From an uncultured Actinomycetes bacterium (GTDB lineage Bacteria; Actinomycetota; Actinomycetes; Mycobacteriales; SCTD01), in the NCBI GenBank assembly GCA_963784675.1, contig CAWASE010000016.1, positions 7,267-71,266 of the forward strand: DNA of 64,000 bases, read 5' to 3'. This document shows, piece by piece, positions 1-64,000 of the stretch (positions are counted from its first letter, which is position 1; each line of letters opens with the position of its first letter). The position numbers and the translations under genes are program-made. The notes under the pieces were generated by a model. The model was not told where the DNA came from, ran no database searches, and was given only the letters and a program-made list of their open reading frames with translations.

Positions 1-1268
1 CCAAGGAGGAGTACGCCGCCTCCAAGAGCAAGCGCCTGCTGCCAGCGCTGGACAACGGGTTCAAGAAGGCGTTCAGCGCCGTCACCGACTCCAACGCGAC
101 GACGATCCTGGCCGCCGGGCTGCTGTTCCTGCTGGCCTCCGGCACCGTCAAGGGCTTCGGCGTCACGCTGGTCATCGGCGTGCTCGCCTCGATCATCTCG
201 GCGCTGGTGGTCACCCGCGTGCTCACCGAGTTCGGCCTGCGGCGCGGCTGGGTCCAGAGCCACCCCGGCTTCACCGGCCTGTCCACGCTGGGACGCATGC
301 GGCCGTGGCTGGAGCGCAAGCAGCCGAACCTGATGCAGTACCGAAAGACCTACCTGGCGATCACCGCCGGCCTGCTGGTCTTCGCCGTGCTGGGCATGGT
401 CGTGCGCGGCTTCAACTTCGGCGTCGAGTTCACCGGCGGCCGCACCGCGGAGTTCTCCACCAGCCAGTCGGTGCCGGTCCAGACCGCCCGCACCCAGGTC
501 GAGGACGCCGGCTTCCCGACCGCCGTGGTCCAGGAGACCAGCGGCGGCAACGGCGACAACATCACCGTCCGGACGTCGAACATCACCGACGCGCAGCTGG
601 AGACGATCCGCCTGTCGTTGGCGAAGGTCGGCGGTGAGGTCACCGTGATCTCCGACGACATCGTCGGGCCGACGCTCGGGTCCGAGCTGCGCAAGAAGGC
701 GATCATCGCGCTGCTCATCGCGCTGCTGGCGCAGCTGGTCTACCTGGCGGTGCGGTTCCGCTGGTCGTTCGCGGCCAGCACGGTGCTGGCGATGTTCCAC
801 GACGTGGTGCTGGTGCTGGGGCTGTTCGCCTGGCTCGGCAAGCCCGTCGACGGCCTGTTCCTGGCGGCGGCGCTGACCATCATCGGTGTGTCGGTCAACG
901 ACTCCGTCGTGACGATGGACCGCATCCGCGAGATCTGGTCCCAGCACCGCACGAGACCGCTGCCACAGGTGGTCAACAGCGCCCTGCTGGCCACCGCGCC
1001 CCGTACCTTCAACACCGGTGTGGGTGCGTTCTTCATCCTCGGGGCCCTGACCGTGCTCGGTGGGCGCTCGCTGACCGACTTCGCCCTGGCCCTGCTGATC
1101 GGTCTGTTCGTCGGGCTGTACTCCTCGGCGTTCGTCGCGTCCCCGCTGCTGCTCGTGTTCGAGGAGCGGACGGACACGCCGCCGCCGATGCCCAAGCGCA
1201 AGACGCCGGCGTCCCAGCGCTCGCGGCAGGTCAAGAAGCGCCCGTCGGCGCGGCCCGCCAAGGCCTAG
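1..1268 (+). CDS. secDF: protein translocase subunit SecDF (SecD C-terminus fused in frame to SecF); 5' end lies outside the window
   Basis: Frame 3 is open from base 3. SecD-type C-terminal TM segments (TILAAGLLFLLASGTVKGFGVTLVIGVLASIISALVVTRV) run without a stop into a SecF-type N-terminus (YRKTYLAITAGLLVFAVLGMVVRGFNFGVEFTGGRTAEF) and the SecF TM bundle. Track ORF 180..1268 is only the part after an internal GTG. Confidence 0.85.
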   Translation, partial: KEEYAASKSKRLLPALDNGFKKAFSAVTDSNATTILAAGLLFLLASGTVKGFGVTLVIGVLASIISALVVTRVLTEFGLRRGWVQSHPGFTGLSTLGRMRPWLERKQPNLMQYRKTYLAITAGLLVFAVLGMVVRGFNFGVEFTGGRTAEFSTSQSVPVQTARTQVEDAGFPTAVVQETSGGNGDNITVRTSNITDAQLETIRLSLAKVGGEVTVISDDIVGPTLGSELRKKAIIALLIALLAQLVYLAVRFRWSFAASTVLAMFHDVVLVLGLFAWLGKPVDGLFLAAALTIIGVSVNDSVVTMDRIREIWSQHRTRPLPQVVNSALLATAPRTFNTGVGAFFILGALTVLGGRSLTDFALALLIGLFVGLYSSAFVASPLLLVFEERTDTPPPMPKRKTPASQRSRQVKKRPSARPAKA

Positions 1269-1322
1269 CCCGAGGGCTCGGACCCGGGCGGCCGGCCCGG
1301 AGCAGGACGAAGGAGCAGGACG

Positions 1323-2813
1323 GTGGAGACGAGCTTCAACACCGTCCTGCTCCTGTCCTGCGTGCTGCTGCTCGTCGCCCTGGTGGCGGTGCGGCTCGCC
1401 GCGCGCACGGGACTGCCGTCGCTGCTCATCTACCTGGGCGTCGGGCTGCTGGTGGGGGAGTCCGGGCTGGGCCTGGAGTTCTCGGACTACTCGCGCGCCG
1501 CCGAGGTGGGCCTGGTCTCGCTCGCGCTGATCCTGGCCGAGGGCGGGCTCACCACCCGGTGGAGCGTCGTGCGGCCGGTGCTCCCCTTCGCTGCGGTGCT
1601 GGCGACGTTCGGCGTCGCCACCAGCGTCGCCGTGGTGGCGGGGGTGGCCTCCGTCGCGCTCGGGGTCGACGCCCGGGTGGCCGTCATCCTGGGCAGCGTC
1701 ATCGCCTCGACCGACGCCGCCGCCGTCTTCGCCGTGCTGCGCAGACTGCCCCTCCAGCGCCGCATCAGCGCGGTGCTGGAGGTCGAGTCCGGCCTGAACG
1801 ACGCGCCGGTGGTCGTCCTGGTGTCGCTGGCCGCCTCCGACGCCTGGGACACCGCGACGGTGTGGGGCGCGATCGGGCTGGTGCTGCTGGAGCTCGCCGG
1901 GGGAGCGTTGCTGGGCCTGGCGATCGGACGGCTCGGCCGCGAGCTGCTGGTGCGGGCGGCGCTGCCCAGCGCCGGTCTCTACCCGATCGCGACGGTCGCG
2001 CTGTGCCTGCTGGCCTTCGCCGCCGGCGACGCGCTGCACGTCAGCGGCTTCCTGTCGGTCTACCTCGCAGCGCTGGTCCTGGGCAACGCGCCGCTGCCGC
2101 ACCGGCGGGCAGTGCTCGGCTTCGCCGCGTCCACCGCGCTGCTGGCCGAGGCCGCGATGTTCGTCCTGCTCGGGCTGCTGGCCTCGCCCGAGCGGCTGGT
2201 CGGTCAGATCCCGGCGGCGCTGCTGATCGGCGCCGCCGGCACGCTGCTGGCCCGACCGTTGGCCGTCGCGCTGTCGGCCCTGCCCTTCCGCTGGTCGTGG
2301 CGCGAGCAGGTGTTCCTGTCGTGGGCGGGGCTGCGCGGAGCGGTGCCGATCGTCATCGCCACGATCCCGGTGACCGAGGGGCTGATCGGTGCCGAGCGGA
2401 TCGTCGACATCGTGTTCGTGCTGGTCGTGGTCTACACGCTGGTGCAGGCGCCGACCCTGCCCTGGGTGGCGCGCCGGCTCCGCGTCGTCGAGGACGGCCG
2501 GGCCGTCGACCTGGAGGTCGAGACCGCTCCGCTGGAGCAGATGCGGGCCGACGTGCTGCAGGTCAAGGTCGGGCCGGGCTCGCGCCTGCACGGCGTCTAC
2601 GTCGAAGAGCTCCGCCTGCCCGTCGGCGCGCACGTCACGCTGATCGTGCGGGACGGACGGGGGCTGGTGCCCGGTCAGCACACCCACTTCGTCCGAGGCG
2701 ACCAGCTGCTCGTCGTGGCCGGCAGCGACGTGCGCGACCAGACCGAGGCGCGGCTGCGCGCGGTCGCCCGCAGCGGCAAGCTGGCCCGTTGGAACGGTGA
2801 GACGGGCTCCTGA
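1323..2813 (+). CDS. cation/proton (K+/H+) antiporter, CPA1/NhaP2-type, with C-terminal TrkA-C/RCK-like domain
   Basis: 496-aa ORF with a GTG start preceded by gaaggag. Many TM segments ([30 protein letters not shown]) are followed by a soluble tail ([31 protein letters not shown]...GDQLLVVAG). Confidence 0.85.
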
Positions 2814-2919
2814 GACCGCAGTCGTGACGAACCGCTTACGCAGGGAACGTCGCTCACCGTCGCTCGGTTGGCACCGGTACGTCCCCCGCGTGCAGGCACG
2901 TCACGACAAGGAGATCACC

Positions 2920-3594
2920 ATGTGGTTCACCCGGACCCCTTCGTCCGTCTCGGAGCAGGACGCCCTGCCGGGCCGCGACACCGCGCTGCGCGTGCCGTCT
3001 GCGCACGAGGTGCTCGGTACGCCGATGACCCCGCCGTGGCCTGAGGGCGCCGAGGTGCTGTACGTCGCGATGGGCTGCTTCTGGGGCGCCGAGCGCATCT
3101 TCTGGCAGCTTCCTGGCGTGATCACCACCGCGGCGGGCTACGCCGGCGGCTTCACCGAGAACCCGACCTATGAGGAGACGTGCACCGGGCGCACCGGCCA
3201 CACCGAAGCCGTGCTGGTCGTGTACGACCCGGAGGTCGCCGACCTGGAGAGCCTGTTCAAGGCGTTCTGGGAGAACCACGACCCGACCCAGCTCAACGGG
3301 CAGGGCAACGACCGCGGCACCCAGTACCGCACGGCGGTCTACACCACCACCGACGCGCAGGCAGCGGCGCTCGTCGAGTCCCGCGACCGCTACCAGGCTG
3401 CGCTGACCGCGGCCGGCTTCGGCGAGATCACCACCGAGATCCGGCCCTTCGACGACGCGGGGCCCTGGTACTACGCCGAGGGCTACCACCAGCAGTACCT
3501 GCACAAGAACCCCCGCGGCTACTGCAACCACGGCTTCTGCCAGGTCTCCTACGACCGGCAGGACGTCACCCGGGTGGAGCTGCCGGGCGCCTGA
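2920..3594 (+). CDS. msrA: peptide-methionine (S)-S-oxide reductase MsrA
   Basis: GCFWG active-site motif ([21 protein letters not shown]), then GYAGG...NPTYEE and [11 protein letters not shown]. The ATG at 2920 is preceded by aaggag at 2908-2913. The upstream part of track ORF 2797.. is probably not translated. Confidence 0.92.
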
Positions 3595-3598
3595 CCGT

Positions 3599-3619
3599 CC
3601 TGCGGCCGGCTACCGCAGG
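3599..3619. terminator. GC hairpin between convergent msrA and the DUF3352-like gene
   Basis: cctgcgg (3599-3605), loop ccggcta, ccgcagg (3613-3619). It overlaps the stop codon of the minus-strand gene. No U-tract. Confidence 0.35.
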
Positions 3620-5094
3620 GTGACGCGCAACCGGAAGCTCGTGGCGTCGGCGCTGAACCCGACCGCCTCCAGCGCCTGCAGGTCTTTCGGCGGGCTGCCG
3701 AAGTCCTCGCCGGCGGCAGCCAGGGCCTTGGCCACGTCGACGAACAGCACGACGGAGCTGTCGGCGGCCTCGGGGACGGCGCGCCGGAAGACCTTCGAGC
3801 GTCCGAGCGCGGCCGGGCCGCCGGAGCCGGAGACGGCATCGACGGCCTCGGGGGTGGTGCCCGCGGCGATCCCGTCGGACAGGGTGGCGACGAGCTCGGA
3901 GGAGTCCGTGCCCGTGAGGTTCGTCAGCAGCGTCCTGACGATCCGCGCCGCGGCGGCCGGGTCGGGCGTGCGGCTGCGGGCGGCGACGCCCTGGTCGTCG
4001 AAGGCGGCGACGACGGTGCGGTCGCCCAGCAGCGTGACGAGGTCGTCGGGCAGCGACAGGCCGAACCCGTCGAGGATCCCGCTGCCGTCTGTGCCGTCTG
4101 TGCCGTCTGTGCCGTCGCCGGCACCGACACCCGGGCCGAAGGCGCTGGACAGCGCGTCGAGCTGCTCGGCGACCCTCGGGCCCAGGCCGGCGAAGCCCGC
4201 CGCGGCCACGGTGCTGCTCGGCAGGCCCTCGACGAGCTTCTCGGCCCCGGTGACCTGCGCGCCGCCCGGGCCGGTGACCAGGTCGACGGTGCGGCCCGCC
4301 AGCTCCAGGCCGGCGTCGACGGCGTGCAGGCCGGCGACGACCTGCCCGCTCGGGGTGACGCCGTCGGGCAGCCCGTACGACTGCGCTGCGGAAGCACGGT
4401 CTCCTGCGGGAAGGGCCGCCCACACCCGGCCGATGTCGGTCCAGACCGTCACGACCTGTCCGCCGTCCAGCCGGGCCAGGGCGTCGCGGAAGGCCGGCAG
4501 GTCGCCGAGCACGTCGGCAGGGTCGATCGCCGCGTCGGCCTGCTGCTGCGTCCCGCCGATCAGGACGTAGTCGCCGAGCTCGCTGAAGGCGAAGTGGAAC
4601 GCGTCGTCCTTCTCGGCCTCGGCGGTGAGGAACGACTCGGCCTTGGCCCGGTCGGTGAACGCCACGGCCGCCAGCGGCGCCACGGTCCCCTTCGCCGGCA
4701 CAGCGGCCACGCCGAGACGGTCGCCGACCCAGTCGAGGTCGTCGGCGCTGAGGTCCTCGTCGACCAGGACCTGCTCGAGCAGGTCCGTACGCAGGCCGTC
4801 CAGGGTGGTGGCCGACGTCTTGAGCGACGGGAAGCGCTCGGCCAAGGAGAGCAGCTGTTCCTTCTGCCGCGCCGACGGGTCCAGGTCCAGGTCGGCGTAG
4901 GCCACCGCGCTGGCCGGCAGGACGTCCTCGGGCTGGAGCCCGCCCCCGCTGTAGGCGAACGCGACGGCGACGCCGCTGCCGCCGACCAGCACGGCGCCCG
5001 CGGCGACCACGGCGGCCAGGGCGTTGGAGGCGCGTCCGGGCGTGCGACGCACGGGCTCGGCCGGGCCCAGCAGGTCGGCGGGAGTCGTGGTCAT
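3610..5094 (-). CDS. membrane-anchored protein of unknown function (DUF3352-like)
   Basis: 494-aa ORF with high third-position GC. N-terminal TM anchor (ALAAVVAAGAVLVGGSGVAVAFAY), then YADLDLDPSARQKEQLLSLAERFPSLK, typical of this actinobacterial family. The family name is from memory and was not searched. Confidence 0.6.
   Translation of the reverse strand: MTTTPADLLGPAEPVRRTPGRASNALAAVVAAGAVLVGGSGVAVAFAYSGGGLQPEDVLPASAVAYADLDLDPSARQKEQLLSLAERFPSLKTSATTLDGLRTDLLEQVLVDEDLSADDLDWVGDRLGVAAVPAKGTVAPLAAVAFTDRAKAESFLTAEAEKDDAFHFAFSELGDYVLIGGTQQQADAAIDPADVLGDLPAFRDALARLDGGQVVTVWTDIGRVWAALPAGDRASAAQSYGLPDGVTPSGQVVAGLHAVDAGLELAGRTVDLVTGPGGAQVTGAEKLVEGLPSSTVAAAGFAGLGPRVAEQLDALSSAFGPGVGAGDGTDGTDGTDGSGILDGFGLSLPDDLVTLLGDRTVVAAFDDQGVAARSRTPDPAAAARIVRTLLTNLTGTDSSELVATLSDGIAAGTTPEAVDAVSGSGGPAALGRSKVFRRAVPEAADSSVVLFVDVAKALAAAGEDFGSPPKDLQALEAVGFSADATSFRLRVTLR
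4084..4116. repeat. 9-bp tandem repeat (gccgtctgt x3.6) encoding (GTD)n on the minus strand
   Basis: Read directly at 4084-4116. It translates to GTDGTDGTDG inside the DUF3352-like protein. Confidence 0.8.
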
Positions 5095-5216
5095 GCGGGC
5101 GCTCCAGGATGAGGTCGAGCGACAAGTGTGCCAGCCGGCGGACGCCGCGGCACCGTTGCGGAAGAAGGATCCTGGACCGTCCGCGGGTGCCGATGCTGCT
5201 GGGTAGCGTGGCCGGT

Positions 5217-6092
5217 ATGCGGCTGCGCCTGCTCGCCACGTGCAACGCGCTGGTGCTGGCCGTCGGTCTGGGGACGGTGGCGCTCAGCGGACCGGAGGCG
5301 CCGCCGCCACCGGTCGCTGCCCCGGCGGCGGTGTCCGTTCCGTCGGCCGTCCCTGCGCCACCGGCCGTGCTGCACGTGACGTCAGCCGCTGCGTCGCCGG
5401 CTCCTGCTCCCCGGCCGACACCGTCGGTGGCACCGCGCGCCTCCCCGACGACCCCGGCGGTGCGCCGGGCGCCGACGGCCGCAGCGCGGGTGAGGGCCCC
5501 GCGAGCGCCGGCGCCGCCGCCGTCACCGCGACCTCCTCGCCCGCCGCGCACCGCCTACCGCACCGACTGGCGGCGGCCGTACGCCGTCGTCGGGGAGGTG
5601 ACGCTGCACGCCCCCGTCGACGTCGTCGAGCTGATCGGGCTGCACCAGTCCGGTCACGACGGCGCGCAGCCGCAGCGGCTGCTCGACACCGGCCTGCCCT
5701 CCGTCGTGCTGGACGACCGCGGTCGCGACACCCGGCCGGCCGGAGCCGCCGACGTCGTCGTCCGTCCCGACGGCGAGGTCCGCGCGCCGGTCAGCGGCAC
5801 GGTGCTGCGCGCGGGCAGCTACACCCTCTACTGCCGCTACACCGACCAGTACCTCGTCGTCGAGCCGGACGAGCACCCGGGCTGGGAGGTAAAGCTGCTG
5901 CACTTCGAGGGCTTGGCGGTGGGCAAGGGTGCTCGCGTCGAGGCCGGCGTCACGGTCGTCGGCTCGCACGCCCGCCGGTTGCCGTTCGCGTCGCAGGTCG
6001 ACGAGCGCACGGCCAACCCGGCCTGGCCGCACGTGCACATCGAGGTGGTCGATCCGAGCGTGCCGGACCGGCCGAGCGGTGGCGGCTGCTGA
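5217..6092 (+). CDS. secreted Pro/Ala-rich protein with an M23/LytM-like C-terminal region
   Basis: The ATG at 5217 gives a signal-like N-terminus (MRLRLLATCNALVLAVGLGTVALSG) and a long P/A-rich linker. The C-terminus has APVSGTVLRAG...LLHFEGLAVGKGARVEAGVTVVG...WPHVHIEVVD, which resembles the M23 HxH region. The HxxxD motif is not clean. Confidence 0.5.
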   Translation: MRLRLLATCNALVLAVGLGTVALSGPEAPPPPVAAPAAVSVPSAVPAPPAVLHVTSAAASPAPAPRPTPSVAPRASPTTPAVRRAPTAAARVRAPRAPAPPPSPRPPRPPRTAYRTDWRRPYAVVGEVTLHAPVDVVELIGLHQSGHDGAQPQRLLDTGLPSVVLDDRGRDTRPAGAADVVVRPDGEVRAPVSGTVLRAGSYTLYCRYTDQYLVVEPDEHPGWEVKLLHFEGLAVGKGARVEAGVTVVGSHARRLPFASQVDERTANPAWPHVHIEVVDPSVPDRPSGGGC

Positions 6093-6118
6093 GCCTGCGC
6101 CACCCCTACCCTGGCTCG

Positions 6119-6970
6119 GTGACCCCCCTGCGGCTGCCGCGCGACGGTGTCCTCGCCGCGACGGTGCTGGCGTGGGTCGTCGTGGTGCTCGGGCTGGACA
6201 CCGGGGCCTCGCTGACGCAGCAGCGGCTGCTGGGGCTCGGCACCTGGGCGCTGCTGCTCGGTCTGCTGCGCGGCGAGGGGCGCGTCACCCGCGTGCAGGT
6301 GGGCGTCGTCGTCGCCTTCGCGACGGTCGTGGAGTACGTGTTCGCGGGCTGGCTCGGCGTCTACGTCTACCGGCTGGAGAACGTGCCGGCCTTCGTGCCG
6401 CCCGGCCACGGGCTGGTCTACCTGTGCGCGCTCGCGCTGGGGCGCGGCGCCTGGGCGCAGCACCATGCGCGGGCGCTGCTCACCGCGGCGCTGGTCGCCC
6501 TCGGCGGCTGGGCCGTGTGGGGGGTGACGCTGTCGTCGCGGCCCGACGTGCTCGGGCTGTTCTGGTTCGGCTGCCTGCTGCTGTTCGTCTGGACGCGGCG
6601 GGCCGGCGGCAGCCCCGCGGCGATGGTCTACGCCGGCGCGGTGCTGATCGTCAGCTACCTGGAGATCGTCGGTACCTCGCTCGGCACCTGGGCCTGGCAG
6701 CCCCACGACCCGACCGGGCTGGTTTCCATCGGCAACCCGCCCAGCGGAGCGGCGGGCGGCTACGCCTGGTTCGACGCTGCGGCGCTGGCCGCCGCCCCGT
6801 GGCTGCTGGCGCGCTGGGACCGCCGACGGGGTAGCGGGGCCCGGACGAGCGGTGCACCGACGAGCGGTGGCTCCGACGAGCAGCACCGGATGGTCGCCTC
6901 GCACGGCGGGTCGTCGACCGACGGCGGAAGATCGTCGGCGCGGGGCAGCACCGGGACGGGATCGGGCTAG
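6119..6970 (+). CDS. integral membrane protein, unknown function
   Basis: Only the last ~284 codons of track ORF 5240..6970 look coding. GTG at 6119, then several TM helices (VLAATVLAWVVVVLGL, GVVVAFATVVEYVFAGWLGVYVY, LGLFWFGCLLLFVW). The start is uncertain; an alternative GTG lies at 6164. Confidence 0.55.
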   Translation: MTPLRLPRDGVLAATVLAWVVVVLGLDTGASLTQQRLLGLGTWALLLGLLRGEGRVTRVQVGVVVAFATVVEYVFAGWLGVYVYRLENVPAFVPPGHGLVYLCALALGRGAWAQHHARALLTAALVALGGWAVWGVTLSSRPDVLGLFWFGCLLLFVWTRRAGGSPAAMVYAGAVLIVSYLEIVGTSLGTWAWQPHDPTGLVSIGNPPSGAAGGYAWFDAAALAAAPWLLARWDRRRGSGARTSGAPTSGGSDEQHRMVASHGGSSTDGGRSSARGSTGTGSG

Positions 6971-8752
6971 AACCAGCCCGGCTGCGTGTCCCGCGTCGTG
7001 GTGTCCAGGCTCTCCAGCAGGGCCAGCTGCGGACCGGTGCGCGGCAGCTCCCAGCGGAAGAAGTAGCGCGCCGCCTGCCGCTTGCCGTCGTAGAAGTCGC
7101 CGCTCTGCGCGGCGGCGACCAGCAGCTGCTCCAGCCAGATCCAGGCCAGCACGGTGTGGCCGACGACCTCCAGGTACAGCGACGCGTTCGCCAACGACAC
7201 CTCGACGTCACCGGCGGCGAACAGGGCAGCGGTCGTGGCCGGCAGCCGCTCCGACACCGCGCGCAGCTGTGCCGCGAGCTCCTTGGCCTCGCCACCGGCG
7301 GCGTCGGCCCGGTCCAGCGTCGCGTCGATCGTCTGGACCAGCAGCGCGAGCCCGGCGCCGCCCTGCATGACGACCTTGCGGCCGAGCAGGTCCAGCCCCT
7401 GCACGCCGTGGGTGCCCTCGTGGATCGGGTTCAGCCGGTTGTCGCGGTACAGCTGCTCGACGGGGTACTCGCGGGTGTAGCCGTAGCCGCCGAGCACCTG
7501 GATCGCCAGGCTGTTGGCCTCCAGGCACCACTGGCTCGGCCAGCTCTTGGCGATCGGCGTCAGCACGTCCAGCAGCAGGTGGGCGCGCGTGCGGGCGGTC
7601 TCGTCGGCGCCGGTGCGCTCTTCGTCGAGCAGCCGTCCGCAGTAGAAGTTGAGCGCCAGGGCGCCTTCGACGTAGGACTTCTGCGCGAGCAGCATCCGCT
7701 TGACGTCGCTGTGCTCGATGATCGGCACCTGCGGGCTCGCGGGGTCCTTGGCGCTGACCGGACGGCCCTGCGGACGCCCCTTGGCGTAGTCCAGGCTGTG
7801 CAGATAGCCGGTGTAGCCCAGGCAGGTGGCGCCCAGACCGACGCCCACGCGCGCGTCGTTCATCATGTGGAACATGTAGCGCAGGCCCTGGTGCGCCTCG
7901 CCGACCAGGAAGCCGACGGCGCCGCTCTGCCCGCCGGGGGTGTGCCGGCCCTCGCCGAAGTTGAGCAGCGTGTTGACCGTGCCGCGAAAGCCCATCTTGT
8001 GGTTGAGCCCGGCCAGCACGACGTCGTTGCGCTCGCCGGTCGCCACGACGACCTTCGGGACGATGAACAGGCTGATGCCCTTCACCCCGGCCGGTCCACC
8101 CGGGATCTTCGCGAGCACCAGGTGGACGATGTTCTCGGTCAGCTCGTGGTCACCGGCGCTGATCCACATCTTGTTGCCGAACAACCGGTAGCTGCCGTCG
8201 TCCTGCGGCTCCGCGCGGGTCGTCACGTCCGACAGGCTCGAGCCGGCCTGCGGCTCGGACAGGCACATGGTCCCGAAGAAGCGCCCGTCGACCATCGGCC
8301 GCACGTAGGTGTCGATCTGCTCCGGCGAGCCGTGGGTGAGCAGCAGGTGCGCGTTGGCGATCGTCAGGAACGGATAGCTGGACGTGCCGACGTTCGCCGC
8401 CTGGAACCACGCGAACACGGCGTTGCCGACGACCGTCGGCAGCTGCAGCCCGCCCAGCTCGGCGTCCAGCGTGCCGCCGAGCAGGCCGGCCTCGGCGAAG
8501 ACCTTCAGCGCCGCGCCGATCTCCGGGATGAGCGTGACGTGCTCGTCCGTCGAAGGTCGGCTCGTTGCTGTCGCTGGTGCGGTTGTGGGGGGCGAAGTGC
8601 TCGGTGGCGATCTGCTCGGCCAGGGCCAGCACGTCGTCGAAGGTCTCGCGGCTGTGCTCGGCGTGCCGCTCGCGCTGGGTCAGGCTCTCGACGTCGAGCC
8701 ACTCGTAGAGCAGGAACTCCAGGTCGCGCTTGTTCAGCAGCAGGCTCGCCAT
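6967..8752 (-). pseudogene. long-form acyl-CoA dehydrogenase (FadE-like, ~595 aa) interrupted by one frameshift near 8547
   Basis: The N-terminus (MASLLLNKRDLEFLLYEWLDVESL...NEPTFDG, track ORF 8150..8752) continues in a different frame as (D)EHVTLIPEIGAALKVFAEAGLLGGTLDAELGGLQLPTVVGNAVFAWFQAANVG... (track ORF 6967..8418). ACAD core motifs are present: CLSEPQAGSSL, GNKMWISAGDH, YREYPVEQLYRDNRLNPIHEGT. Confidence 0.85.
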
Positions 8753-8762
8753 GGTTGCGAGC

Positions 8763-9494
8763 CTACGACCGGCCGCCGAGACCGACGAGCGGCGCCACCG
8801 GTATGTCGTGATGGCCGGCCCGCGCGAGCGCCTGAGCGACGAACCCGTCGGCCTTGAGCTCCTCGACCGTGCCGGCCAGCCAGCGCACCGTCTCCGGGGT
8901 GCGGTCCCGGCCGGTCCCGACGGCCTGCCGGATCTGCATGAAGGCTCCGTCCAGCAACCGGAGCCCGGGGGTGCGCTCGACGTGGGCGCGCAGCGGCTGC
9001 AGGATGCCGGCGGCGACCTCGAGGGCCTGCTCGGCGAACACCTCGACGCCTTCCTCGCCCCGCACCACCTGCGCCGAGTTCAGCGAGCGCGTCAGGTGCA
9101 GGTCGTAGGCGGAGCCCTGCTTGACCCCGACGCGGACCCCGGCAGCGTCGACCTCGTCGGCCCGGCTCAACGGCGACGAGGCACGCACGGCGTAGGCGCC
9201 CTCGATCAGCAGGTAGGGCGCGGTGAAGGCGACGTCGGCCTCGCGCTCGGGTTCGACGGCCAGGAAGCACAGGTCGGCGGTGCCACCGGCGAGGGCGGCG
9301 AACGCGTGCCGGGCGGCGTGCGAGCAGACCCACGCGACCGAGAGTCCCAGGCGGCGACCGATCTCGGTCGCGAGGTCGACGGTGACGCCGCTGGGCTGCT
9401 CGGCCGTGCCGGCCGCCAGCACCGGGTTGCCCAGGTTGATGGCCGCGCGCAGCACGCCGCCGGGAGCCAGGTCCGCGGCGACGACGCCGTTCAC
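8763..9494 (-). CDS. transporter substrate-binding domain protein (periplasmic-binding-protein family 3 fold)
   Basis: The GTG at 9494 is preceded by ggagg. The sequence (LRAAINLGNPVLAAG...GVTVDLATEIGRRLGL...ADLCFLAVEPERE...FTAPYLLIEGAY...VGVKQGSAYDLHL) is typical of type-2 PBP amino-acid/phosphonate binders. There is no signal peptide at this start. The rest of track ORF 8763..9944 is Arg-rich noise. Confidence 0.7.
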   Translation of the reverse strand: MNGVVAADLAPGGVLRAAINLGNPVLAAGTAEQPSGVTVDLATEIGRRLGLSVAWVCSHAARHAFAALAGGTADLCFLAVEPEREADVAFTAPYLLIEGAYAVRASSPLSRADEVDAAGVRVGVKQGSAYDLHLTRSLNSAQVVRGEEGVEVFAEQALEVAAGILQPLRAHVERTPGLRLLDGAFMQIRQAVGTGRDRTPETVRWLAGTVEELKADGFVAQALARAGHHDIPVAPLVGLGGRS

Positions 9495-9954
9495 GGGGCC
9501 TCCCGCTTCTGCAGATCGGACGGCGTCGCGGCGCCTCCCTCGATCGGCAGGCGAGGCGCGGGGCAGTCGACGTCCGTAGCGCGTCCAGGCTCGGCGGCCC
9601 AGGAAGGACACGTCGGTCGCCCGTCGCTCACCGCAGGTCCACCGGTTGCGCCGCAGCGACCGGACCGGTGGCGGAGTCGAACGGCTCGAGCTGAAAGGAG
9701 AGGAAGACGCCCCATCTCGCGGCAGACCTGCCGGCGGCCTGCAGCGAGCGGCAGGACGAAGGTCGCCGTCAGGACGTCCCACGGGCGTTCGACGCCGTTC
9801 TGCACCGCCTGCGGGACGGGTGAGGCGGCAGGTAGGGCACGGAAGGGGAGGTAGGGGACGACGCTGTCCGCCGGGTCGCGCCGCGACTGCTCCTGCCCCG
9901 CCGGGCAGCCGGCCAGGAGCAGGGCAGAAGCCGCGATCAGCCACTCTCGAGCAC
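9491..9954 (-). pseudogene. possible small lipoprotein gene, fragmented across frames (no intact ORF)
   Basis: A lipobox signal (WLIAASALLLAGC|PAGQEQ) in high-GC3 frame A has no ATG, GTG or TTG upstream in that frame. A GTG at 9954 would give MLE(R)WLIAASALLLAGC after a 1-nt correction. High GC3 moves to another frame in the middle (WGVFLSFQLEPFDSATGPVAAAQPVDLR). Frame A ends ...KREAP with a TGA that overlaps the GTG start of the downstream binding-protein gene (GTGA). Confidence 0.3.
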
Positions 9955-10029
9955 CGTTCGAAGGTACGCCGGCACCCGGTTGTCCACAGGCCGGCTGACG
10001 GGTGCGCCGGGCCGCGTTAGCGTGCCGGA

Positions 10030-10384
10030 CATGGAACCGGACCGGGAGCTGCCGCAGCGGGTGGAGCGGCTCGAGCAGCGAAGGGACGACGTCGAGCGGG
10101 GCGTGTCAGGCGCGCAGGAGAATGCCTCGGCCGCGCGGGTGCTGGCCACCGGCGCCGACCGGGACGGCTCAGACCTGCGGACCGAGCTGCGCGCCCACAA
10201 CCGGGTGCTGGAGGCGCTGCGGGAGACGCAGGTGGAGCAGGGCCTGGTGCTGCAGGAGCATTCCCGCATCCTCGGTGAGCACTCCCGCATCCTCGGTGAG
10301 CACGGGCAGGTGCTTGGCGGCCTGCAGGGCGGCATGGAGCTGATCATCACGCTGCTGACCGACCCGCCGGCCCCCGCGCGCTGA
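10030..10384 (+). CDS. small coiled-coil protein, unknown function
   Basis: ATG at 10030 (MEPDRELPQRVERLEQRRDDVERGV...). Heptad-like C-terminal half with a tandem repeat EHSRILG-EHSRILG-EHGQVLG. High GC3. Confidence 0.55.
10256..10318. repeat. 21-bp tandem repeat x3 (two near-identical copies and one diverged) encoding EHSRILG heptads
   Basis: gagcattcccgcatcctcggt / gagcactcccgcatcctcggt / gagcacgggcaggtgcttggc. Confidence 0.8.
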
Positions 10385-10492
10385 GCTGCGAGGTCCGAGC
10401 CACCCGACGACGTCGGGACACGAAGACGGCAGGTGCGTCGACGCCCGTGGCGAAACTCTGCAGCAACACCGCGCCCACCGATCGGAAGCACC

Positions 10493-12263
10493 ATGCATCG
10501 TCTGCTGCTCGTCCTTCTCGCCGCCTCCGGGGTGCTCGCCGCTGCCGGATCGGCGTCGGCCGCCCCCGCCTGCGTGGCCGTCGCCGCCGCGGCCGGTTCC
10601 GGCGCGGGGGTGGCCGGCTCGCGGGCGCTGCCGGCCACCGGGCCCGTCGGGCTGCTGCCGTTGCTGGCGGTCGTGCTGCTCGTGCTCGCGGTACTGCTGC
10701 GGCGTCGAACCGGCCGGACGGCGCTCGTCGTCCCGCTGCTGGTTCTCGGGATGCTGGGCGCGTCGCTCGGGGTCCGCGGCACCACGTGCGGAGGCGGCGC
10801 CGGCCTGCCCCGCGACGCCGGCCCCCGCCTCCCTCCCGTACCTGGTCGGGGCAGCCGATACCGACATCACGCCCGCCGGCCTTATCAACCAGGGCGGCTT
10901 CGGGCTCGGCGACGGCACGGTCCTGCCCGACGAGGCGGTCGGACGCGGGGGCACCGCCGGTCCCGAGGGTGAGCACATCAAGGTCCGGGCCCTGGTCGTC
11001 GACGACCGCAAGACCGCCGTCGCCATCGTCACGATCGAGACGCAGGGCTACTTCGCGGCTTACGCGAACGGGCCCTACGGAACCCGTGACATCGCCGAGC
11101 GGGTCGCGGCGCAGGTCCCTGCGCTGCCGGTGCAGCACCAGCTGATCGCCGCCGACCACACCCACTCGGGCCCGGACAGCATCGGCGCCTGGGGTGGCAT
11201 CAGCGACGCGTACTTCGCCACCATCCGGGACCAGGCCGTCCGCGCGATCGTCACGGCCTACCGGCAGCGCGTGCCGGCCGCACTGTTCGCCGGGCACTCC
11301 GACGCCGGCGACCTGATCTACAACCAGTCCTGCCCCGAGGCGCTGAACCAGTCCGAGGAGCCCACGTACAACGGGCCGGCGTTCTGCCCCACCGAGGGCA
11401 AGGACGTGCGCATGCGGGTGCTCCAGGCCCGCAACGCCGCCGGCAAGCCGCTCGTGACCTACATGGCCTACGCGGCGCACGCCACCGCCGGCGGCGGCAA
11501 GGGCGTGCACGGCGACTGGCCGCAGTTCCTGTCCGAGGCGATGGCCGCGCGCTACGGCGGCGCCGGCATCGCGATGGTCGGCACCATCGGCCGGACCCAG
11601 CCGTGCCGACCGCGCTGCAGCTTCACCGACCCGAAACAGGCCGGGTACGAGCTCAAGGACCGTCGGGCGGCCTACACGCGCATGTACCTCAACCACGTCG
11701 AGGACGCCGTCCGCACCGCCACGCCCGTCTCCGGACCGGTCGGCGCCGCGCAGGGCCTGATCCGCGAAGCCATCACCGGACCGGCCGTCCTGGCGCTGTT
11801 CGAGGGTGGCAGCCGGGCCGGCGCCGAGCTGCTGCGCAGCCGCGAGCAGCCCTACCTGTCCGGCACGGTCGTCGGCACCGTCACCTCGGCGATCCGCCTG
11901 GGCGGGGTGCTGGTCACCGGCACGCCGGGTGAGCCGTTCCCGGCGATCGCCCAGGGCATCGCCGATGCCGTCGAGGGCGAGCAGGAGCACTTCACGCTGG
12001 GGCTGGCGAACGACCAGCTCGGTTACCTGATCAGCCCGGCGGCGATCTACCCCGTCATCGCCGCCGAGGTCGCGGTCAACGACAACGCCATCTTCAACGT
12101 CTCGGCCACCATCGGTGACCACGTGATGTGCAGCGACCTCGCGCTGTCGCTGTCGCTGGGCTTCGCCGGGACGGCGCCCGCCATGTGTGCCGCCTACGCC
12201 GCGGCCGACGTCGCCGGCGAGGCCTACGGGCTGCTGCCGCTCCCCGGCGCGCCGCCGCTCTAG
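10493..12263 (+). pseudogene. neutral/alkaline-ceramidase-like secreted hydrolase with a hydrophobic N-terminal anchor; frame break near 10825
   Basis: The catalytic-domain frame (SLPYLVGAADTDITPAGLINQGGFGLGDG...IAADHTHSGPDSIGAWGG...VTGTPGEPFPAIAQGI...LANDQLGYL) is open from ~10800 but has no ATG, GTG or TTG before 11130. The only start with signal/TM segments (MHRLLLVLLAASGVLAAAGSASA..., ATG 10493, ggaag RBS) is in the adjacent frame. The frames meet at the C-run gccggcccccgcctccctccc. Confidence 0.65.
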
Positions 12264-12281
12264 CCGAGGGCCCGCGAGAGG

Positions 12282-12608
12282 TCAGCCGCGGCGGGCCAGC
12301 TCGGCGTCCAGACGGCCGAGGTCGTCGCGCAGCCGGGCCGCGTCTTCGAACCGCAGATCGGACGCGGCCGCCGCCATCGCGCGCTCGACCGCCGTGCGCT
12401 GCTGCTGCAGCTGGACGACGGTGCGGTCGGCGAGCTGCACGTCGGAGGTGCCGACGTACTGCATCCCGTCCTCGCCGAGCACGGGCTGCAGGTCCGGTGC
12501 CGCGCCGATGTGGTGGTGGCGTCCGGTCTCGTCGCGCCGGTAGCTGCGGCTGCGCTTGCGGACGAGATCGCGCGCGCTCGGTGGCGGGTCCACCGGCGGC
12601 TCGCTCAC
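12282..12608 (-). CDS. UVR (UvrB/UvrC-motif) domain protein
   Basis: The C-terminus AVERAMAAAASDLRFEDAARLRDDLGRLDAELARRG matches the UVR motif. The GTG at 12608 overlaps the TGA of the upstream EamA gene (GTGA). The rest of track ORF 12282..13112 is off-frame noise. Confidence 0.65.
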   Translation of the reverse strand: MSEPPVDPPPSARDLVRKRSRSYRRDETGRHHHIGAAPDLQPVLGEDGMQYVGTSDVQLADRTVVQLQQQRTAVERAMAAAASDLRFEDAARLRDDLGRLDAELARRG

Positions 12609-13501
12609 GCCGGGACCACAGCTGCGTCGGCGGGGGCGGGACGCAGCTGCGCGAGCACCGCCACGGCCGACAGCACGACGGCGCCGCCCAGCAGCTGCAG
12701 CGGGCTGAGCCGCTCGCCCAGCGCCAGCGCCGCCACGGCGACGCTGACGACCGGCTCCACGGTCGACACGACGGCCGTGTCCGCCGGGCCGAGCAGCGCG
12801 AGCGCCGCGAAGAAGGTCGTGACCGCGACGACGGTGCCGATCAGGGCGACCCCCAGCAGCGCGAGCCAGGCGGCGCCGGCGCGCGGCAGCTGCGGACGCG
12901 TCGCGGCCGCCAGGACGCCCGTGGTCGCGGCTGCGGAGGTGAGCACGACTGCCGACATCGCCAGCGCCGGGACGCCGGTCACCCGGCTGGACAGCAGCAC
13001 GTAGACGGCATAGACCGCGGCGGCGCCGAGCCCCATGAGCACGCCCGGTCCGCGACCACCGCCCACCGGCCCCAGGGTCAGCACCGTGCCCGCCGTCGCG
13101 ACGACGACGCACCCGACGGCGGCCGGCCGCGGCCGCTGGCGCAGGAACACCACTCCCAGCAGCACGACCAGCGAGGGGTAGGCGTAGAGCAGCAGCGAGG
13201 TGAGGCCGGCGGAGATCCGCTGGAGCGCACCGAAGAACAGCAGGGCCTGGCCCACGTAACCGACCCCTCCCAGCGCGAGCAGGGCGAGCAGCCGACCACG
13301 GCGGGGCAGCCGCTGGCGGCGCACCCGGGCCAGGGCCAGCAGCACCGCAGCGGCCAGCGCGAAGCGCACCGCCAGGACGCCGAGCAGGTCGGCGTCGTCG
13401 GCGTAGACCACCTTCGTCAGCACCGGCATGAGTCCGAAGCTCGCGGCAGACGTCAGGGCCAGCACAGTGCCGAGCAGGCGGCGGGAGGGAGCAGGTCGCA
13501 C
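12605..13501 (-). CDS. EamA/DMT-family transporter
   Basis: Ten-TM pattern with two EamA-like halves (LGTVLALTSAASFGLMPVLTKVVY..., GVLMGLGAAAVYAVYVLLSSRV...). The start is uncertain: GTG at 13501 or ATG at 13597. Confidence 0.8.
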   Translation of the reverse strand: MRPAPSRRLLGTVLALTSAASFGLMPVLTKVVYADDADLLGVLAVRFALAAAVLLALARVRRQRLPRRGRLLALLALGGVGYVGQALLFFGALQRISAGLTSLLLYAYPSLVVLLGVVFLRQRPRPAAVGCVVVATAGTVLTLGPVGGGRGPGVLMGLGAAAVYAVYVLLSSRVTGVPALAMSAVVLTSAAATTGVLAAATRPQLPRAGAAWLALLGVALIGTVVAVTTFFAALALLGPADTAVVSTVEPVVSVAVAALALGERLSPLQLLGGAVVLSAVAVLAQLRPAPADAAVVPA

Positions 13502-13572
13502 CGCGGCGACGGTAGTCGTCGATCCCGGCGTGGCGGACCGTGGGCGCCCGCGGGGAGCCCTAGCCTGCGGGG

Positions 13573-14001
13573 GTGAGCCGGGGCCGACATCGCGCACGAG
13601 CCAGGTTCTTCGCGCGCTGGCGGGATCGGCGCCGGCAGGCCGTGCTGGCTGCGCACGGCGCCGAGGCGGCCGTCGCAGCGTTGCGTCGGGCCACGCTCGC
13701 GCAGGAGACGGCCGAGGCCGCTGCCCGGCAGGTGGAGTCTCTGCAGGACGAGCTGCGACGAGGGCTGGCCGCGACGCGGACCGGGCTGGCCGACCTGCAC
13801 GGCGCGCTGACGGTCGTGCGCGCGGAGGTGACGGGACTGCGGGAAGAGCTGGTCTGGTCGTTCGCGGAGCGCCGGGTGGCCGCCGCCCGGGCGGTGCAGC
13901 AGCGCGACCGGTCCGGCGCCGCGGCGGTCGACCTCACGCCGCGGGTCATCGACCTGCGGGACCGACGGGACGTCGGGGCCGGCGAGTGGACCGCGGTCTG
14001 A
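13573..14001 (+). CDS. hypothetical coiled-coil protein
   Basis: 142-aa ORF with a GTG start after gcggggg, very high GC3 and an Ala/Arg/Glu-rich helical sequence ([50 protein letters not shown]). No family recognised. Confidence 0.5.
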
Positions 14002-14013
14002 GCGACGTCCCCG

Positions 14014-14797
14014 TCAGGTGACGGCGAGCCCGGCCAGCAGGCGGTCGTGCAGCAGGCCGTTGCTGCAGACGACGCTGCCGCCGTCGGCGCCGGGGGCCCC
14101 GGACAGGTCGCTGAACCGTCCCCCCGCCTCGGTGACGATGACCTGCAGCGGAGCGAGGTCCCACAGCGAGACCTCGGGCTCGAACGCGCCGTCGACAGCA
14201 CCTTCGGCCACCAGCACGTGCGACCAGAAGTCGCCGTAGGCCCGGGTGCGCCAGACCGTGTCTGACAGCCGCAGCAGCCCCGGCAGGCGGCCCTGCTGCT
14301 GCCAGCCGCTGAGCGAGGAGTAGGCCAGCGACGCGTCCGGGAGCGCGTCGACGCTGCTGACGCGCAGCCGGCGTTCGGTGGCGAGCGCCCCGCCCGTCCA
14401 GGCGCCGAGGCCCGTCGCCGCCCACCAGCGGCGACCCAGGGCAGGGGCGCTGACGACCCCCACGCGTCGTGGTCGCGTCGACCTGCAGGGCGATGAGCGT
14501 GGCCCAGACCGGCACGCCCCGCACGAAGTTCTTCGTGCCGTCGATCGGGTCCAGGACCCAGCGGCGGGGCCCGGTGCCGCTCTCGCCGTCCTCCTCGCCG
14601 AGCACCGCGTCAGCCGGACGCTGCTGCGTCAGCAGCGTCCGCAGGGCGTGCTCGACGGCGAGGTCGGCGTCGCTGACGGGCGTCAGGTCGGGCTTGGCCG
14701 AGACCTGCAGGTCGACGGCGCCGAAGCGGTCCAGCGTGATCACGTCGGCGGTGTCGGCGAGGGCGTGCGCCAGGGCGAGGTCGGCGGCGAGGTTCAT
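14014..14797 (-). pseudogene. hisN: histidinol-phosphatase / inositol-monophosphatase family protein (HisN-like), frame break near 14465
   Basis: N-terminal part [25 protein letters not shown]...[25 protein letters not shown] (start ATG 14797). The C-terminal part [22 protein letters not shown]...[20 protein letters not shown] is in another frame (track ORF 14014..14463). The ATG overlaps the fabF TGA (ATGA). Confidence 0.8.
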
Positions 14798-15974
14798 GCC
14801 GGGCCCAGCACGAGCGAACCGTTGTGCCCGCCGAACCCGAAGCTGTTGCTCACCGTCGGCCCGGGCTCCCACGCGCGCGGCCGAAGCACGACGTCGACCA
14901 GGAGCTCCGGGTCGATCTCGGTCGTGCCCATCGTCGGCGGAGCTCGCGGTGGACGAACGACAGCAGGACGCTGGCCGCCTCCAGGGCACCTGCCGCGCCC
15001 AGGCCGTGGCCGGTGACGCCCTTGATGCTGGACACCGGCACGCCGTGCGGCCCGAAGACCGTGGTGACGGCCGAGGCCTCGGCCGCGTCGTTGAGCGGTG
15101 TCGACGTCCCGTGCGCGTTGACCGCACGCACGTCGGACGGTGACAGCTCGGCGTCGTGCAGGGCCAGCAGCATGCAGGCGGCCGCCCCCGCCCCGCCGGG
15201 GGAGGGAGCGGTGATGTGGTGCGCGTCGCACGTGCTGGCAGCGCCCAGCACCTCGCCGTAGACCCGGACCCCCCGAGCCAGGGCCGCCTCGCGCTCCTCC
15301 AGCACGAGCACCGCCGCGCCCTCGGCGATGCAGAAGCCGTCGCGGCCGGTGTCGAACGGCCGCGAGAGCCCGGTGCGCGACAGGGCCGTCATGACGGTGA
15401 AGCCGGCGATGGTGGTGGGGGTCATCGACGACTCCGCACCACCGGCAAGCACCAGGTCGCAGCGGCTGTCCGCGATCATCCGGGCGCCGGCGGCCACCGA
15501 GTGGGTGCCGGCCGCGCACGCGGTCGTCAGCGTCTCGGACGGTCCCTGCAGGCCGTGCCGGAGCGAGACCGACGCCGCGCCGGCGTTGGGCATGACCATC
15601 GGGATGGTGAACGGCGACACGCGACCGGGACCGCGGGCGGCCAGCACCGCCACCTGGGTCTCCAGGGTGCCGACACCGCCGATGCCGGTGCCGAGCTGCA
15701 CGCCCATGCGCGTGGGCGCGAGGTCGGGGAGCCCGCCGCAGTCCTCGAGCGCCATGGCGGCTGCCGCGACGGCCAGATGGGTGAACCGGTCGTGGTGACG
15801 CTGCTCCTTGCCGCTGAGCCAGTCGTCGGCGTCGAAGCCCTGCACCGACCGCTCGCGCGCGTCGGCGGGGGGCGTCTGCAGGCCCTGCCAGAACGCGTCC
15901 AGGCCGGTGCCGGCGGGCGAGACCACCCCGATGCCGGTGACGACGACCCGTCGCGGTGCGGGCACGGCCCGCAT
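14794..15974 (-). pseudogene. fabF: beta-ketoacyl-ACP synthase (KAS I/II, FabF/KasA-like), single-base frame break near 14940
   Basis: VVVTGIGVVSPAG, active-site Cys (TLTTACAAGTHSV), His residues ([19 protein letters not shown]) and [11 protein letters not shown]. Expected ...[19 protein letters not shown]...[15 protein letters not shown]. The DNA reads gagctccgccgacgatg where gagctcCcgccgacgatg would restore the frame (CCC read as CC). Confidence 0.9.
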
Positions 15975-15975
15975 C

Positions 15976-16245
15976 TCAGACCTCCTGCGGGGCAGGCGAT
16001 CCGGCGGCGAGCCGGTGCACCAGCGCGTCGACCATGCCGTAGGTCGTGAGGTCTTCCCACGCCTCCTCGGGCAGGGCGATGCCGAAGGCGTCCTCCAGCG
16101 TCATGCCCCACTCGATGGCGGCCAGCGAGTCGACGCCGAGGTCGTCGCCGAGCAGCGCCTCCGGAGTGAGCTCGGCCGGGGCGACGGACAGCTGCTCCGC
16201 GGTGAGCGCGCGCAACCGTTCGGACAGGTCGGCGGGGGGCGTCAC
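15976..16245 (-). CDS. acyl carrier protein (second, divergent ACP)
   Basis: Phosphopantetheine site LGDDLGVDSLAAIEWGMTLEDAFGIALPEE. GTG at 16245 after gggtgagggg. The stop lies 1 nt before the fabF ATG, with aggagg inside the 3' end. Confidence 0.85.
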   Translation of the reverse strand: MTPPADLSERLRALTAEQLSVAPAELTPEALLGDDLGVDSLAAIEWGMTLEDAFGIALPEEAWEDLTTYGMVDALVHRLAAGSPAPQEV

Positions 16246-16287
16246 ACCCCTCACCCTAATCAACGGCGGCTTCTACAGTCGTCGTTC

Positions 16288-17184
16288 ATGCGTACCGCGG
16301 TGATCTTTCCGGGCCAGGGCTCCCAGCGGCCGGGCATGGGAACGGCCTGGCGGGGCACCCTCGGCTGGCAGGGGGTGGCCGACGCCGGCGAGGTGCTGGG
16401 ACGCGACGTCGCCGCGCTGCTGCTGGAGGCCGACGCCGAGACGCTGCGGGCGACCCGCGAGGCGCAGCTGACCACCTACCTGGCCAGCCTGCTGGCGTGG
16501 GACGCCTGCGGGCTGCACCCGGTCGTCGTGGCAGGTCACTCTCTCGGCGAGCTCACGGCGCTGGTCGCCGCCGGGCTGCTCGACCGGGCCGACGGGCTGC
16601 GCCTGGTCGCGGCCCGCGGAAAGGCGATGCAGGACGCCGCCGACGCGCGGCCCGGCACGATGGCCGCCGTGCTCGGCCTGGACGAGGACGCCGTCGAGCA
16701 GGTGTGCGAGGGCGTCGAGGGGGCCTGGCCGGCGAACTACAACGCGCCCTCGCACGTGGTCGTGTCCGGCACGGTCTCCGGGGTCGCCGCCGCGGGCGCA
16801 GCGCTGAAGCAGGCCGGAGCCCGGCGGGTGCTGCCGCTGCCGGTGGGCGGCGCGTTCCACACCCCGCTGATGCAGCCGGCGCAGCAGGTGCTCGACACCG
16901 CGCTGGCCGCCGTCACCTTCCGCCCGGCGGCGCTGTCGGTGCTGTCGGGGACCGACCTGCGCGAGTACGAGCACCCGGAGCCGGCCGCGCAGACCCTCTC
17001 GCGTCAGCTCACCGCCCCGGTGCGGTGGCGTCAGCTGCTCGAGACGCTGCACCTCTACGGGGTGGAGCGGGTGGTCGAGCTCGGACCGGGCGGGGTGCTG
17101 GCCGGCCTGGTGAAGCGGACGCTGCCGGGCGTGCAGGTGATCTCTGCGGCCACCCCGGAGCAGGTCGCGGCGCTGGGTCGGTAG
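16288..17184 (+). CDS. fabD: malonyl-CoA:ACP transacylase FabD
   Basis: MRTAVIFPGQGSQRPGMG, active-site GHSLGE (VVAGHSLGELTALV), PVGGAFHTPLM. Only the last 298 codons of track ORF 15808..17184 are coding. Confidence 0.93.
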   Translation: MRTAVIFPGQGSQRPGMGTAWRGTLGWQGVADAGEVLGRDVAALLLEADAETLRATREAQLTTYLASLLAWDACGLHPVVVAGHSLGELTALVAAGLLDRADGLRLVAARGKAMQDAADARPGTMAAVLGLDEDAVEQVCEGVEGAWPANYNAPSHVVVSGTVSGVAAAGAALKQAGARRVLPLPVGGAFHTPLMQPAQQVLDTALAAVTFRPAALSVLSGTDLREYEHPEPAAQTLSRQLTAPVRWRQLLETLHLYGVERVVELGPGGVLAGLVKRTLPGVQVISAATPEQVAALGR

Positions 17185-17193
17185 ATTTTCGCC

Positions 17194-17445
17194 ATGGAAC
17201 GCTCTGAGGTGCTGCAGGTGCTGCGCGACAAGGCCGTCGAGATGCTCGAGGTCGAGGGCGAGGACGTCCAGGAGGACAAGAGCTTCGTCGAGGACCTCGA
17301 CGTCGACTCGCTGTCGCTGGTCGAGTTCACCATGGAGCTCGAGGACACCCTCGGCATCGAGCTGCCCGAGGAGGAGCTCACCGACGTCAAGACGATCGGC
17401 GCGTTCCTGGACGTCATCGTCGGCAAGCTCGACACCGCGGCCTGA
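17194..17445 (+). CDS. acpP: acyl carrier protein
   Basis: 83 aa, FVEDLDVDSLSLVEFTMELEDTLGIELPEEEL (DSL phosphopantetheine site). 9 nt after fabD. The stop overlaps the fabI start (TGATG). Confidence 0.92.
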   Translation: MERSEVLQVLRDKAVEMLEVEGEDVQEDKSFVEDLDVDSLSLVEFTMELEDTLGIELPEEELTDVKTIGAFLDVIVGKLDTAA

Positions 17446-18209
17446 TGCTGCTGGCGGGCCGTCGCCTGCTGGTCACCGGCGTCCTGACCGACCGCAGCAT
17501 CGCGTTCTCGGTCGCCCGGCTGGCTGCCGAGCAAGGGGCGACCGTAGTGCTGTCGTCCTTCGGTCGCCCCCTGTCGCTGACGCGTCGGGTCGCGCGTCGG
17601 CTGCCCGGCGAACCGCCCGTCATCGAGCTCGACGTCACGTCGCCGCAGGACCTGGCGGCGCTGCCCGACCGGTTGTCCGCGCACGTCGACGGCCTGGACG
17701 GGGTGCTGCACGCCGTCGGGTTCGCGCCACCGTCCGCGCTCGGCAGCGGTGTGCTGGGCACTTCGTGGGACGACGTCGGCACGGCGCTCCAGGTCTCGAC
17801 CTGGTCCTACGCCGCGCTCGCCCATGCGTGCGCGCCGCTGCTCGGTCGTGGCGCGTCCTATGTCGGGCTCACGTTCGACGCCCGGGTGGCGTGGCCCGGC
17901 TACGACTGGATGGGGGTGGCGAAAGCGGGGCTGGAGTCGGCCAACCGCTACCTGGCACGCGACCTCGGACCGCGAGGGGTGCGGGCCAACCTGGTCGCGG
18001 CCGGTCCGATCCGCACGATGGCGGCGAAGAGCGTGCCGGGGTTCGCCGGCTTCGAGCAGGTCTGGGACGACCGTGCTCCGCTGGGCTGGCAGGTCGACGA
18101 CGCCGAACCCGTCGCGCGCGCGTGCGTCGCGCTGCTGTCGGACTGGTTCCCGGCCACCACCGGCCAGATCGTCTACGTCGACGGCGGGTTCAGCGCCGTC
18201 GGTACCTGA
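17445..18209 (+). CDS. fabI: enoyl-ACP reductase, InhA/FabI type
   Basis: LLVTGVLTDRSIAFSVARLAAEQGA (SDR glycine-rich variant typical of InhA), YDWMGVAKAGLESANRYLARDLGPRGVRAN, LLSDWFPATTGQIVYVDGG. Confidence 0.9.
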   Translation: MLLAGRRLLVTGVLTDRSIAFSVARLAAEQGATVVLSSFGRPLSLTRRVARRLPGEPPVIELDVTSPQDLAALPDRLSAHVDGLDGVLHAVGFAPPSALGSGVLGTSWDDVGTALQVSTWSYAALAHACAPLLGRGASYVGLTFDARVAWPGYDWMGVAKAGLESANRYLARDLGPRGVRANLVAAGPIRTMAAKSVPGFAGFEQVWDDRAPLGWQVDDAEPVARACVALLSDWFPATTGQIVYVDGGFSAVGT

Positions 18210-18248
18210 GGTGCGGCCCGCCGGGGCGCGCGCACTAGGTTCTGGACC

Positions 18249-18464
18249 ATGACTGACTCCCCGCCGCCCACCGGCGTCAAGGCCAAGGCCAACGCCGTCG
18301 CCACGGACCTGTTCCTCAAGGCCCCGCCGGTGGTGCAGAACGGGCTGCTCAACGGCATCGGCAAGGCGCAGCCGGTCGTGGCGGTCGTCAAGCCGCGGGC
18401 GAAGCAGATCGGCGCCGGCGTGCTCGGTCTGGTGCTGGTGCGCAGGCTGCGCCGCCGGTCCTGA
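18249..18464 (+). CDS. small tail-anchored membrane protein, unknown function
   Basis: 71 aa with very high GC3, Lys encoded by AAG, and a C-terminal TM plus basic tail (IGAGVLGLVLVRRLRRRS). 39 nt downstream of fabI. Confidence 0.55.
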   Translation: MTDSPPPTGVKAKANAVATDLFLKAPPVVQNGLLNGIGKAQPVVAVVKPRAKQIGAGVLGLVLVRRLRRRS

Positions 18465-18468
18465 CGGC

Positions 18469-20037
18469 TCAGCGTGGCGGCTCGGGCTGCTCCAGGAGCG
18501 CCCGGACCGCCGGCCGGTCGACCTTCCCGTTGCGGTTGCGCGGAAGCGACGCCACGACGCGCAACGGCCGCGGCAGGGCGTGCGCCCCGAGCGCGCCGCG
18601 CACGGCGGCCTGCAGCGCGCGCGTGGAGACCTCGATCCCGGGGCGGGCGACCACGGCCGCGGCGACGTTCTCCCCCGACAGCGCGGAGGGGAGGCCGACG
18701 ACGGCGGCATCGGCCAGCAGCCCCGTCGACAGCAGCGCCCGCTCGACCTCCGCGGGGTAGATGTTCACGCCGCCGCGGATGATGAGGTCGACCACGCGGC
18801 CCGCGACGTACAGGTAGCCCTCGGCGTCCAGCCGGCCGAGGTCGCCGGTGCGCAGCCAGCCGTCGGCGGTGAGCGGCGACGGGGTGTCGCCCCAGTAGCC
18901 GGGCGTCGTCACGGCCGAACGCACGTGCACCTCGCCGGCCTCGCCCCGCTCGACCTCCCTCCCGCCGGCCTCCACCAGCCGTAGCTCGACGTAGGGCGCC
19001 GGACGGCCGACGCTGCCGGGTCGGCGCAGCGCCTCGACGTCGGTCAGGCAGGTGACCGGCGCGCACGTCTCCGACAGCGCGTACACGTCGACCAGGCGCA
19101 GCTGCGGCAGCCGGTCGCGGACCCGGTCCAGCGTGCCGGGGGGTGCGGGAGCACCGCCGAACACGGCCAGGCGCACGCCCGCCAGCTGCGGCAGCGCGAA
19201 GGACGGGGTGCGCAGCAGCAGCTCCCAGATGCTGGGTACGACGTCGAGCCACGTGACGCCGTGGTCGATCGCGGTCTGTACGAGCGACGGCGCGCTGAAC
19301 GACGCCATGGTGACCGCGGAGCCGCCGGACAGCATGGCCGGCGCCAGCTGCGTCACGTGCCCGGACACCCATGCGAACGGCAGGTGGATCGCGGTGCGGT
19401 CGGTGGCGGTGAGCCCGAGGGTGCGTGTGTAGAAGGCGGCGGCGTGCCCGGTCATCCGGCCGGTGACCTGGACGGCCTTGGGGTGGCCGGTCGTCCCGCT
19501 GGTGGCGATCAGGGCGTAGACCGTGTCCTGGTCGGGCAGCGGCACGGTGACGTCCCACGGCAGGCTGCGGCTCAGCAGCGCCCGCTCGGCGTCCAGGGTC
19601 CGGACGGTCCGTGCGTCGCTGCCGACGCCGTCCTGCCGCAGCAGCAGCCGGGCGCCGGTCAGGGTCAGCAGCGCCTCGACCCGGTCCGGCGGCGCGTCGA
19701 CGGGCACGCCCAGGTGCACCAGGCCGGCGCGTGCGCACGCCCAGATCGCGACGGCCGCCGCGAGCCCGTTGCGGGCCAGGACCGCGACACGGTCGCCGAC
19801 GACCAGCCCCTGCTCGCGGAGGAAGGCCGCGGAACCCTCCACCAGCTCGGCGAACTCGGCATAGGTCGTGCTGCTGCCACGCGCGGGGTCGACCAACAGC
19901 ACCGAACCGGCCGAGACCGCCAGCGAGGCCTGCAGCAGCGGCACGATGCCGGCCGGACGGTCGGCGTAGCACCGCACCGGGACGTCCCGCACGGTCTCCT
20001 GCACGAGGGCGTCCGGGCCGGCCTGGCGCGCGGACAC
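18469..20037 (-). CDS. AMP-dependent synthetase/ligase (acyl-CoA or acyl-ACP ligase, ANL superfamily)
   Basis: Only the last 522 codons of track ORF 18469..21078. ALIATSGTTGHPKAV (A3 motif), VYALSETCAP, WLRTGDLG, IIRGGVNIYPAEVE, PRNRNGKVDR. The GTG at 20037 lies 2 nt after the upstream stop. Confidence 0.9.
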   Translation of the reverse strand: MSARQAGPDALVQETVRDVPVRCYADRPAGIVPLLQASLAVSAGSVLLVDPARGSSTTYAEFAELVEGSAAFLREQGLVVGDRVAVLARNGLAAAVAIWACARAGLVHLGVPVDAPPDRVEALLTLTGARLLLRQDGVGSDARTVRTLDAERALLSRSLPWDVTVPLPDQDTVYALIATSGTTGHPKAVQVTGRMTGHAAAFYTRTLGLTATDRTAIHLPFAWVSGHVTQLAPAMLSGGSAVTMASFSAPSLVQTAIDHGVTWLDVVPSIWELLLRTPSFALPQLAGVRLAVFGGAPAPPGTLDRVRDRLPQLRLVDVYALSETCAPVTCLTDVEALRRPGSVGRPAPYVELRLVEAGGREVERGEAGEVHVRSAVTTPGYWGDTPSPLTADGWLRTGDLGRLDAEGYLYVAGRVVDLIIRGGVNIYPAEVERALLSTGLLADAAVVGLPSALSGENVAAAVVARPGIEVSTRALQAAVRGALGAHALPRPLRVVASLPRNRNGKVDRPAVRALLEQPEPPR

Positions 20038-20039
20038 GG

Positions 20040-21074
20040 TCAGGCCACCAGGGCGTCCAGCGTCGCGGTGCGGATGTGCTCGGCCTGGCTGTGAACGAGC
20101 TGGAACGCCGCAGCACGCAGCAACCGCTGCGCCGGTTCTGCCAGGTCCATGCCCTGGCCGCCGCGGGCGGCGAGCAGGGCCGTGCAGCACTCGATCGACA
20201 GCAGCAGCGACGCGGCGCGCAGCCCGAGCCGTTCGGACAGGCGCTCGGCCGGGTCGACCTCGTCGAGCAGGACGTACGCGCGCGTGCGCAGGTCCAGCAC
20301 GCGGGCCCGCAGCAGCTCGGCGACCGCCGGCTGGCGCGCGGACAGCAGGTCCAGCGCGGCGAGCGCGATGCCGAACGTCGAGGGCTGGACGTTGGTGTTG
20401 CTCGCGCTGTCGACCGCCGCCCACGGGGCGCGGTCCGTGAGCAGCACGACGTCGTCGTCGGCGACGAAGAGTCCGTCGAAGCGGACGGCGTGCGTGCTCG
20501 TGCCACCCATGGCCGCCAACGACAGCTCGCCGGCGCTGCGCAGCTGCGGCCGCTCGCCGGCCGGGACGAGGCCGAACAGCACCTGGTCGGTGTCCTGCAC
20601 GAGGGCGCCGGCGAGGATCAGGTCGGTGAGGCCCCAGCTGGTGCACCAGGGCTGGAAGCCCGACAGCGACCAGCCACCCTCGACCCGGACGGCGAAGACC
20701 GACGGTCTCGGCGTGCGCAGGTGGCTGTAGGCCACGCCGCCGAGCGCCCGCCCCGAGCAGAGGTCGGGCAGGTGACGAGCGGCGAGCGCGGTGTTCGCGC
20801 TGGCCGTCAGCATCTTCACGACCGGGCCGTGCTGGAACCACACGAACCAGGCGTCCGGGCTGGCGCCGGCGAGCACCTCGGCCACCTCTCGCTGCCGGGC
20901 GCGCGGGACCCCGCCCAGCTCCGGTGGACCGAACAGGGCCAGCAGGCCGGCGGCGGCGAGCCGGTCGCAGACCTCGCGGTCGACCCCGGCCCGCTCGAGG
21001 TCGGCCGCCTCGGCGGCGAGGTCGGCGGCGAGGTCGGCGGCCTCGGCGAGGCAGTCGGACGAGGTGACGGTCAT
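20040..21074 (-). CDS. acyl-CoA dehydrogenase family protein (short, ~344 aa)
   Basis: ACAD-like layout: WFVWFQHGPV, GGWSLSGFQPWCTSWG, C-terminal AQRLLRAAAFQLVHSQAEHIRTATLDAL. It is a paralog of 21947..23029. Confidence 0.65.
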   Translation of the reverse strand: MTVTSSDCLAEAADLAADLAAEAADLERAGVDREVCDRLAAAGLLALFGPPELGGVPRARQREVAEVLAGASPDAWFVWFQHGPVVKMLTASANTALAARHLPDLCSGRALGGVAYSHLRTPRPSVFAVRVEGGWSLSGFQPWCTSWGLTDLILAGALVQDTDQVLFGLVPAGERPQLRSAGELSLAAMGGTSTHAVRFDGLFVADDDVVLLTDRAPWAAVDSASNTNVQPSTFGIALAALDLLSARQPAVAELLRARVLDLRTRAYVLLDEVDPAERLSERLGLRAASLLLSIECCTALLAARGGQGMDLAEPAQRLLRAAAFQLVHSQAEHIRTATLDALVA

Positions 21075-21110
21075 GCACCGACGTTAATGCGCTGGTCCGC
21101 CGCCGGCTGG

Positions 21111-21902
21111 TCAGCGACCGGTGTCACCGACGCAGTGCGCGCCTCCGTCGACGTGGACGACCTGTCCGGTGGTGGCCGGGAACCAGTCCGAGAGCAGCGC
21201 GACGGCGGCCCGGGCCACGGGCTCGCGGTCGTTGGGGTCCCAGCCGAGCGGGGCGCGCCGTTGCCAGCTGGGCTCGAGCTCCTCGCGCGCCAGGGACCGG
21301 CCGAGCAGGGTGCGCTGGGGCCCGGCCGACACGACGTTCACGCGGACGCCGCGGGGACCGAGGTCGCGGGCCAGGTAGCGCGCCGTCGACTCGAGCCCGG
21401 CCTGGGCCACGCCGAGCCAGTCCTGCCCGGGCCACGCGCGGGCCGTGTCGAGCGACAGCGCGACCACCGAAGAGCCGCGCACGAGCAGGTCGCCGAGCGC
21501 CCCGGCCACCGCCGCGAGCGACCACGTCGCGGTCTGGAAGGTCTCGGCCACCAGGTCCCACGGGGCGGCCGCGAACCCGCCCGAGCGGTCGCCCGCCGGC
21601 AGGTAGGCGATGGCGTGCAGCACCCCGTCGACCCGGTCCCAGCCTGCGGCGCGCACGTTGTCGGCCAGCGAGGTGAGGTCGTCGGGCAAGGTGACGTCGA
21701 GCTCGACGACGTCGGCGTCCACGCCCAGCCGCGGCGCGACCCGCGAGGTGACGGCCAGCCCGCGGCAGAGCGGTGAGGTGAGCACGACCTCGGCGCCCTG
21801 CTCGCGGGCGGTGCGCACGACCGCGCTGGCCAGCGAGGACTCGGTGAGGACACCGGTGACCAGGACGTGGCGTCCCGTCAGCAGGCCGGTCGCGTGCGTC
21901 AT
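21111..21902 (-). CDS. second InhA/FabI-type enoyl-ACP reductase paralog
   Basis: Only the last 263 codons of track ORF 21111..24047. HVLVTGVLTESSLASAVVRTAREQGA, QDWLGVAQAGLESTARYLARDLGPRGVRVN, LLSDWFPATTGQVVHVDGG. Confidence 0.85.
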   Translation of the reverse strand: MTHATGLLTGRHVLVTGVLTESSLASAVVRTAREQGAEVVLTSPLCRGLAVTSRVAPRLGVDADVVELDVTLPDDLTSLADNVRAAGWDRVDGVLHAIAYLPAGDRSGGFAAAPWDLVAETFQTATWSLAAVAGALGDLLVRGSSVVALSLDTARAWPGQDWLGVAQAGLESTARYLARDLGPRGVRVNVVSAGPQRTLLGRSLAREELEPSWQRRAPLGWDPNDREPVARAAVALLSDWFPATTGQVVHVDGGAHCVGDTGR

Positions 21903-21946
21903 CGGCACAGTCTCCCGCAGCAGACGGCGGACATAGGCTCGGGCGG

Positions 21947-23029
21947 GTGACCGCCGTGACCCGCACCGCCGAGCCGGCCCTGGCGGCCGCGCGCCAGATC
22001 GCCGACGAGCTGGTCCGGCCGGCCGCCGAGCTTGTCGACCGGACGGTCGTGCCGCGCTCCCACCTGCACGCCTGGGGCCGGGCGGGGCTGCTCGGGCTGG
22101 CCGGTCCGCGCGCGGCCGGCGGGGCCGACGCGCCCAGGGCCGTCGTGCGCGAGGTCGCCGAGGTCCTGGCCGGCGCCTGCCTGTCGACCTGGTTCGTCGC
22201 CACGCAGCACGCCACGCCGCTGGCCACGCTGGTCGAGTCCCGCAACGACGCCCTGCGCGACCGGCTGCTGCGCCCGCTGTGCACGGGCGAGGTGCTGTCC
22301 GGTGTCGCGATCGCCCACCTGCGCCGGGCCGGCGCGCCGGCTGTCGCGGCGACGCGGGTCGAGCGCGGCTGGCGGTTCGACGGCCACGTCGGCTGGATGA
22401 CCTCGTGGGGCCTGTGCGAGGTCTTCCTGCTCGGCGGCCTCTCGTCCGACGGCCAGGTCGTCCTGGCGATGGTGCCGGCGCGGGACGGCGACGGGCTGGC
22501 GGCGTCCGCCCCGCTCCGGCTGGCCGCCATGCAGGCGACGCAGACCGTGACGCTCGAGCTCGACGGGTTCCTGGTGGCCGATGCCGACGTGGCCGACGTA
22601 CGGCCGGTCGAGACGTGGCTGTCCGCCGATGCGGCCAAGACCGCCAACGCCGGCCCGCACGTGTTCGGGCTGCACGCCGAATGCGTCCGTCGCCTGGACG
22701 GGGTGGCTGCCCGACGCGACGACGGCACGGCGGCCGCCCTGGCCCAGCAGCTGCGCAACGAGGGCGAGCGGCTGCGGCGGGTCGCGTACACGCTGCTGGA
22801 CGACGTCCCCGAGCACGAGCAGCTCGAGGTCCGACTGGAGGTTCGCGCTGCCTCGCTCGAGCTGCTCGTCCGCTCCGCGACGGCGCTGGTGGTGGCCACC
22901 GGCGGCTCGGCGATGGCGATTGACGCACCGGCGCAACGACTGGCCCGGGAGGCGCTGTTCTGCCTCGTCCAGGCACAGACCGCACCGGTGCGCGAGGCGA
23001 CGCTGCAGCTGCTGAGGGAGGCCTCGTGA
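21947..23029 (+). CDS. acyl-CoA dehydrogenase family protein (short, ~360 aa), paralog of 20040..21074
   Basis: WFVATQHATPL, RGWRFDGHVGWMTSWG, C-terminal AQRLAREALFCLVQAQTAPVREATLQLL. GTG start 44 bp from the divergent ER2 start. The TGA overlaps the next gene's GTG. Confidence 0.65.
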   Translation: MTAVTRTAEPALAAARQIADELVRPAAELVDRTVVPRSHLHAWGRAGLLGLAGPRAAGGADAPRAVVREVAEVLAGACLSTWFVATQHATPLATLVESRNDALRDRLLRPLCTGEVLSGVAIAHLRRAGAPAVAATRVERGWRFDGHVGWMTSWGLCEVFLLGGLSSDGQVVLAMVPARDGDGLAASAPLRLAAMQATQTVTLELDGFLVADADVADVRPVETWLSADAAKTANAGPHVFGLHAECVRRLDGVAARRDDGTAAALAQQLRNEGERLRRVAYTLLDDVPEHEQLEVRLEVRAASLELLVRSATALVVATGGSAMAIDAPAQRLAREALFCLVQAQTAPVREATLQLLREAS

Positions 23030-23815
23030 GTACCTGGACGCTGTGCGACGCCGACTGGAACTCCTGGCCGGACGGGCTGTCCGTCGCTGAGATCTTTGCG
23101 CAGGCAGCGGGTCTGAGGCTCCAGGGCATCGAGCTCGGGGTGTACGACGCTGCCGTCGAGCTTTCTGCGGAGCGCCTCGCCGAGCTCGCCGACGTCACTG
23201 CCCGCACCGGGGTGCCGGTCAGCGCCGTGCTCCTCTCGCTACCCGCCGAGCGCTGGCCCCGCGGAGCGCTGTCCGGCGACGTCGAGGCCCTGGTCGAGCA
23301 GGTGCGCGCCTGCGCGGACGTCTGCCGTGCCCTCGGCGTGGACGTGCTCGGGCTGTGGCCAGGCGCCGACCCCGTGGACGCCGAGATCGTCGAAGGTCTG
23401 CGCCGGTGCGTGGAGGCGGCCGGGGACGTCCGCATCGCGGTGGAGTACAAGCCCGACACGGCCGTGCTGGACGCCACGCAGGCGCTCGCGCTGTGCGCGC
23501 AGGTGCCGGGACTGGGGGTCCTGCTGGACACCGGACACGCGTACGCGCTCGGCGAGGACCCGGTCGAGGTGCGTCGACCGGCTCGGCGACCTGCTGCTGC
23601 ACGTGCACCTGGGCGACGCCGGACCCGGCGGCGGCGACGACGACCTGCCGTGCGGACGGCTGCACGACTTCGCCCCGGTCGTCGCGGCCCTGGACGCCTC
23701 CACCTTCTGCGGCTCGGCCAGCTTCGACCTCTACGGCGCCGTCTGCGACAGCGACCTGACCGGCGAGCAGGCCGTGCGCGAGAGCCGCGACCACGTGCTG
23801 TCGCGCCGCGGCTGA
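23026..23815 (+). pseudogene. sugar phosphate isomerase/epimerase (xylose-isomerase-like TIM barrel), frame break at ~23572
   Basis: N-terminal part ...RIAVEYKPDTAVLDATQALALCAQVPGLGVLLDTGHAYALGEDPVEV continues in the next frame as VDRLGDLLLHVHLGDAGPGG...FDLYGAV...RESRDHVL (track ORF 23327..23815). One extra base follows gaggtg. Confidence 0.8.
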
Positions 23816-24774
23816 TGCGCGCCGTCGTCGCGCGGGGTCCGGGCCGGTTCTCCGTCGAGCAGGTCGAACCGCCCCGCGGGCCGCTGCTGGTGCAGGTCGA
23901 GGCGGCCGGCGTGTGCGCGGCCGACCGCATGCTCTGGACCGGTCGCCACCCGTGGGGCGAGCTGGACTGGCCGTTCATCCCCGGGCACGAGCTGCTGGGC
24001 CGCATCAGCGCCTCCGACGGCCGGCTCCCGGTCGGCACCCGGATCACCGCCGAGGTGAAGCTCCCGTGCGGTGCGTGCGCCTGGTGCCGGCGCGGCGAGA
24101 CGCACCTGTGCCCGACCGGCGCTCACCTGGGCAGCGGGATCCCGGGGGCCTTCGCCGAGGGTCTTGCTCTCCCCGCCGCAGCGCTGGTGCACGAGATCCC
24201 GGACGACCTGAGCACGCGGCAGGCGGTGCTCGCTGAACCGATGGCGTGCGCCCTGCACGCCGTGCGTCGGGCCGGGGTGCGTCCCGGCGACAGGGTCGCC
24301 GTCGCCGGGCTCGGCGGTCTCGGAGCGCTCGCGCTGCACGCCTGCCGGGCCGAGGGTGCCGAGCACGTCACCGCGCTGGTCCGTACCGACGAGAAGGCCA
24401 GGCTGGCAGACGTACTGGGCTATGACGATGCTACCTACGCACCCGAGCCGGGCAGCGTCGACACGGTCCTTGATCTGTCGGGCGACGTCGACGCGGTGTC
24501 GGTGCTGCTGGGCGCGGTCCGCAGCGGCGGACGCGTAGGCGTCTACGGCGTCTACGACCGACCGCTGCCGCTCGACCTCAACCTGCTGGCCGAGTTCGGC
24601 GGGCTCACCGTCTCGGGCGGGCATCTCGCGCCCGGCTGCTTCCCCGACGCGATCGCCCTGCTCGGCGGCGTCGACGGCGACCTCGTCGTCACGGGGACCC
24701 ATCCGCTCGAGCGGCTCGCCGACGCCCTCGCACCGCCTGACCGTCCCCGTCTGAAGGAGATCGTGCTCCCGTGA
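23815..24774 (+). CDS. zinc-dependent alcohol/polyol dehydrogenase (MDR family)
   Basis: GVCAADRMLW...PFIPGHELLG (catalytic Zn), CGACAWCRRGETHLC (structural Zn), VAGLGGLGALAL (NAD fold). The ATG at 23815 overlaps the upstream TGA. Confidence 0.88.
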   Translation: MRAVVARGPGRFSVEQVEPPRGPLLVQVEAAGVCAADRMLWTGRHPWGELDWPFIPGHELLGRISASDGRLPVGTRITAEVKLPCGACAWCRRGETHLCPTGAHLGSGIPGAFAEGLALPAAALVHEIPDDLSTRQAVLAEPMACALHAVRRAGVRPGDRVAVAGLGGLGALALHACRAEGAEHVTALVRTDEKARLADVLGYDDATYAPEPGSVDTVLDLSGDVDAVSVLLGAVRSGGRVGVYGVYDRPLPLDLNLLAEFGGLTVSGGHLAPGCFPDAIALLGGVDGDLVVTGTHPLERLADALAPPDRPRLKEIVLP

Positions 24775-25418
24775 ACGAGCTCATCGCACAGCTGATCGAC
24801 GTCGGCCGCAGGGCGGTGGGCGCAGGGCTGGTCGTCGGTTCGGGGGGCAACCTGTCGGCCCGGCTGCCCGGTGCCGACGAGTGCGTCGTCACCTGCTCGG
24901 GCAGCCTGCTCGACGAGCTGACGCCCGACCAGTTCTCGATCGTCGCGATCGCCGACGGGACCGTCCGCGGTGGTCATCCCGTCCCGAGCAGCGAGGTGCC
25001 GCTGCACCTGGCCACCTACCGGGTGCGTGCGGACGCGAACGCGCTGATCCACCTGCACCCGCAGACCAGCGTGCTGCTCGACGCGCTCGGCCATCCGATC
25101 CGGCTGCTGACCATCGACCACGCCTACTACGTGCGCGAGGTGCGCTCGACGCCGTTCCTGCAGAGCGGGACGCCCGAGCTCGCCGAGGCGGGGGCGGCAG
25201 CCATGGCCGACGGCTGCAACTGCGTCATCCTGGGCCACCACGGCTGCTCGTGCGTCGCAGACACGATCGGGCTGGCGTGGAAGCGGGCGCAAAACCTGGA
25301 GGAGGCCGCCCGGGCGACGCTGACCATGCTGCAGCTGGGTGACACGACCACCGCGTGCCCGCCGTCCTACCTGGAGGTCATCCGCGCGAAAGAGGCTGCG
25401 TCGCAGGCAGGTCACTGA
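24771..25418 (+). CDS. class II aldolase/adducin-family protein (FucA/AraD-like aldolase or epimerase)
   Basis: GSGGNLSAR, PSSEVPLHLATY, IHLHP, ILGHHGCSCVADTIGLAWKRAQNLEEAA. GTGA overlap with the upstream gene. Confidence 0.85.
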   Translation: MNELIAQLIDVGRRAVGAGLVVGSGGNLSARLPGADECVVTCSGSLLDELTPDQFSIVAIADGTVRGGHPVPSSEVPLHLATYRVRADANALIHLHPQTSVLLDALGHPIRLLTIDHAYYVREVRSTPFLQSGTPELAEAGAAAMADGCNCVILGHHGCSCVADTIGLAWKRAQNLEEAARATLTMLQLGDTTTACPPSYLEVIRAKEAASQAGH

Positions 25419-25419
25419 G

Positions 25420-26823
25420 GTGCCGGTCGCCGGCCTCGACGTCGGGGGCTCGTCGGTCAAGGCGTGGGTGCAGGCCCCCGGTGCGCTGTTCGAGGCGACC
25501 GTCCCGCTGGTGTCGCTGCGTCCGGACGCGGTGCGCGTCGAGTTCCAGCCGGACGCCTGGGAGCAGGCGTGCCGCACCGCGCTGGCCGACGTCATCCAGC
25601 AGGCCGGGGCGCCGGGCTCGGACTATCTGGGCCTGACCGTGTCGAGCCTGCGTCAGGGTTTCGTCCTGCTCGACGGTGCGGGCGCCGCCCTGGGCAACGG
25701 CGTGCTGAACAGCGACCGGCGCGGTGCACCGCACGCGCAGGTGCTGGCGGGGACGCACCCCGTCACCGGGCACTGGCCGGCGCCGGAGCTGACGCTGCCC
25801 AAGCTGCTCGCGGTGCAGGCCGCCGAACCCGAGCGCTGGGCGGCCACCCGGCGCGTGCTGTTCGTGCACGACTGGCTGATCTGGCTGCTCAGCGGGCAGC
25901 AGGTCACCGAGATCTCCTACGCCTGCGCCGGGGCCATGGCCGACGTCCGCGCCCGCACCTGGGCCGGCGAGCTGCTCGAGGGCTGCGGGCTCGGGACGGC
26001 ACGGCTCGCGCCGCTCGTCGAGGCCGGCACCGTCGTCGGTGAGCTCCGGCCGGGGTGGGCGCTGCCGGCGTCGCTGCCGGTCGTCGCCGGGTGCGGCGAC
26101 ACGCAGCTCGCCGCCCTCGGCGTCGGCGGTCTCGGCGACGGCGTGATCACCGTCGTGGCGGGGTCGTCCACTCCCGTGCAGGCCGCGACCGCACTGCCCG
26201 TGCGCGACCCGCTGGAACGGCCCTGGATCTCCACGCACGCGGCGGTCGACCGCTGGGCGGTCGAGGGGAACGCCGGCTACCCAGGCACGATGAGCGCGTG
26301 GTGGACCGGCCTCGCTGCGGCGAGCCCGCAGGCGCCGTCGCGTCCGCACGGGCTCACCGCCGTCACCGCCGCCCCCTACTGGGCGCAGGAGACCTGGGAG
26401 CGCCGCCCTCCCGCCTCGCTGCTCGGCCTGCGTCCTGACACGACCGCCGACGACATCTCGACCGCCCTGCGCGAGGCTCACGCGTACGCCGTGCGGGGCA
26501 ACGTCGAAGACCTGGAACGGGTGCTCGGGCGAGCCGCCTCGGCCGTCGTGGTGTGCGGGGGTGCGGCCGCCGACGGCAGACTGCCCCGGCTGGTCGCCGA
26601 CGTCCTGGGCCGACCCGTGCACCACGCGACGGGAGCCGTCGGTGCGGCTGCTGCCGGCACCTATCTGGTGTCGCGCGCCGTCGGGGCGCACGCCCACCTG
26701 CCGGCGCTGCCGGAGCGGGTGCTGCCTGCCGGCGACCCCCGCCCGCACGACGGCCCCTACGCGGGATGGTGCGCCGCCCATGCCGCCCTGCGTTCCGCAG
26801 CGCTGACGGAAGGATCCACGTGA
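25420..26823 (+). CDS. FGGY-family carbohydrate kinase
   Basis: The GTG at 25420 gives VPVAGLDVGGSSVKAW. GCGDTQLAALGVGG. C-terminal VVVCGGAAADGRLPRLVADVLGRPV. Upstream codons of track ORF 25339.. overlap the aldolase. Confidence 0.85.
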   Translation: MPVAGLDVGGSSVKAWVQAPGALFEATVPLVSLRPDAVRVEFQPDAWEQACRTALADVIQQAGAPGSDYLGLTVSSLRQGFVLLDGAGAALGNGVLNSDRRGAPHAQVLAGTHPVTGHWPAPELTLPKLLAVQAAEPERWAATRRVLFVHDWLIWLLSGQQVTEISYACAGAMADVRARTWAGELLEGCGLGTARLAPLVEAGTVVGELRPGWALPASLPVVAGCGDTQLAALGVGGLGDGVITVVAGSSTPVQAATALPVRDPLERPWISTHAAVDRWAVEGNAGYPGTMSAWWTGLAAASPQAPSRPHGLTAVTAAPYWAQETWERRPPASLLGLRPDTTADDISTALREAHAYAVRGNVEDLERVLGRAASAVVVCGGAAADGRLPRLVADVLGRPVHHATGAVGAAAAGTYLVSRAVGAHAHLPALPERVLPAGDPRPHDGPYAGWCAAHAALRSAALTEGST

Positions 26824-27767
26824 AGGCCTGTGTCACCGCCGAGTTCACCGACGAGGGCGTCGTCCGCCTGGAAGCGCTGGGCTACGTCGTCGAGCGCTGC
26901 GGATGGGGGACGACGCGGCAGGCGCTCACCGGTGCCGACTACCTGTCCGCCGTCGACGGCAGCAGCCTGCTCGTCACCGAGATCGAGACGGTCGACGACA
27001 CCGTGCTCGCGACGCTCCCCGCCCTGCGGCTCGTCGCCACGGCCCGCGGTGGACCCGTCAACGTCGATCTGGCGGCCTGCGCGGCCCGCGGCATCCCCGT
27101 GGTGTTCACGCCGGCCCGCAACGCCGACTCGGTCGCCGACTTCGTGCTGGGCGCGCTGCTGTCGCTGGCCCGCGGCATCAGCGCAGGCGAGCGGCACCTG
27201 CGCTCCGACGGCTGGCTGGTCGACGGCGAGCTGCCCTACCTGCACTTCCGCGGACCACAGCTCGCCGGCCGCACCCTCGGCGTCGTCGGGTACGGCGCCA
27301 TCGGCCGCCGGGTGGCGCAGCGGGCGCGGGACGGCTTCGGCATGCAGGTGCTGTTCACCGACCCGGTCGCCGCCGGCGGCGTGAGCCTGGACGAGCTGCT
27401 GGAACGCTCGGACGTCGTGACGCTGCACTGCCCGCGGGTGCAGGCCACCCGGGGCCTGATCGACGCCGCGGCACTGGCCCGGATGCGCCGCAGCAGCTAT
27501 CTGGTGAACACGGCCGGTGGCGGGATCGTCGACGAGGACGCCCTCGTCGCGGCGCTCACCTCCGGCCGGCTGGCCGGGGCCGCGCTGGACGTGTTCGCGA
27601 CCGAGCCGATGCCGAGGGAGTCGTCGCTGCTGCACGCCCCGAACCTGCTGCTGACCCCCCACCTGGCCGGCGCGGCGCAGGACGTCGTCACCGCGCACAC
27701 CGAGCTGATCTGCGCCGAGGTCGAGCGCTTCCACCGCGGAGAGCCGCTGGTGAACGTGGCGGGGTGA
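26820..27767 (+). CDS. D-isomer-specific 2-hydroxyacid dehydrogenase (PGDH-like)
   Basis: GRTLGVVGYGAIGRRVAQRA, SDVVTLHCP, AALDVFATEP, LLLTPHLAGA. The GTG at 26820 overlaps the kinase TGA. Confidence 0.88.
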   Translation: MKACVTAEFTDEGVVRLEALGYVVERCGWGTTRQALTGADYLSAVDGSSLLVTEIETVDDTVLATLPALRLVATARGGPVNVDLAACAARGIPVVFTPARNADSVADFVLGALLSLARGISAGERHLRSDGWLVDGELPYLHFRGPQLAGRTLGVVGYGAIGRRVAQRARDGFGMQVLFTDPVAAGGVSLDELLERSDVVTLHCPRVQATRGLIDAAALARMRRSSYLVNTAGGGIVDEDALVAALTSGRLAGAALDVFATEPMPRESSLLHAPNLLLTPHLAGAAQDVVTAHTELICAEVERFHRGEPLVNVAG

Positions 27768-27774
27768 CTGCGCC

Positions 27775-28491
27775 TCAGGCCAGGCCGAGCGCGACCTCGA
27801 AGACGGCGGCGGCGGCCCGGGCCTGCGCGCGCTGCTCCGACGCGGTGAACGAGTCGGTCCAAGAACGGCCCGGCAGCTCGTCCCAGACGAACAGCACCGA
27901 GGCAGCGCGCATCTCGAAGGCGCGGGCGGCCGAGAACACGGCCGAGGTCTCCATGTCCACCGCGAGGTAGCCGGCCGTGCGCCAGCGCTCGACCAGGGAG
28001 GGCGGCTGTGCGAGCAGCGCCTCGGTCGTCACGGTCGTGCCGCGGTGGGAGTGGATCCCGCGGGCCACCAGCAGCGACGCGGCCCGGGTGACGCGGCCGA
28101 CGTTCCCCTCGGCGACGCCGCGCCCGCCGTAGTACTGGGACGCGCCCTCGCCGATGACGGCGCGCTCGGACAGGACGATGTCACCGGTCCGCACCTCCGG
28201 CTGCAGGCCGCCGCACGAGCCGATCTGGACGACGACCGGGGTCCCCACCGTGCCCAGGACGTGCACCGGCTCGACGGCCCTCGCCGCTCCGTAGGCGGTG
28301 CAGAACGCGACCGGCATGTCCTTGTACCAGCCGTGCCAGAGGTCGGGCATGCCCAGCTCGCGCACCTCTGAGAGCAGGGGGAGCCGGCTCTCCAGCGCCT
28401 TCTGGCGCCACCACGTGCCTTCCTGCACGAGCAGGCGGGGGACCTCGTCCTCCTCGAGCCCGAGCAGGGTCATCCAGCCGTCACGGTCCAC
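27775..28491 (-). CDS. nucleoside phosphorylase-superfamily protein (PNP/UDP-1 fold)
   Basis: VVVQIGSCGGLQP, GDIVLSERAV, GYLAVDMETSAVFSAARA. Confidence 0.7.
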   Translation of the reverse strand: MDRDGWMTLLGLEEDEVPRLLVQEGTWWRQKALESRLPLLSEVRELGMPDLWHGWYKDMPVAFCTAYGAARAVEPVHVLGTVGTPVVVQIGSCGGLQPEVRTGDIVLSERAVIGEGASQYYGGRGVAEGNVGRVTRAASLLVARGIHSHRGTTVTTEALLAQPPSLVERWRTAGYLAVDMETSAVFSAARAFEMRAASVLFVWDELPGRSWTDSFTASEQRAQARAAAAVFEVALGLA

Positions 28492-28511
28492 GTCGCCAGT
28501 CTCCCGTACCG

Positions 28512-29915
28512 CTAGGACCAGCGCGTGACGACGTGCTTGAGCCGGGTGTAGTCACGCACCGAGTAGGCCGACAGGTCGCTGCCGAACCCGGACGAGGCGT
28601 AGCCGCCGTGCGGCATCTCGGTCGCGAGCACGGAGTGGCAGTTGACCCAGACGGCGCCGAAGTCGAGCGCTCGCGCGGCTCGGGCGGCGCGGGCGTGGTC
28701 GGTCGTCCAGACGCTGGACGCGAGGCCGTAGGGGGTGGCGTTGGCCACGGTCAGCGCCTCGGTCTCGTCGGCGACGCGCTGCACCGTGACCACCGGCCCG
28801 AAGACCTCGTCCGTCGCGAGCTCGTCGTCGCTGCGCACGCCCGCGACGACGGTGGCGGGATACCAGAAGCCGTCGCGGTCCAGCGGGCTGCCGCCGGCGA
28901 GGACCTCCGCGTGCGCGGGGCGGCGATCGACCAGCCCGGCGACCCGGGCGAGCTGGTCGGCGTTGTTGAGGGCGCCGAAGTAACCGTCCGGGCCGGGATC
29001 CAGGGCGGCCGCACCGGCCGCGAGGCGCGCCACCAGCTCGTCGTGGACGCCCGGCGTGGCAAGGACCTTCGTCGCTGCCGTGCAGGACTGACCGGCGTTG
29101 TAGTAGCCGATGTCGAGCAGTCCCTGCACGGTGCGGTCCAGGTCGCAGTCGTCGAACACCAGCACCGGGGCCTTGCCGCCGAGCTCCAGGTGCAGGCGCT
29201 TCACGGTCGGCGCAGCAGCGGCCATCACGGCGCGGCCGGCCCGCACCGACCCGGTCAGGGCGACCATCGCCGGAACCGGGTGCTCGACCATCGCCTGCCC
29301 GGTCGCACGGTCACCGCAGACGACGTTCAGCACGCCCGGCGGCAGCACCTGCGCGGCCAGCTCGGCCAGCATGAGCGGGGTCACCGGAGACGTCTGCGCC
29401 GACTTCAGCACGACGCAGTTGCCGGCCGCCACCGCCGGCGCCCACTTCCAGGTGGCCATCATGAGCGGGTAGTTCCACGGGGTGATCTGCGCGATCACCC
29501 CGAGCGGCTCGCGCCGCAGCACCGACGTGTGCCCCTCGACGTACTCCCCGGCGGCCACGCCCTCCGGCACCCGCGCCGCTCCGGCGCTGAAGCGGATGAC
29601 GTCCAGCACGTGCGGGATCTCGGCGCGCATCATGGCGACCGGCTTGCCGGTGTTGCGGACCTCGGCGGCGACGAACTCCTCCGCGCGCTCTTCCAGCAGG
29701 TCGGCCAGCCGCAGCAGCAGCCGGAACCGCTCGCCCGGCGTGCGGTCGCGCCAGCCGGGGAAGGCGCCCGCCGCGGCCGCGAACGCGGCGTCGAGATCGG
29801 CGGGTCCGGCGACGGGCGCGTCGTCATAGCGGTGACCGGTCGCGGGGTCGACGACGGGGGTGACGGCGTCGATCAGCCCTGGCTGCCGGGCGCCGCCGTA
29901 GAAGTGGTGAAGCAC
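28512..29915 (-). CDS. NAD(P)-dependent aldehyde dehydrogenase
   Basis: ITPWNYPLMMATWKWAPAVAAGN, LHLELGGKAPVLVF, NAGQSCTAATKV (catalytic Cys), EVFGPV. Confidence 0.92.
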   Translation of the reverse strand: MLHHFYGGARQPGLIDAVTPVVDPATGHRYDDAPVAGPADLDAAFAAAAGAFPGWRDRTPGERFRLLLRLADLLEERAEEFVAAEVRNTGKPVAMMRAEIPHVLDVIRFSAGAARVPEGVAAGEYVEGHTSVLRREPLGVIAQITPWNYPLMMATWKWAPAVAAGNCVVLKSAQTSPVTPLMLAELAAQVLPPGVLNVVCGDRATGQAMVEHPVPAMVALTGSVRAGRAVMAAAAPTVKRLHLELGGKAPVLVFDDCDLDRTVQGLLDIGYYNAGQSCTAATKVLATPGVHDELVARLAAGAAALDPGPDGYFGALNNADQLARVAGLVDRRPAHAEVLAGGSPLDRDGFWYPATVVAGVRSDDELATDEVFGPVVTVQRVADETEALTVANATPYGLASSVWTTDHARAARAARALDFGAVWVNCHSVLATEMPHGGYASSGFGSDLSAYSVRDYTRLKHVVTRWS

Positions 29916-29995
29916 CAGGGCAGGCTAGTGGCGCGCAGGCCGGCATCAACGCCGGTGCATGACCCGGGTAGGTTGACCCGACCTCATCAACGGGA

Positions 29996-31273
29996 GTGCA
30001 TATGTCTTCGCTGCGCCGCTCTGTCCGCCTGCCCGCCACGGCGCTGCTCGGACTGTGCGCCCTCACGCTCGCGGCCTGCGGCAGCAACGACCCCGGGCCG
30101 TCGACCGCCGCGGCCCCCGCAGCGTCGGCGTCGGCGGGCGGCTACGACGCGGTGCTCGCCGCAGCCAAGGGCCAGACGGTCAACTGGTACATGTACGGCG
30201 GTGACGACCGGCTCAACGCCTACGTCAACGGCTACGTGAAGACCGAGCTCGGCAAGCTCGGCGTCACCCTCAACCAGGTGAAGATCAACGACACCGCCGA
30301 GGCCGTGAACAAGGTGCTCGGCGAGAAGCAGGCCGGCAAGGACACGGACGGCAGCGTCGACCTCATCTGGATCAACGGGGAGAACTTCGCCACCCTGAAG
30401 CAGGCCGACGCGGTGTTCTGCGGCTACGTCCAGGACCTGCCGAGCACGGCCAACGTCGACCTCACCAAGCCGGGCATCGCCACCGACTTCGGCACGTCCA
30501 CCGACGGGTGCGAGGTGCCGTGGCAGCAGGCCACGAGTGCGCTGGTCTACGACTCGACGGCGCTCACCGACAACGACACGACCAGCGTCCAGGCGCTGTT
30601 CGACTGGAGCGCAGCCCACCCCGGCCGGCTCACCTACGCCACCCCGCCGGACTTCAACGGCTCGATGGCCGTGCGCACGTTCTTCTTCGACACCGCCGGC
30701 GGGGCCGACCAGTTCCTCGGCCCGTTCGACCAGGCGAAGTTCGACGCCGCGGCGCCGAAGCTGTGGGACCGGCTGAACGCGCTCGAGCCGTCGCTCTGGC
30801 GCGGCGGGAAGACCTACCCGGCGTCCCAGCCCGAGGTCGAGAAGCTCTTCGCCGGAGGCGAGATCGACGCCTACCTGACCTACGGGTCGAGCAGCGTCGG
30901 CGCCCTGGTGGAGAAGGGCACGCTGCCGAAGACCACCCGCGAGGCGGTCTTCGACGACGGCAACATCGGCAACTACAGCTTCACCGCGATCCCGTCCAAC
31001 GCCGCCCACAAGGAGGGCGCGCAGGTGCTCGCCAACCTGCTGCTGTCGCCGGCGGCGGCGCTGGTCAACGCCGGTCCGGACGGCGCCGGCTTCACCTCCG
31101 CGATCGACCTGGCCAAGCTGCCGGCGGAGCAGGCGGCCCAGTTCACGGCGCTGCAGGACTCGCCGTACCAGGTGCCGGCAGCCGAGCTCGCGGCAAACAC
31201 GCTGCCGGAGGTCGTCTCGGCCTACGTGGACGCGCTGGAGAAGGGCTGGAAGGCGAACGTCCTGCAGAAGTAG
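29996..31273 (+). CDS. ABC transporter substrate-binding lipoprotein (YnjB-like / solute-binding family 1 type)
   Basis: Lipobox LTLAAC|GSND. 425 aa. Followed by two permeases and an ATPase. Confidence 0.8.
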   Translation: MHMSSLRRSVRLPATALLGLCALTLAACGSNDPGPSTAAAPAASASAGGYDAVLAAAKGQTVNWYMYGGDDRLNAYVNGYVKTELGKLGVTLNQVKINDTAEAVNKVLGEKQAGKDTDGSVDLIWINGENFATLKQADAVFCGYVQDLPSTANVDLTKPGIATDFGTSTDGCEVPWQQATSALVYDSTALTDNDTTSVQALFDWSAAHPGRLTYATPPDFNGSMAVRTFFFDTAGGADQFLGPFDQAKFDAAAPKLWDRLNALEPSLWRGGKTYPASQPEVEKLFAGGEIDAYLTYGSSSVGALVEKGTLPKTTREAVFDDGNIGNYSFTAIPSNAAHKEGAQVLANLLLSPAAALVNAGPDGAGFTSAIDLAKLPAEQAAQFTALQDSPYQVPAAELAANTLPEVVSAYVDALEKGWKANVLQK

Positions 31274-31297
31274 GTCGGTCGAGAGCACCCTGTCCAG

Positions 31298-32227
31298 ATG
31301 AGCACCGTCCTCGCCTCGCGCCGGGCGCTGCCGCGCAGGAAGGGTCAGCTGCCCCAGGGCGTGCGCACCCTGCTGCTGCTCTCGCCCGCGCTGGTCGTGG
31401 TGGTCGGGCTGTTCCTCGGCGGACTGTCGCTGGGGGTCGCGCAGTCGCTCGGCTACCAGCCCTTCCTCGGCGCCACGACCCTGTCGACCGACGCCTACCG
31501 CGGCCTGGTCGACGACGTCGAGGTGCGCCGCTCGCTGCTGCTGACCTTCCGGCTGGCGTCGTTGTCGACGGCCGTCTCGGCGGTGCTCGCGGTGGCGTCG
31601 GCGCTGCTGCTGCGCGCCACCCGCCGCGGGCGGCGGGCCGCCACGGTGCTGTTCCAGGCGAGCCTGCCGGTGCCGCACCTGGTGGGCGCGGCGGCGATGC
31701 TGCTGCTGCTCGGGCAGAGCGGGCTGCTCTCCAGGGTGCTGTTCGCCGTCGGCCTGGTCGAGTCGCCGGCCGACGCCCCGGTGCTCACCAACGACAGCTT
31801 CGGGTGGGCCATCCTGGCCGAGTACGTCTGGAAGGAGACGCCGTTCATCGGCGTCGTCGTGCTGGCTGCCCTGTCCGGCGGGGTGGCCGACCTGGAGAGT
31901 GCCGCGCGGACGCTCGGCGCGGGTGCGTGGCAACGGTTCCGCTTCGTCGTGCTGCCGCTCATCACGCCGGCGGTGGTCTCGACCTCGGTCATCGTGTTCG
32001 CGTTCACCTTCGGCTCCTACGAGGTCCCGCTGCTGCTGGGCCAGCCGTTCCCGGCGACGCTGCCGGTCGTCGCCTTCCAGGCGTACTCCGACACCGACCT
32101 CACGGCCCGGCCGCGGGCGATGGCGATCGCGGTGGTGATCGCGGTGCTGGTCTCGGTGGTGGTGCTGGCCTACACGGTGCTCACCGAGCGCGTGCTGCGT
32201 CCGGCCGGCGCGCGGACCCGCCGATGA
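31298..32227 (+). CDS. ABC transporter permease
   Basis: Six-TM pattern and an EAA-like loop (ESAARTLGAGAWQRFRFVVLPLITP). Confidence 0.85.
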   Translation: MSTVLASRRALPRRKGQLPQGVRTLLLLSPALVVVVGLFLGGLSLGVAQSLGYQPFLGATTLSTDAYRGLVDDVEVRRSLLLTFRLASLSTAVSAVLAVASALLLRATRRGRRAATVLFQASLPVPHLVGAAAMLLLLGQSGLLSRVLFAVGLVESPADAPVLTNDSFGWAILAEYVWKETPFIGVVVLAALSGGVADLESAARTLGAGAWQRFRFVVLPLITPAVVSTSVIVFAFTFGSYEVPLLLGQPFPATLPVVAFQAYSDTDLTARPRAMAIAVVIAVLVSVVVLAYTVLTERVLRPAGARTRR

Positions 32228-33036
32228 AGGGCCTCGGCGCCGCGGTGCGGGCGGTGGGCCTGCCCCTGGTGCTGCTGGGGCTGCTCGTGCCGTTCCTGCC
32301 GCTGCTGCTGTGGTCGGTGGCGCAGCGCTACCCGTACCCGGCGCTGCTGCCGACCGAGACCGGGGCGCGGCCGCTGCGGCTGCTGGCAGACCCGTCGTCG
32401 GAGGTGCTCGTCGGCCTCGTCAACAGCACGGTCATCGCCGTGTCGGTCGCGGCCGTCGCCTCGCTGATCGGGCTCTGTGCGGGCCGGGCGCTGGGTCTGC
32501 ACGCCTTCGCCGGCAGACGGCTGGTGCAGTTCCTGCTGCTGCTGCCGGTGATCGTCCCGGGCATCGCCGTGACGCTGGGCATCCAGGTCTTCTTCATCCG
32601 CTATGGCCTGGCCGACACCCGCCGCGGGGTGGTGCTGGTGCACCTGCTGGCCGCCGTGCCCTACGTGTCGCTGGTGATGTCGAGCGTGTTCGCCAACCTG
32701 GACCTGCGGCTGGAGGAGCAGGCCCGGGTGCTGGGAGCGAGCCCGTGGCAGGTGCTGCTGCGCGTCACGCTGCCAGCCGTCGCGCCCGGGCTCGCGGTCG
32801 CGGCGACGTTCGCGTTCCTGATCTCGTGGGGTGAGTACCTGCTCACGCTGCTCGTCGGCGGTGGGGCGGTGAAGACGCTGCCGCTGCTGCTCTACGCCTA
32901 CCTCGGCAGCACCGACATCCCGGTCGCGGCGACGCTGGGCCTGGCGCTGGTGCTGCCGCCGATGCTGCTGCTGGCCTTCACCTCGCGTTTCCTCACCGGC
33001 GCCGCGACACCGCTGGCTGGCTTCGGGCGGCTCTGA
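32224..33036 (+). CDS. ABC transporter permease
   Basis: ATG at 32224 (ATGA overlap). EAA-like loop EEQARVLGASPWQVLLRVTLPAVAP. It is the last 270 codons of track ORF 30508..33036. Confidence 0.85.
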   Translation: MKGLGAAVRAVGLPLVLLGLLVPFLPLLLWSVAQRYPYPALLPTETGARPLRLLADPSSEVLVGLVNSTVIAVSVAAVASLIGLCAGRALGLHAFAGRRLVQFLLLLPVIVPGIAVTLGIQVFFIRYGLADTRRGVVLVHLLAAVPYVSLVMSSVFANLDLRLEEQARVLGASPWQVLLRVTLPAVAPGLAVAATFAFLISWGEYLLTLLVGGGAVKTLPLLLYAYLGSTDIPVAATLGLALVLPPMLLLAFTSRFLTGAATPLAGFGRL

Positions 33037-34061
33037 TGGCGACCCGCGTGCAGCTCACCGACCTCACCGTCGACTACGGCGCCGAGCCGGTCGTCGACCG
33101 TCTCGACCTGGACGTCGAGCCGGGGACGCTGGTGGCCCTGCTCGGGCCCAGCGGCTGCGGCAAGAGCACCACGCTGCGCGCCGTCGCGGGCCTGCAGCAG
33201 CCCAGGTCGGGCGACATCCTGTTCAACGGCGTCAGCGTCCTGCAGGTGGCGCCGGAGAAGCGCCCGGTCGCGATGGTGTTCCAGTCGCCGCTGCTGTTCC
33301 CGCACATGAGCATCGGGGACAACGTCGCCTTCGGCCTGCGCATGCGCGGAGTCGGTCGTGGCGAGCGGCGCCGCCGGGCCCAGGAGGCGCTGGAGCGGGT
33401 GCAGCTTCCCGGCGTCGCCGCGCGGCGCCCCGGCGAGCTGTCGGGGGGTCAGGAGCAGCGCGTCTCGCTCGCGCGCGCCCTGGTCGTGGAGCCTGACGTG
33501 CTGCTGCTCGACGAACCCTTCAGCGCGCTCGATGCCGCGCTACGCGTCGAGGTGCGCGACCTGGTCGCCCGGCTGCAGCGCGAGTCGGGCATCACCACCC
33601 TGTTCGTGACGCACGACCAGGAGGAGGCGACGGTGCTCGCCGACCGGGTCGCGCTCATGCTCAGCGGGCGGCTGCAGCAGGTGGGCGCGCCGCGCGAGTT
33701 CTACGAGCAGCCTGCCTCGTTGCGCGTCGCCCGCTTCTTCGGCACCGCGAACGCGGTGGAGGGGGTCGTGCAGGCCGGCGTGTGGCGCGGCCCGCTGGGC
33801 GCGATCACGGTCGGCGGGGCGGACGGCCCGGCGACGCTCGTCGTCCGGCAGGAGGCGGTGCGGGTCGTCGCCGCCGACGCCCCCGGGCTGGACGCCGTGG
33901 TCACCCGGACGACCTATACCGGCACGGGGGTCCGCGCCGTGGCGATCCTGACGGACGGCACCGAGCTGGCGCTGGTCGTCGCCCCGACCGACCGGGTGTC
34001 CGCCGGCGACCGGGTGCGGCTGCACGTGCCGGCGGAGTGGTGCTCCGCCGTGCGCCCCTGA
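33036..34061 (+). CDS. ABC transporter ATP-binding protein
   Basis: Walker A GPSGCGKST, signature LSGGQEQRVSLARAL, Walker B LLLDEPFSALD, C-terminal TOBE-like domain. Confidence 0.93.
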   Translation: MATRVQLTDLTVDYGAEPVVDRLDLDVEPGTLVALLGPSGCGKSTTLRAVAGLQQPRSGDILFNGVSVLQVAPEKRPVAMVFQSPLLFPHMSIGDNVAFGLRMRGVGRGERRRRAQEALERVQLPGVAARRPGELSGGQEQRVSLARALVVEPDVLLLDEPFSALDAALRVEVRDLVARLQRESGITTLFVTHDQEEATVLADRVALMLSGRLQQVGAPREFYEQPASLRVARFFGTANAVEGVVQAGVWRGPLGAITVGGADGPATLVVRQEAVRVVAADAPGLDAVVTRTTYTGTGVRAVAILTDGTELALVVAPTDRVSAGDRVRLHVPAEWCSAVRP

Positions 34062-34124
34062 CGCCGCCGGGCCCACCGCCGGCGTCGGCTCCGGGCTCCG
34101 GGCTCGGCCCCGGCCCCGGCCGGC

Positions 34125-35690
34125 TCAGGCCAGCCGGTCGCGCAGGGCCTGCTTGTCGGTCTTGCCGACGGCGTTGCGGGGGAGCGCTCCGACGACCTCC
34201 ACCACCTTGGGGGCGGCGTAGTCGGCCATCCCCTCGCGTACCCAGGCCCGCACCTGGGCCGGCGTGACCGGGGCCGAGCAGACCAGGAACGCGGCCACGG
34301 CCTCGCCCGCCAGCGCGTCGGGGACGCCGACGACCGCGCAGTCGTCGACGGCCGGGTGGCGGCGCAGCAGCTCTTCGACCTCGGCGGAGAAGATCTTCGT
34401 CCCGCCGCGGTTGATCATGTCCTTGGTGCGGTCCAGGATCCACACGTAGCCGTCGTCGTCCGTGCGGGCGATGTCGCCGGTGTCGAACCAGCCGTCGACG
34501 ATGGCCCGCGCGGTGGCCGCGGGGTCGCCGGCGTACCCGGTGGTCACCAGCGAGCCGCGCAGCCACAGCTGACCAGGCGCACCGGCCGGCAGCTCGGTCC
34601 CGTCGTCGTCGCGGATCGCCGCCGCCATGCAGTCCAGCGTCCGACCGACGCTGCCGGGACGCGCGCGCAGGTCGTCGTCGGTGGCGATGCAGCCGGGGGA
34701 GTGCGTCTCGGACAGCCCGTACACGTCGTGCAGCCGCACGCCGGGCAGGGCGTCGCGCAGGGCCTGCTGCAGGTCGGCGGGGAAGGGTGCTCCGCCGGCC
34801 GCGAGCCGGACCAGCGCCGGCAGCTCGCGCAGGGCAGGCACGCGCAGGCAGAGACGCCACCACGACGGCACCGCGTAGGCCCAGCTCACGCGGTGGCGGG
34901 CCAGCAGCGCCACGTACTCCTTCGGGCTGGCGGTGTCGACGAGCACGCACGAGGCGCCGGCGAGCATGGCCGGCAGCACGTGGGCGTGCATCGCCGAGAT
35001 GTAGTACATCGGGAACAGCACGGCTGTGACGTCGTCCGGGCCCAGCCCCAGCACCCGCTGATAGCTCATGCCCGAGTGCACCGAGCAGCGGTGGACGACC
35101 TGCGACGCCTTCGGGCGGCCGGTGGTCCCGGAGGTGTAGACGATCGCGTACGTGGCCGCCTCGTCCGGCCGGTCCGCGGCCGTGAACGCCCACCGGTGCG
35201 GGCCGGCCTCGCGCAGGACGTCGGCCAACGGTTCGGCGTCGACCGCTCCGGCGGACCGCAGACCCGTCAGGTGCTCGGGACCCGCCAGGGCCAGCGCCAC
35301 CTGCGAGTGCTCGAGCATGTAGGTCCACTGCGGCGCAGCGAGCCGGGTGTTCAGCCCGACCAGGACCAGCCCCGCCCGCGCGCAGGCAAACACGGCGGTC
35401 GCCAGGTCCAGCGTGTTGCCCGAAGCCACGGCGACCGACGACCCGGGCTCGGGGCAGCGCGCTGCCAGGGCCCTCGCGGCGCTCTCGACCCGGTCTGCGA
35501 AGGCGGTGAACGTGACGGTGGTCCCGTCGACGTCGACGAAGCACCCGCGGTCCGGCCAGCGCTGCACGGCACGGTCGAGCACGTCCAGGACGGTCGCCGG
35601 GCGACGAGCGTAGGAGCGGGCCGGCGCGCCCAGCCAGCGCTGCTCGACGACGGGGTCGCCGGCCCGGTCGTCGAGGTCGTGCCCGCTCAT
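34125..35690 (-). CDS. AMP-dependent synthetase/ligase (fatty-acyl-AMP/CoA ligase-like)
   Basis: IVYTSGTTGRPKA, VYGLSETHSP, WFDTGDIA, INRGGTKIFSAEVE, PRNAVGKTDK. Confidence 0.9.
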   Translation of the reverse strand: MSGHDLDDRAGDPVVEQRWLGAPARSYARRPATVLDVLDRAVQRWPDRGCFVDVDGTTVTFTAFADRVESAARALAARCPEPGSSVAVASGNTLDLATAVFACARAGLVLVGLNTRLAAPQWTYMLEHSQVALALAGPEHLTGLRSAGAVDAEPLADVLREAGPHRWAFTAADRPDEAATYAIVYTSGTTGRPKASQVVHRCSVHSGMSYQRVLGLGPDDVTAVLFPMYYISAMHAHVLPAMLAGASCVLVDTASPKEYVALLARHRVSWAYAVPSWWRLCLRVPALRELPALVRLAAGGAPFPADLQQALRDALPGVRLHDVYGLSETHSPGCIATDDDLRARPGSVGRTLDCMAAAIRDDDGTELPAGAPGQLWLRGSLVTTGYAGDPAATARAIVDGWFDTGDIARTDDDGYVWILDRTKDMINRGGTKIFSAEVEELLRRHPAVDDCAVVGVPDALAGEAVAAFLVCSAPVTPAQVRAWVREGMADYAAPKVVEVVGALPRNAVGKTDKQALRDRLA

Positions 35691-35704
35691 CTACCGTCCA
35701 GGCC

Positions 35705-35980
35705 GTGGACAGGACGGACGTGCTCAGGCAGGTGCAGGCCCAGGCCGTCGCGCTGCTCGGGGCCGGTGCCGCGCTGCCCGAGCAGACGCTGTTCGCCGAC
35801 GACCTGGGCCTGGACTCCCTCGCCCTGGTCGACTGGACGCTGGCGCTGGAGGACTGCTTCGACATCGAGCTGCCGGAGGAGGACGTGACCGCCGTGCCCA
35901 CCCTCGGCGGCCTGGTCGACCTGATCGTGCGCACCCTGGACGTCGGCCACGGGACAGCGGCTCAGCACGGCTCCTCGTAG
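35705..35980 (+). CDS. phosphopantetheine-binding carrier protein (stand-alone ACP/PCP)
   Basis: FADDLGLDSLALVDWTLALEDCFDIELPEED. The GTG start is only 14 bp from the divergent ligase start. Confidence 0.8.
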   Translation: MDRTDVLRQVQAQAVALLGAGAALPEQTLFADDLGLDSLALVDWTLALEDCFDIELPEEDVTAVPTLGGLVDLIVRTLDVGHGTAAQHGSS

Positions 35981-36267
35981 GCCGTCACCGCGGCACGCGC
36001 GGCCATCCCGGACAGCCGCTCGGACAGCAACCGCAGGGTGGCCGACCGGACCCGGTAGACGCGCAGGTTGCTGCAGACGGTGCTCTCGACCAGCGCGCTC
36101 TGGCGCAGCACCCGCAGGTGGTGGGAGACCAGCGGCTGCGACATGCCGGTGGCCGACACCAGGTCCCGCGTGCACAGCTGCTGGTCGGTCAGCAGTCTCA
36201 GCAGCTCGATGCGACGCGGCTCGGCGAGCGCGTTGAGCACGCTGGCGTTGTCGACGTCGTCACTCAC
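35962..36267 (-). CDS. ArsR/SmtB-family transcriptional regulator
   Basis: The GTG at 36267 gives VSDDVDNASVLNALAEPRRIELLRLLTDQQLCTRDLVSATGMSQPLVSHHLRVLRQSALV (winged HTH). Confidence 0.85.
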   Translation of the reverse strand: MSDDVDNASVLNALAEPRRIELLRLLTDQQLCTRDLVSATGMSQPLVSHHLRVLRQSALVESTVCSNLRVYRVRSATLRLLSERLSGMAARAAVTAYEEPC

Positions 36268-36328
36268 GCGACCAGCGTTCCACACGAGCACGGGGTGTCC
36301 CTCGCCTTGACAGGAGGGAGCGAGGTGT

Positions 36329-36355
36329 CTTGACACCTGGCGAAGTTGTGTCAAG
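36329..36355. promoter_or_regulatory. perfect 8-bp inverted repeat (cttgacac-N11-gtgtcaag) in the ArsR/TetR divergent intergenic region; candidate operator
   Basis: cttgacac at 36329-36336 and gtgtcaag at 36348-36355. Both arms contain ttgaca-like hexamers, and another ttgaca lies at ~36307. It sits just upstream of the probable TetR start at 36364. Confidence 0.5.
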
Positions 36356-36363
36356 GTGACCTG

Positions 36364-37038
36364 GTGCACACCACCCGGGACCTGCTGCTCGACGCGGCGA
36401 CCGAGGCCGTCCTCGGCGGCGTCGACTGGAACCGCCTGCGGATGGCCGACGTGGCGCGCGCCGCCGGGGTGAGCCGGCAGACGCTCTACTACGAGTTCGG
36501 TAGCAAGGACGCGCTCGCGCAGGCCGTCGCCATGCGCGAGGCCGAGCGCTACATGGCGGGGGCCGACGACGCCGTGGCGACCTCGTACGTCCCCGACGTC
36601 ACGACGCCGGGGCGCGCCGTCGCGGCCGCCGTGCGGTTCACCCTCACGGCCGCCGTCGAGAACGTGCTGCTCAAAGCTGTGCTGACCGACGACAGCGGCG
36701 CCCTGCTGCCACTGCTGACCACCCGCTCCGAGGCGCTGCTGGCCGTCGTCGACGCCCATTGCGCGACCTATCTCACCGCCCACTGGCCCGACCTGGACCC
36801 CGCGCTGGTCCGCCTGGCCGCCGACACCGTCAACCGCCTGACCCTGTCGCACCTGGTCCTGCCGGGCGGCCGTCCGGACGAGGTGGCGGACGACCTCGCC
36901 CGTCTGGTCGACGCGCTGCTGCCCGTGCCGCCCCCGCCCCGCGACCCCTCGACCCGACCCCTGCCCTCGACCCGCGCCCTGACCTCGACCCGCGACCTGA
37001 CCTCGACCCGCGACCTGCCCGGAGGAACGACCGCATGA
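36364..37038 (+). CDS. TetR-family transcriptional regulator
   Basis: HTH RMADVARAAGVSRQTLYYEFGSKDAL. Probable GTG start at 36364; the track start at 36346 is a TTG inside a palindrome. The repeat-containing C-terminal tail overlaps the next gene by ATGA. Confidence 0.85.
   Translation: MHTTRDLLLDAATEAVLGGVDWNRLRMADVARAAGVSRQTLYYEFGSKDALAQAVAMREAERYMAGADDAVATSYVPDVTTPGRAVAAAVRFTLTAAVENVLLKAVLTDDSGALLPLLTTRSEALLAVVDAHCATYLTAHWPDLDPALVRLAADTVNRLTLSHLVLPGGRPDEVADDLARLVDALLPVPPPPRDPSTRPLPSTRALTSTRDLTSTRDLPGGTTA
36946..37017. repeat. 18-bp tandem repeat x4 in the TetR 3' end (PSTRPL/PSTRAL/TSTRDL/TSTRDL)
   Basis: Units at 36946, 36964, 36982 and 37000. The last two units (acctcgacccgcgacctg) are identical. 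Confidence 0.85.
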
Positions 37039-38152
37039 GCACCCACGAGCTGTACACGATCCCCGCCGAGCACCGCACCTGGGACGTCGAGATGGAGGGC
37101 GCGGCGCGCTTCACCTGGGAGTACGACGACGGCCGGGACCGGCTGCTGTCGCTCTACCAGAAGGGCAAGGACAAGCAGTGGGACTCCACCACCCGCATCG
37201 ACTGGTCGCTGGACGTCGACCCGAACAACCCGCTCGGCATGCCCGTGGAGGCCATCAGCATCTACGGCACCGACCAGTGGCGCAAGATCGAGCACGACCA
37301 GGACGCGATCGACGAGCTGCAGCCGGCACCTGACGTCCTGGCAGTTCAGCCAGTTCCTGCACGGTGAGCAGGGCGCGATGATCTGCTCGGCGCGCATCGT
37401 GGAGTCGGTCCCCGACCTGGACAGCAAGTTCTACGCCGCCACCCAGACGATGGACGAGGCGCGGCACGCCGAGACCTATGCGCGCTTCCTGCAGGAGAAG
37501 GTCGGGATGCTGTACCCGATCAACCAGCACCTGAAGTCGCTGCTGGACGACACCCTCACCGACAGCCGTTGGGACATGCCCTACCTCGGCATGCAGGTGC
37601 TCATCGAGGGCCTGGCGCTCGCCGCTTTCGGCGTGCTGCGCGACATGACGACCCAGCCGCTGCCCAAGCAGATCCTGGCCTACGTCATGCAGGACGAGGC
37701 CCGGCACGTCGCCTTCGGCCGGATGGCGCTGAAGGACTACTACGCGCAGCTGTCCAGCGCCGAGCTCGCCGAGCGGGAGGAGTTCGTCGTCGAGGGGTGC
37801 TACCTGATGCGCAACCGCTTCCGGATGCAGGAGGTGTGGGAGAACCTCGGTTTCGACGTGACAGCAGTGCCTGGCGGCCGTGGAGACCGCGCCGTTCTAC
37901 CAGGCCTACCAGTCGCTGCTGTTCAGCCGCATCGTGCCGTGCGTGAAGGACATCGGCCTGTGGGGCGACAAGGTGCAGAAGGCCTACGCCGACATGGGCG
38001 TGCTGGACATGGCCGGCATCGACCTCAACGCGCTGATGAAGCAGGACGAGGACATCGCCGAGCAGGTCGACCGCGAGAAGGCTGAGCTGGCGGCGTCCTC
38101 GGTCGCCGTCGAGCAGACGATCGCCGTGGGCGCAGGCGCCCTCCCGGCCTGA
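37035..38152 (+). pseudogene. ferritin-like diiron (AurF/oxygenase-like) protein with two frame breaks (~37322 and ~37860)
   Basis: Three consecutive pieces in frames 0, 1 and 2: MSTHELYTIPAEHRTWDVEMEG...DAIDEL | RHLTSWQFSQFLHGEQGAMICSARIVE...MDEARHAETYARFL...MQDEARHVAFGRMAL...NLGFDV | QQCLAAVETAPFYQAYQSLLFSRIVPCVKDIGLWGD. Two E-x-x-H diiron motifs. Confidence 0.75.
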
Positions 38153-38173
38153 CGGCGAGGCCCGCCCGGGCGC

Positions 38174-39572
38174 TCAGCCCGCTCGGGTAGCCCCTGGCAG
38201 CACCAGCTGACGCAGCCGGACGGCCTGCTCCGGCGCCCACCACCGCAGCAGCGACCACCAGCAGCCCAGGTACAGCAGGCCGGCCAGGGGCAGCTCGACC
38301 AGCAGCGGCAGGGGGCTGACCAGCAGCACCGCGGCCAGGACCAGGCTCGCGAGCGCCGGTTCCCGCAGCGGCACGAGCAGGACCACCCGGACCCCGTCGC
38401 GGTGCAGCAGCGTCAGGAGCCCGGCGGCCACGAGCAGGTAGGACGCCGTGGTGGCGAAGGCCGCGGCGGCCCCGCCGAAGAGGGGGATGAGCAGCAGGTT
38501 CAGCCCGACGTTGGCGACCGTGCCGCCCACGGCGCAGGCCAGCATCGCCCCGTGGCGGCCGCGGGCCTGCAGCGCGGCGTTGGAGAGGTAGGCGAGCCCG
38601 TAGACCATCGGCGCGGCCGCCAGCCAGCGCAGCGTGCCGCTGGAGCTGGCGGCGTAGCCGTCGCCGAAGAGAAGGCTCAGCAGGGCCGGCGCCTCGATCA
38701 GGCAGATCGTCCCGAACGGCAGATACAGGGTGCCGATGGCGGCGACGGCCGACTCCAGGGCCCGGCCGGCCACCTCCCTGGTCCCGGCGGCGTTCCTCAC
38801 GGTCGTCGGTCAGCGCGCCGAGCAGCACCCCGTCGACCCGGAACAGCGACATGAGCACCAGCGTGGTCAGACCCAGCACCCAGGTGGAGCCGAAGAACTC
38901 CGTCATGGCCGGGCGCTGCCACGCCGACGGGGTCACCCGCAGGCCCAGCGGCCGCACCGCGACCAGTGCCGCCAGCAGCCCGACCAGCGAGCCGGCCAGG
39001 AAGGCGACGGACAGCCCGACGACGCCGGCGCCGGCCGACAGCGCACCGGTGATCATCACGAGCGTGACGGCGCGCTGGAAGATCATCGCGCGCGACGCCG
39101 GCCCCTGCTCCTGGGCGGCGGCAGCGGCGGCGCGGACGCTGCCGGCGAGCACGTCGAGCAGCACGGCGGCCAGGACGAGAGCCAGCACCAGCCGAGCCGG
39201 ACCCGAAGGCCGGAAGGGCGCGGCCACCAGCCAGCCGGCGGTGAACAGCGGGACGCCTATCAGCACCTCCCAGCCGGCAGCGCGGGTGAACAGTGCCGGC
39301 AGCAGCGACGGGTCGCGACTGCCCCGCTCGGCCATCAGGGCGTCGAAGCCCCACTCGACGGCGGCCGACAGCAGAAGCGCGAGACTGAACGCGTAAAAGA
39401 AGGCACCGAAGTCATCGGTGCCGAGCACGCGGGCGGCCAGGGCCGTCCACAGCAGGGTGGCCACCTTGCCCAGCACGTTGGCCGAGGCCGCGACGGTCGC
39501 GTTGCGGGCGGTGCGTGACGTCACGTCGGCACTGCGGGGTGGCGGCGCCGCGGTGGCGCCGCCGGCCGTCAT
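38174..39572 (-). pseudogene. polysaccharide biosynthesis flippase (MOP/Wzx-like), frame break near 38800
   Basis: The ATG at 39572 gives MTAGG...NATVAASANVLGKVATLLWTALAARVLGTDDFGAFFYAFSLALLL... through ...FRVDGVLLGALTDD. The TM-rich C-terminal half (track ORF 38174..38800: ...ALESAVAAIGTLYLPFGTICLIEAPALLSLLFG...) is in another frame. Confidence 0.75.
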
Positions 39573-39591
39573 CGCCGCGGACGAAGGAGGA

Positions 39592-40452
39592 TCACGGGCC
39601 CTTTGGCTTTTCGGCAGGGCCGGCGGAGGGGCCGGACGCGGCGGCGTAGGAGGGCGAGACACTCTGGGCGGTGCGGCGCAGCAGCCGCCGAGCCGGTTTC
39701 ACCAGGCCAGCTGCTCGCCAGACGACCCGGTAGTGCGGCCCGGCCGTGAGCTTGATGCGGAACGCGGTGAGGCTGTCGGCCGGCTTGATGTCGGTGCGAG
39801 ACAGCGCCCAGCGACCCTGATCGGCGTAGACCGAGAAGCCGACGGCGAAGCCGGCCCGGCGGACGGCCTCGACCGCACGGTCGTCGAGGTCACCGTACGG
39901 ATAGGCAAAGGCCTTCGGCCTGCGTCCGGTGGCGTCTGCGACCGCCTCGGCGGCCGCCACCGTGTTGCGGCGCAGCGCGTCGTCCGTCATACCCAGCATG
40001 GTCTCATGGTCCCAGCCGTGCACCCCGACCTCCATGCCCAGGGTCGCCAGCTCGCGCAGCTGGGCGGCGGTCAGCAGCGGCTCGTCCGGCTGCTCGGGCA
40101 GCCAGCGCGTGGTCGCGCCGAGCAATGCGGGCGGCGCGAAGAGCACCGAGGGGGCGCCGGCCGCGTGCAGCACCGGCGCGCCGTGCTCGAGCACGGACAG
40201 CAGCGCGTCGTCGATGGTGATCAGGCAGGCTCGCCGCTGCCTGGGGCGCCCGTCCAGCGCTGCCAGGTACCCGTCGAGGTCGAGGGTCTGCCATCCCCGC
40301 TCGCGCAGGTGCCCCAGCTGCGCGGCCAGCGCGCTGGCGGTCACGTTCAGGTGGTACGGGTCGTCCTCGCGCGGTGCGCCCGCGAAGCCGTGATACATCA
40401 GGACGGTCGGGCGGCGGGCGGGCGGGCTCATCGTGGAGGTGTCGTCAGCCAC
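39592..40452 (-). CDS. polysaccharide deacetylase (NodB/CE4-like)
   Basis: VLMYHGF, CLITIDDAL, GVHGWDH, FAYPYGD. The GTG at 40452 is preceded by aaggagg; the track start at 40470 would include that RBS. Confidence 0.8.
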   Translation of the reverse strand: MADDTSTMSPPARRPTVLMYHGFAGAPREDDPYHLNVTASALAAQLGHLRERGWQTLDLDGYLAALDGRPRQRRACLITIDDALLSVLEHGAPVLHAAGAPSVLFAPPALLGATTRWLPEQPDEPLLTAAQLRELATLGMEVGVHGWDHETMLGMTDDALRRNTVAAAEAVADATGRRPKAFAYPYGDLDDRAVEAVRRAGFAVGFSVYADQGRWALSRTDIKPADSLTAFRIKLTAGPHYRVVWRAAGLVKPARRLLRRTAQSVSPSYAAASGPSAGPAEKPKGP

Positions 40453-40561
40453 CGACTCCTCCTTGAGCACACCCGCGCCTGGCGAGGGGCAGAATAGCGC
40501 GCGCTGCCCGGTCGCGGGTCCAGATCAGGGCGTTCGGTGCCGAAGAAGGTCAGGTGGACCC

Positions 40562-42955
40562 ATGTGCAAACCTCTGCCCGTGACGGTCGTGCCCCAGCGC
40601 GTCCAGGGACGCGCCCTCGACGCCCTCGACGCCATCGACGCCATGGAGGCCATGGACCGGGTCCGCCTGGTGCCTTCCCAGGCCGGTGAGCAGTCGGCCG
40701 GTCCGGACCGCGCGGCGGGTCGCCAGGCGGACGAGCGGCCGCCGACGGTGCTGCACGTGGCGGAGACCACCGACGGCGGTGTCGGCACGGTGCTCCGTCA
40801 GCTGCTGGCTGCGCAGGTCGAGGCCGGCTGGCGGGTGCTGGTCGCCGCTCCCCACGACCCCGTGACCGCGGCTGCCATCGGTGCGGCGCGGTGGGTCGAC
40901 TGGCGTCCCGGGGCCAAGCCCGGACCCGGCTGGCCCGGGCAGCTGCGCACCCTGGCCGCGCTGGTCCGGACCGAGCAGCCGGACCTGGTGCACCTGCACA
41001 CCTCGATGGCCGGACTGAGCGGTCGGCTCGTGCTGCGAGGCCGCCGCCCGACGCTCTTCCAGCCGCACTCGTGGTCGTTCTACGCCGTCACCGGCCCGGC
41101 CCGCCGCGTCGCCCTGACCTGGGAGCGGTTCGGGGCTCGCTGGTCGACGGCGGTCCTGTGCGTCAGCGAGGACGAGCGCACCCAGGCCGTCCGCGCCCGG
41201 ATCGGCGGACGGCTGCAGGTCGTGCCCAACGGCGTCGCGCTGGACGGCGTCCGGCCGGCACGCGAGCAGGCTCGGCGCGACCTCGGGCTCAGCCCGGACG
41301 AGCCGCTGGTGGTGTGCGTCGGACGGTTGCACAGGCAGAAGAACCAGCACCAGCTGCTGGACGTCTGGCCGCAGGTGCTGGCTGCCGTCCCGCTGGCCCG
41401 GCTGGCGCTGGTCGGGGAGGGGCCCGACCGCGACGCGCTGCAGGCCCGTCGTCCCGAGCGGACGCTGTTCGTCGGGCACACGTCCGACGTGCCGACGTGG
41501 CTGGCCGCTGCAGACGTGGTGGTGCAACCCTCGCTCTGGGAGGGGATGTCGTTGTCGCTGCTGGAGGCGATGGCCGCCGCCAGGCCCGTGGTGGTCACCG
41601 ACGTCCCCGGCATGCGCGAGGTCGTGCGTCCCGGCACCGGCGCGGTGGTGGCGCCCGGCGACGACGCTGCCCTGGCGGCCGCGGTGCTGGCCCGCCTGCA
41701 GGATCCCGCCCTCGCCGAGCAGGAGGGCGCGTCGGCGCGGGCGTGCGTCGTGGCCGAGCACGACCTGACCCGCCAGACCGAGCAGGTGCTCGACCTCGCC
41801 GGCACGCTGCTGCGGCCGGCGCAGCCGTCGGGCCGCCGTCTCCGGGTCTTGGTCGTGCAGCCGTTCTCCGGTCACGGCGGCTCGGAGTCCTGGTTGCTGC
41901 GACTGCTCGATGCCACCGACGAGCTGGACGTGTCGGTGCTGCTGCTGCAGGACGGGCCGCTGCGGACCGAGCTCGAGGCGCGCGGGCTGCCCGTGGTGGT
42001 GCGTCCGGTCGGCAACTCCCCGCTGGACCTGGTGGCTCCCGTGCGCGAGCTGACGGCGCGCCTGCGGTCCGACCCGCCCGACGTGGTGCTCGCCAACGTG
42101 CTGAAGGCGCAGATGGTCGCCGGCCCGGCGGCGCGACGAGCCGGCGTCCCGGTGGTGTGGGCCAAGCATGATCACAGCTACGACCGGACCCTCGCGCTGC
42201 CGATGTCCCGGTTGGCCACCCGGGTGGTGGCCGCCGTGGAGGAGCTCGGCGTGGCCGCACGGCGCTCAGACGTGGTGGTGGTGCCCCCACCGCGCCCGGA
42301 CCGCGACCCCGCACCGCGCAGCGAGGCCCGCGCGCACCTGACCGCCCTCGGCGTGACCTTCGACGACGACCACCCGGTAGCGGTGATGGCCGGCCGGCTG
42401 GTGCCGTTCAAGGGGGTGGACGACGCGCTGCACGCGCTGGCGCTCCCGGAGGCAGCCACCTGGCGGCTGGTCGTCGCCGGCACGGACGACCCGTCGGCCC
42501 CCGGTGAGACCCGACGGCTGCAGGACCTGGCCGACCAGCTTGGGGTGGCGGGACGCGTCTGCTTCGCCGGCCAGGTGCCCGAGGTGAGCCACTACCTGGC
42601 GGCCTTCGACGCGCTGCTGGTGCTGACCCGCCCGGGCGGTCGTCGCAGCCCCCGGATGGAGGGCTTCGGCACCTCGGCCTTCGAGGCGATGCTGGCGGCG
42701 GTGCCGGTCGTGGCCGTGCGCGGCGGCGCGGTCGTGCGGCGGCTGGAGGGGCGCGCCGGCATCGGCGTGGGCCCCAGCGACGCCGTCGGGGTCGCACGCG
42801 CGCTCGGTCGGCTGGCAGACCCTGCTGTGCGCGCCGCCGCCGGACGAGCCGGCCGCGAGATCACCGCCGACCACCCGGACGCTGCCGCGTGCGCTGCGTC
42901 GCTGGTGGAGGTGCTGCGGCAGGCCGCCGGGGCCGGGCGGAACGCCCTGCGCTAG
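40562..42955 (+). CDS. tandem double glycosyltransferase (two GT4-type modules in one reading frame)
   Basis: Module 1: VLHVAETTDGGVGTV...HLHTSMAG...VCVGRLHRQKNQ...PSLWEGMSLSLLEAMAAARPVVVTDVPGMREVV. Module 2: LRVLVVQPFSGHGGSES...MAGRLVPFKGVDD...MEGFGTSAFEAMLAAVPVVAV. No stop lies between them. The start is uncertain: ATG at 40562 or GTG at 40748 directly before VLHV. Confidence 0.8.
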   Translation: MCKPLPVTVVPQRVQGRALDALDAIDAMEAMDRVRLVPSQAGEQSAGPDRAAGRQADERPPTVLHVAETTDGGVGTVLRQLLAAQVEAGWRVLVAAPHDPVTAAAIGAARWVDWRPGAKPGPGWPGQLRTLAALVRTEQPDLVHLHTSMAGLSGRLVLRGRRPTLFQPHSWSFYAVTGPARRVALTWERFGARWSTAVLCVSEDERTQAVRARIGGRLQVVPNGVALDGVRPAREQARRDLGLSPDEPLVVCVGRLHRQKNQHQLLDVWPQVLAAVPLARLALVGEGPDRDALQARRPERTLFVGHTSDVPTWLAAADVVVQPSLWEGMSLSLLEAMAAARPVVVTDVPGMREVVRPGTGAVVAPGDDAALAAAVLARLQDPALAEQEGASARACVVAEHDLTRQTEQVLDLAGTLLRPAQPSGRRLRVLVVQPFSGHGGSESWLLRLLDATDELDVSVLLLQDGPLRTELEARGLPVVVRPVGNSPLDLVAPVRELTARLRSDPPDVVLANVLKAQMVAGPAARRAGVPVVWAKHDHSYDRTLALPMSRLATRVVAAVEELGVAARRSDVVVVPPPRPDRDPAPRSEARAHLTALGVTFDDDHPVAVMAGRLVPFKGVDDALHALALPEAATWRLVVAGTDDPSAPGETRRLQDLADQLGVAGRVCFAGQVPEVSHYLAAFDALLVLTRPGGRRSPRMEGFGTSAFEAMLAAVPVVAVRGGAVVRRLEGRAGIGVGPSDAVGVARALGRLADPAVRAAAGRAGREITADHPDAAACAASLVEVLRQAAGAGRNALR

Positions 42956-43033
42956 GTCGGTTCCGGCCGGGGAGAGGCCCCGGTCGGGAGGCAGTGGCGA
43001 GACTATGCTTTGTCCGGACGAGGGAGGAACGAG

Positions 43034-44431
43034 ATGTCACCGGTGATCCGTCAACCGGCGCTCCAGGTGCTGCTGCGCTCGAGATGGCTGATCATGGGGA
43101 TCGTCCTGCTCGTCTCCGGCTCGACGGCGGCGCTGTCGAAGCTGGAGACGCCCACCTACGTGGCGACGGCGACCCTGGTGGTGAACCAGCCGGTGGGGGC
43201 CGGCGCCAGCTTCGACGTGGTGCAGGCCAACCAGGCCTACGCCCGCACGCTGGCGGCGATCATCGACTCCCGCAACGTCGCCGACGCCGTGTCCCAGCAG
43301 ATGCCGTACAAGATCGCCCCCAACGACATCCTGGCGGCGATGAGCTTCCAGCCGGTCAACGAGACCCAGCTGATCCAGGTGTCGGCGTCCGGCTCGGACC
43401 AGCGGCGGGCCGAGCAGCTGGCCAACGCCTACGCCGCCACGTTCGTCCAGTACGTCCGCAACACGATCCCGGACGCGGCGCCGGCGTCTGGCCTGTCGGT
43501 GGCCGACCGGGCGGTGTTCCCTCGCTTCCCGGCCCGGCCCAAGCCGACGCTGTACACCCTCGTGGCCCTGGTGCTCTCCTTCGCCGGGGCCATCGGGTTC
43601 GTCCTCATCCGCAGCCGGCTGGACACCCGGCTGCACGACGCCGACGCGCTCAGCCAGCACTTCGACCTGCCCGTCCTGGGCACGCTCCCGCGCACCGACA
43701 CCAGCGAAGGCTCCGAGCGGCTGCTCGAGGAGTCGGTACGACTGCTGGCCTCCACGATGGCGCACGCCAGCGAGCGGCCGCTGCGCACGGTCGTGGTCAC
43801 CAGCTCGCGCGAGGGGGAGGGCAAGTCCACCGTCTGCGCCGAGCTGGCCCTGGCGCTGGCCAGCATGTCGCTGGTCGACCACTCCGTCCTCGCGGTGGAC
43901 GCCGACCTGCGGCGACCGCAGCTGACCGCCCGGCTCGGCATGCCCGAGCTGCACCCGGCGGGACAACGACGCGGCCTGACCAGCTACCTGCGCGACGAGC
44001 ACACGCTCGACGACGTCGCTGTCGAGACCGCGCTGTCCAGCCTGCGGGTGGTGCCCGCCGGGCCGCTGCCGGCGCACCCGTCGGCGCTGCTCGGCTTCCC
44101 GGCCAGCCGGACGGCGCTGGCCGAGCTCACCCGCAACGGGCAGATGGTGCTCATCGACACCCCGCCGCTCAACGTCGGCGCCGACGCTGCCCTGTGTGCG
44201 GTGGACGCGGACGCTGTCCTGCTGGTCGTCGACCTGTCGCGCACCCGCGCCCCGGAGCTGACGGCGGCGCTGGACCAGCTGGCGGCCGTCGGCGCGCGCG
44301 TGCTCGGCTTCGTCGTCAACCGGACCGCCGACCGCGACCGGTCGAACGCCTACGCGGCCTACTCGCGCGGGGTCTCGACCACGGGCCGGTCGCCGGAATC
44401 GATGTCGCGGCTGGGTGCACCGGCGGCCTGA
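43034..44431 (+). CDS. polysaccharide co-polymerase / tyrosine autokinase (Wzz domain + BY-kinase)
   Basis: The ATG at 43034 follows agggagg. N-terminal TM plus a Wzz-like periplasmic domain and a second TM. Walker A SSREGEGKST, Walker A' VLAVDADLRRP, Walker B MVLIDTPP. The C-terminal tail contains YAAY. Confidence 0.85.
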   Translation: MSPVIRQPALQVLLRSRWLIMGIVLLVSGSTAALSKLETPTYVATATLVVNQPVGAGASFDVVQANQAYARTLAAIIDSRNVADAVSQQMPYKIAPNDILAAMSFQPVNETQLIQVSASGSDQRRAEQLANAYAATFVQYVRNTIPDAAPASGLSVADRAVFPRFPARPKPTLYTLVALVLSFAGAIGFVLIRSRLDTRLHDADALSQHFDLPVLGTLPRTDTSEGSERLLEESVRLLASTMAHASERPLRTVVVTSSREGEGKSTVCAELALALASMSLVDHSVLAVDADLRRPQLTARLGMPELHPAGQRRGLTSYLRDEHTLDDVAVETALSSLRVVPAGPLPAHPSALLGFPASRTALAELTRNGQMVLIDTPPLNVGADAALCAVDADAVLLVVDLSRTRAPELTAALDQLAAVGARVLGFVVNRTADRDRSNAYAAYSRGVSTTGRSPESMSRLGAPAA

Positions 44432-45831
44432 CCGATCGTCGACGGGACGTCCTCGTCGGGCCATGCCCGCGCCGCCGCGGCGACGCCCGCCAGGACGAAC
44501 ACGGTCGCCAGGATCGTCTGGACGCGGTACTGCACGATGGTGAGGCCCTGGAAGGCGAAGCCCGCAGCGGCGCCGGACACCCCGACGACCAGCGGGAAGG
44601 TCTCGGCCCGCCGTCGGCGCCACTCCACCGTCAGGTCCCAGGCGATCCGCGCGTTCCACAGCAGGTAGGCCAGCAGCCCGAGCACGCCGAGCTCCACAGC
44701 CAGGTTCAGGTAGGCGTTGTGCACGTTCTCCAGCGCGTCGCCGCGTTCGGTCAGGCCGAGCGCGCCGCTGACCTCGCGGAAGCGCAGCGCGCCCACCCCC
44801 TGCGGCTCATCGACCACCAGCTGCAGGCTGCGGGCCCAGATCAGCGGCCGCTTGTTCTCCTGGGAAGAGCTGGTGACGGTACGCAGGCGCTCGGCGACGA
44901 CCTCGCTCGTCGAACCCTTCAGCAGCGGGTTGAGGTTCACGGCCGTCAGGCAGACCAGGACCACCACGATGGCCACCGTGGCGCGGCGGGTGGTGGCCCA
45001 GGCGAGGGTGACGACCCCGACGCTGAGCACGGCTCCCAGCAGGGCTCCGCGGGACAGCGAGGCCACCAGCGCCAGCCCGGACAGGCCGACGGCGGCGGCA
45101 GCGACCCATCGCCACCGGGCCCGGACGGCCAGGACGAGGGCGAGCAGCGGCGTCGCGGCCAGGATCAGGTAGGCGCCGTAGTAGTTGGGATCCGGGATGC
45201 CGTAGGCGGCGCGTCCGGTGACGTCGCCGCCGTTGGCCACGGCGCCCCCGCCCTGGACATAGCTGACCAGCCCGGCGGCCGACAGCAGGCCGGCGCCGAT
45301 CCCCAGCGCCAGCACGACCCGGCGCAGGTCCGGGGGGGCGAAGCCCTTCACCGTGAGGAAGACCAGGAAGAAGGCTGACCACATGACCAGCAGCCGCAGC
45401 ACGGTCGCAGGCGCCACCCCGAGGGCGATCCCGGGCAGCAGCGCCAAGATCAGCGCGATCTGCGGGTAGTCGGCGATCTGCGGATAGCGCACGCCCGGCG
45501 CCCCGGTGATCGCCCGCCACGCCCACCCGCACGCGACGATCAGGAAGGCGGCCTCGGTGGACGACAGCTGTCCGAGCGAGAGCAGCGGGACCTGTACCCC
45601 TTCGGCGACCGCGAGCAGCAGAGCCAGGCACACCGCGTACACCGGCCGCTGGCACGACAGCACGAGGAACGCGACCGCGACCGGCAGGGCGAGCGCCGCG
45701 AGGGGGGAGCCGTAGTAGCAGAGCAGCGCGATCACGGCGCCCAGCGCGACGAGCAGCCCGACGCCGCCCACCCGGAGGGCGGCAGACCGGGCGGACGCCC
45801 CGAACTCGACCGGGAACATCGTGTCTGGCAC
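44359..45831 (-). CDS. O-antigen ligase / Wzy-like polymerase family membrane protein
   Basis: About 11 or more TM segments. SLSRGALLG and ENVHNAYLNLAVELGVLGLLAYL (Wzy_C-like). The GTG start follows ggagg. The 3' end overlaps the BY-kinase 3' end by 73 nt. Confidence 0.8.
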   Translation of the reverse strand: MPDTMFPVEFGASARSAALRVGGVGLLVALGAVIALLCYYGSPLAALALPVAVAFLVLSCQRPVYAVCLALLLAVAEGVQVPLLSLGQLSSTEAAFLIVACGWAWRAITGAPGVRYPQIADYPQIALILALLPGIALGVAPATVLRLLVMWSAFFLVFLTVKGFAPPDLRRVVLALGIGAGLLSAAGLVSYVQGGGAVANGGDVTGRAAYGIPDPNYYGAYLILAATPLLALVLAVRARWRWVAAAAVGLSGLALVASLSRGALLGAVLSVGVVTLAWATTRRATVAIVVVLVCLTAVNLNPLLKGSTSEVVAERLRTVTSSSQENKRPLIWARSLQLVVDEPQGVGALRFREVSGALGLTERGDALENVHNAYLNLAVELGVLGLLAYLLWNARIAWDLTVEWRRRRAETFPLVVGVSGAAAGFAFQGLTIVQYRVQTILATVFVLAGVAAAARAWPDEDVPSTIGQAAGAPSRDIDSGDRPVVETPRE

Positions 45832-45923
45832 GGCAGGCCTCCGGTCCGGTGTGTCCGCGGCCGCAGTCTAGGACGCCGGGCGGCCGCGTCGGTGGCGGCC
45901 GGCCCTGCCGCCGGACGAGGCGG

Positions 45924-47354
45924 TCAGGTGCTGGCAGGCACGGCCGGCCCGACGAGGGTCAGCGCGTCGGTCCGAGGGCCGATGAAGCGGCGCGGCGGGG
46001 TGCGCCGGCTGGGCCGACCGAGCGTGCGGGCCGTGCTCCGGGCGGTCGGGGCGGCGAGGTTGGGCGCGGGCGTCGTCGCTGGCGCAGCGGCCCGGACGGG
46101 CGCGCTGGGAGCGGTCGTCACCGGCGCCGCGGGCGCAGGGACCACGGGCGCGGCGACCTTGGGCGCAGCGGGCGCCGGAGCGGTAGCGACCGCTGCGGCG
46201 ACAGCGGCCGGAGCAGCGGGGGCACCGCGGAGCCCGGCGAAGGCGGCGCGGACCGCTGCCAGCGCCGGCTTGGGGGTGTAGTCGCGGGTGACCAGGCCGA
46301 AGTTGTCCTCGGTGTAGCTGCGGTCGGTGCCCTTGTCCCGCAGGTTGTACAGGATCAGGGCCTTGACCCACGGGAAGCGCTGCGCGGTGAGCTGCACGAC
46401 CGCAGCGCTGTAGGCCGCCTGCTGGGCCGGCGTGACGCACCAGGGGTCGGCGCCGAGGGTGCAGTCGGTCCACCCCATCTCGGTGACCCAGACCGGTGAG
46501 CTGTCGGATGCGGCAGTCATCGTGGCGCGCACGGACTGCAGGCCGAGCGCGTAGTCGTACTTGGCCCACGCCGGGTCGTGGGGCGCGCCGGGCGCCCGCG
46601 ACTCGTTGTAGGGGTGCACCGAGACGCCGTCGTAGGAGCCGCGGACACCGTGCCGGTACAGGGCCGCCAGGAACGGGGCGTCCGCGAAGGACAGCGCGCC
46701 CATCAGCACCGGCAGCCGCGGCGCGACGGCCTTGACGGCTGGGTAGGCCGCCTTGACCATCGCCGCGTAGACGGCGGGCTTGTCGGCGGTCGTGAGGTTG
46801 GTGAACCCCTCGGTGTAGTTGGGCTCGTTCCACAGCTCCAGAGCCGCCAGCCGGCTGCCGTAGCGCTGCGCGACCCAACTGGCCGCCCAGGCGAAGTCGG
46901 CGTTGTCGACGGGCGGGTAGCGGGTCACGCCGCGGTCCCAGTAGGCGCCCTGGCAGCCCTGCTTGAGGGTCTCCGGCGCCGTGCTCGCCCAGCACGGCGT
47001 GGTGTGCAGCACCACGACGGGGGCGATGCCGCGTCCGGCCGCGCCGTCGATGAGGGTGTCGACGCGCTTCTGGTAGTCGGCGTTGATGGTGCCCCGGCCG
47101 TCCGTCTGCAGGCTGCTCCACGACACGTCGACGCGGGCCGTGTTGGCGCCAAGGTCGCGCAGCAGGTCCAGCTCGCGGGTGACGTCGGCCGCCGAGGTAC
47201 CGGACCAGAGCGTGTGGACGTTCACGCCGTACAGGTCCAGCCCGCCGCGAGCGGGCTCGGCCGCTGTCGCGAGGCCGGCTCCCACGGTCGAGGCCGTCAG
47301 CAGCGAGGCGGTCAGGGTGGTGAGGGTGGCGAGAATCCGCAGACGACGTGGCAC
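45924..47354 (-). CDS. secreted glycoside hydrolase, clan GH-A (GH5/GH39-like), with an Ala/Pro-rich C-terminal tail
   Basis: Signal peptide MPRRLRILATLTTLTASLLTASTVGAGLATAA. Acid/base LELWNEPNY and nucleophile VWVTEMGW motifs. ~110-aa A/P-rich tail. GTG start after aggag. Confidence 0.75.
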   Translation of the reverse strand: MPRRLRILATLTTLTASLLTASTVGAGLATAAEPARGGLDLYGVNVHTLWSGTSAADVTRELDLLRDLGANTARVDVSWSSLQTDGRGTINADYQKRVDTLIDGAAGRGIAPVVVLHTTPCWASTAPETLKQGCQGAYWDRGVTRYPPVDNADFAWAASWVAQRYGSRLAALELWNEPNYTEGFTNLTTADKPAVYAAMVKAAYPAVKAVAPRLPVLMGALSFADAPFLAALYRHGVRGSYDGVSVHPYNESRAPGAPHDPAWAKYDYALGLQSVRATMTAASDSSPVWVTEMGWTDCTLGADPWCVTPAQQAAYSAAVVQLTAQRFPWVKALILYNLRDKGTDRSYTEDNFGLVTRDYTPKPALAAVRAAFAGLRGAPAAPAAVAAAVATAPAPAAPKVAAPVVPAPAAPVTTAPSAPVRAAAPATTPAPNLAAPTARSTARTLGRPSRRTPPRRFIGPRTDALTLVGPAVPAST

Positions 47355-47518
47355 AGCGAGCTCCTGGACTTCGGTAGCTGGGCGACCCGCGGGGGGCCCC
47401 TGGCTTTGCGTCCCTGCGTCGCCGCAGGTTTGCCGTTGTCGATCCGGTCCAGACAGTCATCGGCGCCGCGGCGCCCGCCTTGACCGCGGTCCAGCGGGTT
47501 CACCCGTCCGAGCGGGCG

Positions 47519-48517
47519 TCAGGCCTCGTCCTGGCCGGCGAGGGCCGACAGCAGCCGGCGCAGCGAGTCCAGCCGCTCCGGGCGGGCCGCGCTCGTCGCG
47601 ACCCAGTCGGCCAACCCGCAGGAGGCGTCGTCGACCAGGTGCGAGCAGCCGGACGGGCAGTGCGTCTCGGCGCCGGCGGCGAGGTCGGGGAAGGCGGCCA
47701 GGACCCGCTCGGGCGTCACGGCCCCCAGGCCGAACGAGCGCACGCCCGGGGTGTCGATCACCGTGCCGCCGCCGGGCAGCGGCAGCGCCACGGCTGAGGA
47801 CGACGTGTGGCGGCCCTTGCCGACGCCGGTCACCTCGCCGACGGCCCGGAAGGCGTCCGGGACGAGCTGGTTGACCAGCGTCGACTTGCCGACGCCCGAC
47901 TGCCCGAACAGCACCGAGACCCGGCCCGCCAGCGCCACCCGCAGCGCCTGCACCCCGGGGTCGCCGGGCGTGCGGGACGTGACGATGGAGGCGACTCCCA
48001 GCGGCTCGTACTGCGCGAGCAGCTCGGACGGGTCGGCCAGGTCGCTCTTGGTCAGGCACAGCAGCGGTTCCAGCCCGCCGTCGTAGGCCGCCACCAGACA
48101 GCGGTCGACCAGCCGCGGGCGCGGCACCGGGTCGGCCAGGGCGGTGACGACCACGAGCACCTCCGCGTTGGCGACCACGGCCCGTTCGACCGGGTCGCTG
48201 TCGTCCGGGGTCCGGCGCAGCAGCGACGTACGCGGCTCGATCCGCACGATGCGGGCCAGCGCGTCCGGTCCGCCGCCGGTGTCACCGACCACGGCGACGC
48301 GGTCGCCGACCACGACGCCGCGCCGGCCGAGCTCGCGCGCGCGGATCGCGGTCAGCAGGTCGCCGTCGGCCGAGCGCAGGCGGTAGCGGCCCCGGTCGAC
48401 CGACAGCACCTGCGCCGGCTCGGCGTCGGTGTGTGCCGGGCGCGTCCGGGTCCGCGGGCGCGAGCGCCGCGCTGCGCGCACCCGTACGTCGTCCTCGTCC
48501 AGCTCGCGAGGGCTCAT
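47519..48517 (-). CDS. rsgA: ribosome small-subunit-dependent GTPase A
   Basis: ATG at 48517. LTKSDL (G4), GQSGVGKSTLVNQL (G1), DTPG (G3), C-terminal zinc cluster THCPSGCSHLVDDASCG. The circularly permuted GTPase motif order (G4, G1, G3) is typical of RsgA. Confidence 0.92.
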   Translation of the reverse strand: MSPRELDEDDVRVRAARRSRPRTRTRPAHTDAEPAQVLSVDRGRYRLRSADGDLLTAIRARELGRRGVVVGDRVAVVGDTGGGPDALARIVRIEPRTSLLRRTPDDSDPVERAVVANAEVLVVVTALADPVPRPRLVDRCLVAAYDGGLEPLLCLTKSDLADPSELLAQYEPLGVASIVTSRTPGDPGVQALRVALAGRVSVLFGQSGVGKSTLVNQLVPDAFRAVGEVTGVGKGRHTSSSAVALPLPGGGTVIDTPGVRSFGLGAVTPERVLAAFPDLAAGAETHCPSGCSHLVDDASCGLADWVATSAARPERLDSLRRLLSALAGQDEA

Positions 48518-48533
48518 CGCGACGGCCCGTCGC

Positions 48534-49814
48534 TCACGTGCCGCCGAGCATGCGGTTCCAGGAGCCGACGAAGTCCGGGACGGTCTTGCGGGTGGTCTGG
48601 ATGTCGCGCACGAGGACACCGTCGACACCCAGGCCGAGCACGGCCCAGGCCATCGCGAGCCTGTGGTCGTCGTAGGAGTCCATCGCCCCGCCCGTCAACG
48701 GCCGCGGGCGCACCTCGACCCCGTCGTCGAGCTCGCGCACGTCGCCTCCGCGCGCGTTGATCTCGACGGCCAGGGCCTTCAGGCGGTCGGTCTCCTGCAA
48801 CCGGATGTGCGCCACCCCGGTGAACCGGCTGGGGGAGTCGGCCAGAGCCGCCAGGGCGGTGAGCACCATCGTGAGCTCGGGGGTGTCGCGGAGGTCGGCC
48901 GTCAGCCCGTGCAGGCCGTCGCCGGAGCTGACGGTGACGCTGTCGTCGGTCCGCTTGACCCGGGCGCCCATGCGCTCGAGCAGCTCGGGCAGCCCGGAGC
49001 CCGGCTGGGACGTGTCGCGCGGCCAGCCCGGGACGGTGACCGAGCCGCCGGCGACCAGCGGAGCGGCCAGGTAGGCGGCGGCCGTGGACAGGTCCGGTTC
49101 GACGACGGCGTCGCGGGCCGTCAGCGGGCCGGCGGCCACCGCCCAGACGTCCGGCTCGTCGTCCACGACGCCCGCACCGTGCGCGCGGAGTGCCTCGACC
49201 GTCATGGCGAGGTGAGGCGCGCTGGGCAAGGTCGGTCCGCGGTGACGCACAGTGACGCCGCGCTCGCAGCGAGGAGCGCACAGCAGCAGGCCGCTGACGA
49301 GCTGCGAGGACTGCGAGGCGTCGAGGGTGACCGAGCCACCCGTCAGCGCCCCCCGGCCCGTGACCGTCAAGGGAAGAGCCTGCACCCCGTCCAGGTCGGC
49401 TCCGAGCGCGCGCAGCGCCACCAGCAGCGGCCCCAGGGGCCGCTCGCGGACCCGGGGATCGCCGTCGAAGGTGACCGGACCGGACGCCAGGGCGGCGACC
49501 GGCGGCAGGAAGCGGGCGACGGTACCGGCGTTCCCGACGTCGATCGGGCCGGAGCCGGGCAGGGCCCCCGGACAGCCGACGACGCGCCAGTCGCCCTCGG
49601 CGGTGTCGGTGACGTCGACGCCCAGCACGCGCAGCGCCGCTGCCATCAGCTCGGTGTCGCGGGACCGCAGCGGGCGACGGACGACGGACGTGCCGACCGC
49701 CAGCGCGGCGAGCACGAGGGCACGGTTGGTGACGCTCTTGGAACCGGGCAGCGGCACGCTCGCGGCCAACGGGCCCGCCGCACGAGGAGCTGGCCAGTCC
49801 GGGACAGCGGTCAT
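48534..49814 (-). CDS. aroA: 3-phosphoshikimate 1-carboxyvinyltransferase (EPSP synthase)
   Basis: LPGSKSVTNRALVLAALA, GNAGTVARFL. 426 aa, full-length two-domain pattern. Confidence 0.93.
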   Translation of the reverse strand: MTAVPDWPAPRAAGPLAASVPLPGSKSVTNRALVLAALAVGTSVVRRPLRSRDTELMAAALRVLGVDVTDTAEGDWRVVGCPGALPGSGPIDVGNAGTVARFLPPVAALASGPVTFDGDPRVRERPLGPLLVALRALGADLDGVQALPLTVTGRGALTGGSVTLDASQSSQLVSGLLLCAPRCERGVTVRHRGPTLPSAPHLAMTVEALRAHGAGVVDDEPDVWAVAAGPLTARDAVVEPDLSTAAAYLAAPLVAGGSVTVPGWPRDTSQPGSGLPELLERMGARVKRTDDSVTVSSGDGLHGLTADLRDTPELTMVLTALAALADSPSRFTGVAHIRLQETDRLKALAVEINARGGDVRELDDGVEVRPRPLTGGAMDSYDDHRLAMAWAVLGLGVDGVLVRDIQTTRKTVPDFVGSWNRMLGGT

Positions 49815-49931
49815 CGCACGGGGCGGACGACGGGGTCGGCGGGTGGGCGCCGGGCAGCCCGGGCTGGCGCGCGCATCATGGCGCAGAGTCTGTCACCCGG
49901 CTCCCGCACGCTGATCCTCGGTGCAGGTACG

Positions 49932-49997
49932 CCGACGGCCGGCCGGCCACCGAGAACGGTCGCCGGCCGGCCGGTCGGACCGGATGCTCTTCCGGTC
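49932..49997 (-). terminator. two consecutive GC-rich stem-loops downstream of the LPXTG gene and upstream of aroA
   Basis: Hairpin 1: 49932-49947 pairs with 49962-49978, ~16 bp with one bulge (ccgacggccggccggc / gccggccggccggtcgg). Hairpin 2: gaccgga (49978-49984), tgctct, tccggtc (49991-49997), 7 nt after the stop at 50005. No U-tract. Confidence 0.4.
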
Positions 49998-50004
49998 CGG
50001 AAGG

Positions 50005-50475
50005 TCAGGCGACCGGAGGGGCGCTACGACGCCGGCGACCGGCGACGACCAGCGCGGTGCCGCCCGCGAGCGCTCCCAGCCCCACGGTGCTGAGCAGTAC
50101 CAGCTCACCGCCGGTCACGGGCAGCGTGCGGCGGCTCACGATCGTGGTCGTCTTGGCCGGGTTGGTCGGCACGCCGGAGATCGGGCTGGGGGTCGGCGTT
50201 GCGCGCGTGGGGGTGCTGCTCGGCTGAGGGACGGGGGGCTTCACCGAAGGCGTCGGCCCGGTCGCGGGCGCGCTCGGCGAACCCTGGATCGGGGACGGAC
50301 TGGCCGATGCGGCGGTCGACGGGGCGACGGAGGCCCCGGGCGACGGCGAGACCTCGGTGGCCGGCGAGGGGCAGACCTGGGAGTAGCTGTCGCAGGCGGC
50401 GGTAGCGGGCGAGGCTCCCAGCAGCAGGGCACTCCCGCCGAGGGCGAGAGCGGCGGCGGTGAGGACGGGACGCAT
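50005..50475 (-). CDS. LPXTG-anchored Pro/Ser/Thr-rich surface protein
   Basis: ATG at 50475 after aggag. Signal peptide MRPVLTAAALALGGSALLLGASPATAA. P/S/T-rich spacer. Sorting signal LPVTGGELVLLSTVGLGALAGGTALVVAGRRRR. Confidence 0.8.
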   Translation of the reverse strand: MRPVLTAAALALGGSALLLGASPATAACDSYSQVCPSPATEVSPSPGASVAPSTAASASPSPIQGSPSAPATGPTPSVKPPVPQPSSTPTRATPTPSPISGVPTNPAKTTTIVSRRTLPVTGGELVLLSTVGLGALAGGTALVVAGRRRRSAPPVA

Positions 50476-50555
50476 GTCAGACTCCTGAGAGATCGAGCGG
50501 AGGGCGGAAGCTGGTGACATGGCCGGGGATGCGGTCCTACCGGAGGTCACTGGCA

Positions 50556-50575
50556 GTGACACTACTCTGTGTCAC
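50556..50575. promoter_or_regulatory. perfect 7-bp inverted repeat gtgacac-N6-gtgtcac in an AT-richer divergent promoter island
   Basis: Read directly: gtgacac (50556-50562), tactct, gtgtcac (50569-50575). It lies between the LPXTG gene (start 50475, minus) and the priming transferase (start 50751, plus). Confidence 0.4.
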
Positions 50576-50655
50576 CGAGGAAAGTTAATAGACCAAACGG
50601 CGCAATCTGGACGGAGGTCTATCTCACAGCCCATGGATATCCCGCCGCCGTCCAG

Positions 50656-50696
50656 GGCTCTAGATGTAGCCCGCCGGTGCCGAAGGTCCTAGAGCC
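50656..50696 (+). promoter_or_regulatory. 8-bp stem (ggctctag / ctagagcc) with a 25-nt loop in the 5' leader of the priming transferase
   Basis: ggctctag at 50656-50663 and ctagagcc at 50689-50696. It lies within the only clearly AT-richer stretch of the window (aaagttaatagaccaaac at ~50582-50599). Confidence 0.3.
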
Positions 50697-50750
50697 ACGG
50701 CGTCGCAGCAGTGGCGAGGGGATCGGCACCAGGAGCCAGGAAGGAGCGCG

Positions 50751-52205
50751 GTGATTGAGATCAGCGGGCGGCGGCCGGCGGGTGGGTCCCCCCGCGTCGG
50801 TCCGGCCGAGGCCTCCGGACCTGCGCGGACCACCCCCCGGCTCGTGGCGGGCCGCAGCCTGATGCGCTATCGCACGGTGCTGCGCTACGGCGTCCGTCCG
50901 TTCCTCGTCGTCACCGACATCACCGCCTGGTTGCTCGCGGTCCTGGTCACCGGGGGGGCCACCGGGCGCGACGTCGTGCACCTGTCCCTGACCGTGCTGC
51001 TGTTCGCCGTGGCCGGGCTCTACCGCAGCAGGCTGTCACTGTCTGTGCTCGACGACCTTCCGGCGCTGGCCGGCCGGGTCATCGCTGCGGCGGCGATGAC
51101 GACCTCGGTGGCGCTGCTGCTCGACCCGGCGCTCGCCGACCCGCACCTGCTCTACCTGTCCGCGCTGATGGCCGTCAACGTCCTGTTGCTGCGCTCGCTG
51201 TCCTACGGCCTGGTCCGCAGGGGCCGGGCGAAGGGCTGGGTGTCGCACGCCACGCTGGTGCTCGGCGCCGGTCACGTCGGAGGTCAGGTCGCCGGGCTCC
51301 TGCTCGCGCACCCGGAGTACGGGCTGCGTCCGGTCGGCTTCCTGGACAGCGACCCCCTGCTGTCCGAGGAGCAGCGGCCGGTCCCGCTGCTGGGCGGCAA
51401 CGCCTCCCTGGCGAGCGTCATCGTCGAGTTCGCGGTCCGCGACGTCGTGGTCGCCTTCGGGTCGGCGCCGGAGTCGGAGATGGTCGACATCATCCGCACC
51501 TGCGACCGGCTGGAAGCCGAGATCTTCTTCGTCCCCAGGCTGTTCGAGCTGCACCACACCAGCGCCGACATGGACCAGGTCTGGGGGCTGCCCCTGGTCC
51601 GTCTGCGGCGCGCGGCCTTCCGGTCACCGTTCTGGCGGCTCAAGCGCCTGCTCGACATCCTGTGCGCCGCTGCCGCGCTGGTGGTGCTCGGACCCCTCAT
51701 GCTGGCCGTGGCCGCCGGGGTCCGCCTGGAGGGGGGCCCGGGCATCATCTTCCGCCAGCAGCGGGTGGGGCTGGACGGCCGGCCCTTCGACGTCCTGAAG
51801 TTCCGGTCCCTGCGTCCGGTCGACGAGCACGAGTCGCAGACGCAGTGGAACATCAAGCACGACGACCGGCTGGGGCGCGTCGGCCGTTTCATCCGGGCGA
51901 CGAGCCTGGACGAGCTGCCGCAGCTGATCAACATCCTGCGCGGCGACATGACCCTGGTCGGCCCGCGTCCGGAGCGGCCGCACTTCGTCGAGACGTTCGC
52001 GCAGAACTACCCCCGTTACATCGACCGGCACCGGGTGCCGGCCGGGCTCACCGGCTGGGCGCAGGTCCACGGTCTGCGCGGCGACACCTCCATCGAGGAC
52101 CGGGCCCGCTTCGACAACTACTACATCGAGAACTGGTCGCTGTGGGCAGACGTCAAGATCGTCCTGCGGACGATCAGCACGGTGCTGCGTCGGGCCGGCG
52201 GCTGA
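50751..52205 (+). CDS. polyprenyl-phosphate sugar-phosphate transferase (WbaP/CpsE-type priming enzyme)
   Basis: The GTG follows ggaaggag. N-terminal TM block. C-terminal bacterial sugar-transferase domain (KRLLDILCAAAALVVLGPLML, KFRSL, DELPQLINILRGDMTLVGPRPERP, GLTGWAQV). Confidence 0.9.
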   Translation: MIEISGRRPAGGSPRVGPAEASGPARTTPRLVAGRSLMRYRTVLRYGVRPFLVVTDITAWLLAVLVTGGATGRDVVHLSLTVLLFAVAGLYRSRLSLSVLDDLPALAGRVIAAAAMTTSVALLLDPALADPHLLYLSALMAVNVLLLRSLSYGLVRRGRAKGWVSHATLVLGAGHVGGQVAGLLLAHPEYGLRPVGFLDSDPLLSEEQRPVPLLGGNASLASVIVEFAVRDVVVAFGSAPESEMVDIIRTCDRLEAEIFFVPRLFELHHTSADMDQVWGLPLVRLRRAAFRSPFWRLKRLLDILCAAAALVVLGPLMLAVAAGVRLEGGPGIIFRQQRVGLDGRPFDVLKFRSLRPVDEHESQTQWNIKHDDRLGRVGRFIRATSLDELPQLINILRGDMTLVGPRPERPHFVETFAQNYPRYIDRHRVPAGLTGWAQVHGLRGDTSIEDRARFDNYYIENWSLWADVKIVLRTISTVLRRAGG

Positions 52206-52217
52206 GCGGCGTCGCCG

Positions 52218-54158
52218 TCAGCCCAGCGTCACCGGCTCGGCCCAGAACCGCTTGATCCGGCCGACGGCCCGACCCGCCCAGCCGTCGGTCCGCGTGCGCA
52301 GCTGCAGGTGCTGCTGCCGGTCGAAGGCCCCGGACAGCCGCAGCACGCCGTCGGAGTCGGTCCGCTCGCCCTCGGCCACCAGTCGCCGGCCCGAGGTGGT
52401 CCGGACCTGCAGCGACATCCCGGCGTCCACGGCCAGCGGCTGGGGGTACAGCGACGCGGCATAGGAACCGTCGACGGTCGGCAACCGGTACTGCAGCTTC
52501 CAGCTCGTGACGGAGCCGGGGGACAGGCTCGCGAGGTCCGACAGCACCTGGTGGTCGCCCTCCTGCGCCGGGGTGGGGACGAGCGGGCGACCCTCGCGGG
52601 AGAAGGCCAGGTCGCGCGCCCCGGTCGGCACGGCCAGGGTGACCCAGTTGTTGCTGACGCCCGGGGTGGCGCGTCCGGCGACGTACTCCGGCAGCCCGAG
52701 CGTGGGGGCGGTGTTGCGCAGGGTGAGCTCCTGCTGCACGAACGCCTCGTCGCCGTCCAGCGTGACCTGCACGCTCAACTGCCGGCGCGCGTAATAGTCG
52801 ATCTTGTTCCCGTCCCGGTCGCCGCCGCCCAGGTTGTGGACCGTGAACGAGGCGAGGTCGCCGCCGCGGGCGGCCACCCGGCCGTCGAGCCCGGCAGCGG
52901 CGAGATCGACGCGTTCCCCGGGCCGGCCGGACCACAGCGCCACGTGCCGGCCGGCGGCTGCCGCGCTCAGCTCACGGCCCAGCGACGAGGGGGAGACGGC
53001 CCCGTCGTCACCGCGCAGCAGCTTGCCCAGCACCGCGTCCGCCGCAGCCCGCAGGGCCCCGCGCCGGGCGGCCTGCCCCTCCAGGGTGTCCGGGAACGCG
53101 GTGTAGGCGTCCGACAGCAGGGTGCGGACGCCCTGCTCGCCGGTCAGGACCGAACCGTCGGGCAGCTCGGCCGGCCCCGTGGCACGGAGCAGGGCCGCGA
53201 TCGCCGGGACGTCCAGCCAGACGATGAGGTCAGGTCGCTCGCCGAGGGTCGCTGCGGCGACGTTGGCGAGCACCGTCGACGACTGGCCGAGGTCGGGGCT
53301 CATGTTGCTGTTCTTCCACAGCGTGGTGTCGGCCGCGAACGGCCCGTACAGCCGACGGAAGTCGGCCGGGGCAGGTACCGGACGCTGAGCGCCCAACGGG
53401 TCGGCGACGGCCTCGACGTCGCGGAAGCCGCCGATCGTGAGCCTGCCGTCCTGCGCGCGGGCCTGGGCGAAGACCGAGACCAGCCCCCCGGTGCCCCGCA
53501 GCTCGGCGTTGTTCTCGAGCACCAGCAGCAGCGACCGCGGTCCGTTCGACCCCAGGAGTGCCCCCAGCGAGCGCACCGCAGCGGCCGCCTTGGCGAAGGT
53601 GTCCGGAACAGGGGCCAGCTCCTCGCCGGCCTGGCGCACCGGGCCGGACACCAGCCCGGGCACGAGCGCGAGCGACTGGTCGCGCAGCGCGCCGGTCGGT
53701 GCGCGGGTGCTGGCTGCCGCCTGCTCCAACGCCTGCGCCAGCGCGGCCAGCGCGGGAAGGTCCACCGTGCCGTCCCGGACGATCGGCGTGTCCGGCTCGG
53801 TCGCCTGCAGCACCCGCCGGCTCGCCTGGACGGTGGCCGTCGCGGCGGTGATCGCGCGGTCGATGCCGGCCACCCCCCGCCCGAGCACCGGGACGTGCGC
53901 CGCCAGGACTGGACCGAGCTGATGCATCCGACGGTCGCTGCGTCGCAGCGACCGCTCGGCGTCGCTCAGCACCGGCCCGGCCTCGGCCAGCCGACCGCTG
54001 TCGCGGGTCGCGGTCAACGCTGTGCGCGCTTGCACCAGGTCGCTGCGGACGGCGAGCAGGACGACGGTCGTCCAGAGGGTCGTCACGATCGAGACGGCCG
54101 CGAGGAGCAGCAGCGCGCGTACCACCAGCAGACGAGGCCCCCGCCGCCGTTCCGACAT
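52218..54158 (-). CDS. DUF4012-like membrane-anchored envelope protein
   Basis: N-terminal TM (LLVVRALLLLAAVSIVTTLWTTVVLLAV), coiled region, conserved LLLVLENNAELRGTGGLVSVFAQ. The family name is from memory. The start is ATG 54158 or GTG 54221. Confidence 0.7.
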   Translation of the reverse strand: MSERRRGPRLLVVRALLLLAAVSIVTTLWTTVVLLAVRSDLVQARTALTATRDSGRLAEAGPVLSDAERSLRRSDRRMHQLGPVLAAHVPVLGRGVAGIDRAITAATATVQASRRVLQATEPDTPIVRDGTVDLPALAALAQALEQAAASTRAPTGALRDQSLALVPGLVSGPVRQAGEELAPVPDTFAKAAAAVRSLGALLGSNGPRSLLLVLENNAELRGTGGLVSVFAQARAQDGRLTIGGFRDVEAVADPLGAQRPVPAPADFRRLYGPFAADTTLWKNSNMSPDLGQSSTVLANVAAATLGERPDLIVWLDVPAIAALLRATGPAELPDGSVLTGEQGVRTLLSDAYTAFPDTLEGQAARRGALRAAADAVLGKLLRGDDGAVSPSSLGRELSAAAAGRHVALWSGRPGERVDLAAAGLDGRVAARGGDLASFTVHNLGGGDRDGNKIDYYARRQLSVQVTLDGDEAFVQQELTLRNTAPTLGLPEYVAGRATPGVSNNWVTLAVPTGARDLAFSREGRPLVPTPAQEGDHQVLSDLASLSPGSVTSWKLQYRLPTVDGSYAASLYPQPLAVDAGMSLQVRTTSGRRLVAEGERTDSDGVLRLSGAFDRQQHLQLRTRTDGWAGRAVGRIKRFWAEPVTLG

Positions 54159-54304
54159 GCTCACCGGTCCAGCGTGCCACCTTGCGGGCCCGCGCGACGC
54201 CAGAGGGTGGTGAGATGTCACTCTGCGTGTTCAACAGGTGGTCAAACCTCACCGGTAGTGGTAATTTCTGCGCTCGCGACCGTGGAACGGGTAGGGGAGA
54301 TCGC

Positions 54305-56594
54305 ATGGCTGGCGCCGACCGGCACCTGCACGTCGGCGGGCCGGCACGGTGGGCGGTGCTGCTGGCCCCCCTGGTGCTGACCCCCTTGCTGGTGACAGGC
54401 TCTGCCTCCGCGGCCTCGACCACCGTGGTCACCGAGGCCGACGCCTACGTCGTGCTGGCCGGCAAGGAGGCCAAGCAGGCCTTCGGCACGGCGGCCGTCC
54501 TGCGCACCGGCGTCACGGGCCCGGTGCGCAGCTATCTGCGCTTCACCGTCCCGGCAGGTTCCACCACGACCGGCGCCGTGCTCCGGCTCTACCCGCGCAC
54601 GAGCGCGGTCGAAGGCTTCGAGGTGGCCACCACGGCGGGCGGCTGGCAGGAGCGGACCGTCACGGGGCGGACCGCGCCGGCGCCCGGACCCACCGGCATC
54701 CGTTCCGGGCCGGTCACCAACGGCGTCTGGACCGACGTGGACGTCACTGCGCTGGTCAACGGTCCGGGCCCGGTCGACCTGGTTCTCTCGGCTCCCACCG
54801 GGGGCACGATCGACTACAGCAGCCGCGAGGCGGGCGCCGCGACAGCGCCGCAGCTGGTCCTGCAGACGGCGGCCAGCACCTCCCCGACGGCCAGCCCCTC
54901 TCCGGCTGCGAGCCCCTCTCCGGCTGCGAGCGCCCCGCCCGTCACCGTCTCCTGCCACGACGACCCCGACCGCGAGCCCGACCGCGGGCCCGACGGTCGC
55001 GGCACCTGCCCCCAGCGCCTCGGGCTATGCGGGGGCGGTGCTCCGCGACACCCCCGTCGGCTACTGGCGGCTGGGCGAGCGCAGCGGCACGACGGCCGCC
55101 GACGCGAGCGGTGCGGACCGGACGGGCACGTTCGCCGGCGGCCCGACCCTCGGGCGGCCCGGTGCGCTGTCGTCGGACCCGGACACCGCGGTCGGGTTCA
55201 ACGGCGTCAGCGGTGAGGTCGGCATCCCCAGCGACGCCGATCTGCGTCTGAACGGCACCTTCACGATGGAGTTCTGGGCGCGCAGCGGAGCGTTCGCCAA
55301 CACCTACCCCGGTCTGCTGCGCAAGGGCGACGCCTCGGGCCCGAACGGCTACCTGGTCTGGTACACCGCCTCGGGTCAGCTCTACCTGAAGCGCAACGGG
55401 GTCAGCATCGGCACCGGCGCCGGCTCCCTGACCTCTCAGTTCCGGCACTTCGCGGTCAGCTACGACGGTCTGCAGGTGCGGTGGTACGTCGACGGTGCGC
55501 TGGTGTCCAGCCAGTCGCGGACCTACCCCGCCGGCGCCGGCGTCGACGCCCTGACGCTCGGACGCGGTGACCAGGCCGGCGCCCACGACCTGGACGAGGT
55601 CGCCTTCTACAGCACCGCGCTGAGCGCCGGGCAGCTGGGAGCGCACCGCTCGGCGGCCTCGGCAGCCGCCTCCACCAGCCCCAGCCCGAGCCCCAGCCCG
55701 AGCCCGAGCCCTAGCCCGACGCAGACCCCGACGCCGGCCCCGACGTCCGTGCGCATCGCTGCGGCCGGCGACATCGCCTGCGACCCCACCGACCAGAACT
55801 ACAACGGTGGTGCGGGCACCGCCGGCTTCTGCCGTCAGCGCGACACCGCGGCCCTGCTGGACTCCGGCGGGTACAGCGCGGTGCTGCCGATCGGTGACAT
55901 CCAGTACACCGACGCCACCCTTGCCAAGATCCAGCAGGTGTACGACACGAGCTGGGGGCGGACCAAGGCGCTGCACCGTCCGGTCGTCGGCAACCACGAG
56001 TACCTCGTCTCCGGTGCGTCCGGGTACTACGACTACTACGGAGCGCAGGCCGGCCCGCGGAGCAAGGGCTGGTACAGCTACGACCTCAACGGCTGGCACC
56101 TGATCGCGCTCAACGGCGAGTCCGAAGGTTGCCAGAGCGTGCCCGGTGGCTGCGGTGCCTCGTCCGAGCAGGCGGCCTGGCTCAAGGCCGACCTGGCGGC
56201 GCACCCTGCCGCGTGCACGCTGGCGTACTGGCACGTGCCGCGGTACAGCTCGACGGCACCGGAGAACGCCACGCTGTTCCAGACCTTCTGGCAGTACCTG
56301 CAGGACGCCGGAGCCGAGGTCGTCCTGAACGGGCACTTCCACAACTACGAGCGCTTCGCGCCCATGAACGCGCAGGGTCAGCCCACCGCGCAGGGCATCC
56401 GCCAGTTCGTCGTCGGTACCGGGGGCAAGAGCCTGGTCGGCTACTCCGGGACGCTGGCTCCTTCCAGCGAGGTCCGCAACAGCTCGACCTACGGCGTGCT
56501 GGAGCTCGATCTCAAGCCCGGCTCCTACAGCTGGAAGTTCAAGCCGATCGCCGGTCAGAGCTTCACCGACAGCGGGAGCCAGAGCTGCCACTGA
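54305..56594 (+). pseudogene. secreted three-domain protein: DNRLRE-type beta-sandwich + LamG/ConA-like lectin + calcineurin-like metallophosphoesterase; frame break near 54935
   Basis: ATG at 54305 after ggggag. Signal WAVLLAPLVLTPLLVTGSASAAS. Domain 1: EADAYVVL...RSYLRFTVPAGS...AVLRLYP. A P/S/T/A linker changes frame at gcgagcgccccgcccgtc. Domain 2: LRDTPVGYWRLGE...FTMEFWAR...HFAVSYDG...LDEVAFY. (SP)n linker. Domain 3: AAAGDIACD, PIGDIQY, GNHEY, LNGHFHNYERF. Track ORFs 54182..55216 and 55038..56594. Confidence 0.75.
55677..55718. repeat. 6-bp (agcccn)x7 repeat encoding an (SP)7 interdomain linker
   Basis: agcccc agcccg agcccc agcccg agcccg agccct agcccg, between the LamG-like and metallophosphoesterase domains. 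Confidence 0.8.
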
Positions 56595-57268
56595 TCTGGG
56601 CTCCGCGGTGGCGTCGGGCGTTCGTCCTGTCGGTCGCCGTAGGGCTCGCCCCGTGGGCGGCCGTCTCGGCGTTCGCGCTGGACGAGGCGCGGATCGTGGA
56701 CGTCAGCTGCACCGGACTGCGGGTGACGCAGGTGGGGTTGCCCCCGGACGCCGCCGTCGAGGTCGTCGCGGTCGACGCCGTCAGCGGTCGCGCCCTGGCC
56801 GACCTGGACGTGCGCTCGGGACCCGACGGGTCGCTGGACGTCAGGTTGGCGGCCGACCTGACCTCGGTGACGCGCCTCGCGGTGGAGGTCGAGATCGACC
56901 ACCAGGAGTACGGCGAGGCCGGCGCCGATCTGCCGCAGCCGTGCTCGGCGGCGCCCACGGTGCCGGCGTTCGCCCCGCCGACCCGGCCCCCGGCCCCTTC
57001 TACCGGCCCTTCTGCCGCCCCTTCCGCCTCGCCCGTCCCCGACCCCGTGCCGCCGTCGCGGGCAGCACCGTCCCCGGCGCCCCTCGCGGCGCCCACGACG
57101 CAGGCGTCGGTGCCGTCGACGGCCCCGACGCCGCCACGCTCGGCCCTGGGGCCGAGCGATGTCACGTCCTGGCCGGTGGCCCTGGCTGCGGGCGCCGGCG
57201 CAGGCGGTGCGACGACCCTGCTGGTGATCGCGGGCTGGGTGGCCCTCGCCCGGCGGGACGTGCTGTGA
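56591..57268 (+). CDS. secreted/membrane-tethered Pro-rich protein, unknown function (start codon unclear)
   Basis: Signal-like RWRRAFVLSVAVGLAPWAAVSAFA|LDE, a ~90-aa beta-rich domain with two Cys, a P/S/T/A-rich spacer and a C-terminal TM (LAAGAGAGGATTLLVIAGWVALARR). No ATG, GTG or TTG lies upstream in frame; the only candidates are CTG at 56591 or ATC at 56594. The TGA overlaps the next gene's GTG. Confidence 0.45.
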   Translation: MIWAPRWRRAFVLSVAVGLAPWAAVSAFALDEARIVDVSCTGLRVTQVGLPPDAAVEVVAVDAVSGRALADLDVRSGPDGSLDVRLAADLTSVTRLAVEVEIDHQEYGEAGADLPQPCSAAPTVPAFAPPTRPPAPSTGPSAAPSASPVPDPVPPSRAAPSPAPLAAPTTQASVPSTAPTPPRSALGPSDVTSWPVALAAGAGAGGATTLLVIAGWVALARRDVL

Positions 57269-58356
57269 ACGAGGTCCGGCTGCACCTGCAGGGAGTGGTT
57301 CAGGTGCTGCTCGTCGACCCGACCGAGTCCGACGTGACGGGGGTGGTGGGGGACACCGGGCTGGCCCTCGGCGGCTCCGGCGAGCCCGACGTCACCGTGC
57401 GGTTCGTCGAGGACCTGCGCACCGGGCCGGTGCGCATGCTCGGCGTCGAGGGTGGCGCCTGCGCTGCGGGCTACCTGGTCCAGCCGACGGGCAACCGGCC
57501 ACCGGGTCGCACGCTGGTGCCGCTCACCGAGGTCGGGGGGCGCTGCGAGCTGCTGGTCGAGCGCGGGTCGCCCTCGGTGCCGCTGCTGATCGAGGTGCTG
57601 AACCTCACCGCGGCACAGCGGGGGCTGCTGCCGCTGCACGGCGCCGCCTTCGTCTGGCAGGACCTGGGCTGGGTGGTCACCGGCTGGTCGAAGGGCGGCA
57701 AGACCGAGACGGTCCTCGGGGTCACCGCGCGCGGCGCACGTTTCGTCGGCGACGAGTGGGTCTACCTGGCCGGCGGTCAGGCGCACGGGACGGCGCATCC
57801 GCTGCGGTTGTGGGACTGGCAGCTGCGTCAGCGTCCGGACGTGCTGGCCGGGCTCACGCGCAAGCAGCGGCTGCGGCTGAACGCCGTCGGGCGGGCGCTG
57901 CGCCTGCACGCCGACGCGGGCGGTCGACGGCGCCGACTCCCTCCTTACCGGCTGCTGGCGGCCGCCGCGCCGGCGCTCCGGGAGCAGCACGGCGTCTATG
58001 CCCGACCGCAGGACGTCTTCCCGGTCGCCGACCGGCAGCCCAGCGCCCCGCTCGACCGGCTGGTGCTGATGGAGAGCAGCTCGGCCCGCAGCACGACGTC
58101 CGAGCGGCTGGACCCGGGCCTGGTCGCCGAGCGGATGGTGGCCTCGCTGCAGTACGAGCGTCGCGACCTCACCGACGCCTGGACCCGCTACCGCTATGCC
58201 GAACCGGCCGCCCAGAACCTGCGCCTGGACCAGATCGCCGACGTCGAGCGGCGGCTGCTGCACGCCGCGTTCACCGGCGTCGACACCTTTCGGGTCGATC
58301 ATCCCTATCCGGTCGAGCTGTCGGTCCTGGCAGACGCGCTCAACGACCTGGTCTGA
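57265..58356 (+). CDS. HprK/P-C-terminal-like P-loop protein (HPr-kinase-related, non-canonical)
   Basis: The GTG at 57265 gives 363 aa. The core LLPLHGAAFVWQDLGWVVTGWSKGGKTETVLGVTARGARFVGDEWVYL follows the HprK pattern H-G..v....G.l..G.SG.GKSE.al.l...G..lv.DD. It is the last part of track ORF 56608..58356. Confidence 0.6.
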   Translation: MNEVRLHLQGVVQVLLVDPTESDVTGVVGDTGLALGGSGEPDVTVRFVEDLRTGPVRMLGVEGGACAAGYLVQPTGNRPPGRTLVPLTEVGGRCELLVERGSPSVPLLIEVLNLTAAQRGLLPLHGAAFVWQDLGWVVTGWSKGGKTETVLGVTARGARFVGDEWVYLAGGQAHGTAHPLRLWDWQLRQRPDVLAGLTRKQRLRLNAVGRALRLHADAGGRRRRLPPYRLLAAAAPALREQHGVYARPQDVFPVADRQPSAPLDRLVLMESSSARSTTSERLDPGLVAERMVASLQYERRDLTDAWTRYRYAEPAAQNLRLDQIADVERRLLHAAFTGVDTFRVDHPYPVELSVLADALNDLV

Positions 58357-59122
58357 CCTCGGCGGCGACCAGGGCGGCGTCCACGGCGGCCAGGACCTGC
58401 GCAGCGATCACGTCCACCGGGCGCTCGGCGTCGACGACCAGCACCCCCAGCCGGGCGGCCTGCTCCAGGTAGGCGGTCCGGTGCGCCGCGAGCCGGTCGA
58501 CCGTGTACTCCTCCGGCGTACGCCGGTAGGCCTCCTGCGCGCTGACGTCGAGATACAGCGCGCACACCGGGCTGGGCGTGAGCCGCCGGAGCAGCGCTGC
58601 CTGGCGGTCGACGTCACCGACCCGGGCGTACCTGTCCTGCAGGTGGACGAGACTGTCGAGCAGGTAGCGGTCCCGGACGACGATGCGTCCCTGCCGGACC
58701 TCGCGCAGCGTCTCCCGGCGCACCGACACGGCGTGCGAGAGCGCCACCAGGGTGACCCAGAGGGCGCTGACGCGGGGCATCCGCTCCCGCAGCCGCCGGG
58801 CGGCTGCATGCTCGGGCAGCACCGCGAACTCCGGCAGGACCCCGCCCCCCGCCAGGCTGTCCTCGGCAGGCGGCACGATCGAGGGGCGCAGCCGCAGCGC
58901 CAGTCGCAGCAGGAACCGGATCGGGGCCGTCAGCCGCTTCAGACCGTCGTCGTAGCTGAGGCGCTGCCAGCACACGACGGCGTCGAAGCCGCGGGCGTTC
59001 AGCGCCTGGACCAGGGCCTCACCCTGGGTCGACTTGCCGGCCCCGTCCAGGCCGGAGAGGGCGACGACGGCGCCGCGGGGGACTCGTGCGCGGCCGACCA
59101 CCGGCGCTCGCAAGGACGTCAT
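58340..59122 (-). CDS. thymidylate-kinase-like (dTMP kinase family) P-loop protein
   Basis: ATG at 59122 (ATGA overlap with the upstream GNAT). VVALSGLDGAGKSTQGEALVQAL (P-loop) and VVRDRYLLDSLVHLQ (DRY..S motif), with an inserted hydrophobic or extra segment between them. Confidence 0.6.
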   Translation of the reverse strand: MTSLRAPVVGRARVPRGAVVALSGLDGAGKSTQGEALVQALNARGFDAVVCWQRLSYDDGLKRLTAPIRFLLRLALRLRPSIVPPAEDSLAGGGVLPEFAVLPEHAAARRLRERMPRVSALWVTLVALSHAVSVRRETLREVRQGRIVVRDRYLLDSLVHLQDRYARVGDVDRQAALLRRLTPSPVCALYLDVSAQEAYRRTPEEYTVDRLAAHRTAYLEQAARLGVLVVDAERPVDVIAAQVLAAVDAALVAAEVRPGR

Positions 59123-60255
59123 CGCACCGGCTCCGACTCGTCGGGGCGTCGACCTCGACGCAGGTCGGACAGGATCCACCAGGCACGGGTCAGCGCCGTC
59201 GAGCCCCGCTTGGCTGCCCGCGCACGCTCGACGAGCTCGTGGCCGCGGGCCACGGCAGGGCTGCTGAAGGCGAGCAGGTTGGACCGCGGGAGCACCGCGG
59301 TGGCGCTCTGCAGCTTGTAGGGCTCCTCGCCCTGCATCCAGTCCAGCTCGTCCCAGCGGTCAGAGGTGGCCACGTGCACCAGGGCCTCGGTGTTCGCGAC
59401 CCGTCCGGCGCTGAAGTCCGCCCACTGCGGTGCCAACCGGTTGTCCCAGCTGCGCAGCGCCCGACCGTCCGACAGCGCGCACAGGTACGCGGCCAGGTCT
59501 CCGGACAGCCGCAGGGTCAGCAGCTCGACCTCGCCGCGCTCGGCGTGCCGCAGGATGGTCTCGCAGAAGAAGGCCGCGGCCCGCGGGTCGTCATGGTCGC
59601 TACGGCGGCCCAGCTGCTCGTCCCGGGCCCGGTGGACCCGTTGCAGCTCGGGCAGCAGCGCCGTGATCGCGTCGGCGTCCGAGGTCCAGGCCAGGTCCGG
59701 CTCCAGACCCGCTGCCGCCATCTTGTTGCGGATCTTCGCCAGCGCCTTGCGGGTGTTGCGGCTGAGGTAGTCCTGCGGTTCGCGACCGGTGAACCGGACG
59801 GTCGGTAGCCCCTCGCCCGGCTCCAGCCGAGCCCGCCCGAGCCGTTGCTGGAGCAGCCGGACCACGCGATCGTCGGGGTCGACCTGTTCCACGCGCAGGG
59901 CCCAACGTCGGGGCAGGCTCGTGACGACGAGGTCAGCGAGCCGGTCGGCGGCGTCGTCGTCGACCGCCGGCAGCCGCAGGTCGTCGGTGGGTCCGTGGCC
60001 CAGCCCCACGACCTGCACGAGCCCGCCGGGCCGCCGTCGCAGCGCGAGCGGCGCGCAGGCGACGAGCTCGGCGTCGCGCTCGACGCAGGCGACCCAGGGG
60101 TCGTGGTCGCCGTAGCTGTCGATCCACGCCTGCAGCCAGGGCCGGCGGGACGTGACGGGAGCGTCGACCCGGGTGCAGAGCGCGTCGAAGGCCGGGCCGA
60201 CCTGCGACAACGCGGTCGGCCCCCGAAGGATCCGGGTCGTGCCGGAAGCGGCCAT
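59119..60255 (-). CDS. CelD/BioF2/FemAB-like GNAT-fold acyltransferase (Acetyltransf_6-type)
   Basis: ATG at 60255. YLSRNTRKALAKIRNKM, LTLRLSGDLAAYLCAL, DWMQGEEPYKLQ (resembles the family's D..G.e.YK motif). ~378 aa. Confidence 0.6.
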   Translation of the reverse strand: MAASGTTRILRGPTALSQVGPAFDALCTRVDAPVTSRRPWLQAWIDSYGDHDPWVACVERDAELVACAPLALRRRPGGLVQVVGLGHGPTDDLRLPAVDDDAADRLADLVVTSLPRRWALRVEQVDPDDRVVRLLQQRLGRARLEPGEGLPTVRFTGREPQDYLSRNTRKALAKIRNKMAAAGLEPDLAWTSDADAITALLPELQRVHRARDEQLGRRSDHDDPRAAAFFCETILRHAERGEVELLTLRLSGDLAAYLCALSDGRALRSWDNRLAPQWADFSAGRVANTEALVHVATSDRWDELDWMQGEEPYKLQSATAVLPRSNLLAFSSPAVARGHELVERARAAKRGSTALTRAWWILSDLRRGRRPDESEPVR

Positions 60256-60275
60256 GACGTCCTTCCTCCCAGGGC

Positions 60276-61784
60276 GTGTGTGGCAGGGTATGTGCTGTGG
60301 TGCAGCGGCGGTCCAGCTCTGACCCCGCGAGCGATCAGACGCCACCTGATGACCTGGAGGCCCGCGCAGCGCGCGGTGCCCGCTGGGTCGGCGTCGGGGC
60401 GCTGGTCTCCAACGTGGTGGCGTCGGCCGTCACCCTGGTGCTGGCGGCCGTGCTGCGCCCGTCGGACCTGGGTGTGCTCGCGATCGGCCAGCTGGTCTTC
60501 GTCGTCGGCAACACCCTGCAGGACGTCGGCCTGTGGGACGTGCTCGTCTACTACCGGGGCCGGACCAAGCAGGCCGCCGAGGCCGCGCTGCTCGTGTGGC
60601 TCTCGGCGAGCGGCGTGCTCGCGACCGTGGTGGTGCTGACCGCCCCCCTGATCGCCCGGTTCTTCGACGAGCCGCGGGCCACGCCGGTGATCGCCGTCTC
60701 GGGCCTGCTGCTGGTCTGCTACGCGGCGGCCCTGGTCCCGCAGGCGCTGCGCACCCGCTCGATGGACCTGCACCGGCGGGCTCAGGTGCAGCTTTCTTCG
60801 GTGGTGCTCGGAGGCGCCGTCACCGTCGTCCTGCTCTTCGGTACGTCGCTGGGACTGGCGGCGATGGTGCTGGGCCAGGTCACCCAGGGGGTCGCCCTGG
60901 TCGTGCTCGCCTGGGCGGTCGGGCCGCGGGTGCGTCCGCGCTGGCACGGCGACGTGCTGCGCGAGATGCTGCCCTACGGTCGGCACCTGTTCGGGCTGGC
61001 GATGTTCACCATCGCCCAGAAGAACGTCGACTACCTCATCGTGGGGCGCGTGCTCGGCGCCTCGGCGCTGGGGGTGTACACGCTGGGCTTCCGCATCGCC
61101 TTCCTGCCGTACGCCCTGGTCACCACCGTGCTCGCGAGCACGATGTTCGCCCTGGCCTGCCGGCTGGAGGGCCTGCGTCGCTCTGAGGTGCTGCTCGGGT
61201 ACACCCGCACGCTGCTGCTGCTCGTGACCCCGATGGCGACCGGTCTCGTCGTGTTCGCGCCGGTCGTGACGGTGCTGGGCGACAGCTGGCTGCCCGCGGT
61301 GCCGGTGCTGCGCGGCCTGGGCTTCTACGTCCTAGCGGCGAGCGTGGCGTCGATGGCCGAGGCGGGGCTGAAGGCGGTGGGCCGACCGGACCGCGCCCTG
61401 CTCACCTCGGCCTGCCACCTCGGGCTGCTGGTGGTCCTGCTGCTCGTGCTCGCCCCGAAGGGGGTGACGGTCGTCGCTGCTGCCCGCGCCGGGATCGCCC
61501 TCGTCGTGGCCCTGCTCGGCTGGGAGCTGCTGCGTCGCCAGCTGGACCTCCCGGTCGGGAAGCTGCTCGCGCTGCTGCCCGTGCCGCTGGCGGGCGCCGG
61601 TGTCATGACCGCCGTCGCGATCCTGGCGTCCTGGTCGCCGGTGGGGGGCCAGACCGTGCACCTGGCCAGCGCGGTGCCGCAGGCCCTCGCTGCCGTGGCG
61701 GGCTACGCCGCCGTGGTCCTGCTGCTGGATCGCCGGTCGGCGGTCGCGGTCTGCGAGCGGCTCCAGCGGCAATGGGCCCGATGA
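60276..61784 (+). CDS. polysaccharide/oligosaccharide flippase (MOP superfamily, Wzx-like)
   Basis: About 14 TM segments: VGVGALVSNVVASAVTLVLAAVLRPSDLGVLAIGQLVF..., KNVDYLIVGRVLGASALGVYTLGFRIAF. The start is approximate; other GTGs lie at ~60297-60300. Confidence 0.8.
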   Translation: MCGRVCAVVQRRSSSDPASDQTPPDDLEARAARGARWVGVGALVSNVVASAVTLVLAAVLRPSDLGVLAIGQLVFVVGNTLQDVGLWDVLVYYRGRTKQAAEAALLVWLSASGVLATVVVLTAPLIARFFDEPRATPVIAVSGLLLVCYAAALVPQALRTRSMDLHRRAQVQLSSVVLGGAVTVVLLFGTSLGLAAMVLGQVTQGVALVVLAWAVGPRVRPRWHGDVLREMLPYGRHLFGLAMFTIAQKNVDYLIVGRVLGASALGVYTLGFRIAFLPYALVTTVLASTMFALACRLEGLRRSEVLLGYTRTLLLLVTPMATGLVVFAPVVTVLGDSWLPAVPVLRGLGFYVLAASVASMAEAGLKAVGRPDRALLTSACHLGLLVVLLLVLAPKGVTVVAAARAGIALVVALLGWELLRRQLDLPVGKLLALLPVPLAGAGVMTAVAILASWSPVGGQTVHLASAVPQALAAVAGYAAVVLLLDRRSAVAVCERLQRQWAR

Positions 61785-62944
61785 GGGCTCGGCTGCTGCC
61801 GGCCGGCCGGCTGGATGCGGACCAGGTCGGCCGCTGGCAGAGCCTCGCGGCCGCCGCGGTCGAACCGAACCCGTTCTTCGAGCCGCTCGCCGTCCAGCCT
61901 GCCCTGGAGCTGCTGCCAGGAGGCGCCGACGTGCTCCTGCTGGTCGTCGAGGACGACGCGCAGTGGCAGCTGGCCCTGCCCGTGCTGCGTCGTCGGGGCC
62001 GGCTCGGGATCCCGCTCAAGACGCTGCAGGGCTGGGACCACCCCTACTCCTTCCTCGGGACGCCGCTGGCGCGCGCCGAAGGCCTCCCGCACGTCTGGTC
62101 GGCGGTGCTCGAGGGCGACCTGGGCGTCCGATGGCTGTCGCTGGACCACTGCGCGCTGGACGGTCCGGTCGTCGCCGCCCTGGAGCGGACGCTGTCGACG
62201 CACGGGTTGAAGACGCAGACCAGCCGGGCCTTCGAGCGGCCGGTGCTGAACCGTCGACCGGCGCCCGACTACCTCGACGGGCGCGTGAGCAGTCGGCACC
62301 GCAAGACCCTGCGCCGGCAGGAACGACGGCTGGCCGAGGGGCTGGGGGGAGAGCTCGAGCTGGTCGACCATGCCAGCGACGGTCCGGGAGACCGGCTCGA
62401 CGTCGGGATCGAGCTGCTGCTCGCGCAGGAGCGCGCCGGGTGGAAGGGCCGTGCGGGTACGGCGATGGCCTGCCGCGACGACGATGCGGAGCTGTTCCGG
62501 CGCTGGTGCCGGGCGTTCGCGGCGGCCGGACGGCTCGAGCTCTGGAGCCTGCAGGGGCCCGCCGGCAGCGCGGCCACCCAGAGCAACGTCCGGGCCGGTC
62601 AGACCATCTTCCACTTCAAGATCGCCTACGACGAGACGTGGCGCTCCTACTCGCCCGGCCTTCAGGTCGAGCTCGCCATGGTCGACACGTTCCACCATGA
62701 CCACCGCCTGCAGCACATCGACTCCGGTGGCGAGACCGACGACAGCGTGTCGGGTCACCTCTACCCGGACCGCGCCCGGCTGGGGACCGTCCTGGTCCCG
62801 CTGGACCGTCGCGGGCAGCTCGCAGTGACCGCCGGGCACCGCAGCGCTGCGTTGCGCAGGCGGGCCGGTGAGCTGCGCCGGCGCCTGCCGGCTCGCGTGC
62901 CAGCAGGAGCGCCGGGCGCAGCGGCCGGCGGGGAAGCCTCGTGA
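61772..62944 (+). CDS. second CelD/FemAB-like GNAT-fold acyltransferase
   Basis: NPFFEPLAVQPALELL, SSRHRKTLRRQERRL, ERAGWKGRAGTAM, YDETWRSYSPGLQVEL. An alternative ATG at 61781 gives an ATGA overlap with the flippase stop. Confidence 0.55.
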   Translation: MGPMRARLLPAGRLDADQVGRWQSLAAAAVEPNPFFEPLAVQPALELLPGGADVLLLVVEDDAQWQLALPVLRRRGRLGIPLKTLQGWDHPYSFLGTPLARAEGLPHVWSAVLEGDLGVRWLSLDHCALDGPVVAALERTLSTHGLKTQTSRAFERPVLNRRPAPDYLDGRVSSRHRKTLRRQERRLAEGLGGELELVDHASDGPGDRLDVGIELLLAQERAGWKGRAGTAMACRDDDAELFRRWCRAFAAAGRLELWSLQGPAGSAATQSNVRAGQTIFHFKIAYDETWRSYSPGLQVELAMVDTFHHDHRLQHIDSGGETDDSVSGHLYPDRARLGTVLVPLDRRGQLAVTAGHRSAALRRRAGELRRRLPARVPAGAPGAAAGGEAS

Positions 62945-64000
62945 GCGCCGCCCTGATCGTCGAGGACGGGCACTCTCCGTACGTGCTGGCCGCCGTACGC
63001 TCGTTGGCGGCCGCCGGGCTGCGCGTCGGGACGGCCAGCGCGGTCCGCAACCCCCGGGTCAGCCGGTCGCGCGACGTCAGCGCGTGGCATCGCGTCGGAC
63101 TGCCGGAGGACGACCTCGACGCCTTCACCGCCGACGTCGCCGCGGTCGTCCGGCAGGGACGGTACGACCTGGTGTTCGGGGCCGACGACATCGAGCTGCT
63201 GGCGCTGTCGGCCCGTCGCGAGGAGCTCGGCGCACTGCTGCCGCACGCACCGCACGACGCGGTCGTGCGCGCGGTCGACAAGCTGACCCTCACGCAGGCT
63301 GCCGAACGCGTCGGCGTCGCCGTGCCGCGCACCGTGCCGGCCGATGCGGCCGCGCTGGCGGCCTGGACCGGGCCGGTGGTCGTCAAGGCGCGGCTGCACT
63401 GGGACCCGGCGACCGACGCCCGGGCCTCCTCGTCCCGCCATCACGAGGCGGCTGTCCGACCGAGCCAGGACCAGGCCCACGCGCTGGTCGACCAGCTCGG
63501 CTCCGCGCTGCTGCAGGAACCGATCGCAGGGGAGCAGCTGGCCCTGAGCCTGGTGGTCGACGCGACCGGGCGTGCCCGGGCCGTGAGCCAGCAGCACACG
63601 CTGCGCTCGTCGCTGGCCCGCACCAGCAGCCGCGCGTGCACGGACGCCGTCGACCCCGAGCTTCTGGCGGGCGCGGAGGCGCTGCTGGCCGACCTCGGCT
63701 GGACCGGGTTGGCCAACCTGCAGTATCTGCGTCCCCCGGGCGGGCGCCCGCACCTGATCGACCTCAACGGCAGGTTCTACGGCTCGCTGGCGCTGGCCGT
63801 GGCGGCCGGGGCGGACCTGCCGGCCACCTGGGCCCGCCTCGCGCTCGGACAACCGGTCCCGGACCAGGTGCTGGGCCGCCCGGGCGTCCGCTTCCAGGCG
63901 CTGCACGCGGACGTGCTCCGCGCCCGGACCGAGCGGCGGGGCGGCCTGCTGCACGACCTGCGCGAGACCGTCGGCTACGCCGCCGGCGCCACCCATGCGA
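62941..64000 (+). CDS. ATP-grasp domain protein (3' end outside the window)
   Basis: Absent from the ORF track because no stop is reached. The GTG at 62941 overlaps the upstream TGA. My translation: VSAALIVEDGHSPYVLAAVRSLAAAGLRVG...DKLTLTQAAERVGVAVPRT...GPVVVKAR...LLQEPIAGEQLALSLV...GLANLQYLRPPGGRPHLIDLNGRFYGSLALAVAAGADLP, an ATP-grasp pattern. Open to base 64000. Confidence 0.7.
   Translation, partial: MSAALIVEDGHSPYVLAAVRSLAAAGLRVGTASAVRNPRVSRSRDVSAWHRVGLPEDDLDAFTADVAAVVRQGRYDLVFGADDIELLALSARREELGALLPHAPHDAVVRAVDKLTLTQAAERVGVAVPRTVPADAAALAAWTGPVVVKARLHWDPATDARASSSRHHEAAVRPSQDQAHALVDQLGSALLQEPIAGEQLALSLVVDATGRARAVSQQHTLRSSLARTSSRACTDAVDPELLAGAEALLADLGWTGLANLQYLRPPGGRPHLIDLNGRFYGSLALAVAAGADLPATWARLALGQPVPDQVLGRPGVRFQALHADVLRARTERRGGLLHDLRETVGYAAGATHA

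Follow-up and report, generated by a model that had tools for sequence, protein, structure and literature searches.

The question raised by this locus is whether its genes of the fatty-acid synthesis type form the bulk FAS-II system of the host in an unusual layout or a separate, dedicated pathway. All genes listed in a preliminary description are present, with their positions, order and strands as reported. In the rest of the 64-kb window (the whole stretch of DNA analysed), a frameshift-tolerant Pfam scan detects neither an ACP_syn_III/FabH domain nor an additional SDR, nor any domain of the FabA/FabZ/MaoC hotdog, NRPS or PKS type, which bears out the reported lack of FabH, ketoreductase, dehydratase, NRPS and PKS. 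The locus consists of an ordinary FabI, a second fab gene set without FabH, and an operon encoding a ligase, a flavoprotein and an altered FabI. It is genuine, and a lineage of uncultured soil actinobacteria has conserved it: more than 50 related loci contain the ER2-ACAD1-ligase trio or the KAS/ACP module, so the gene arrangement is not due to chance. In some relatives, trio and module lie more than 10 kb apart or occur alone (L003-L009 vs L044/L045). Both share one conserved chromosomal neighbourhood, so that inherited synteny may explain part of their closeness.

According to sequence comparison, ER1 (17445..18209, plus strand), an InhA-type enoyl-ACP reductase, is the housekeeping FabI of the lineage. 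It scores 405.4 bits against PRK07889 (cut-off 299), keeps the Tyr and Lys of FabI, and shares 78-84% identity with fabI, the last gene of the canonical operon, in L007, L041-43, L127 and L128. In the FabI tree, canonical-linked copies are nested among module-linked ones within a single FabI clade. The original description of two InhA-type reductases is not supported, as ER1 is the housekeeping ortholog and ER2 (21111..21902, minus strand; PRK07889, 306.9 bits), a FabI/InhA paralog, carries Y158Q, K165Q and S94A when aligned to InhA. In 22 of 22 ER2 orthologs Tyr is replaced by Q, L, A, S or P and Lys by Q, R, H or A, so that the catalytic Tyr-x6-Lys signature is gone; these proteins have a conserved TSPxCR motif of their own.

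The other fab-type genes form a divergent second set, distinct from the canonical copies of the lineage. The FabF-type beta-ketoacyl-ACP synthase (KAS; 14794..15974, minus strand; ketoacyl-synt and Ketoacyl-synt_C; 393 aa after frameshift correction) has intact Cys-His-His motifs, exceeds the cut-off of PRK07314 (407.6 vs 387 bits), stays under that of the fabF equivalog (421 vs 493.75 bits), and finds its best PDB match in Thermus FabF (326 bits). Its orthologs, in more than 120 clusters of about 393 aa each, are 79-88% identical, and identity to the lineage's canonical FabF is just 41-47%. Directly upstream lies ACP1 (15976..16263, minus strand, given as the longest ORF, with the true start probably a few codons further in), which shows PP-binding at 41.7 bits and a DSL motif, and reaches no NCBIfam ACP cut-off; the ACP1-KAS pair is kept in all first-tier loci. 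Divergent from this pair, a FabD paralog (malonyl-CoA:ACP transacylase; 16288..17184, plus strand; Acyl_transf_1, 114.9 bits; TIGR00128, 259.2 bits vs cut-off 260.9) carries the GQGSQ, GHSLGE, R and H motifs on direct reading of the sequence and is 38-41% identical to canonical FabD. ACP2 (17194..17445, plus strand; PP-binding, 50.6 bits), the module's other carrier protein, whose stop overlaps the ER1 start by 1 nt, shows 74-87% identity among relatives vs 32-43% to canonical AcpP. The range stated jointly for FabD, ACPs and KAS against canonical copies is 35-47%, in keeping with the earlier proposal that these are not the bulk FAS copies. Compared with genes of fabD-fabH-fabG-acpP-fabF operons, identity is about 50% for FabD, 42-56% for the ACPs and 53-64% for KAS; the set descends from an operon of this type, with FabH lost and a second ACP gained. 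Many relatives also have in the module a FabG1-type ketoreductase, absent from the window; module copies are 80-82% identical to each other, and the canonical-operon copy of L128 is 72% identical to a module copy. As for the HisN-like IMPase-family phosphatase (14014..14797, minus strand; Inositol_P, 145.5 bits; TIGR02067, the NCBIfam HisN model, 267.7 bits vs cut-off 275), its start codon and the stop of KAS overlap (ATGA), and the KAS-HisN order is kept in L010, L045, L047, L048, L050, L055 and L057.

Both genes of the latter pair are frameshifted, KAS once near 14925 (CC where CCC brings the frame back) and the HisN-like gene near 14440-14470 (~14450), at a G5 run, and the deposited KAS copy (P0252) has just 374 aa. 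It could be argued from this that they are pseudogenes and the block a non-functional relic in this host, which is very improbable given the distribution of such breaks. At least seven indel-type frameshifts, these two among them, are spread over the window, the others falling in unrelated, highly conserved genes (a big ACAD, a TIM-barrel gene, an AurF-like gene twice, and a polysaccharide-synthesis gene). Two of the shifts sit at short homopolymer runs, codon-position GC remains typical of genes before and after every shift, and related loci from long-read MAGs show breaks of the same kind. This pattern fits assembly error, and the frameshifts, including those in KAS and HisN, look like assembly errors.

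Regarding bulk synthesis, the canonical operon of the same lineage has the order fasR-like(PucR)-fabD-fabH-acpP-fabF-accD-...-fabI. It is absent from the window, and neighbourhood look-ups in relatives revealed no genome with both this operon and the special KAS. The locus could accordingly be read as the sole, essential FAS-II of its host, in which the FabH-less module and FabI make bulk fatty acids, with malonyl-ACP decarboxylation or the ligases providing the primer. The housekeeping-type ER1 being co-transcribed with FabD-ACP2, the housekeeping-like conservation of KAS, ACP2 and FabG (74-91%), the nearly full elongation set in L021, L025, L026 and L038 (KAS, with FabD-FabG-ACP-FabI) and the derivation of the module from a genuine housekeeping operon type all agree with this reading. 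It is nevertheless unlikely, as the closely related L007, which carries this trio too (ACAD1 73% identical), has a canonical FabH operon directly beside the ER2-ACAD1-ligase operon, and abundant canonical FabH orthologs occur in MAGs with the same Frankiales/Mycobacteriales labels, while FabH occurs in 0 of 13 first-tier loci. Moreover, no FabD is encoded in the modules of L004, L012, L034 and L044, which must obtain it from elsewhere, and many modules are without FabI and FabG; such modules cannot work on their own. Given divergent fab copies and a canonical operon in the same lineage, a dedicated accessory pathway, as first suggested, is the better reading. The importance then given to the absence of ketoreductase and dehydratase finds no support, because the lineage's canonical operons often lack both as well and many relatives' modules do have a ketoreductase.

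The second part of the locus is the minus-strand operon of ER2, ACAD1 and ligase1. Ligase1 (18469..20037), an ANL-superfamily adenylate-forming enzyme (AMP-binding, 230.6 bits, and AMP-binding_C), starts where ACAD1 stops, is 57-74% identical in relatives and always adjoins ACAD1. Its top NCBIfam match, a long-chain-fatty-acid--CoA ligase subfamily, stays under the cut-off (308 vs 476 bits), and its top PDB match is FadD13 (193.7 bits), so that ligase1 is FadD13-like. With an acyl-CoA synthetase as its nearest relative, the label of acyl-AMP ligase has no specific support, and ACP loading by ligase1 is putative. ACAD1 (20040..21074) passes Pfam solely with Acyl-CoA_dh_N (28.6 bits) and has no NCBIfam match. 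Its AF2 model (pLDDT 93.8) is, according to Foldseek, similar to ACADs and to DszC/KijD3 (TM ~0.8, identity at most 21%). Flavin-contact residues are retained in this flavoprotein, with N226 and S329 in place of the two catalytic Glu residues, leaving no Glu at either known catalytic-base site. As ER2 has in turn lost Tyr and Lys, the chemistry of both is a guess. ACAD2 (21947..23029, plus strand) is a paralog of ACAD1 (BLASTP, 43% identity, E=2e-67) with, among other differences, S117A, H328Q and S329A relative to it, and the two belong to a small, MAG-only ACAD-fold family; that of ACAD1 has 255 representatives (E<=1e-30) and, like the KAS family, is strongly conserved. In L001, L010, L044, L045, L047, L055 and L057, the FabD-(FabG)-ACP2 operon ends with ACAD2.

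The system reaches beyond the block first described, whose inventory overlooked a second ligase and a third ACP at 34-36 kb. Ligase2 (34125-35690, minus strand; AMP-binding, 236.3 bits; long-chain-fatty-acid--CoA ligase subfamily, 356.6 bits, under the cut-off of 476) lies about 12 kb away in the window. It heads a ligase2-ER2-ACAD1-ligase1 operon in most relatives, with orthologs of 72-83% identity directly upstream of ER2 in L004-L006, L009-L011, L020 and L021. Divergent from it is ACP3 (35696-35980, plus strand; PP-binding, 37.8 bits; ACP models 36-48 bits, under cut-offs).

Another reading takes the two parts as unrelated, namely a catabolic or scavenging FadD/FadE-like operon (the trio with ligase2) acting on CoA thioesters of an imported, possibly sulfur-related acid, beside a separate fab remnant. 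The FadD13 likeness of ligase1 and the separation of trio and module in several genomes point this way, as does a NitT/TauT-type ABC transporter with an SsuA-like binding protein (106 bits) adjoining ligase1 in many relatives. The only NCBIfam matches of ACAD2 are weak (SfnB, 48 bits; FadE16, 43 bits), and the ACAD1 profile weakly matches DszC and methanesulfinate monooxygenase. However, the SfnB and DszC likenesses are far under family cut-offs, and the window contains no such transporter. Furthermore, an ACP is divergent from ligase2 or placed between ligase and ER2 in at least nine loci (L004, L010, L020, L021, L024-27, L038), in all but L004 and L010 embedded in the ligase/ER2/ACAD1 operon. 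In L015 and L037, KAS itself and ACP-ER2-ligase are immediate divergent neighbours, and ACAD2 within the FabD-ACP2 operon ties both halves by paralogy. An origin as two unrelated systems is thus rather improbable. Since relatives' ligase operons include an ACP, the comparison with ligase, ACP and ACAD acyl-tailoring triads made earlier is apt.

With a probability of roughly 0.5, the locus combines a shared FabI, an accessory FabH-less type II module and an operon for the ACP-dependent activation and tailoring of acyl groups into an accessory pathway of acyl loading, elongation and tailoring. ER1 would be the shared FabI, placed in this sub-lineage behind the module and not at the end of the canonical operon. 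KAS and ACP1, divergent from FabD and ACP2, would form the condensation module, to which relatives add the ketoreductase and ACAD2; ER2, ACAD1 and ligase1, with the displaced ligase2 and ACP3, would form the tailoring operon. One or both ligases may activate a ready-made carboxylic or fatty acid by adenylation and attach it to a dedicated ACP in place of FabH priming, FabD would transfer malonate to the other ACP, and KAS would extend the primer. Keto-reduction, dehydration and enoyl reduction would fall to the shared FabG, to a dehydratase whose gene lies elsewhere and to FabI; the Glu-less ACAD1/ACAD2 with ER2 may oxidise the chain on its ACP or alter it in another way. Neither a dehydratase nor a thioesterase or acyltransferase for product release or placement was found. 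Bulk fatty acids would come from a canonical FabH-containing operon, presumably elsewhere in the genome.

As for further neighbours, the 71-aa ORF (18249..18464, plus strand) has good coding statistics (GC123 0.71/0.55/0.94) and no family match in Pfam or NCBIfam; whether it belongs to the system is uncertain. The suggested link to a sugar has adjacency of the downstream sugar genes as its sole support. A TetR regulator (36346-37038, plus strand; TetR_N and TetR_C_35) and the AurF-like di-iron protein (37026-38152, plus strand; AurF, 37.5 bits; the ortholog in L029 is intact, 42 bits) are frequent neighbours of the ligase operon, of uncertain functional membership, and the pair is 59-91% conserved near it in L001, L005, L009, L012, L020, L021 and L029.

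According to gene calling (codon-position GC, then frameshift-tolerant segmentation; GC of the window is ~74%), Pfam, and NCBIfam, the region flagged in the preliminary description as an atypical FAS-II-like lipid locus contains all genes named there, in the order and on the strands claimed. The minus strand carries a HisN-like IMPase (14014-14797), a FabF-type KAS (14794-15974), and ACP1 (15976-16263), followed on the plus strand by FabD (16288-17184), ACP2 (17194-17445), the FabI-type ER1 (17445-18209), and a 71-aa ORF (18249-18464). Next come an AMP-binding ligase (ligase1, 18469-20037), the ACAD-like protein ACAD1 (20040-21074), and the FabI/InhA paralog ER2 (21111-21902), all on the minus strand, and a second ACAD-like protein, ACAD2 (21947-23029), on the plus strand. 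The abutting or overlapping pairs (KAS/HisN with an ATGA overlap, ACP1/KAS, ACP2/ER1, and ACAD1/ligase1) are consistent with the four transcription units proposed earlier. Consensus promoter and terminator scans of 13.4-23.4 kb found nothing, and Rfam reported no RNA element within the locus. As for the genes described as missing (FabH, ketoreductase, dehydratase, NRPS, and PKS), the Pfam scan of the window bears their absence out. In the remaining 55 kb, where coding segments were chained and scanned against Pfam, there is no KAS III, further SDR, hotdog dehydratase, NRPS, or PKS domain, and the ACP_syn_III domain is absent across the whole 64-kb window.

The reading frame breaks once in KAS (~14925) and once in HisN (~14450). 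Further breaks are located in a large ACAD (8547/8549), a TIM-barrel gene (23571/23573), an AurF-like gene (two breaks), and a polysaccharide-synthesis gene, the remaining positions being 37322/37327, 37860/37862, and 38800/38802. In total, at least 7 frameshifts per 64 kb, or about one per 9 kb, fall in unrelated, well-conserved genes. Two of them lie at short homopolymer runs, and comparable breaks are present in related long-read MAG loci. The deposited KAS has 374 aa, while members of >120 ortholog clusters have ~393 aa, which equals the length of the frame-corrected model. The breaks were read as probable assembly indels of an uncorrected long-read MAG and not as decay of the locus. Pseudogene decay was rejected, the frameshifts being spread window-wide, and that the locus is decaying seems hardly credible. 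Proteins predicted from this record are often truncated, KAS (374 vs. 393 aa) being one example.

Regarding ER1, the comparison was made with loci of related MAGs and metagenomes (numbered with the prefix L). The canonical operon PucR-fabD-fabH-acpP-fabF-accD-hydrolase-fabI is present in L007, L041-43, L127, and L128, and ER1 is 78-84% identical to its terminal fabI. In the FabI tree the canonical-operon copies are nested among those linked to the special module, i.e., KAS and ACP1 divergent from FabD and ACP2, with variable FabG, FabI, and ACAD2; there is therefore one FabI ortholog, whose chromosomal position varies. ER1 passes the FabI equivalog (PRK07889, 405.4 bits vs. a cut-off of 299), and all its orthologs keep GVLTDRSIA (the Gx5SxA cofactor motif) and WPGYDWMGVAK (Y-x6-K). 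Judging by this orthology, ER1 is the lineage's housekeeping FabI. FabG appears to behave in the same way, its location varying between module and canonical operon: it is found inside the module in L021, L025, L026, L038, L044, L045, L051, L055, L056, and L058 (364.7 bits on the FabG1 model for L025), whereas L128 has it in the canonical operon, with 72% identity to the module copy. In L128 an acyl-ACP desaturase (FA_desaturase_2; 15307-16197) is also inserted between the hydrolase and fabI, and FabG follows accD, so the lineage's canonical operon is itself variable in content. Part of the oddity of the locus (ER1, no ketoreductase, and no dehydratase) turns out to be ordinary.

The other FAS-II-like genes give a different picture. 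Compared with the lineage's canonical copies (L007, L041-43, L127, and L128), identity is 38-41% for FabD, 32-50% for the ACPs, and 41-47% for KAS, whereas canonical FabF copies are 78-83% identical among themselves. NCBIfam equivalog cut-offs for fabF, fabD, and ACP are not reached by the window's copies, and the gene order is HisN<-KAS<-ACP1 | FabD->ACP2->FabI instead of fabD-fabH-acpP-fabF. On these values FabD, the ACPs, and KAS are best regarded as a second set and not as orthologs of the canonical copies. The nearest kin outside the lineage are co-linear fabD-fabH-fabG-acpP-fabF operons from many metagenomes, with identities of 53-64% for KAS, ~50% for FabD, and 42-56% for ACP; between their FabG and that in the modules of the window's relatives, identity is 51-71%. 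Given this kinship, the module seems to derive from such operons, which probably represent its ancestral form. These operons are co-linear and include FabH, whereas the module has none and its KAS half is inverted. The changes seem to have been loss of FabH, placement of ACP1 before KAS, inversion of the KAS half, and recruitment of ACAD2; from the window's copy FabG looks to have been lost as well. The module exists as ACP2<-|->ACP1->KAS alone (L004, L012, and L034), with FabD and ACAD2 (L010 and L047), with FabG (L044, L045, and L055), and with FabG and FabI (L021, L025, L026, and L038); the copy in the window includes FabD and FabI and lacks FabG. None of the 13 closest loci in the metagenome scan contains FabH.

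One alternative is that the locus is the organism's sole FAS-II, oddly organised. It represents the same families as canonical actinobacterial FAS-II (MCAT, ACP, FabF-type KAS, and InhA-type FabI), and ER1 is a true fabI ortholog; however, it has no FabH, AccD, or PucR, has two ACPs, and is laid out as two divergent operons. Both systems were never found within 10 kb of each other, either around special-KAS orthologs on contigs of 2.4 Mb and 0.8 Mb or around the canonical FabH of five long contigs, with L007, where the trio ER2-ACAD1-ligase1 lies beside the canonical operon, as a partial exception. Modules that have no FabD of their own must borrow one, and these modules, together with the FabH operon adjoining the trio in L007, form the main argument for the coexistence of canonical and special sets. 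Such coexistence is suggested by relatives only, the window covering 64 kb of a 156,186-bp contig and no single genome having been seen with both. We consider a sole FAS-II unlikely and favour the second set as part of an accessory system.

The trio belongs to a larger unit. Its usual form in relatives is ACP3<-|->ligase2->ER2->ACAD1->ligase1; in some of them an ACP sits between a ligase and ER2 (ACAD1-ligase-ACP-ER2 or ligase2-ACP-ER2-ACAD1-ligase), and L015 and L037 have KAS in direct divergent orientation to ACP-ER2-ligase. The window carries the operon in two parts: ligase2 (34125-35690, minus strand) and ACP3 (35696-35980, plus strand) lie ~12 kb from ER2-ACAD1-ligase1, beside genes for a TetR regulator and an AurF-like di-iron protein; the system therefore extends beyond 14014-23029, the interval originally delimited. 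A ligase thus stands beside a stand-alone ACP (ligase2 | ACP3) and beside an ACAD-fold gene (ligase1-ACAD1), as it also does in relatives. The best match of ligase1 is the acyl-CoA synthetase FadD13 (193.7 bits), no FAAL being among the matches, and the ligase length of 520-522 aa is FACS-like. Because FadD13 is the closest relative, the label "acyl-AMP ligase" used in the preliminary description is unproven.

According to PRK07889, ER2 passes at family level (306.9 bits vs. 299), and its best PDB matches are M. tuberculosis InhA (194.8 bits). In InhA, the Tyr158-x6-Lys165 signature comprises Y158, which protonates the enolate or stabilises it, and K165, which keeps NADH in place (PMC9260719). 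Aligned to InhA, ER2 has Y158 replaced by Q, K165 by Q, and S94 by A. The signature is lost in 22/22 ER2 orthologs, with Tyr changed to Q, L, A, S, or P and Lys to Q, R, H, or A, and the remainder of the protein is 57-75% conserved, with a TSPxCR motif of its own. Some substitutions at these two positions keep activity in InhA mutagenesis, so ER2 is called non-canonical, with doubtful predicted reductase activity, rather than proven inactive.

The AF2 model of ACAD1 (pLDDT 93.8) has the ACAD three-domain fold, with Foldseek TM scores of 0.77-0.82 to IVD, SCAD, and MCAD, but no solved structure exceeds 21% identity to the protein, which is about equally near DszC, KijD3, nitrososynthase, and true dehydrogenases. 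Among Pfam domains only Acyl-CoA_dh_N passes (28.6 vs. 22.9 bits; Acyl-CoA_dh_2 scores 16.7 vs. 22.7), and NCBIfam gives no match. The flavin contacts S117, W143, and T145 (the xSEP Ser/Thr and the WITNG Trp and Thr) are invariant in 44 sequences. Neither catalytic-base site has Glu: N226 occupies the position of IVD E254 and S329 that of MCAD E376, an assignment that comes from a profile alignment to IVD-type 4kto and is moderately secure, its C-terminal part being low-scoring. H328, just before S329, is invariant. ACAD2 is a paralog of ACAD1 (43% identity) with S117A and substitutions at H328 and S329, and the pattern recalls, speculatively, catalytic/non-catalytic subunit pairs.

DszC, SfnB, methanesulfinate monooxygenase, and KijD3 likewise have the ACAD fold without the catalytic Glu, with Foldseek TM of 0.74-0.77, on a par with some true ACADs, and weak profile matches. 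However, identity does not exceed 21%, SfnB in NCBIfam scores 48 bits vs. a cut-off of 431, the locus has no nearby flavin reductase gene of known type, and the neighbours in the window are fab and ACP genes instead of sulfur genes. These comparisons bear on the possibility of two unrelated neighbouring systems, with the trio being catabolic and FadD/FadE-like, a reading that also draws on the FadD13-like ligase1. Sulfonate scavenging is retained solely within this alternative, because similarities to SfnB, DszC, and SsuA are all far below cut-offs. The fab and ACP context, the operons in which an ACP lies between ligase and ER2, and the two loci with KAS divergent from ACP-ER2-ligase stand on the other side, and we regard two unrelated systems as quite improbable.

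ACAD1 homologs with 65-78% identity are confined to MAGs and metagenomes that carry the labels Frankiales, Mycobacteriales, or Actinomycetota. Among 185,579 species-representative genomes scanned, there are 38 loci, all from MAGs, of which a few are Acidimicrobiia (47-54% identity). An exhaustive profile search of 1.84 billion proteins returned 255 family representatives at E<=1e-30, and 0/10 sampled representatives come from a cultured source. In two Acidimicrobiia MAG loci (L035 6842-11236 and L036 9312-13169), the genes after an ACAD1 homolog of ~50% identity encode two lycopene-cyclase small subunits, a CrtZ-like FA_hydroxylase, DUF3291, a PlsY-type acyltransferase, and a GT2, a carotenoid-glycoside-like context in which ligase, ER2, and KAS are absent. 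This context is confined to two closely related loci, and the window has no carotenoid genes, so a carotenoid link was not adopted.

Overall, the locus is well conserved and includes two uncharacterised protein families. The best-supported model, with a probability of about 0.5, is an accessory ACP-dependent pathway. What is demonstrated is limited to gene identities, orthology relationships, and synteny; we infer every enzymatic step. The ligase or ligases would load a pre-made acid onto a dedicated ACP, and the other ACP would be malonylated by FabD. The FabF-type KAS would then extend the primer with no need for FabH, each cycle would be completed by the shared FabG and FabI with a dehydratase from elsewhere in the genome, and the chain would be modified by ACAD1, ACAD2, and ER2. 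If this is true, a widespread uncultured soil and cold-desert Actinomycetota lineage runs two type II systems that share one FabI and one FabG. The accessory one would be primed by ligases in place of FabH and coupled to two uncharacterised families (a dyad-less FabI paralog and an ACAD-fold flavoprotein without the catalytic glutamate), which would be candidates for new acyl-ACP chemistry and a lineage-specific lipid. Automated annotation would label ER2 "FabI" and ACAD1/2 "acyl-CoA dehydrogenase", both of which are probably wrong functionally. A bolder version, speculative and with little probability as a whole, is that ER2 binds NAD(H) but no longer reduces enoyl-ACP and, together with the Glu-less ACAD1 and ACAD2 (possibly a hetero-oligomer of one catalytic and one degenerate subunit), would form a new redox machine. 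This would oxygenate or desaturate ligase-loaded, FabH-independently KAS-extended ACP-bound chains, yielding a lipid class not yet described and characteristic of a widespread family of uncultured soil actinobacteria.

Mycobacterial FAS-II (fabD-acpM-kasA-kasB-accD6 plus mabA-inhA) elongates pre-made acyl chains and is not started from acetyl-CoA. The locus would share this mode of elongation, and it resembles the mycobacterial system in its FabD, InhA-type ER, elongating KAS, and dedicated ACP as well as, in relatives, in a FabG1/MabA-type ketoreductase. However, the mycobacterial models are not reached for KasA/B (241.6 vs. 560 bits), AcpM (57 vs. 146), and InhA (326.5 vs. 430), nor, by the relatives' FabG, for FabG1 (364.7 vs. 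420). KAS is nearer to generic FabF (326 bits) than to mycobacterial KasA (~213 bits), and AccD6 and KasB have no counterpart at the locus.

As for tailoring systems, friulimicin LipA/LipD/LipB is a set of ligase, ACP, and acyl-ACP dehydrogenase. FadD33(MbtM)/MbtL/MbtN of mycobactin is a tailoring set of the same composition (see papers cited in PMC5302061), and NocH/ClyB/NocC,NocI with the ketosynthase NocG is that of nocuolin, in whose cluster ligases and ACAD-like enzymes, two of each, occur with a KS acting on ACP-bound fatty acyl chains (PMC9486936). All three resemble the locus in having an adenylate-forming ligase beside a stand-alone ACP and an ACAD-fold protein, and the nocuolin cluster also in its two ligases, two ACAD-like proteins, and KS. 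In contrast to these sets, the locus has no NRPS, PKS, or acyl-acceptor genes: condensation, PKS, and acyltransferase domains are absent from the 64-kb window, so an acceptor for the tailored chain was not found nearby. Its ligases appear closer to FACS (FadD13) than to FAALs, ACAD1 lacks Glu at both known catalytic-base positions, a Tyr/Lys-less FabI paralog is an integral member, and KAS, unlike NocG, is of the decarboxylating FabF type with a FabD partner. The mycobactin and nocuolin sets are the closest characterised analogues; they differ from the locus in catalytic residues, KS chemistry, the presence of acceptor genes, and, apparently, the type of ligase. Cispentacin-type AmcF/AmcB was rejected, with scores of 197 and 28 bits far below the cut-offs and no AmcG partner.

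In the surroundings, ACAD2 is followed at 23026-29918 by a TIM-barrel isomerase/epimerase, Zn-ADH, class II aldolase, FGGY kinase, 2-hydroxyacid dehydrogenase, PNP_UDP_1 phosphorylase, and ALDH, and at 30023-34052 by an ABC transporter. In L025, L026, and L038 FabI is followed immediately by sugar genes in the same orientation; for a link between sugar and lipid genes, the window and the relatives' loci offer no support beyond adjacency. Ligase1 often adjoins genes for a NitT/TauT-family ABC transporter (L009-L012, L015, L016, L018, L020, and L021), which consists of an ATPase, a permease, and an SsuA-like binding protein (106 bits) and is absent from the window; at the same position L005 has an SBP_bac_8-type ABC system 76-89% identical to the one at 30023-34052. 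The pair of TetR (TetR_C_35) and AurF-like di-iron genes (36346-38152, plus strand) recurs in L001, L005, L009, L012, L020, L021, and L029. The AurF-like fragment (37327-37860) shows 88-91% identity across the lineage, above most cluster genes, and the protein's sole other match, a very weak one, is an R2-like ligand-binding oxidase. Finally, a c-di-GMP-I-GGC riboswitch (RF03167; 47369-47443, minus strand; 62.6 bits vs. a gathering threshold of 59) is located immediately upstream of a GH5/cellulase-like ORF (46230-47240, minus strand) in a region of polysaccharide and cell-envelope genes.
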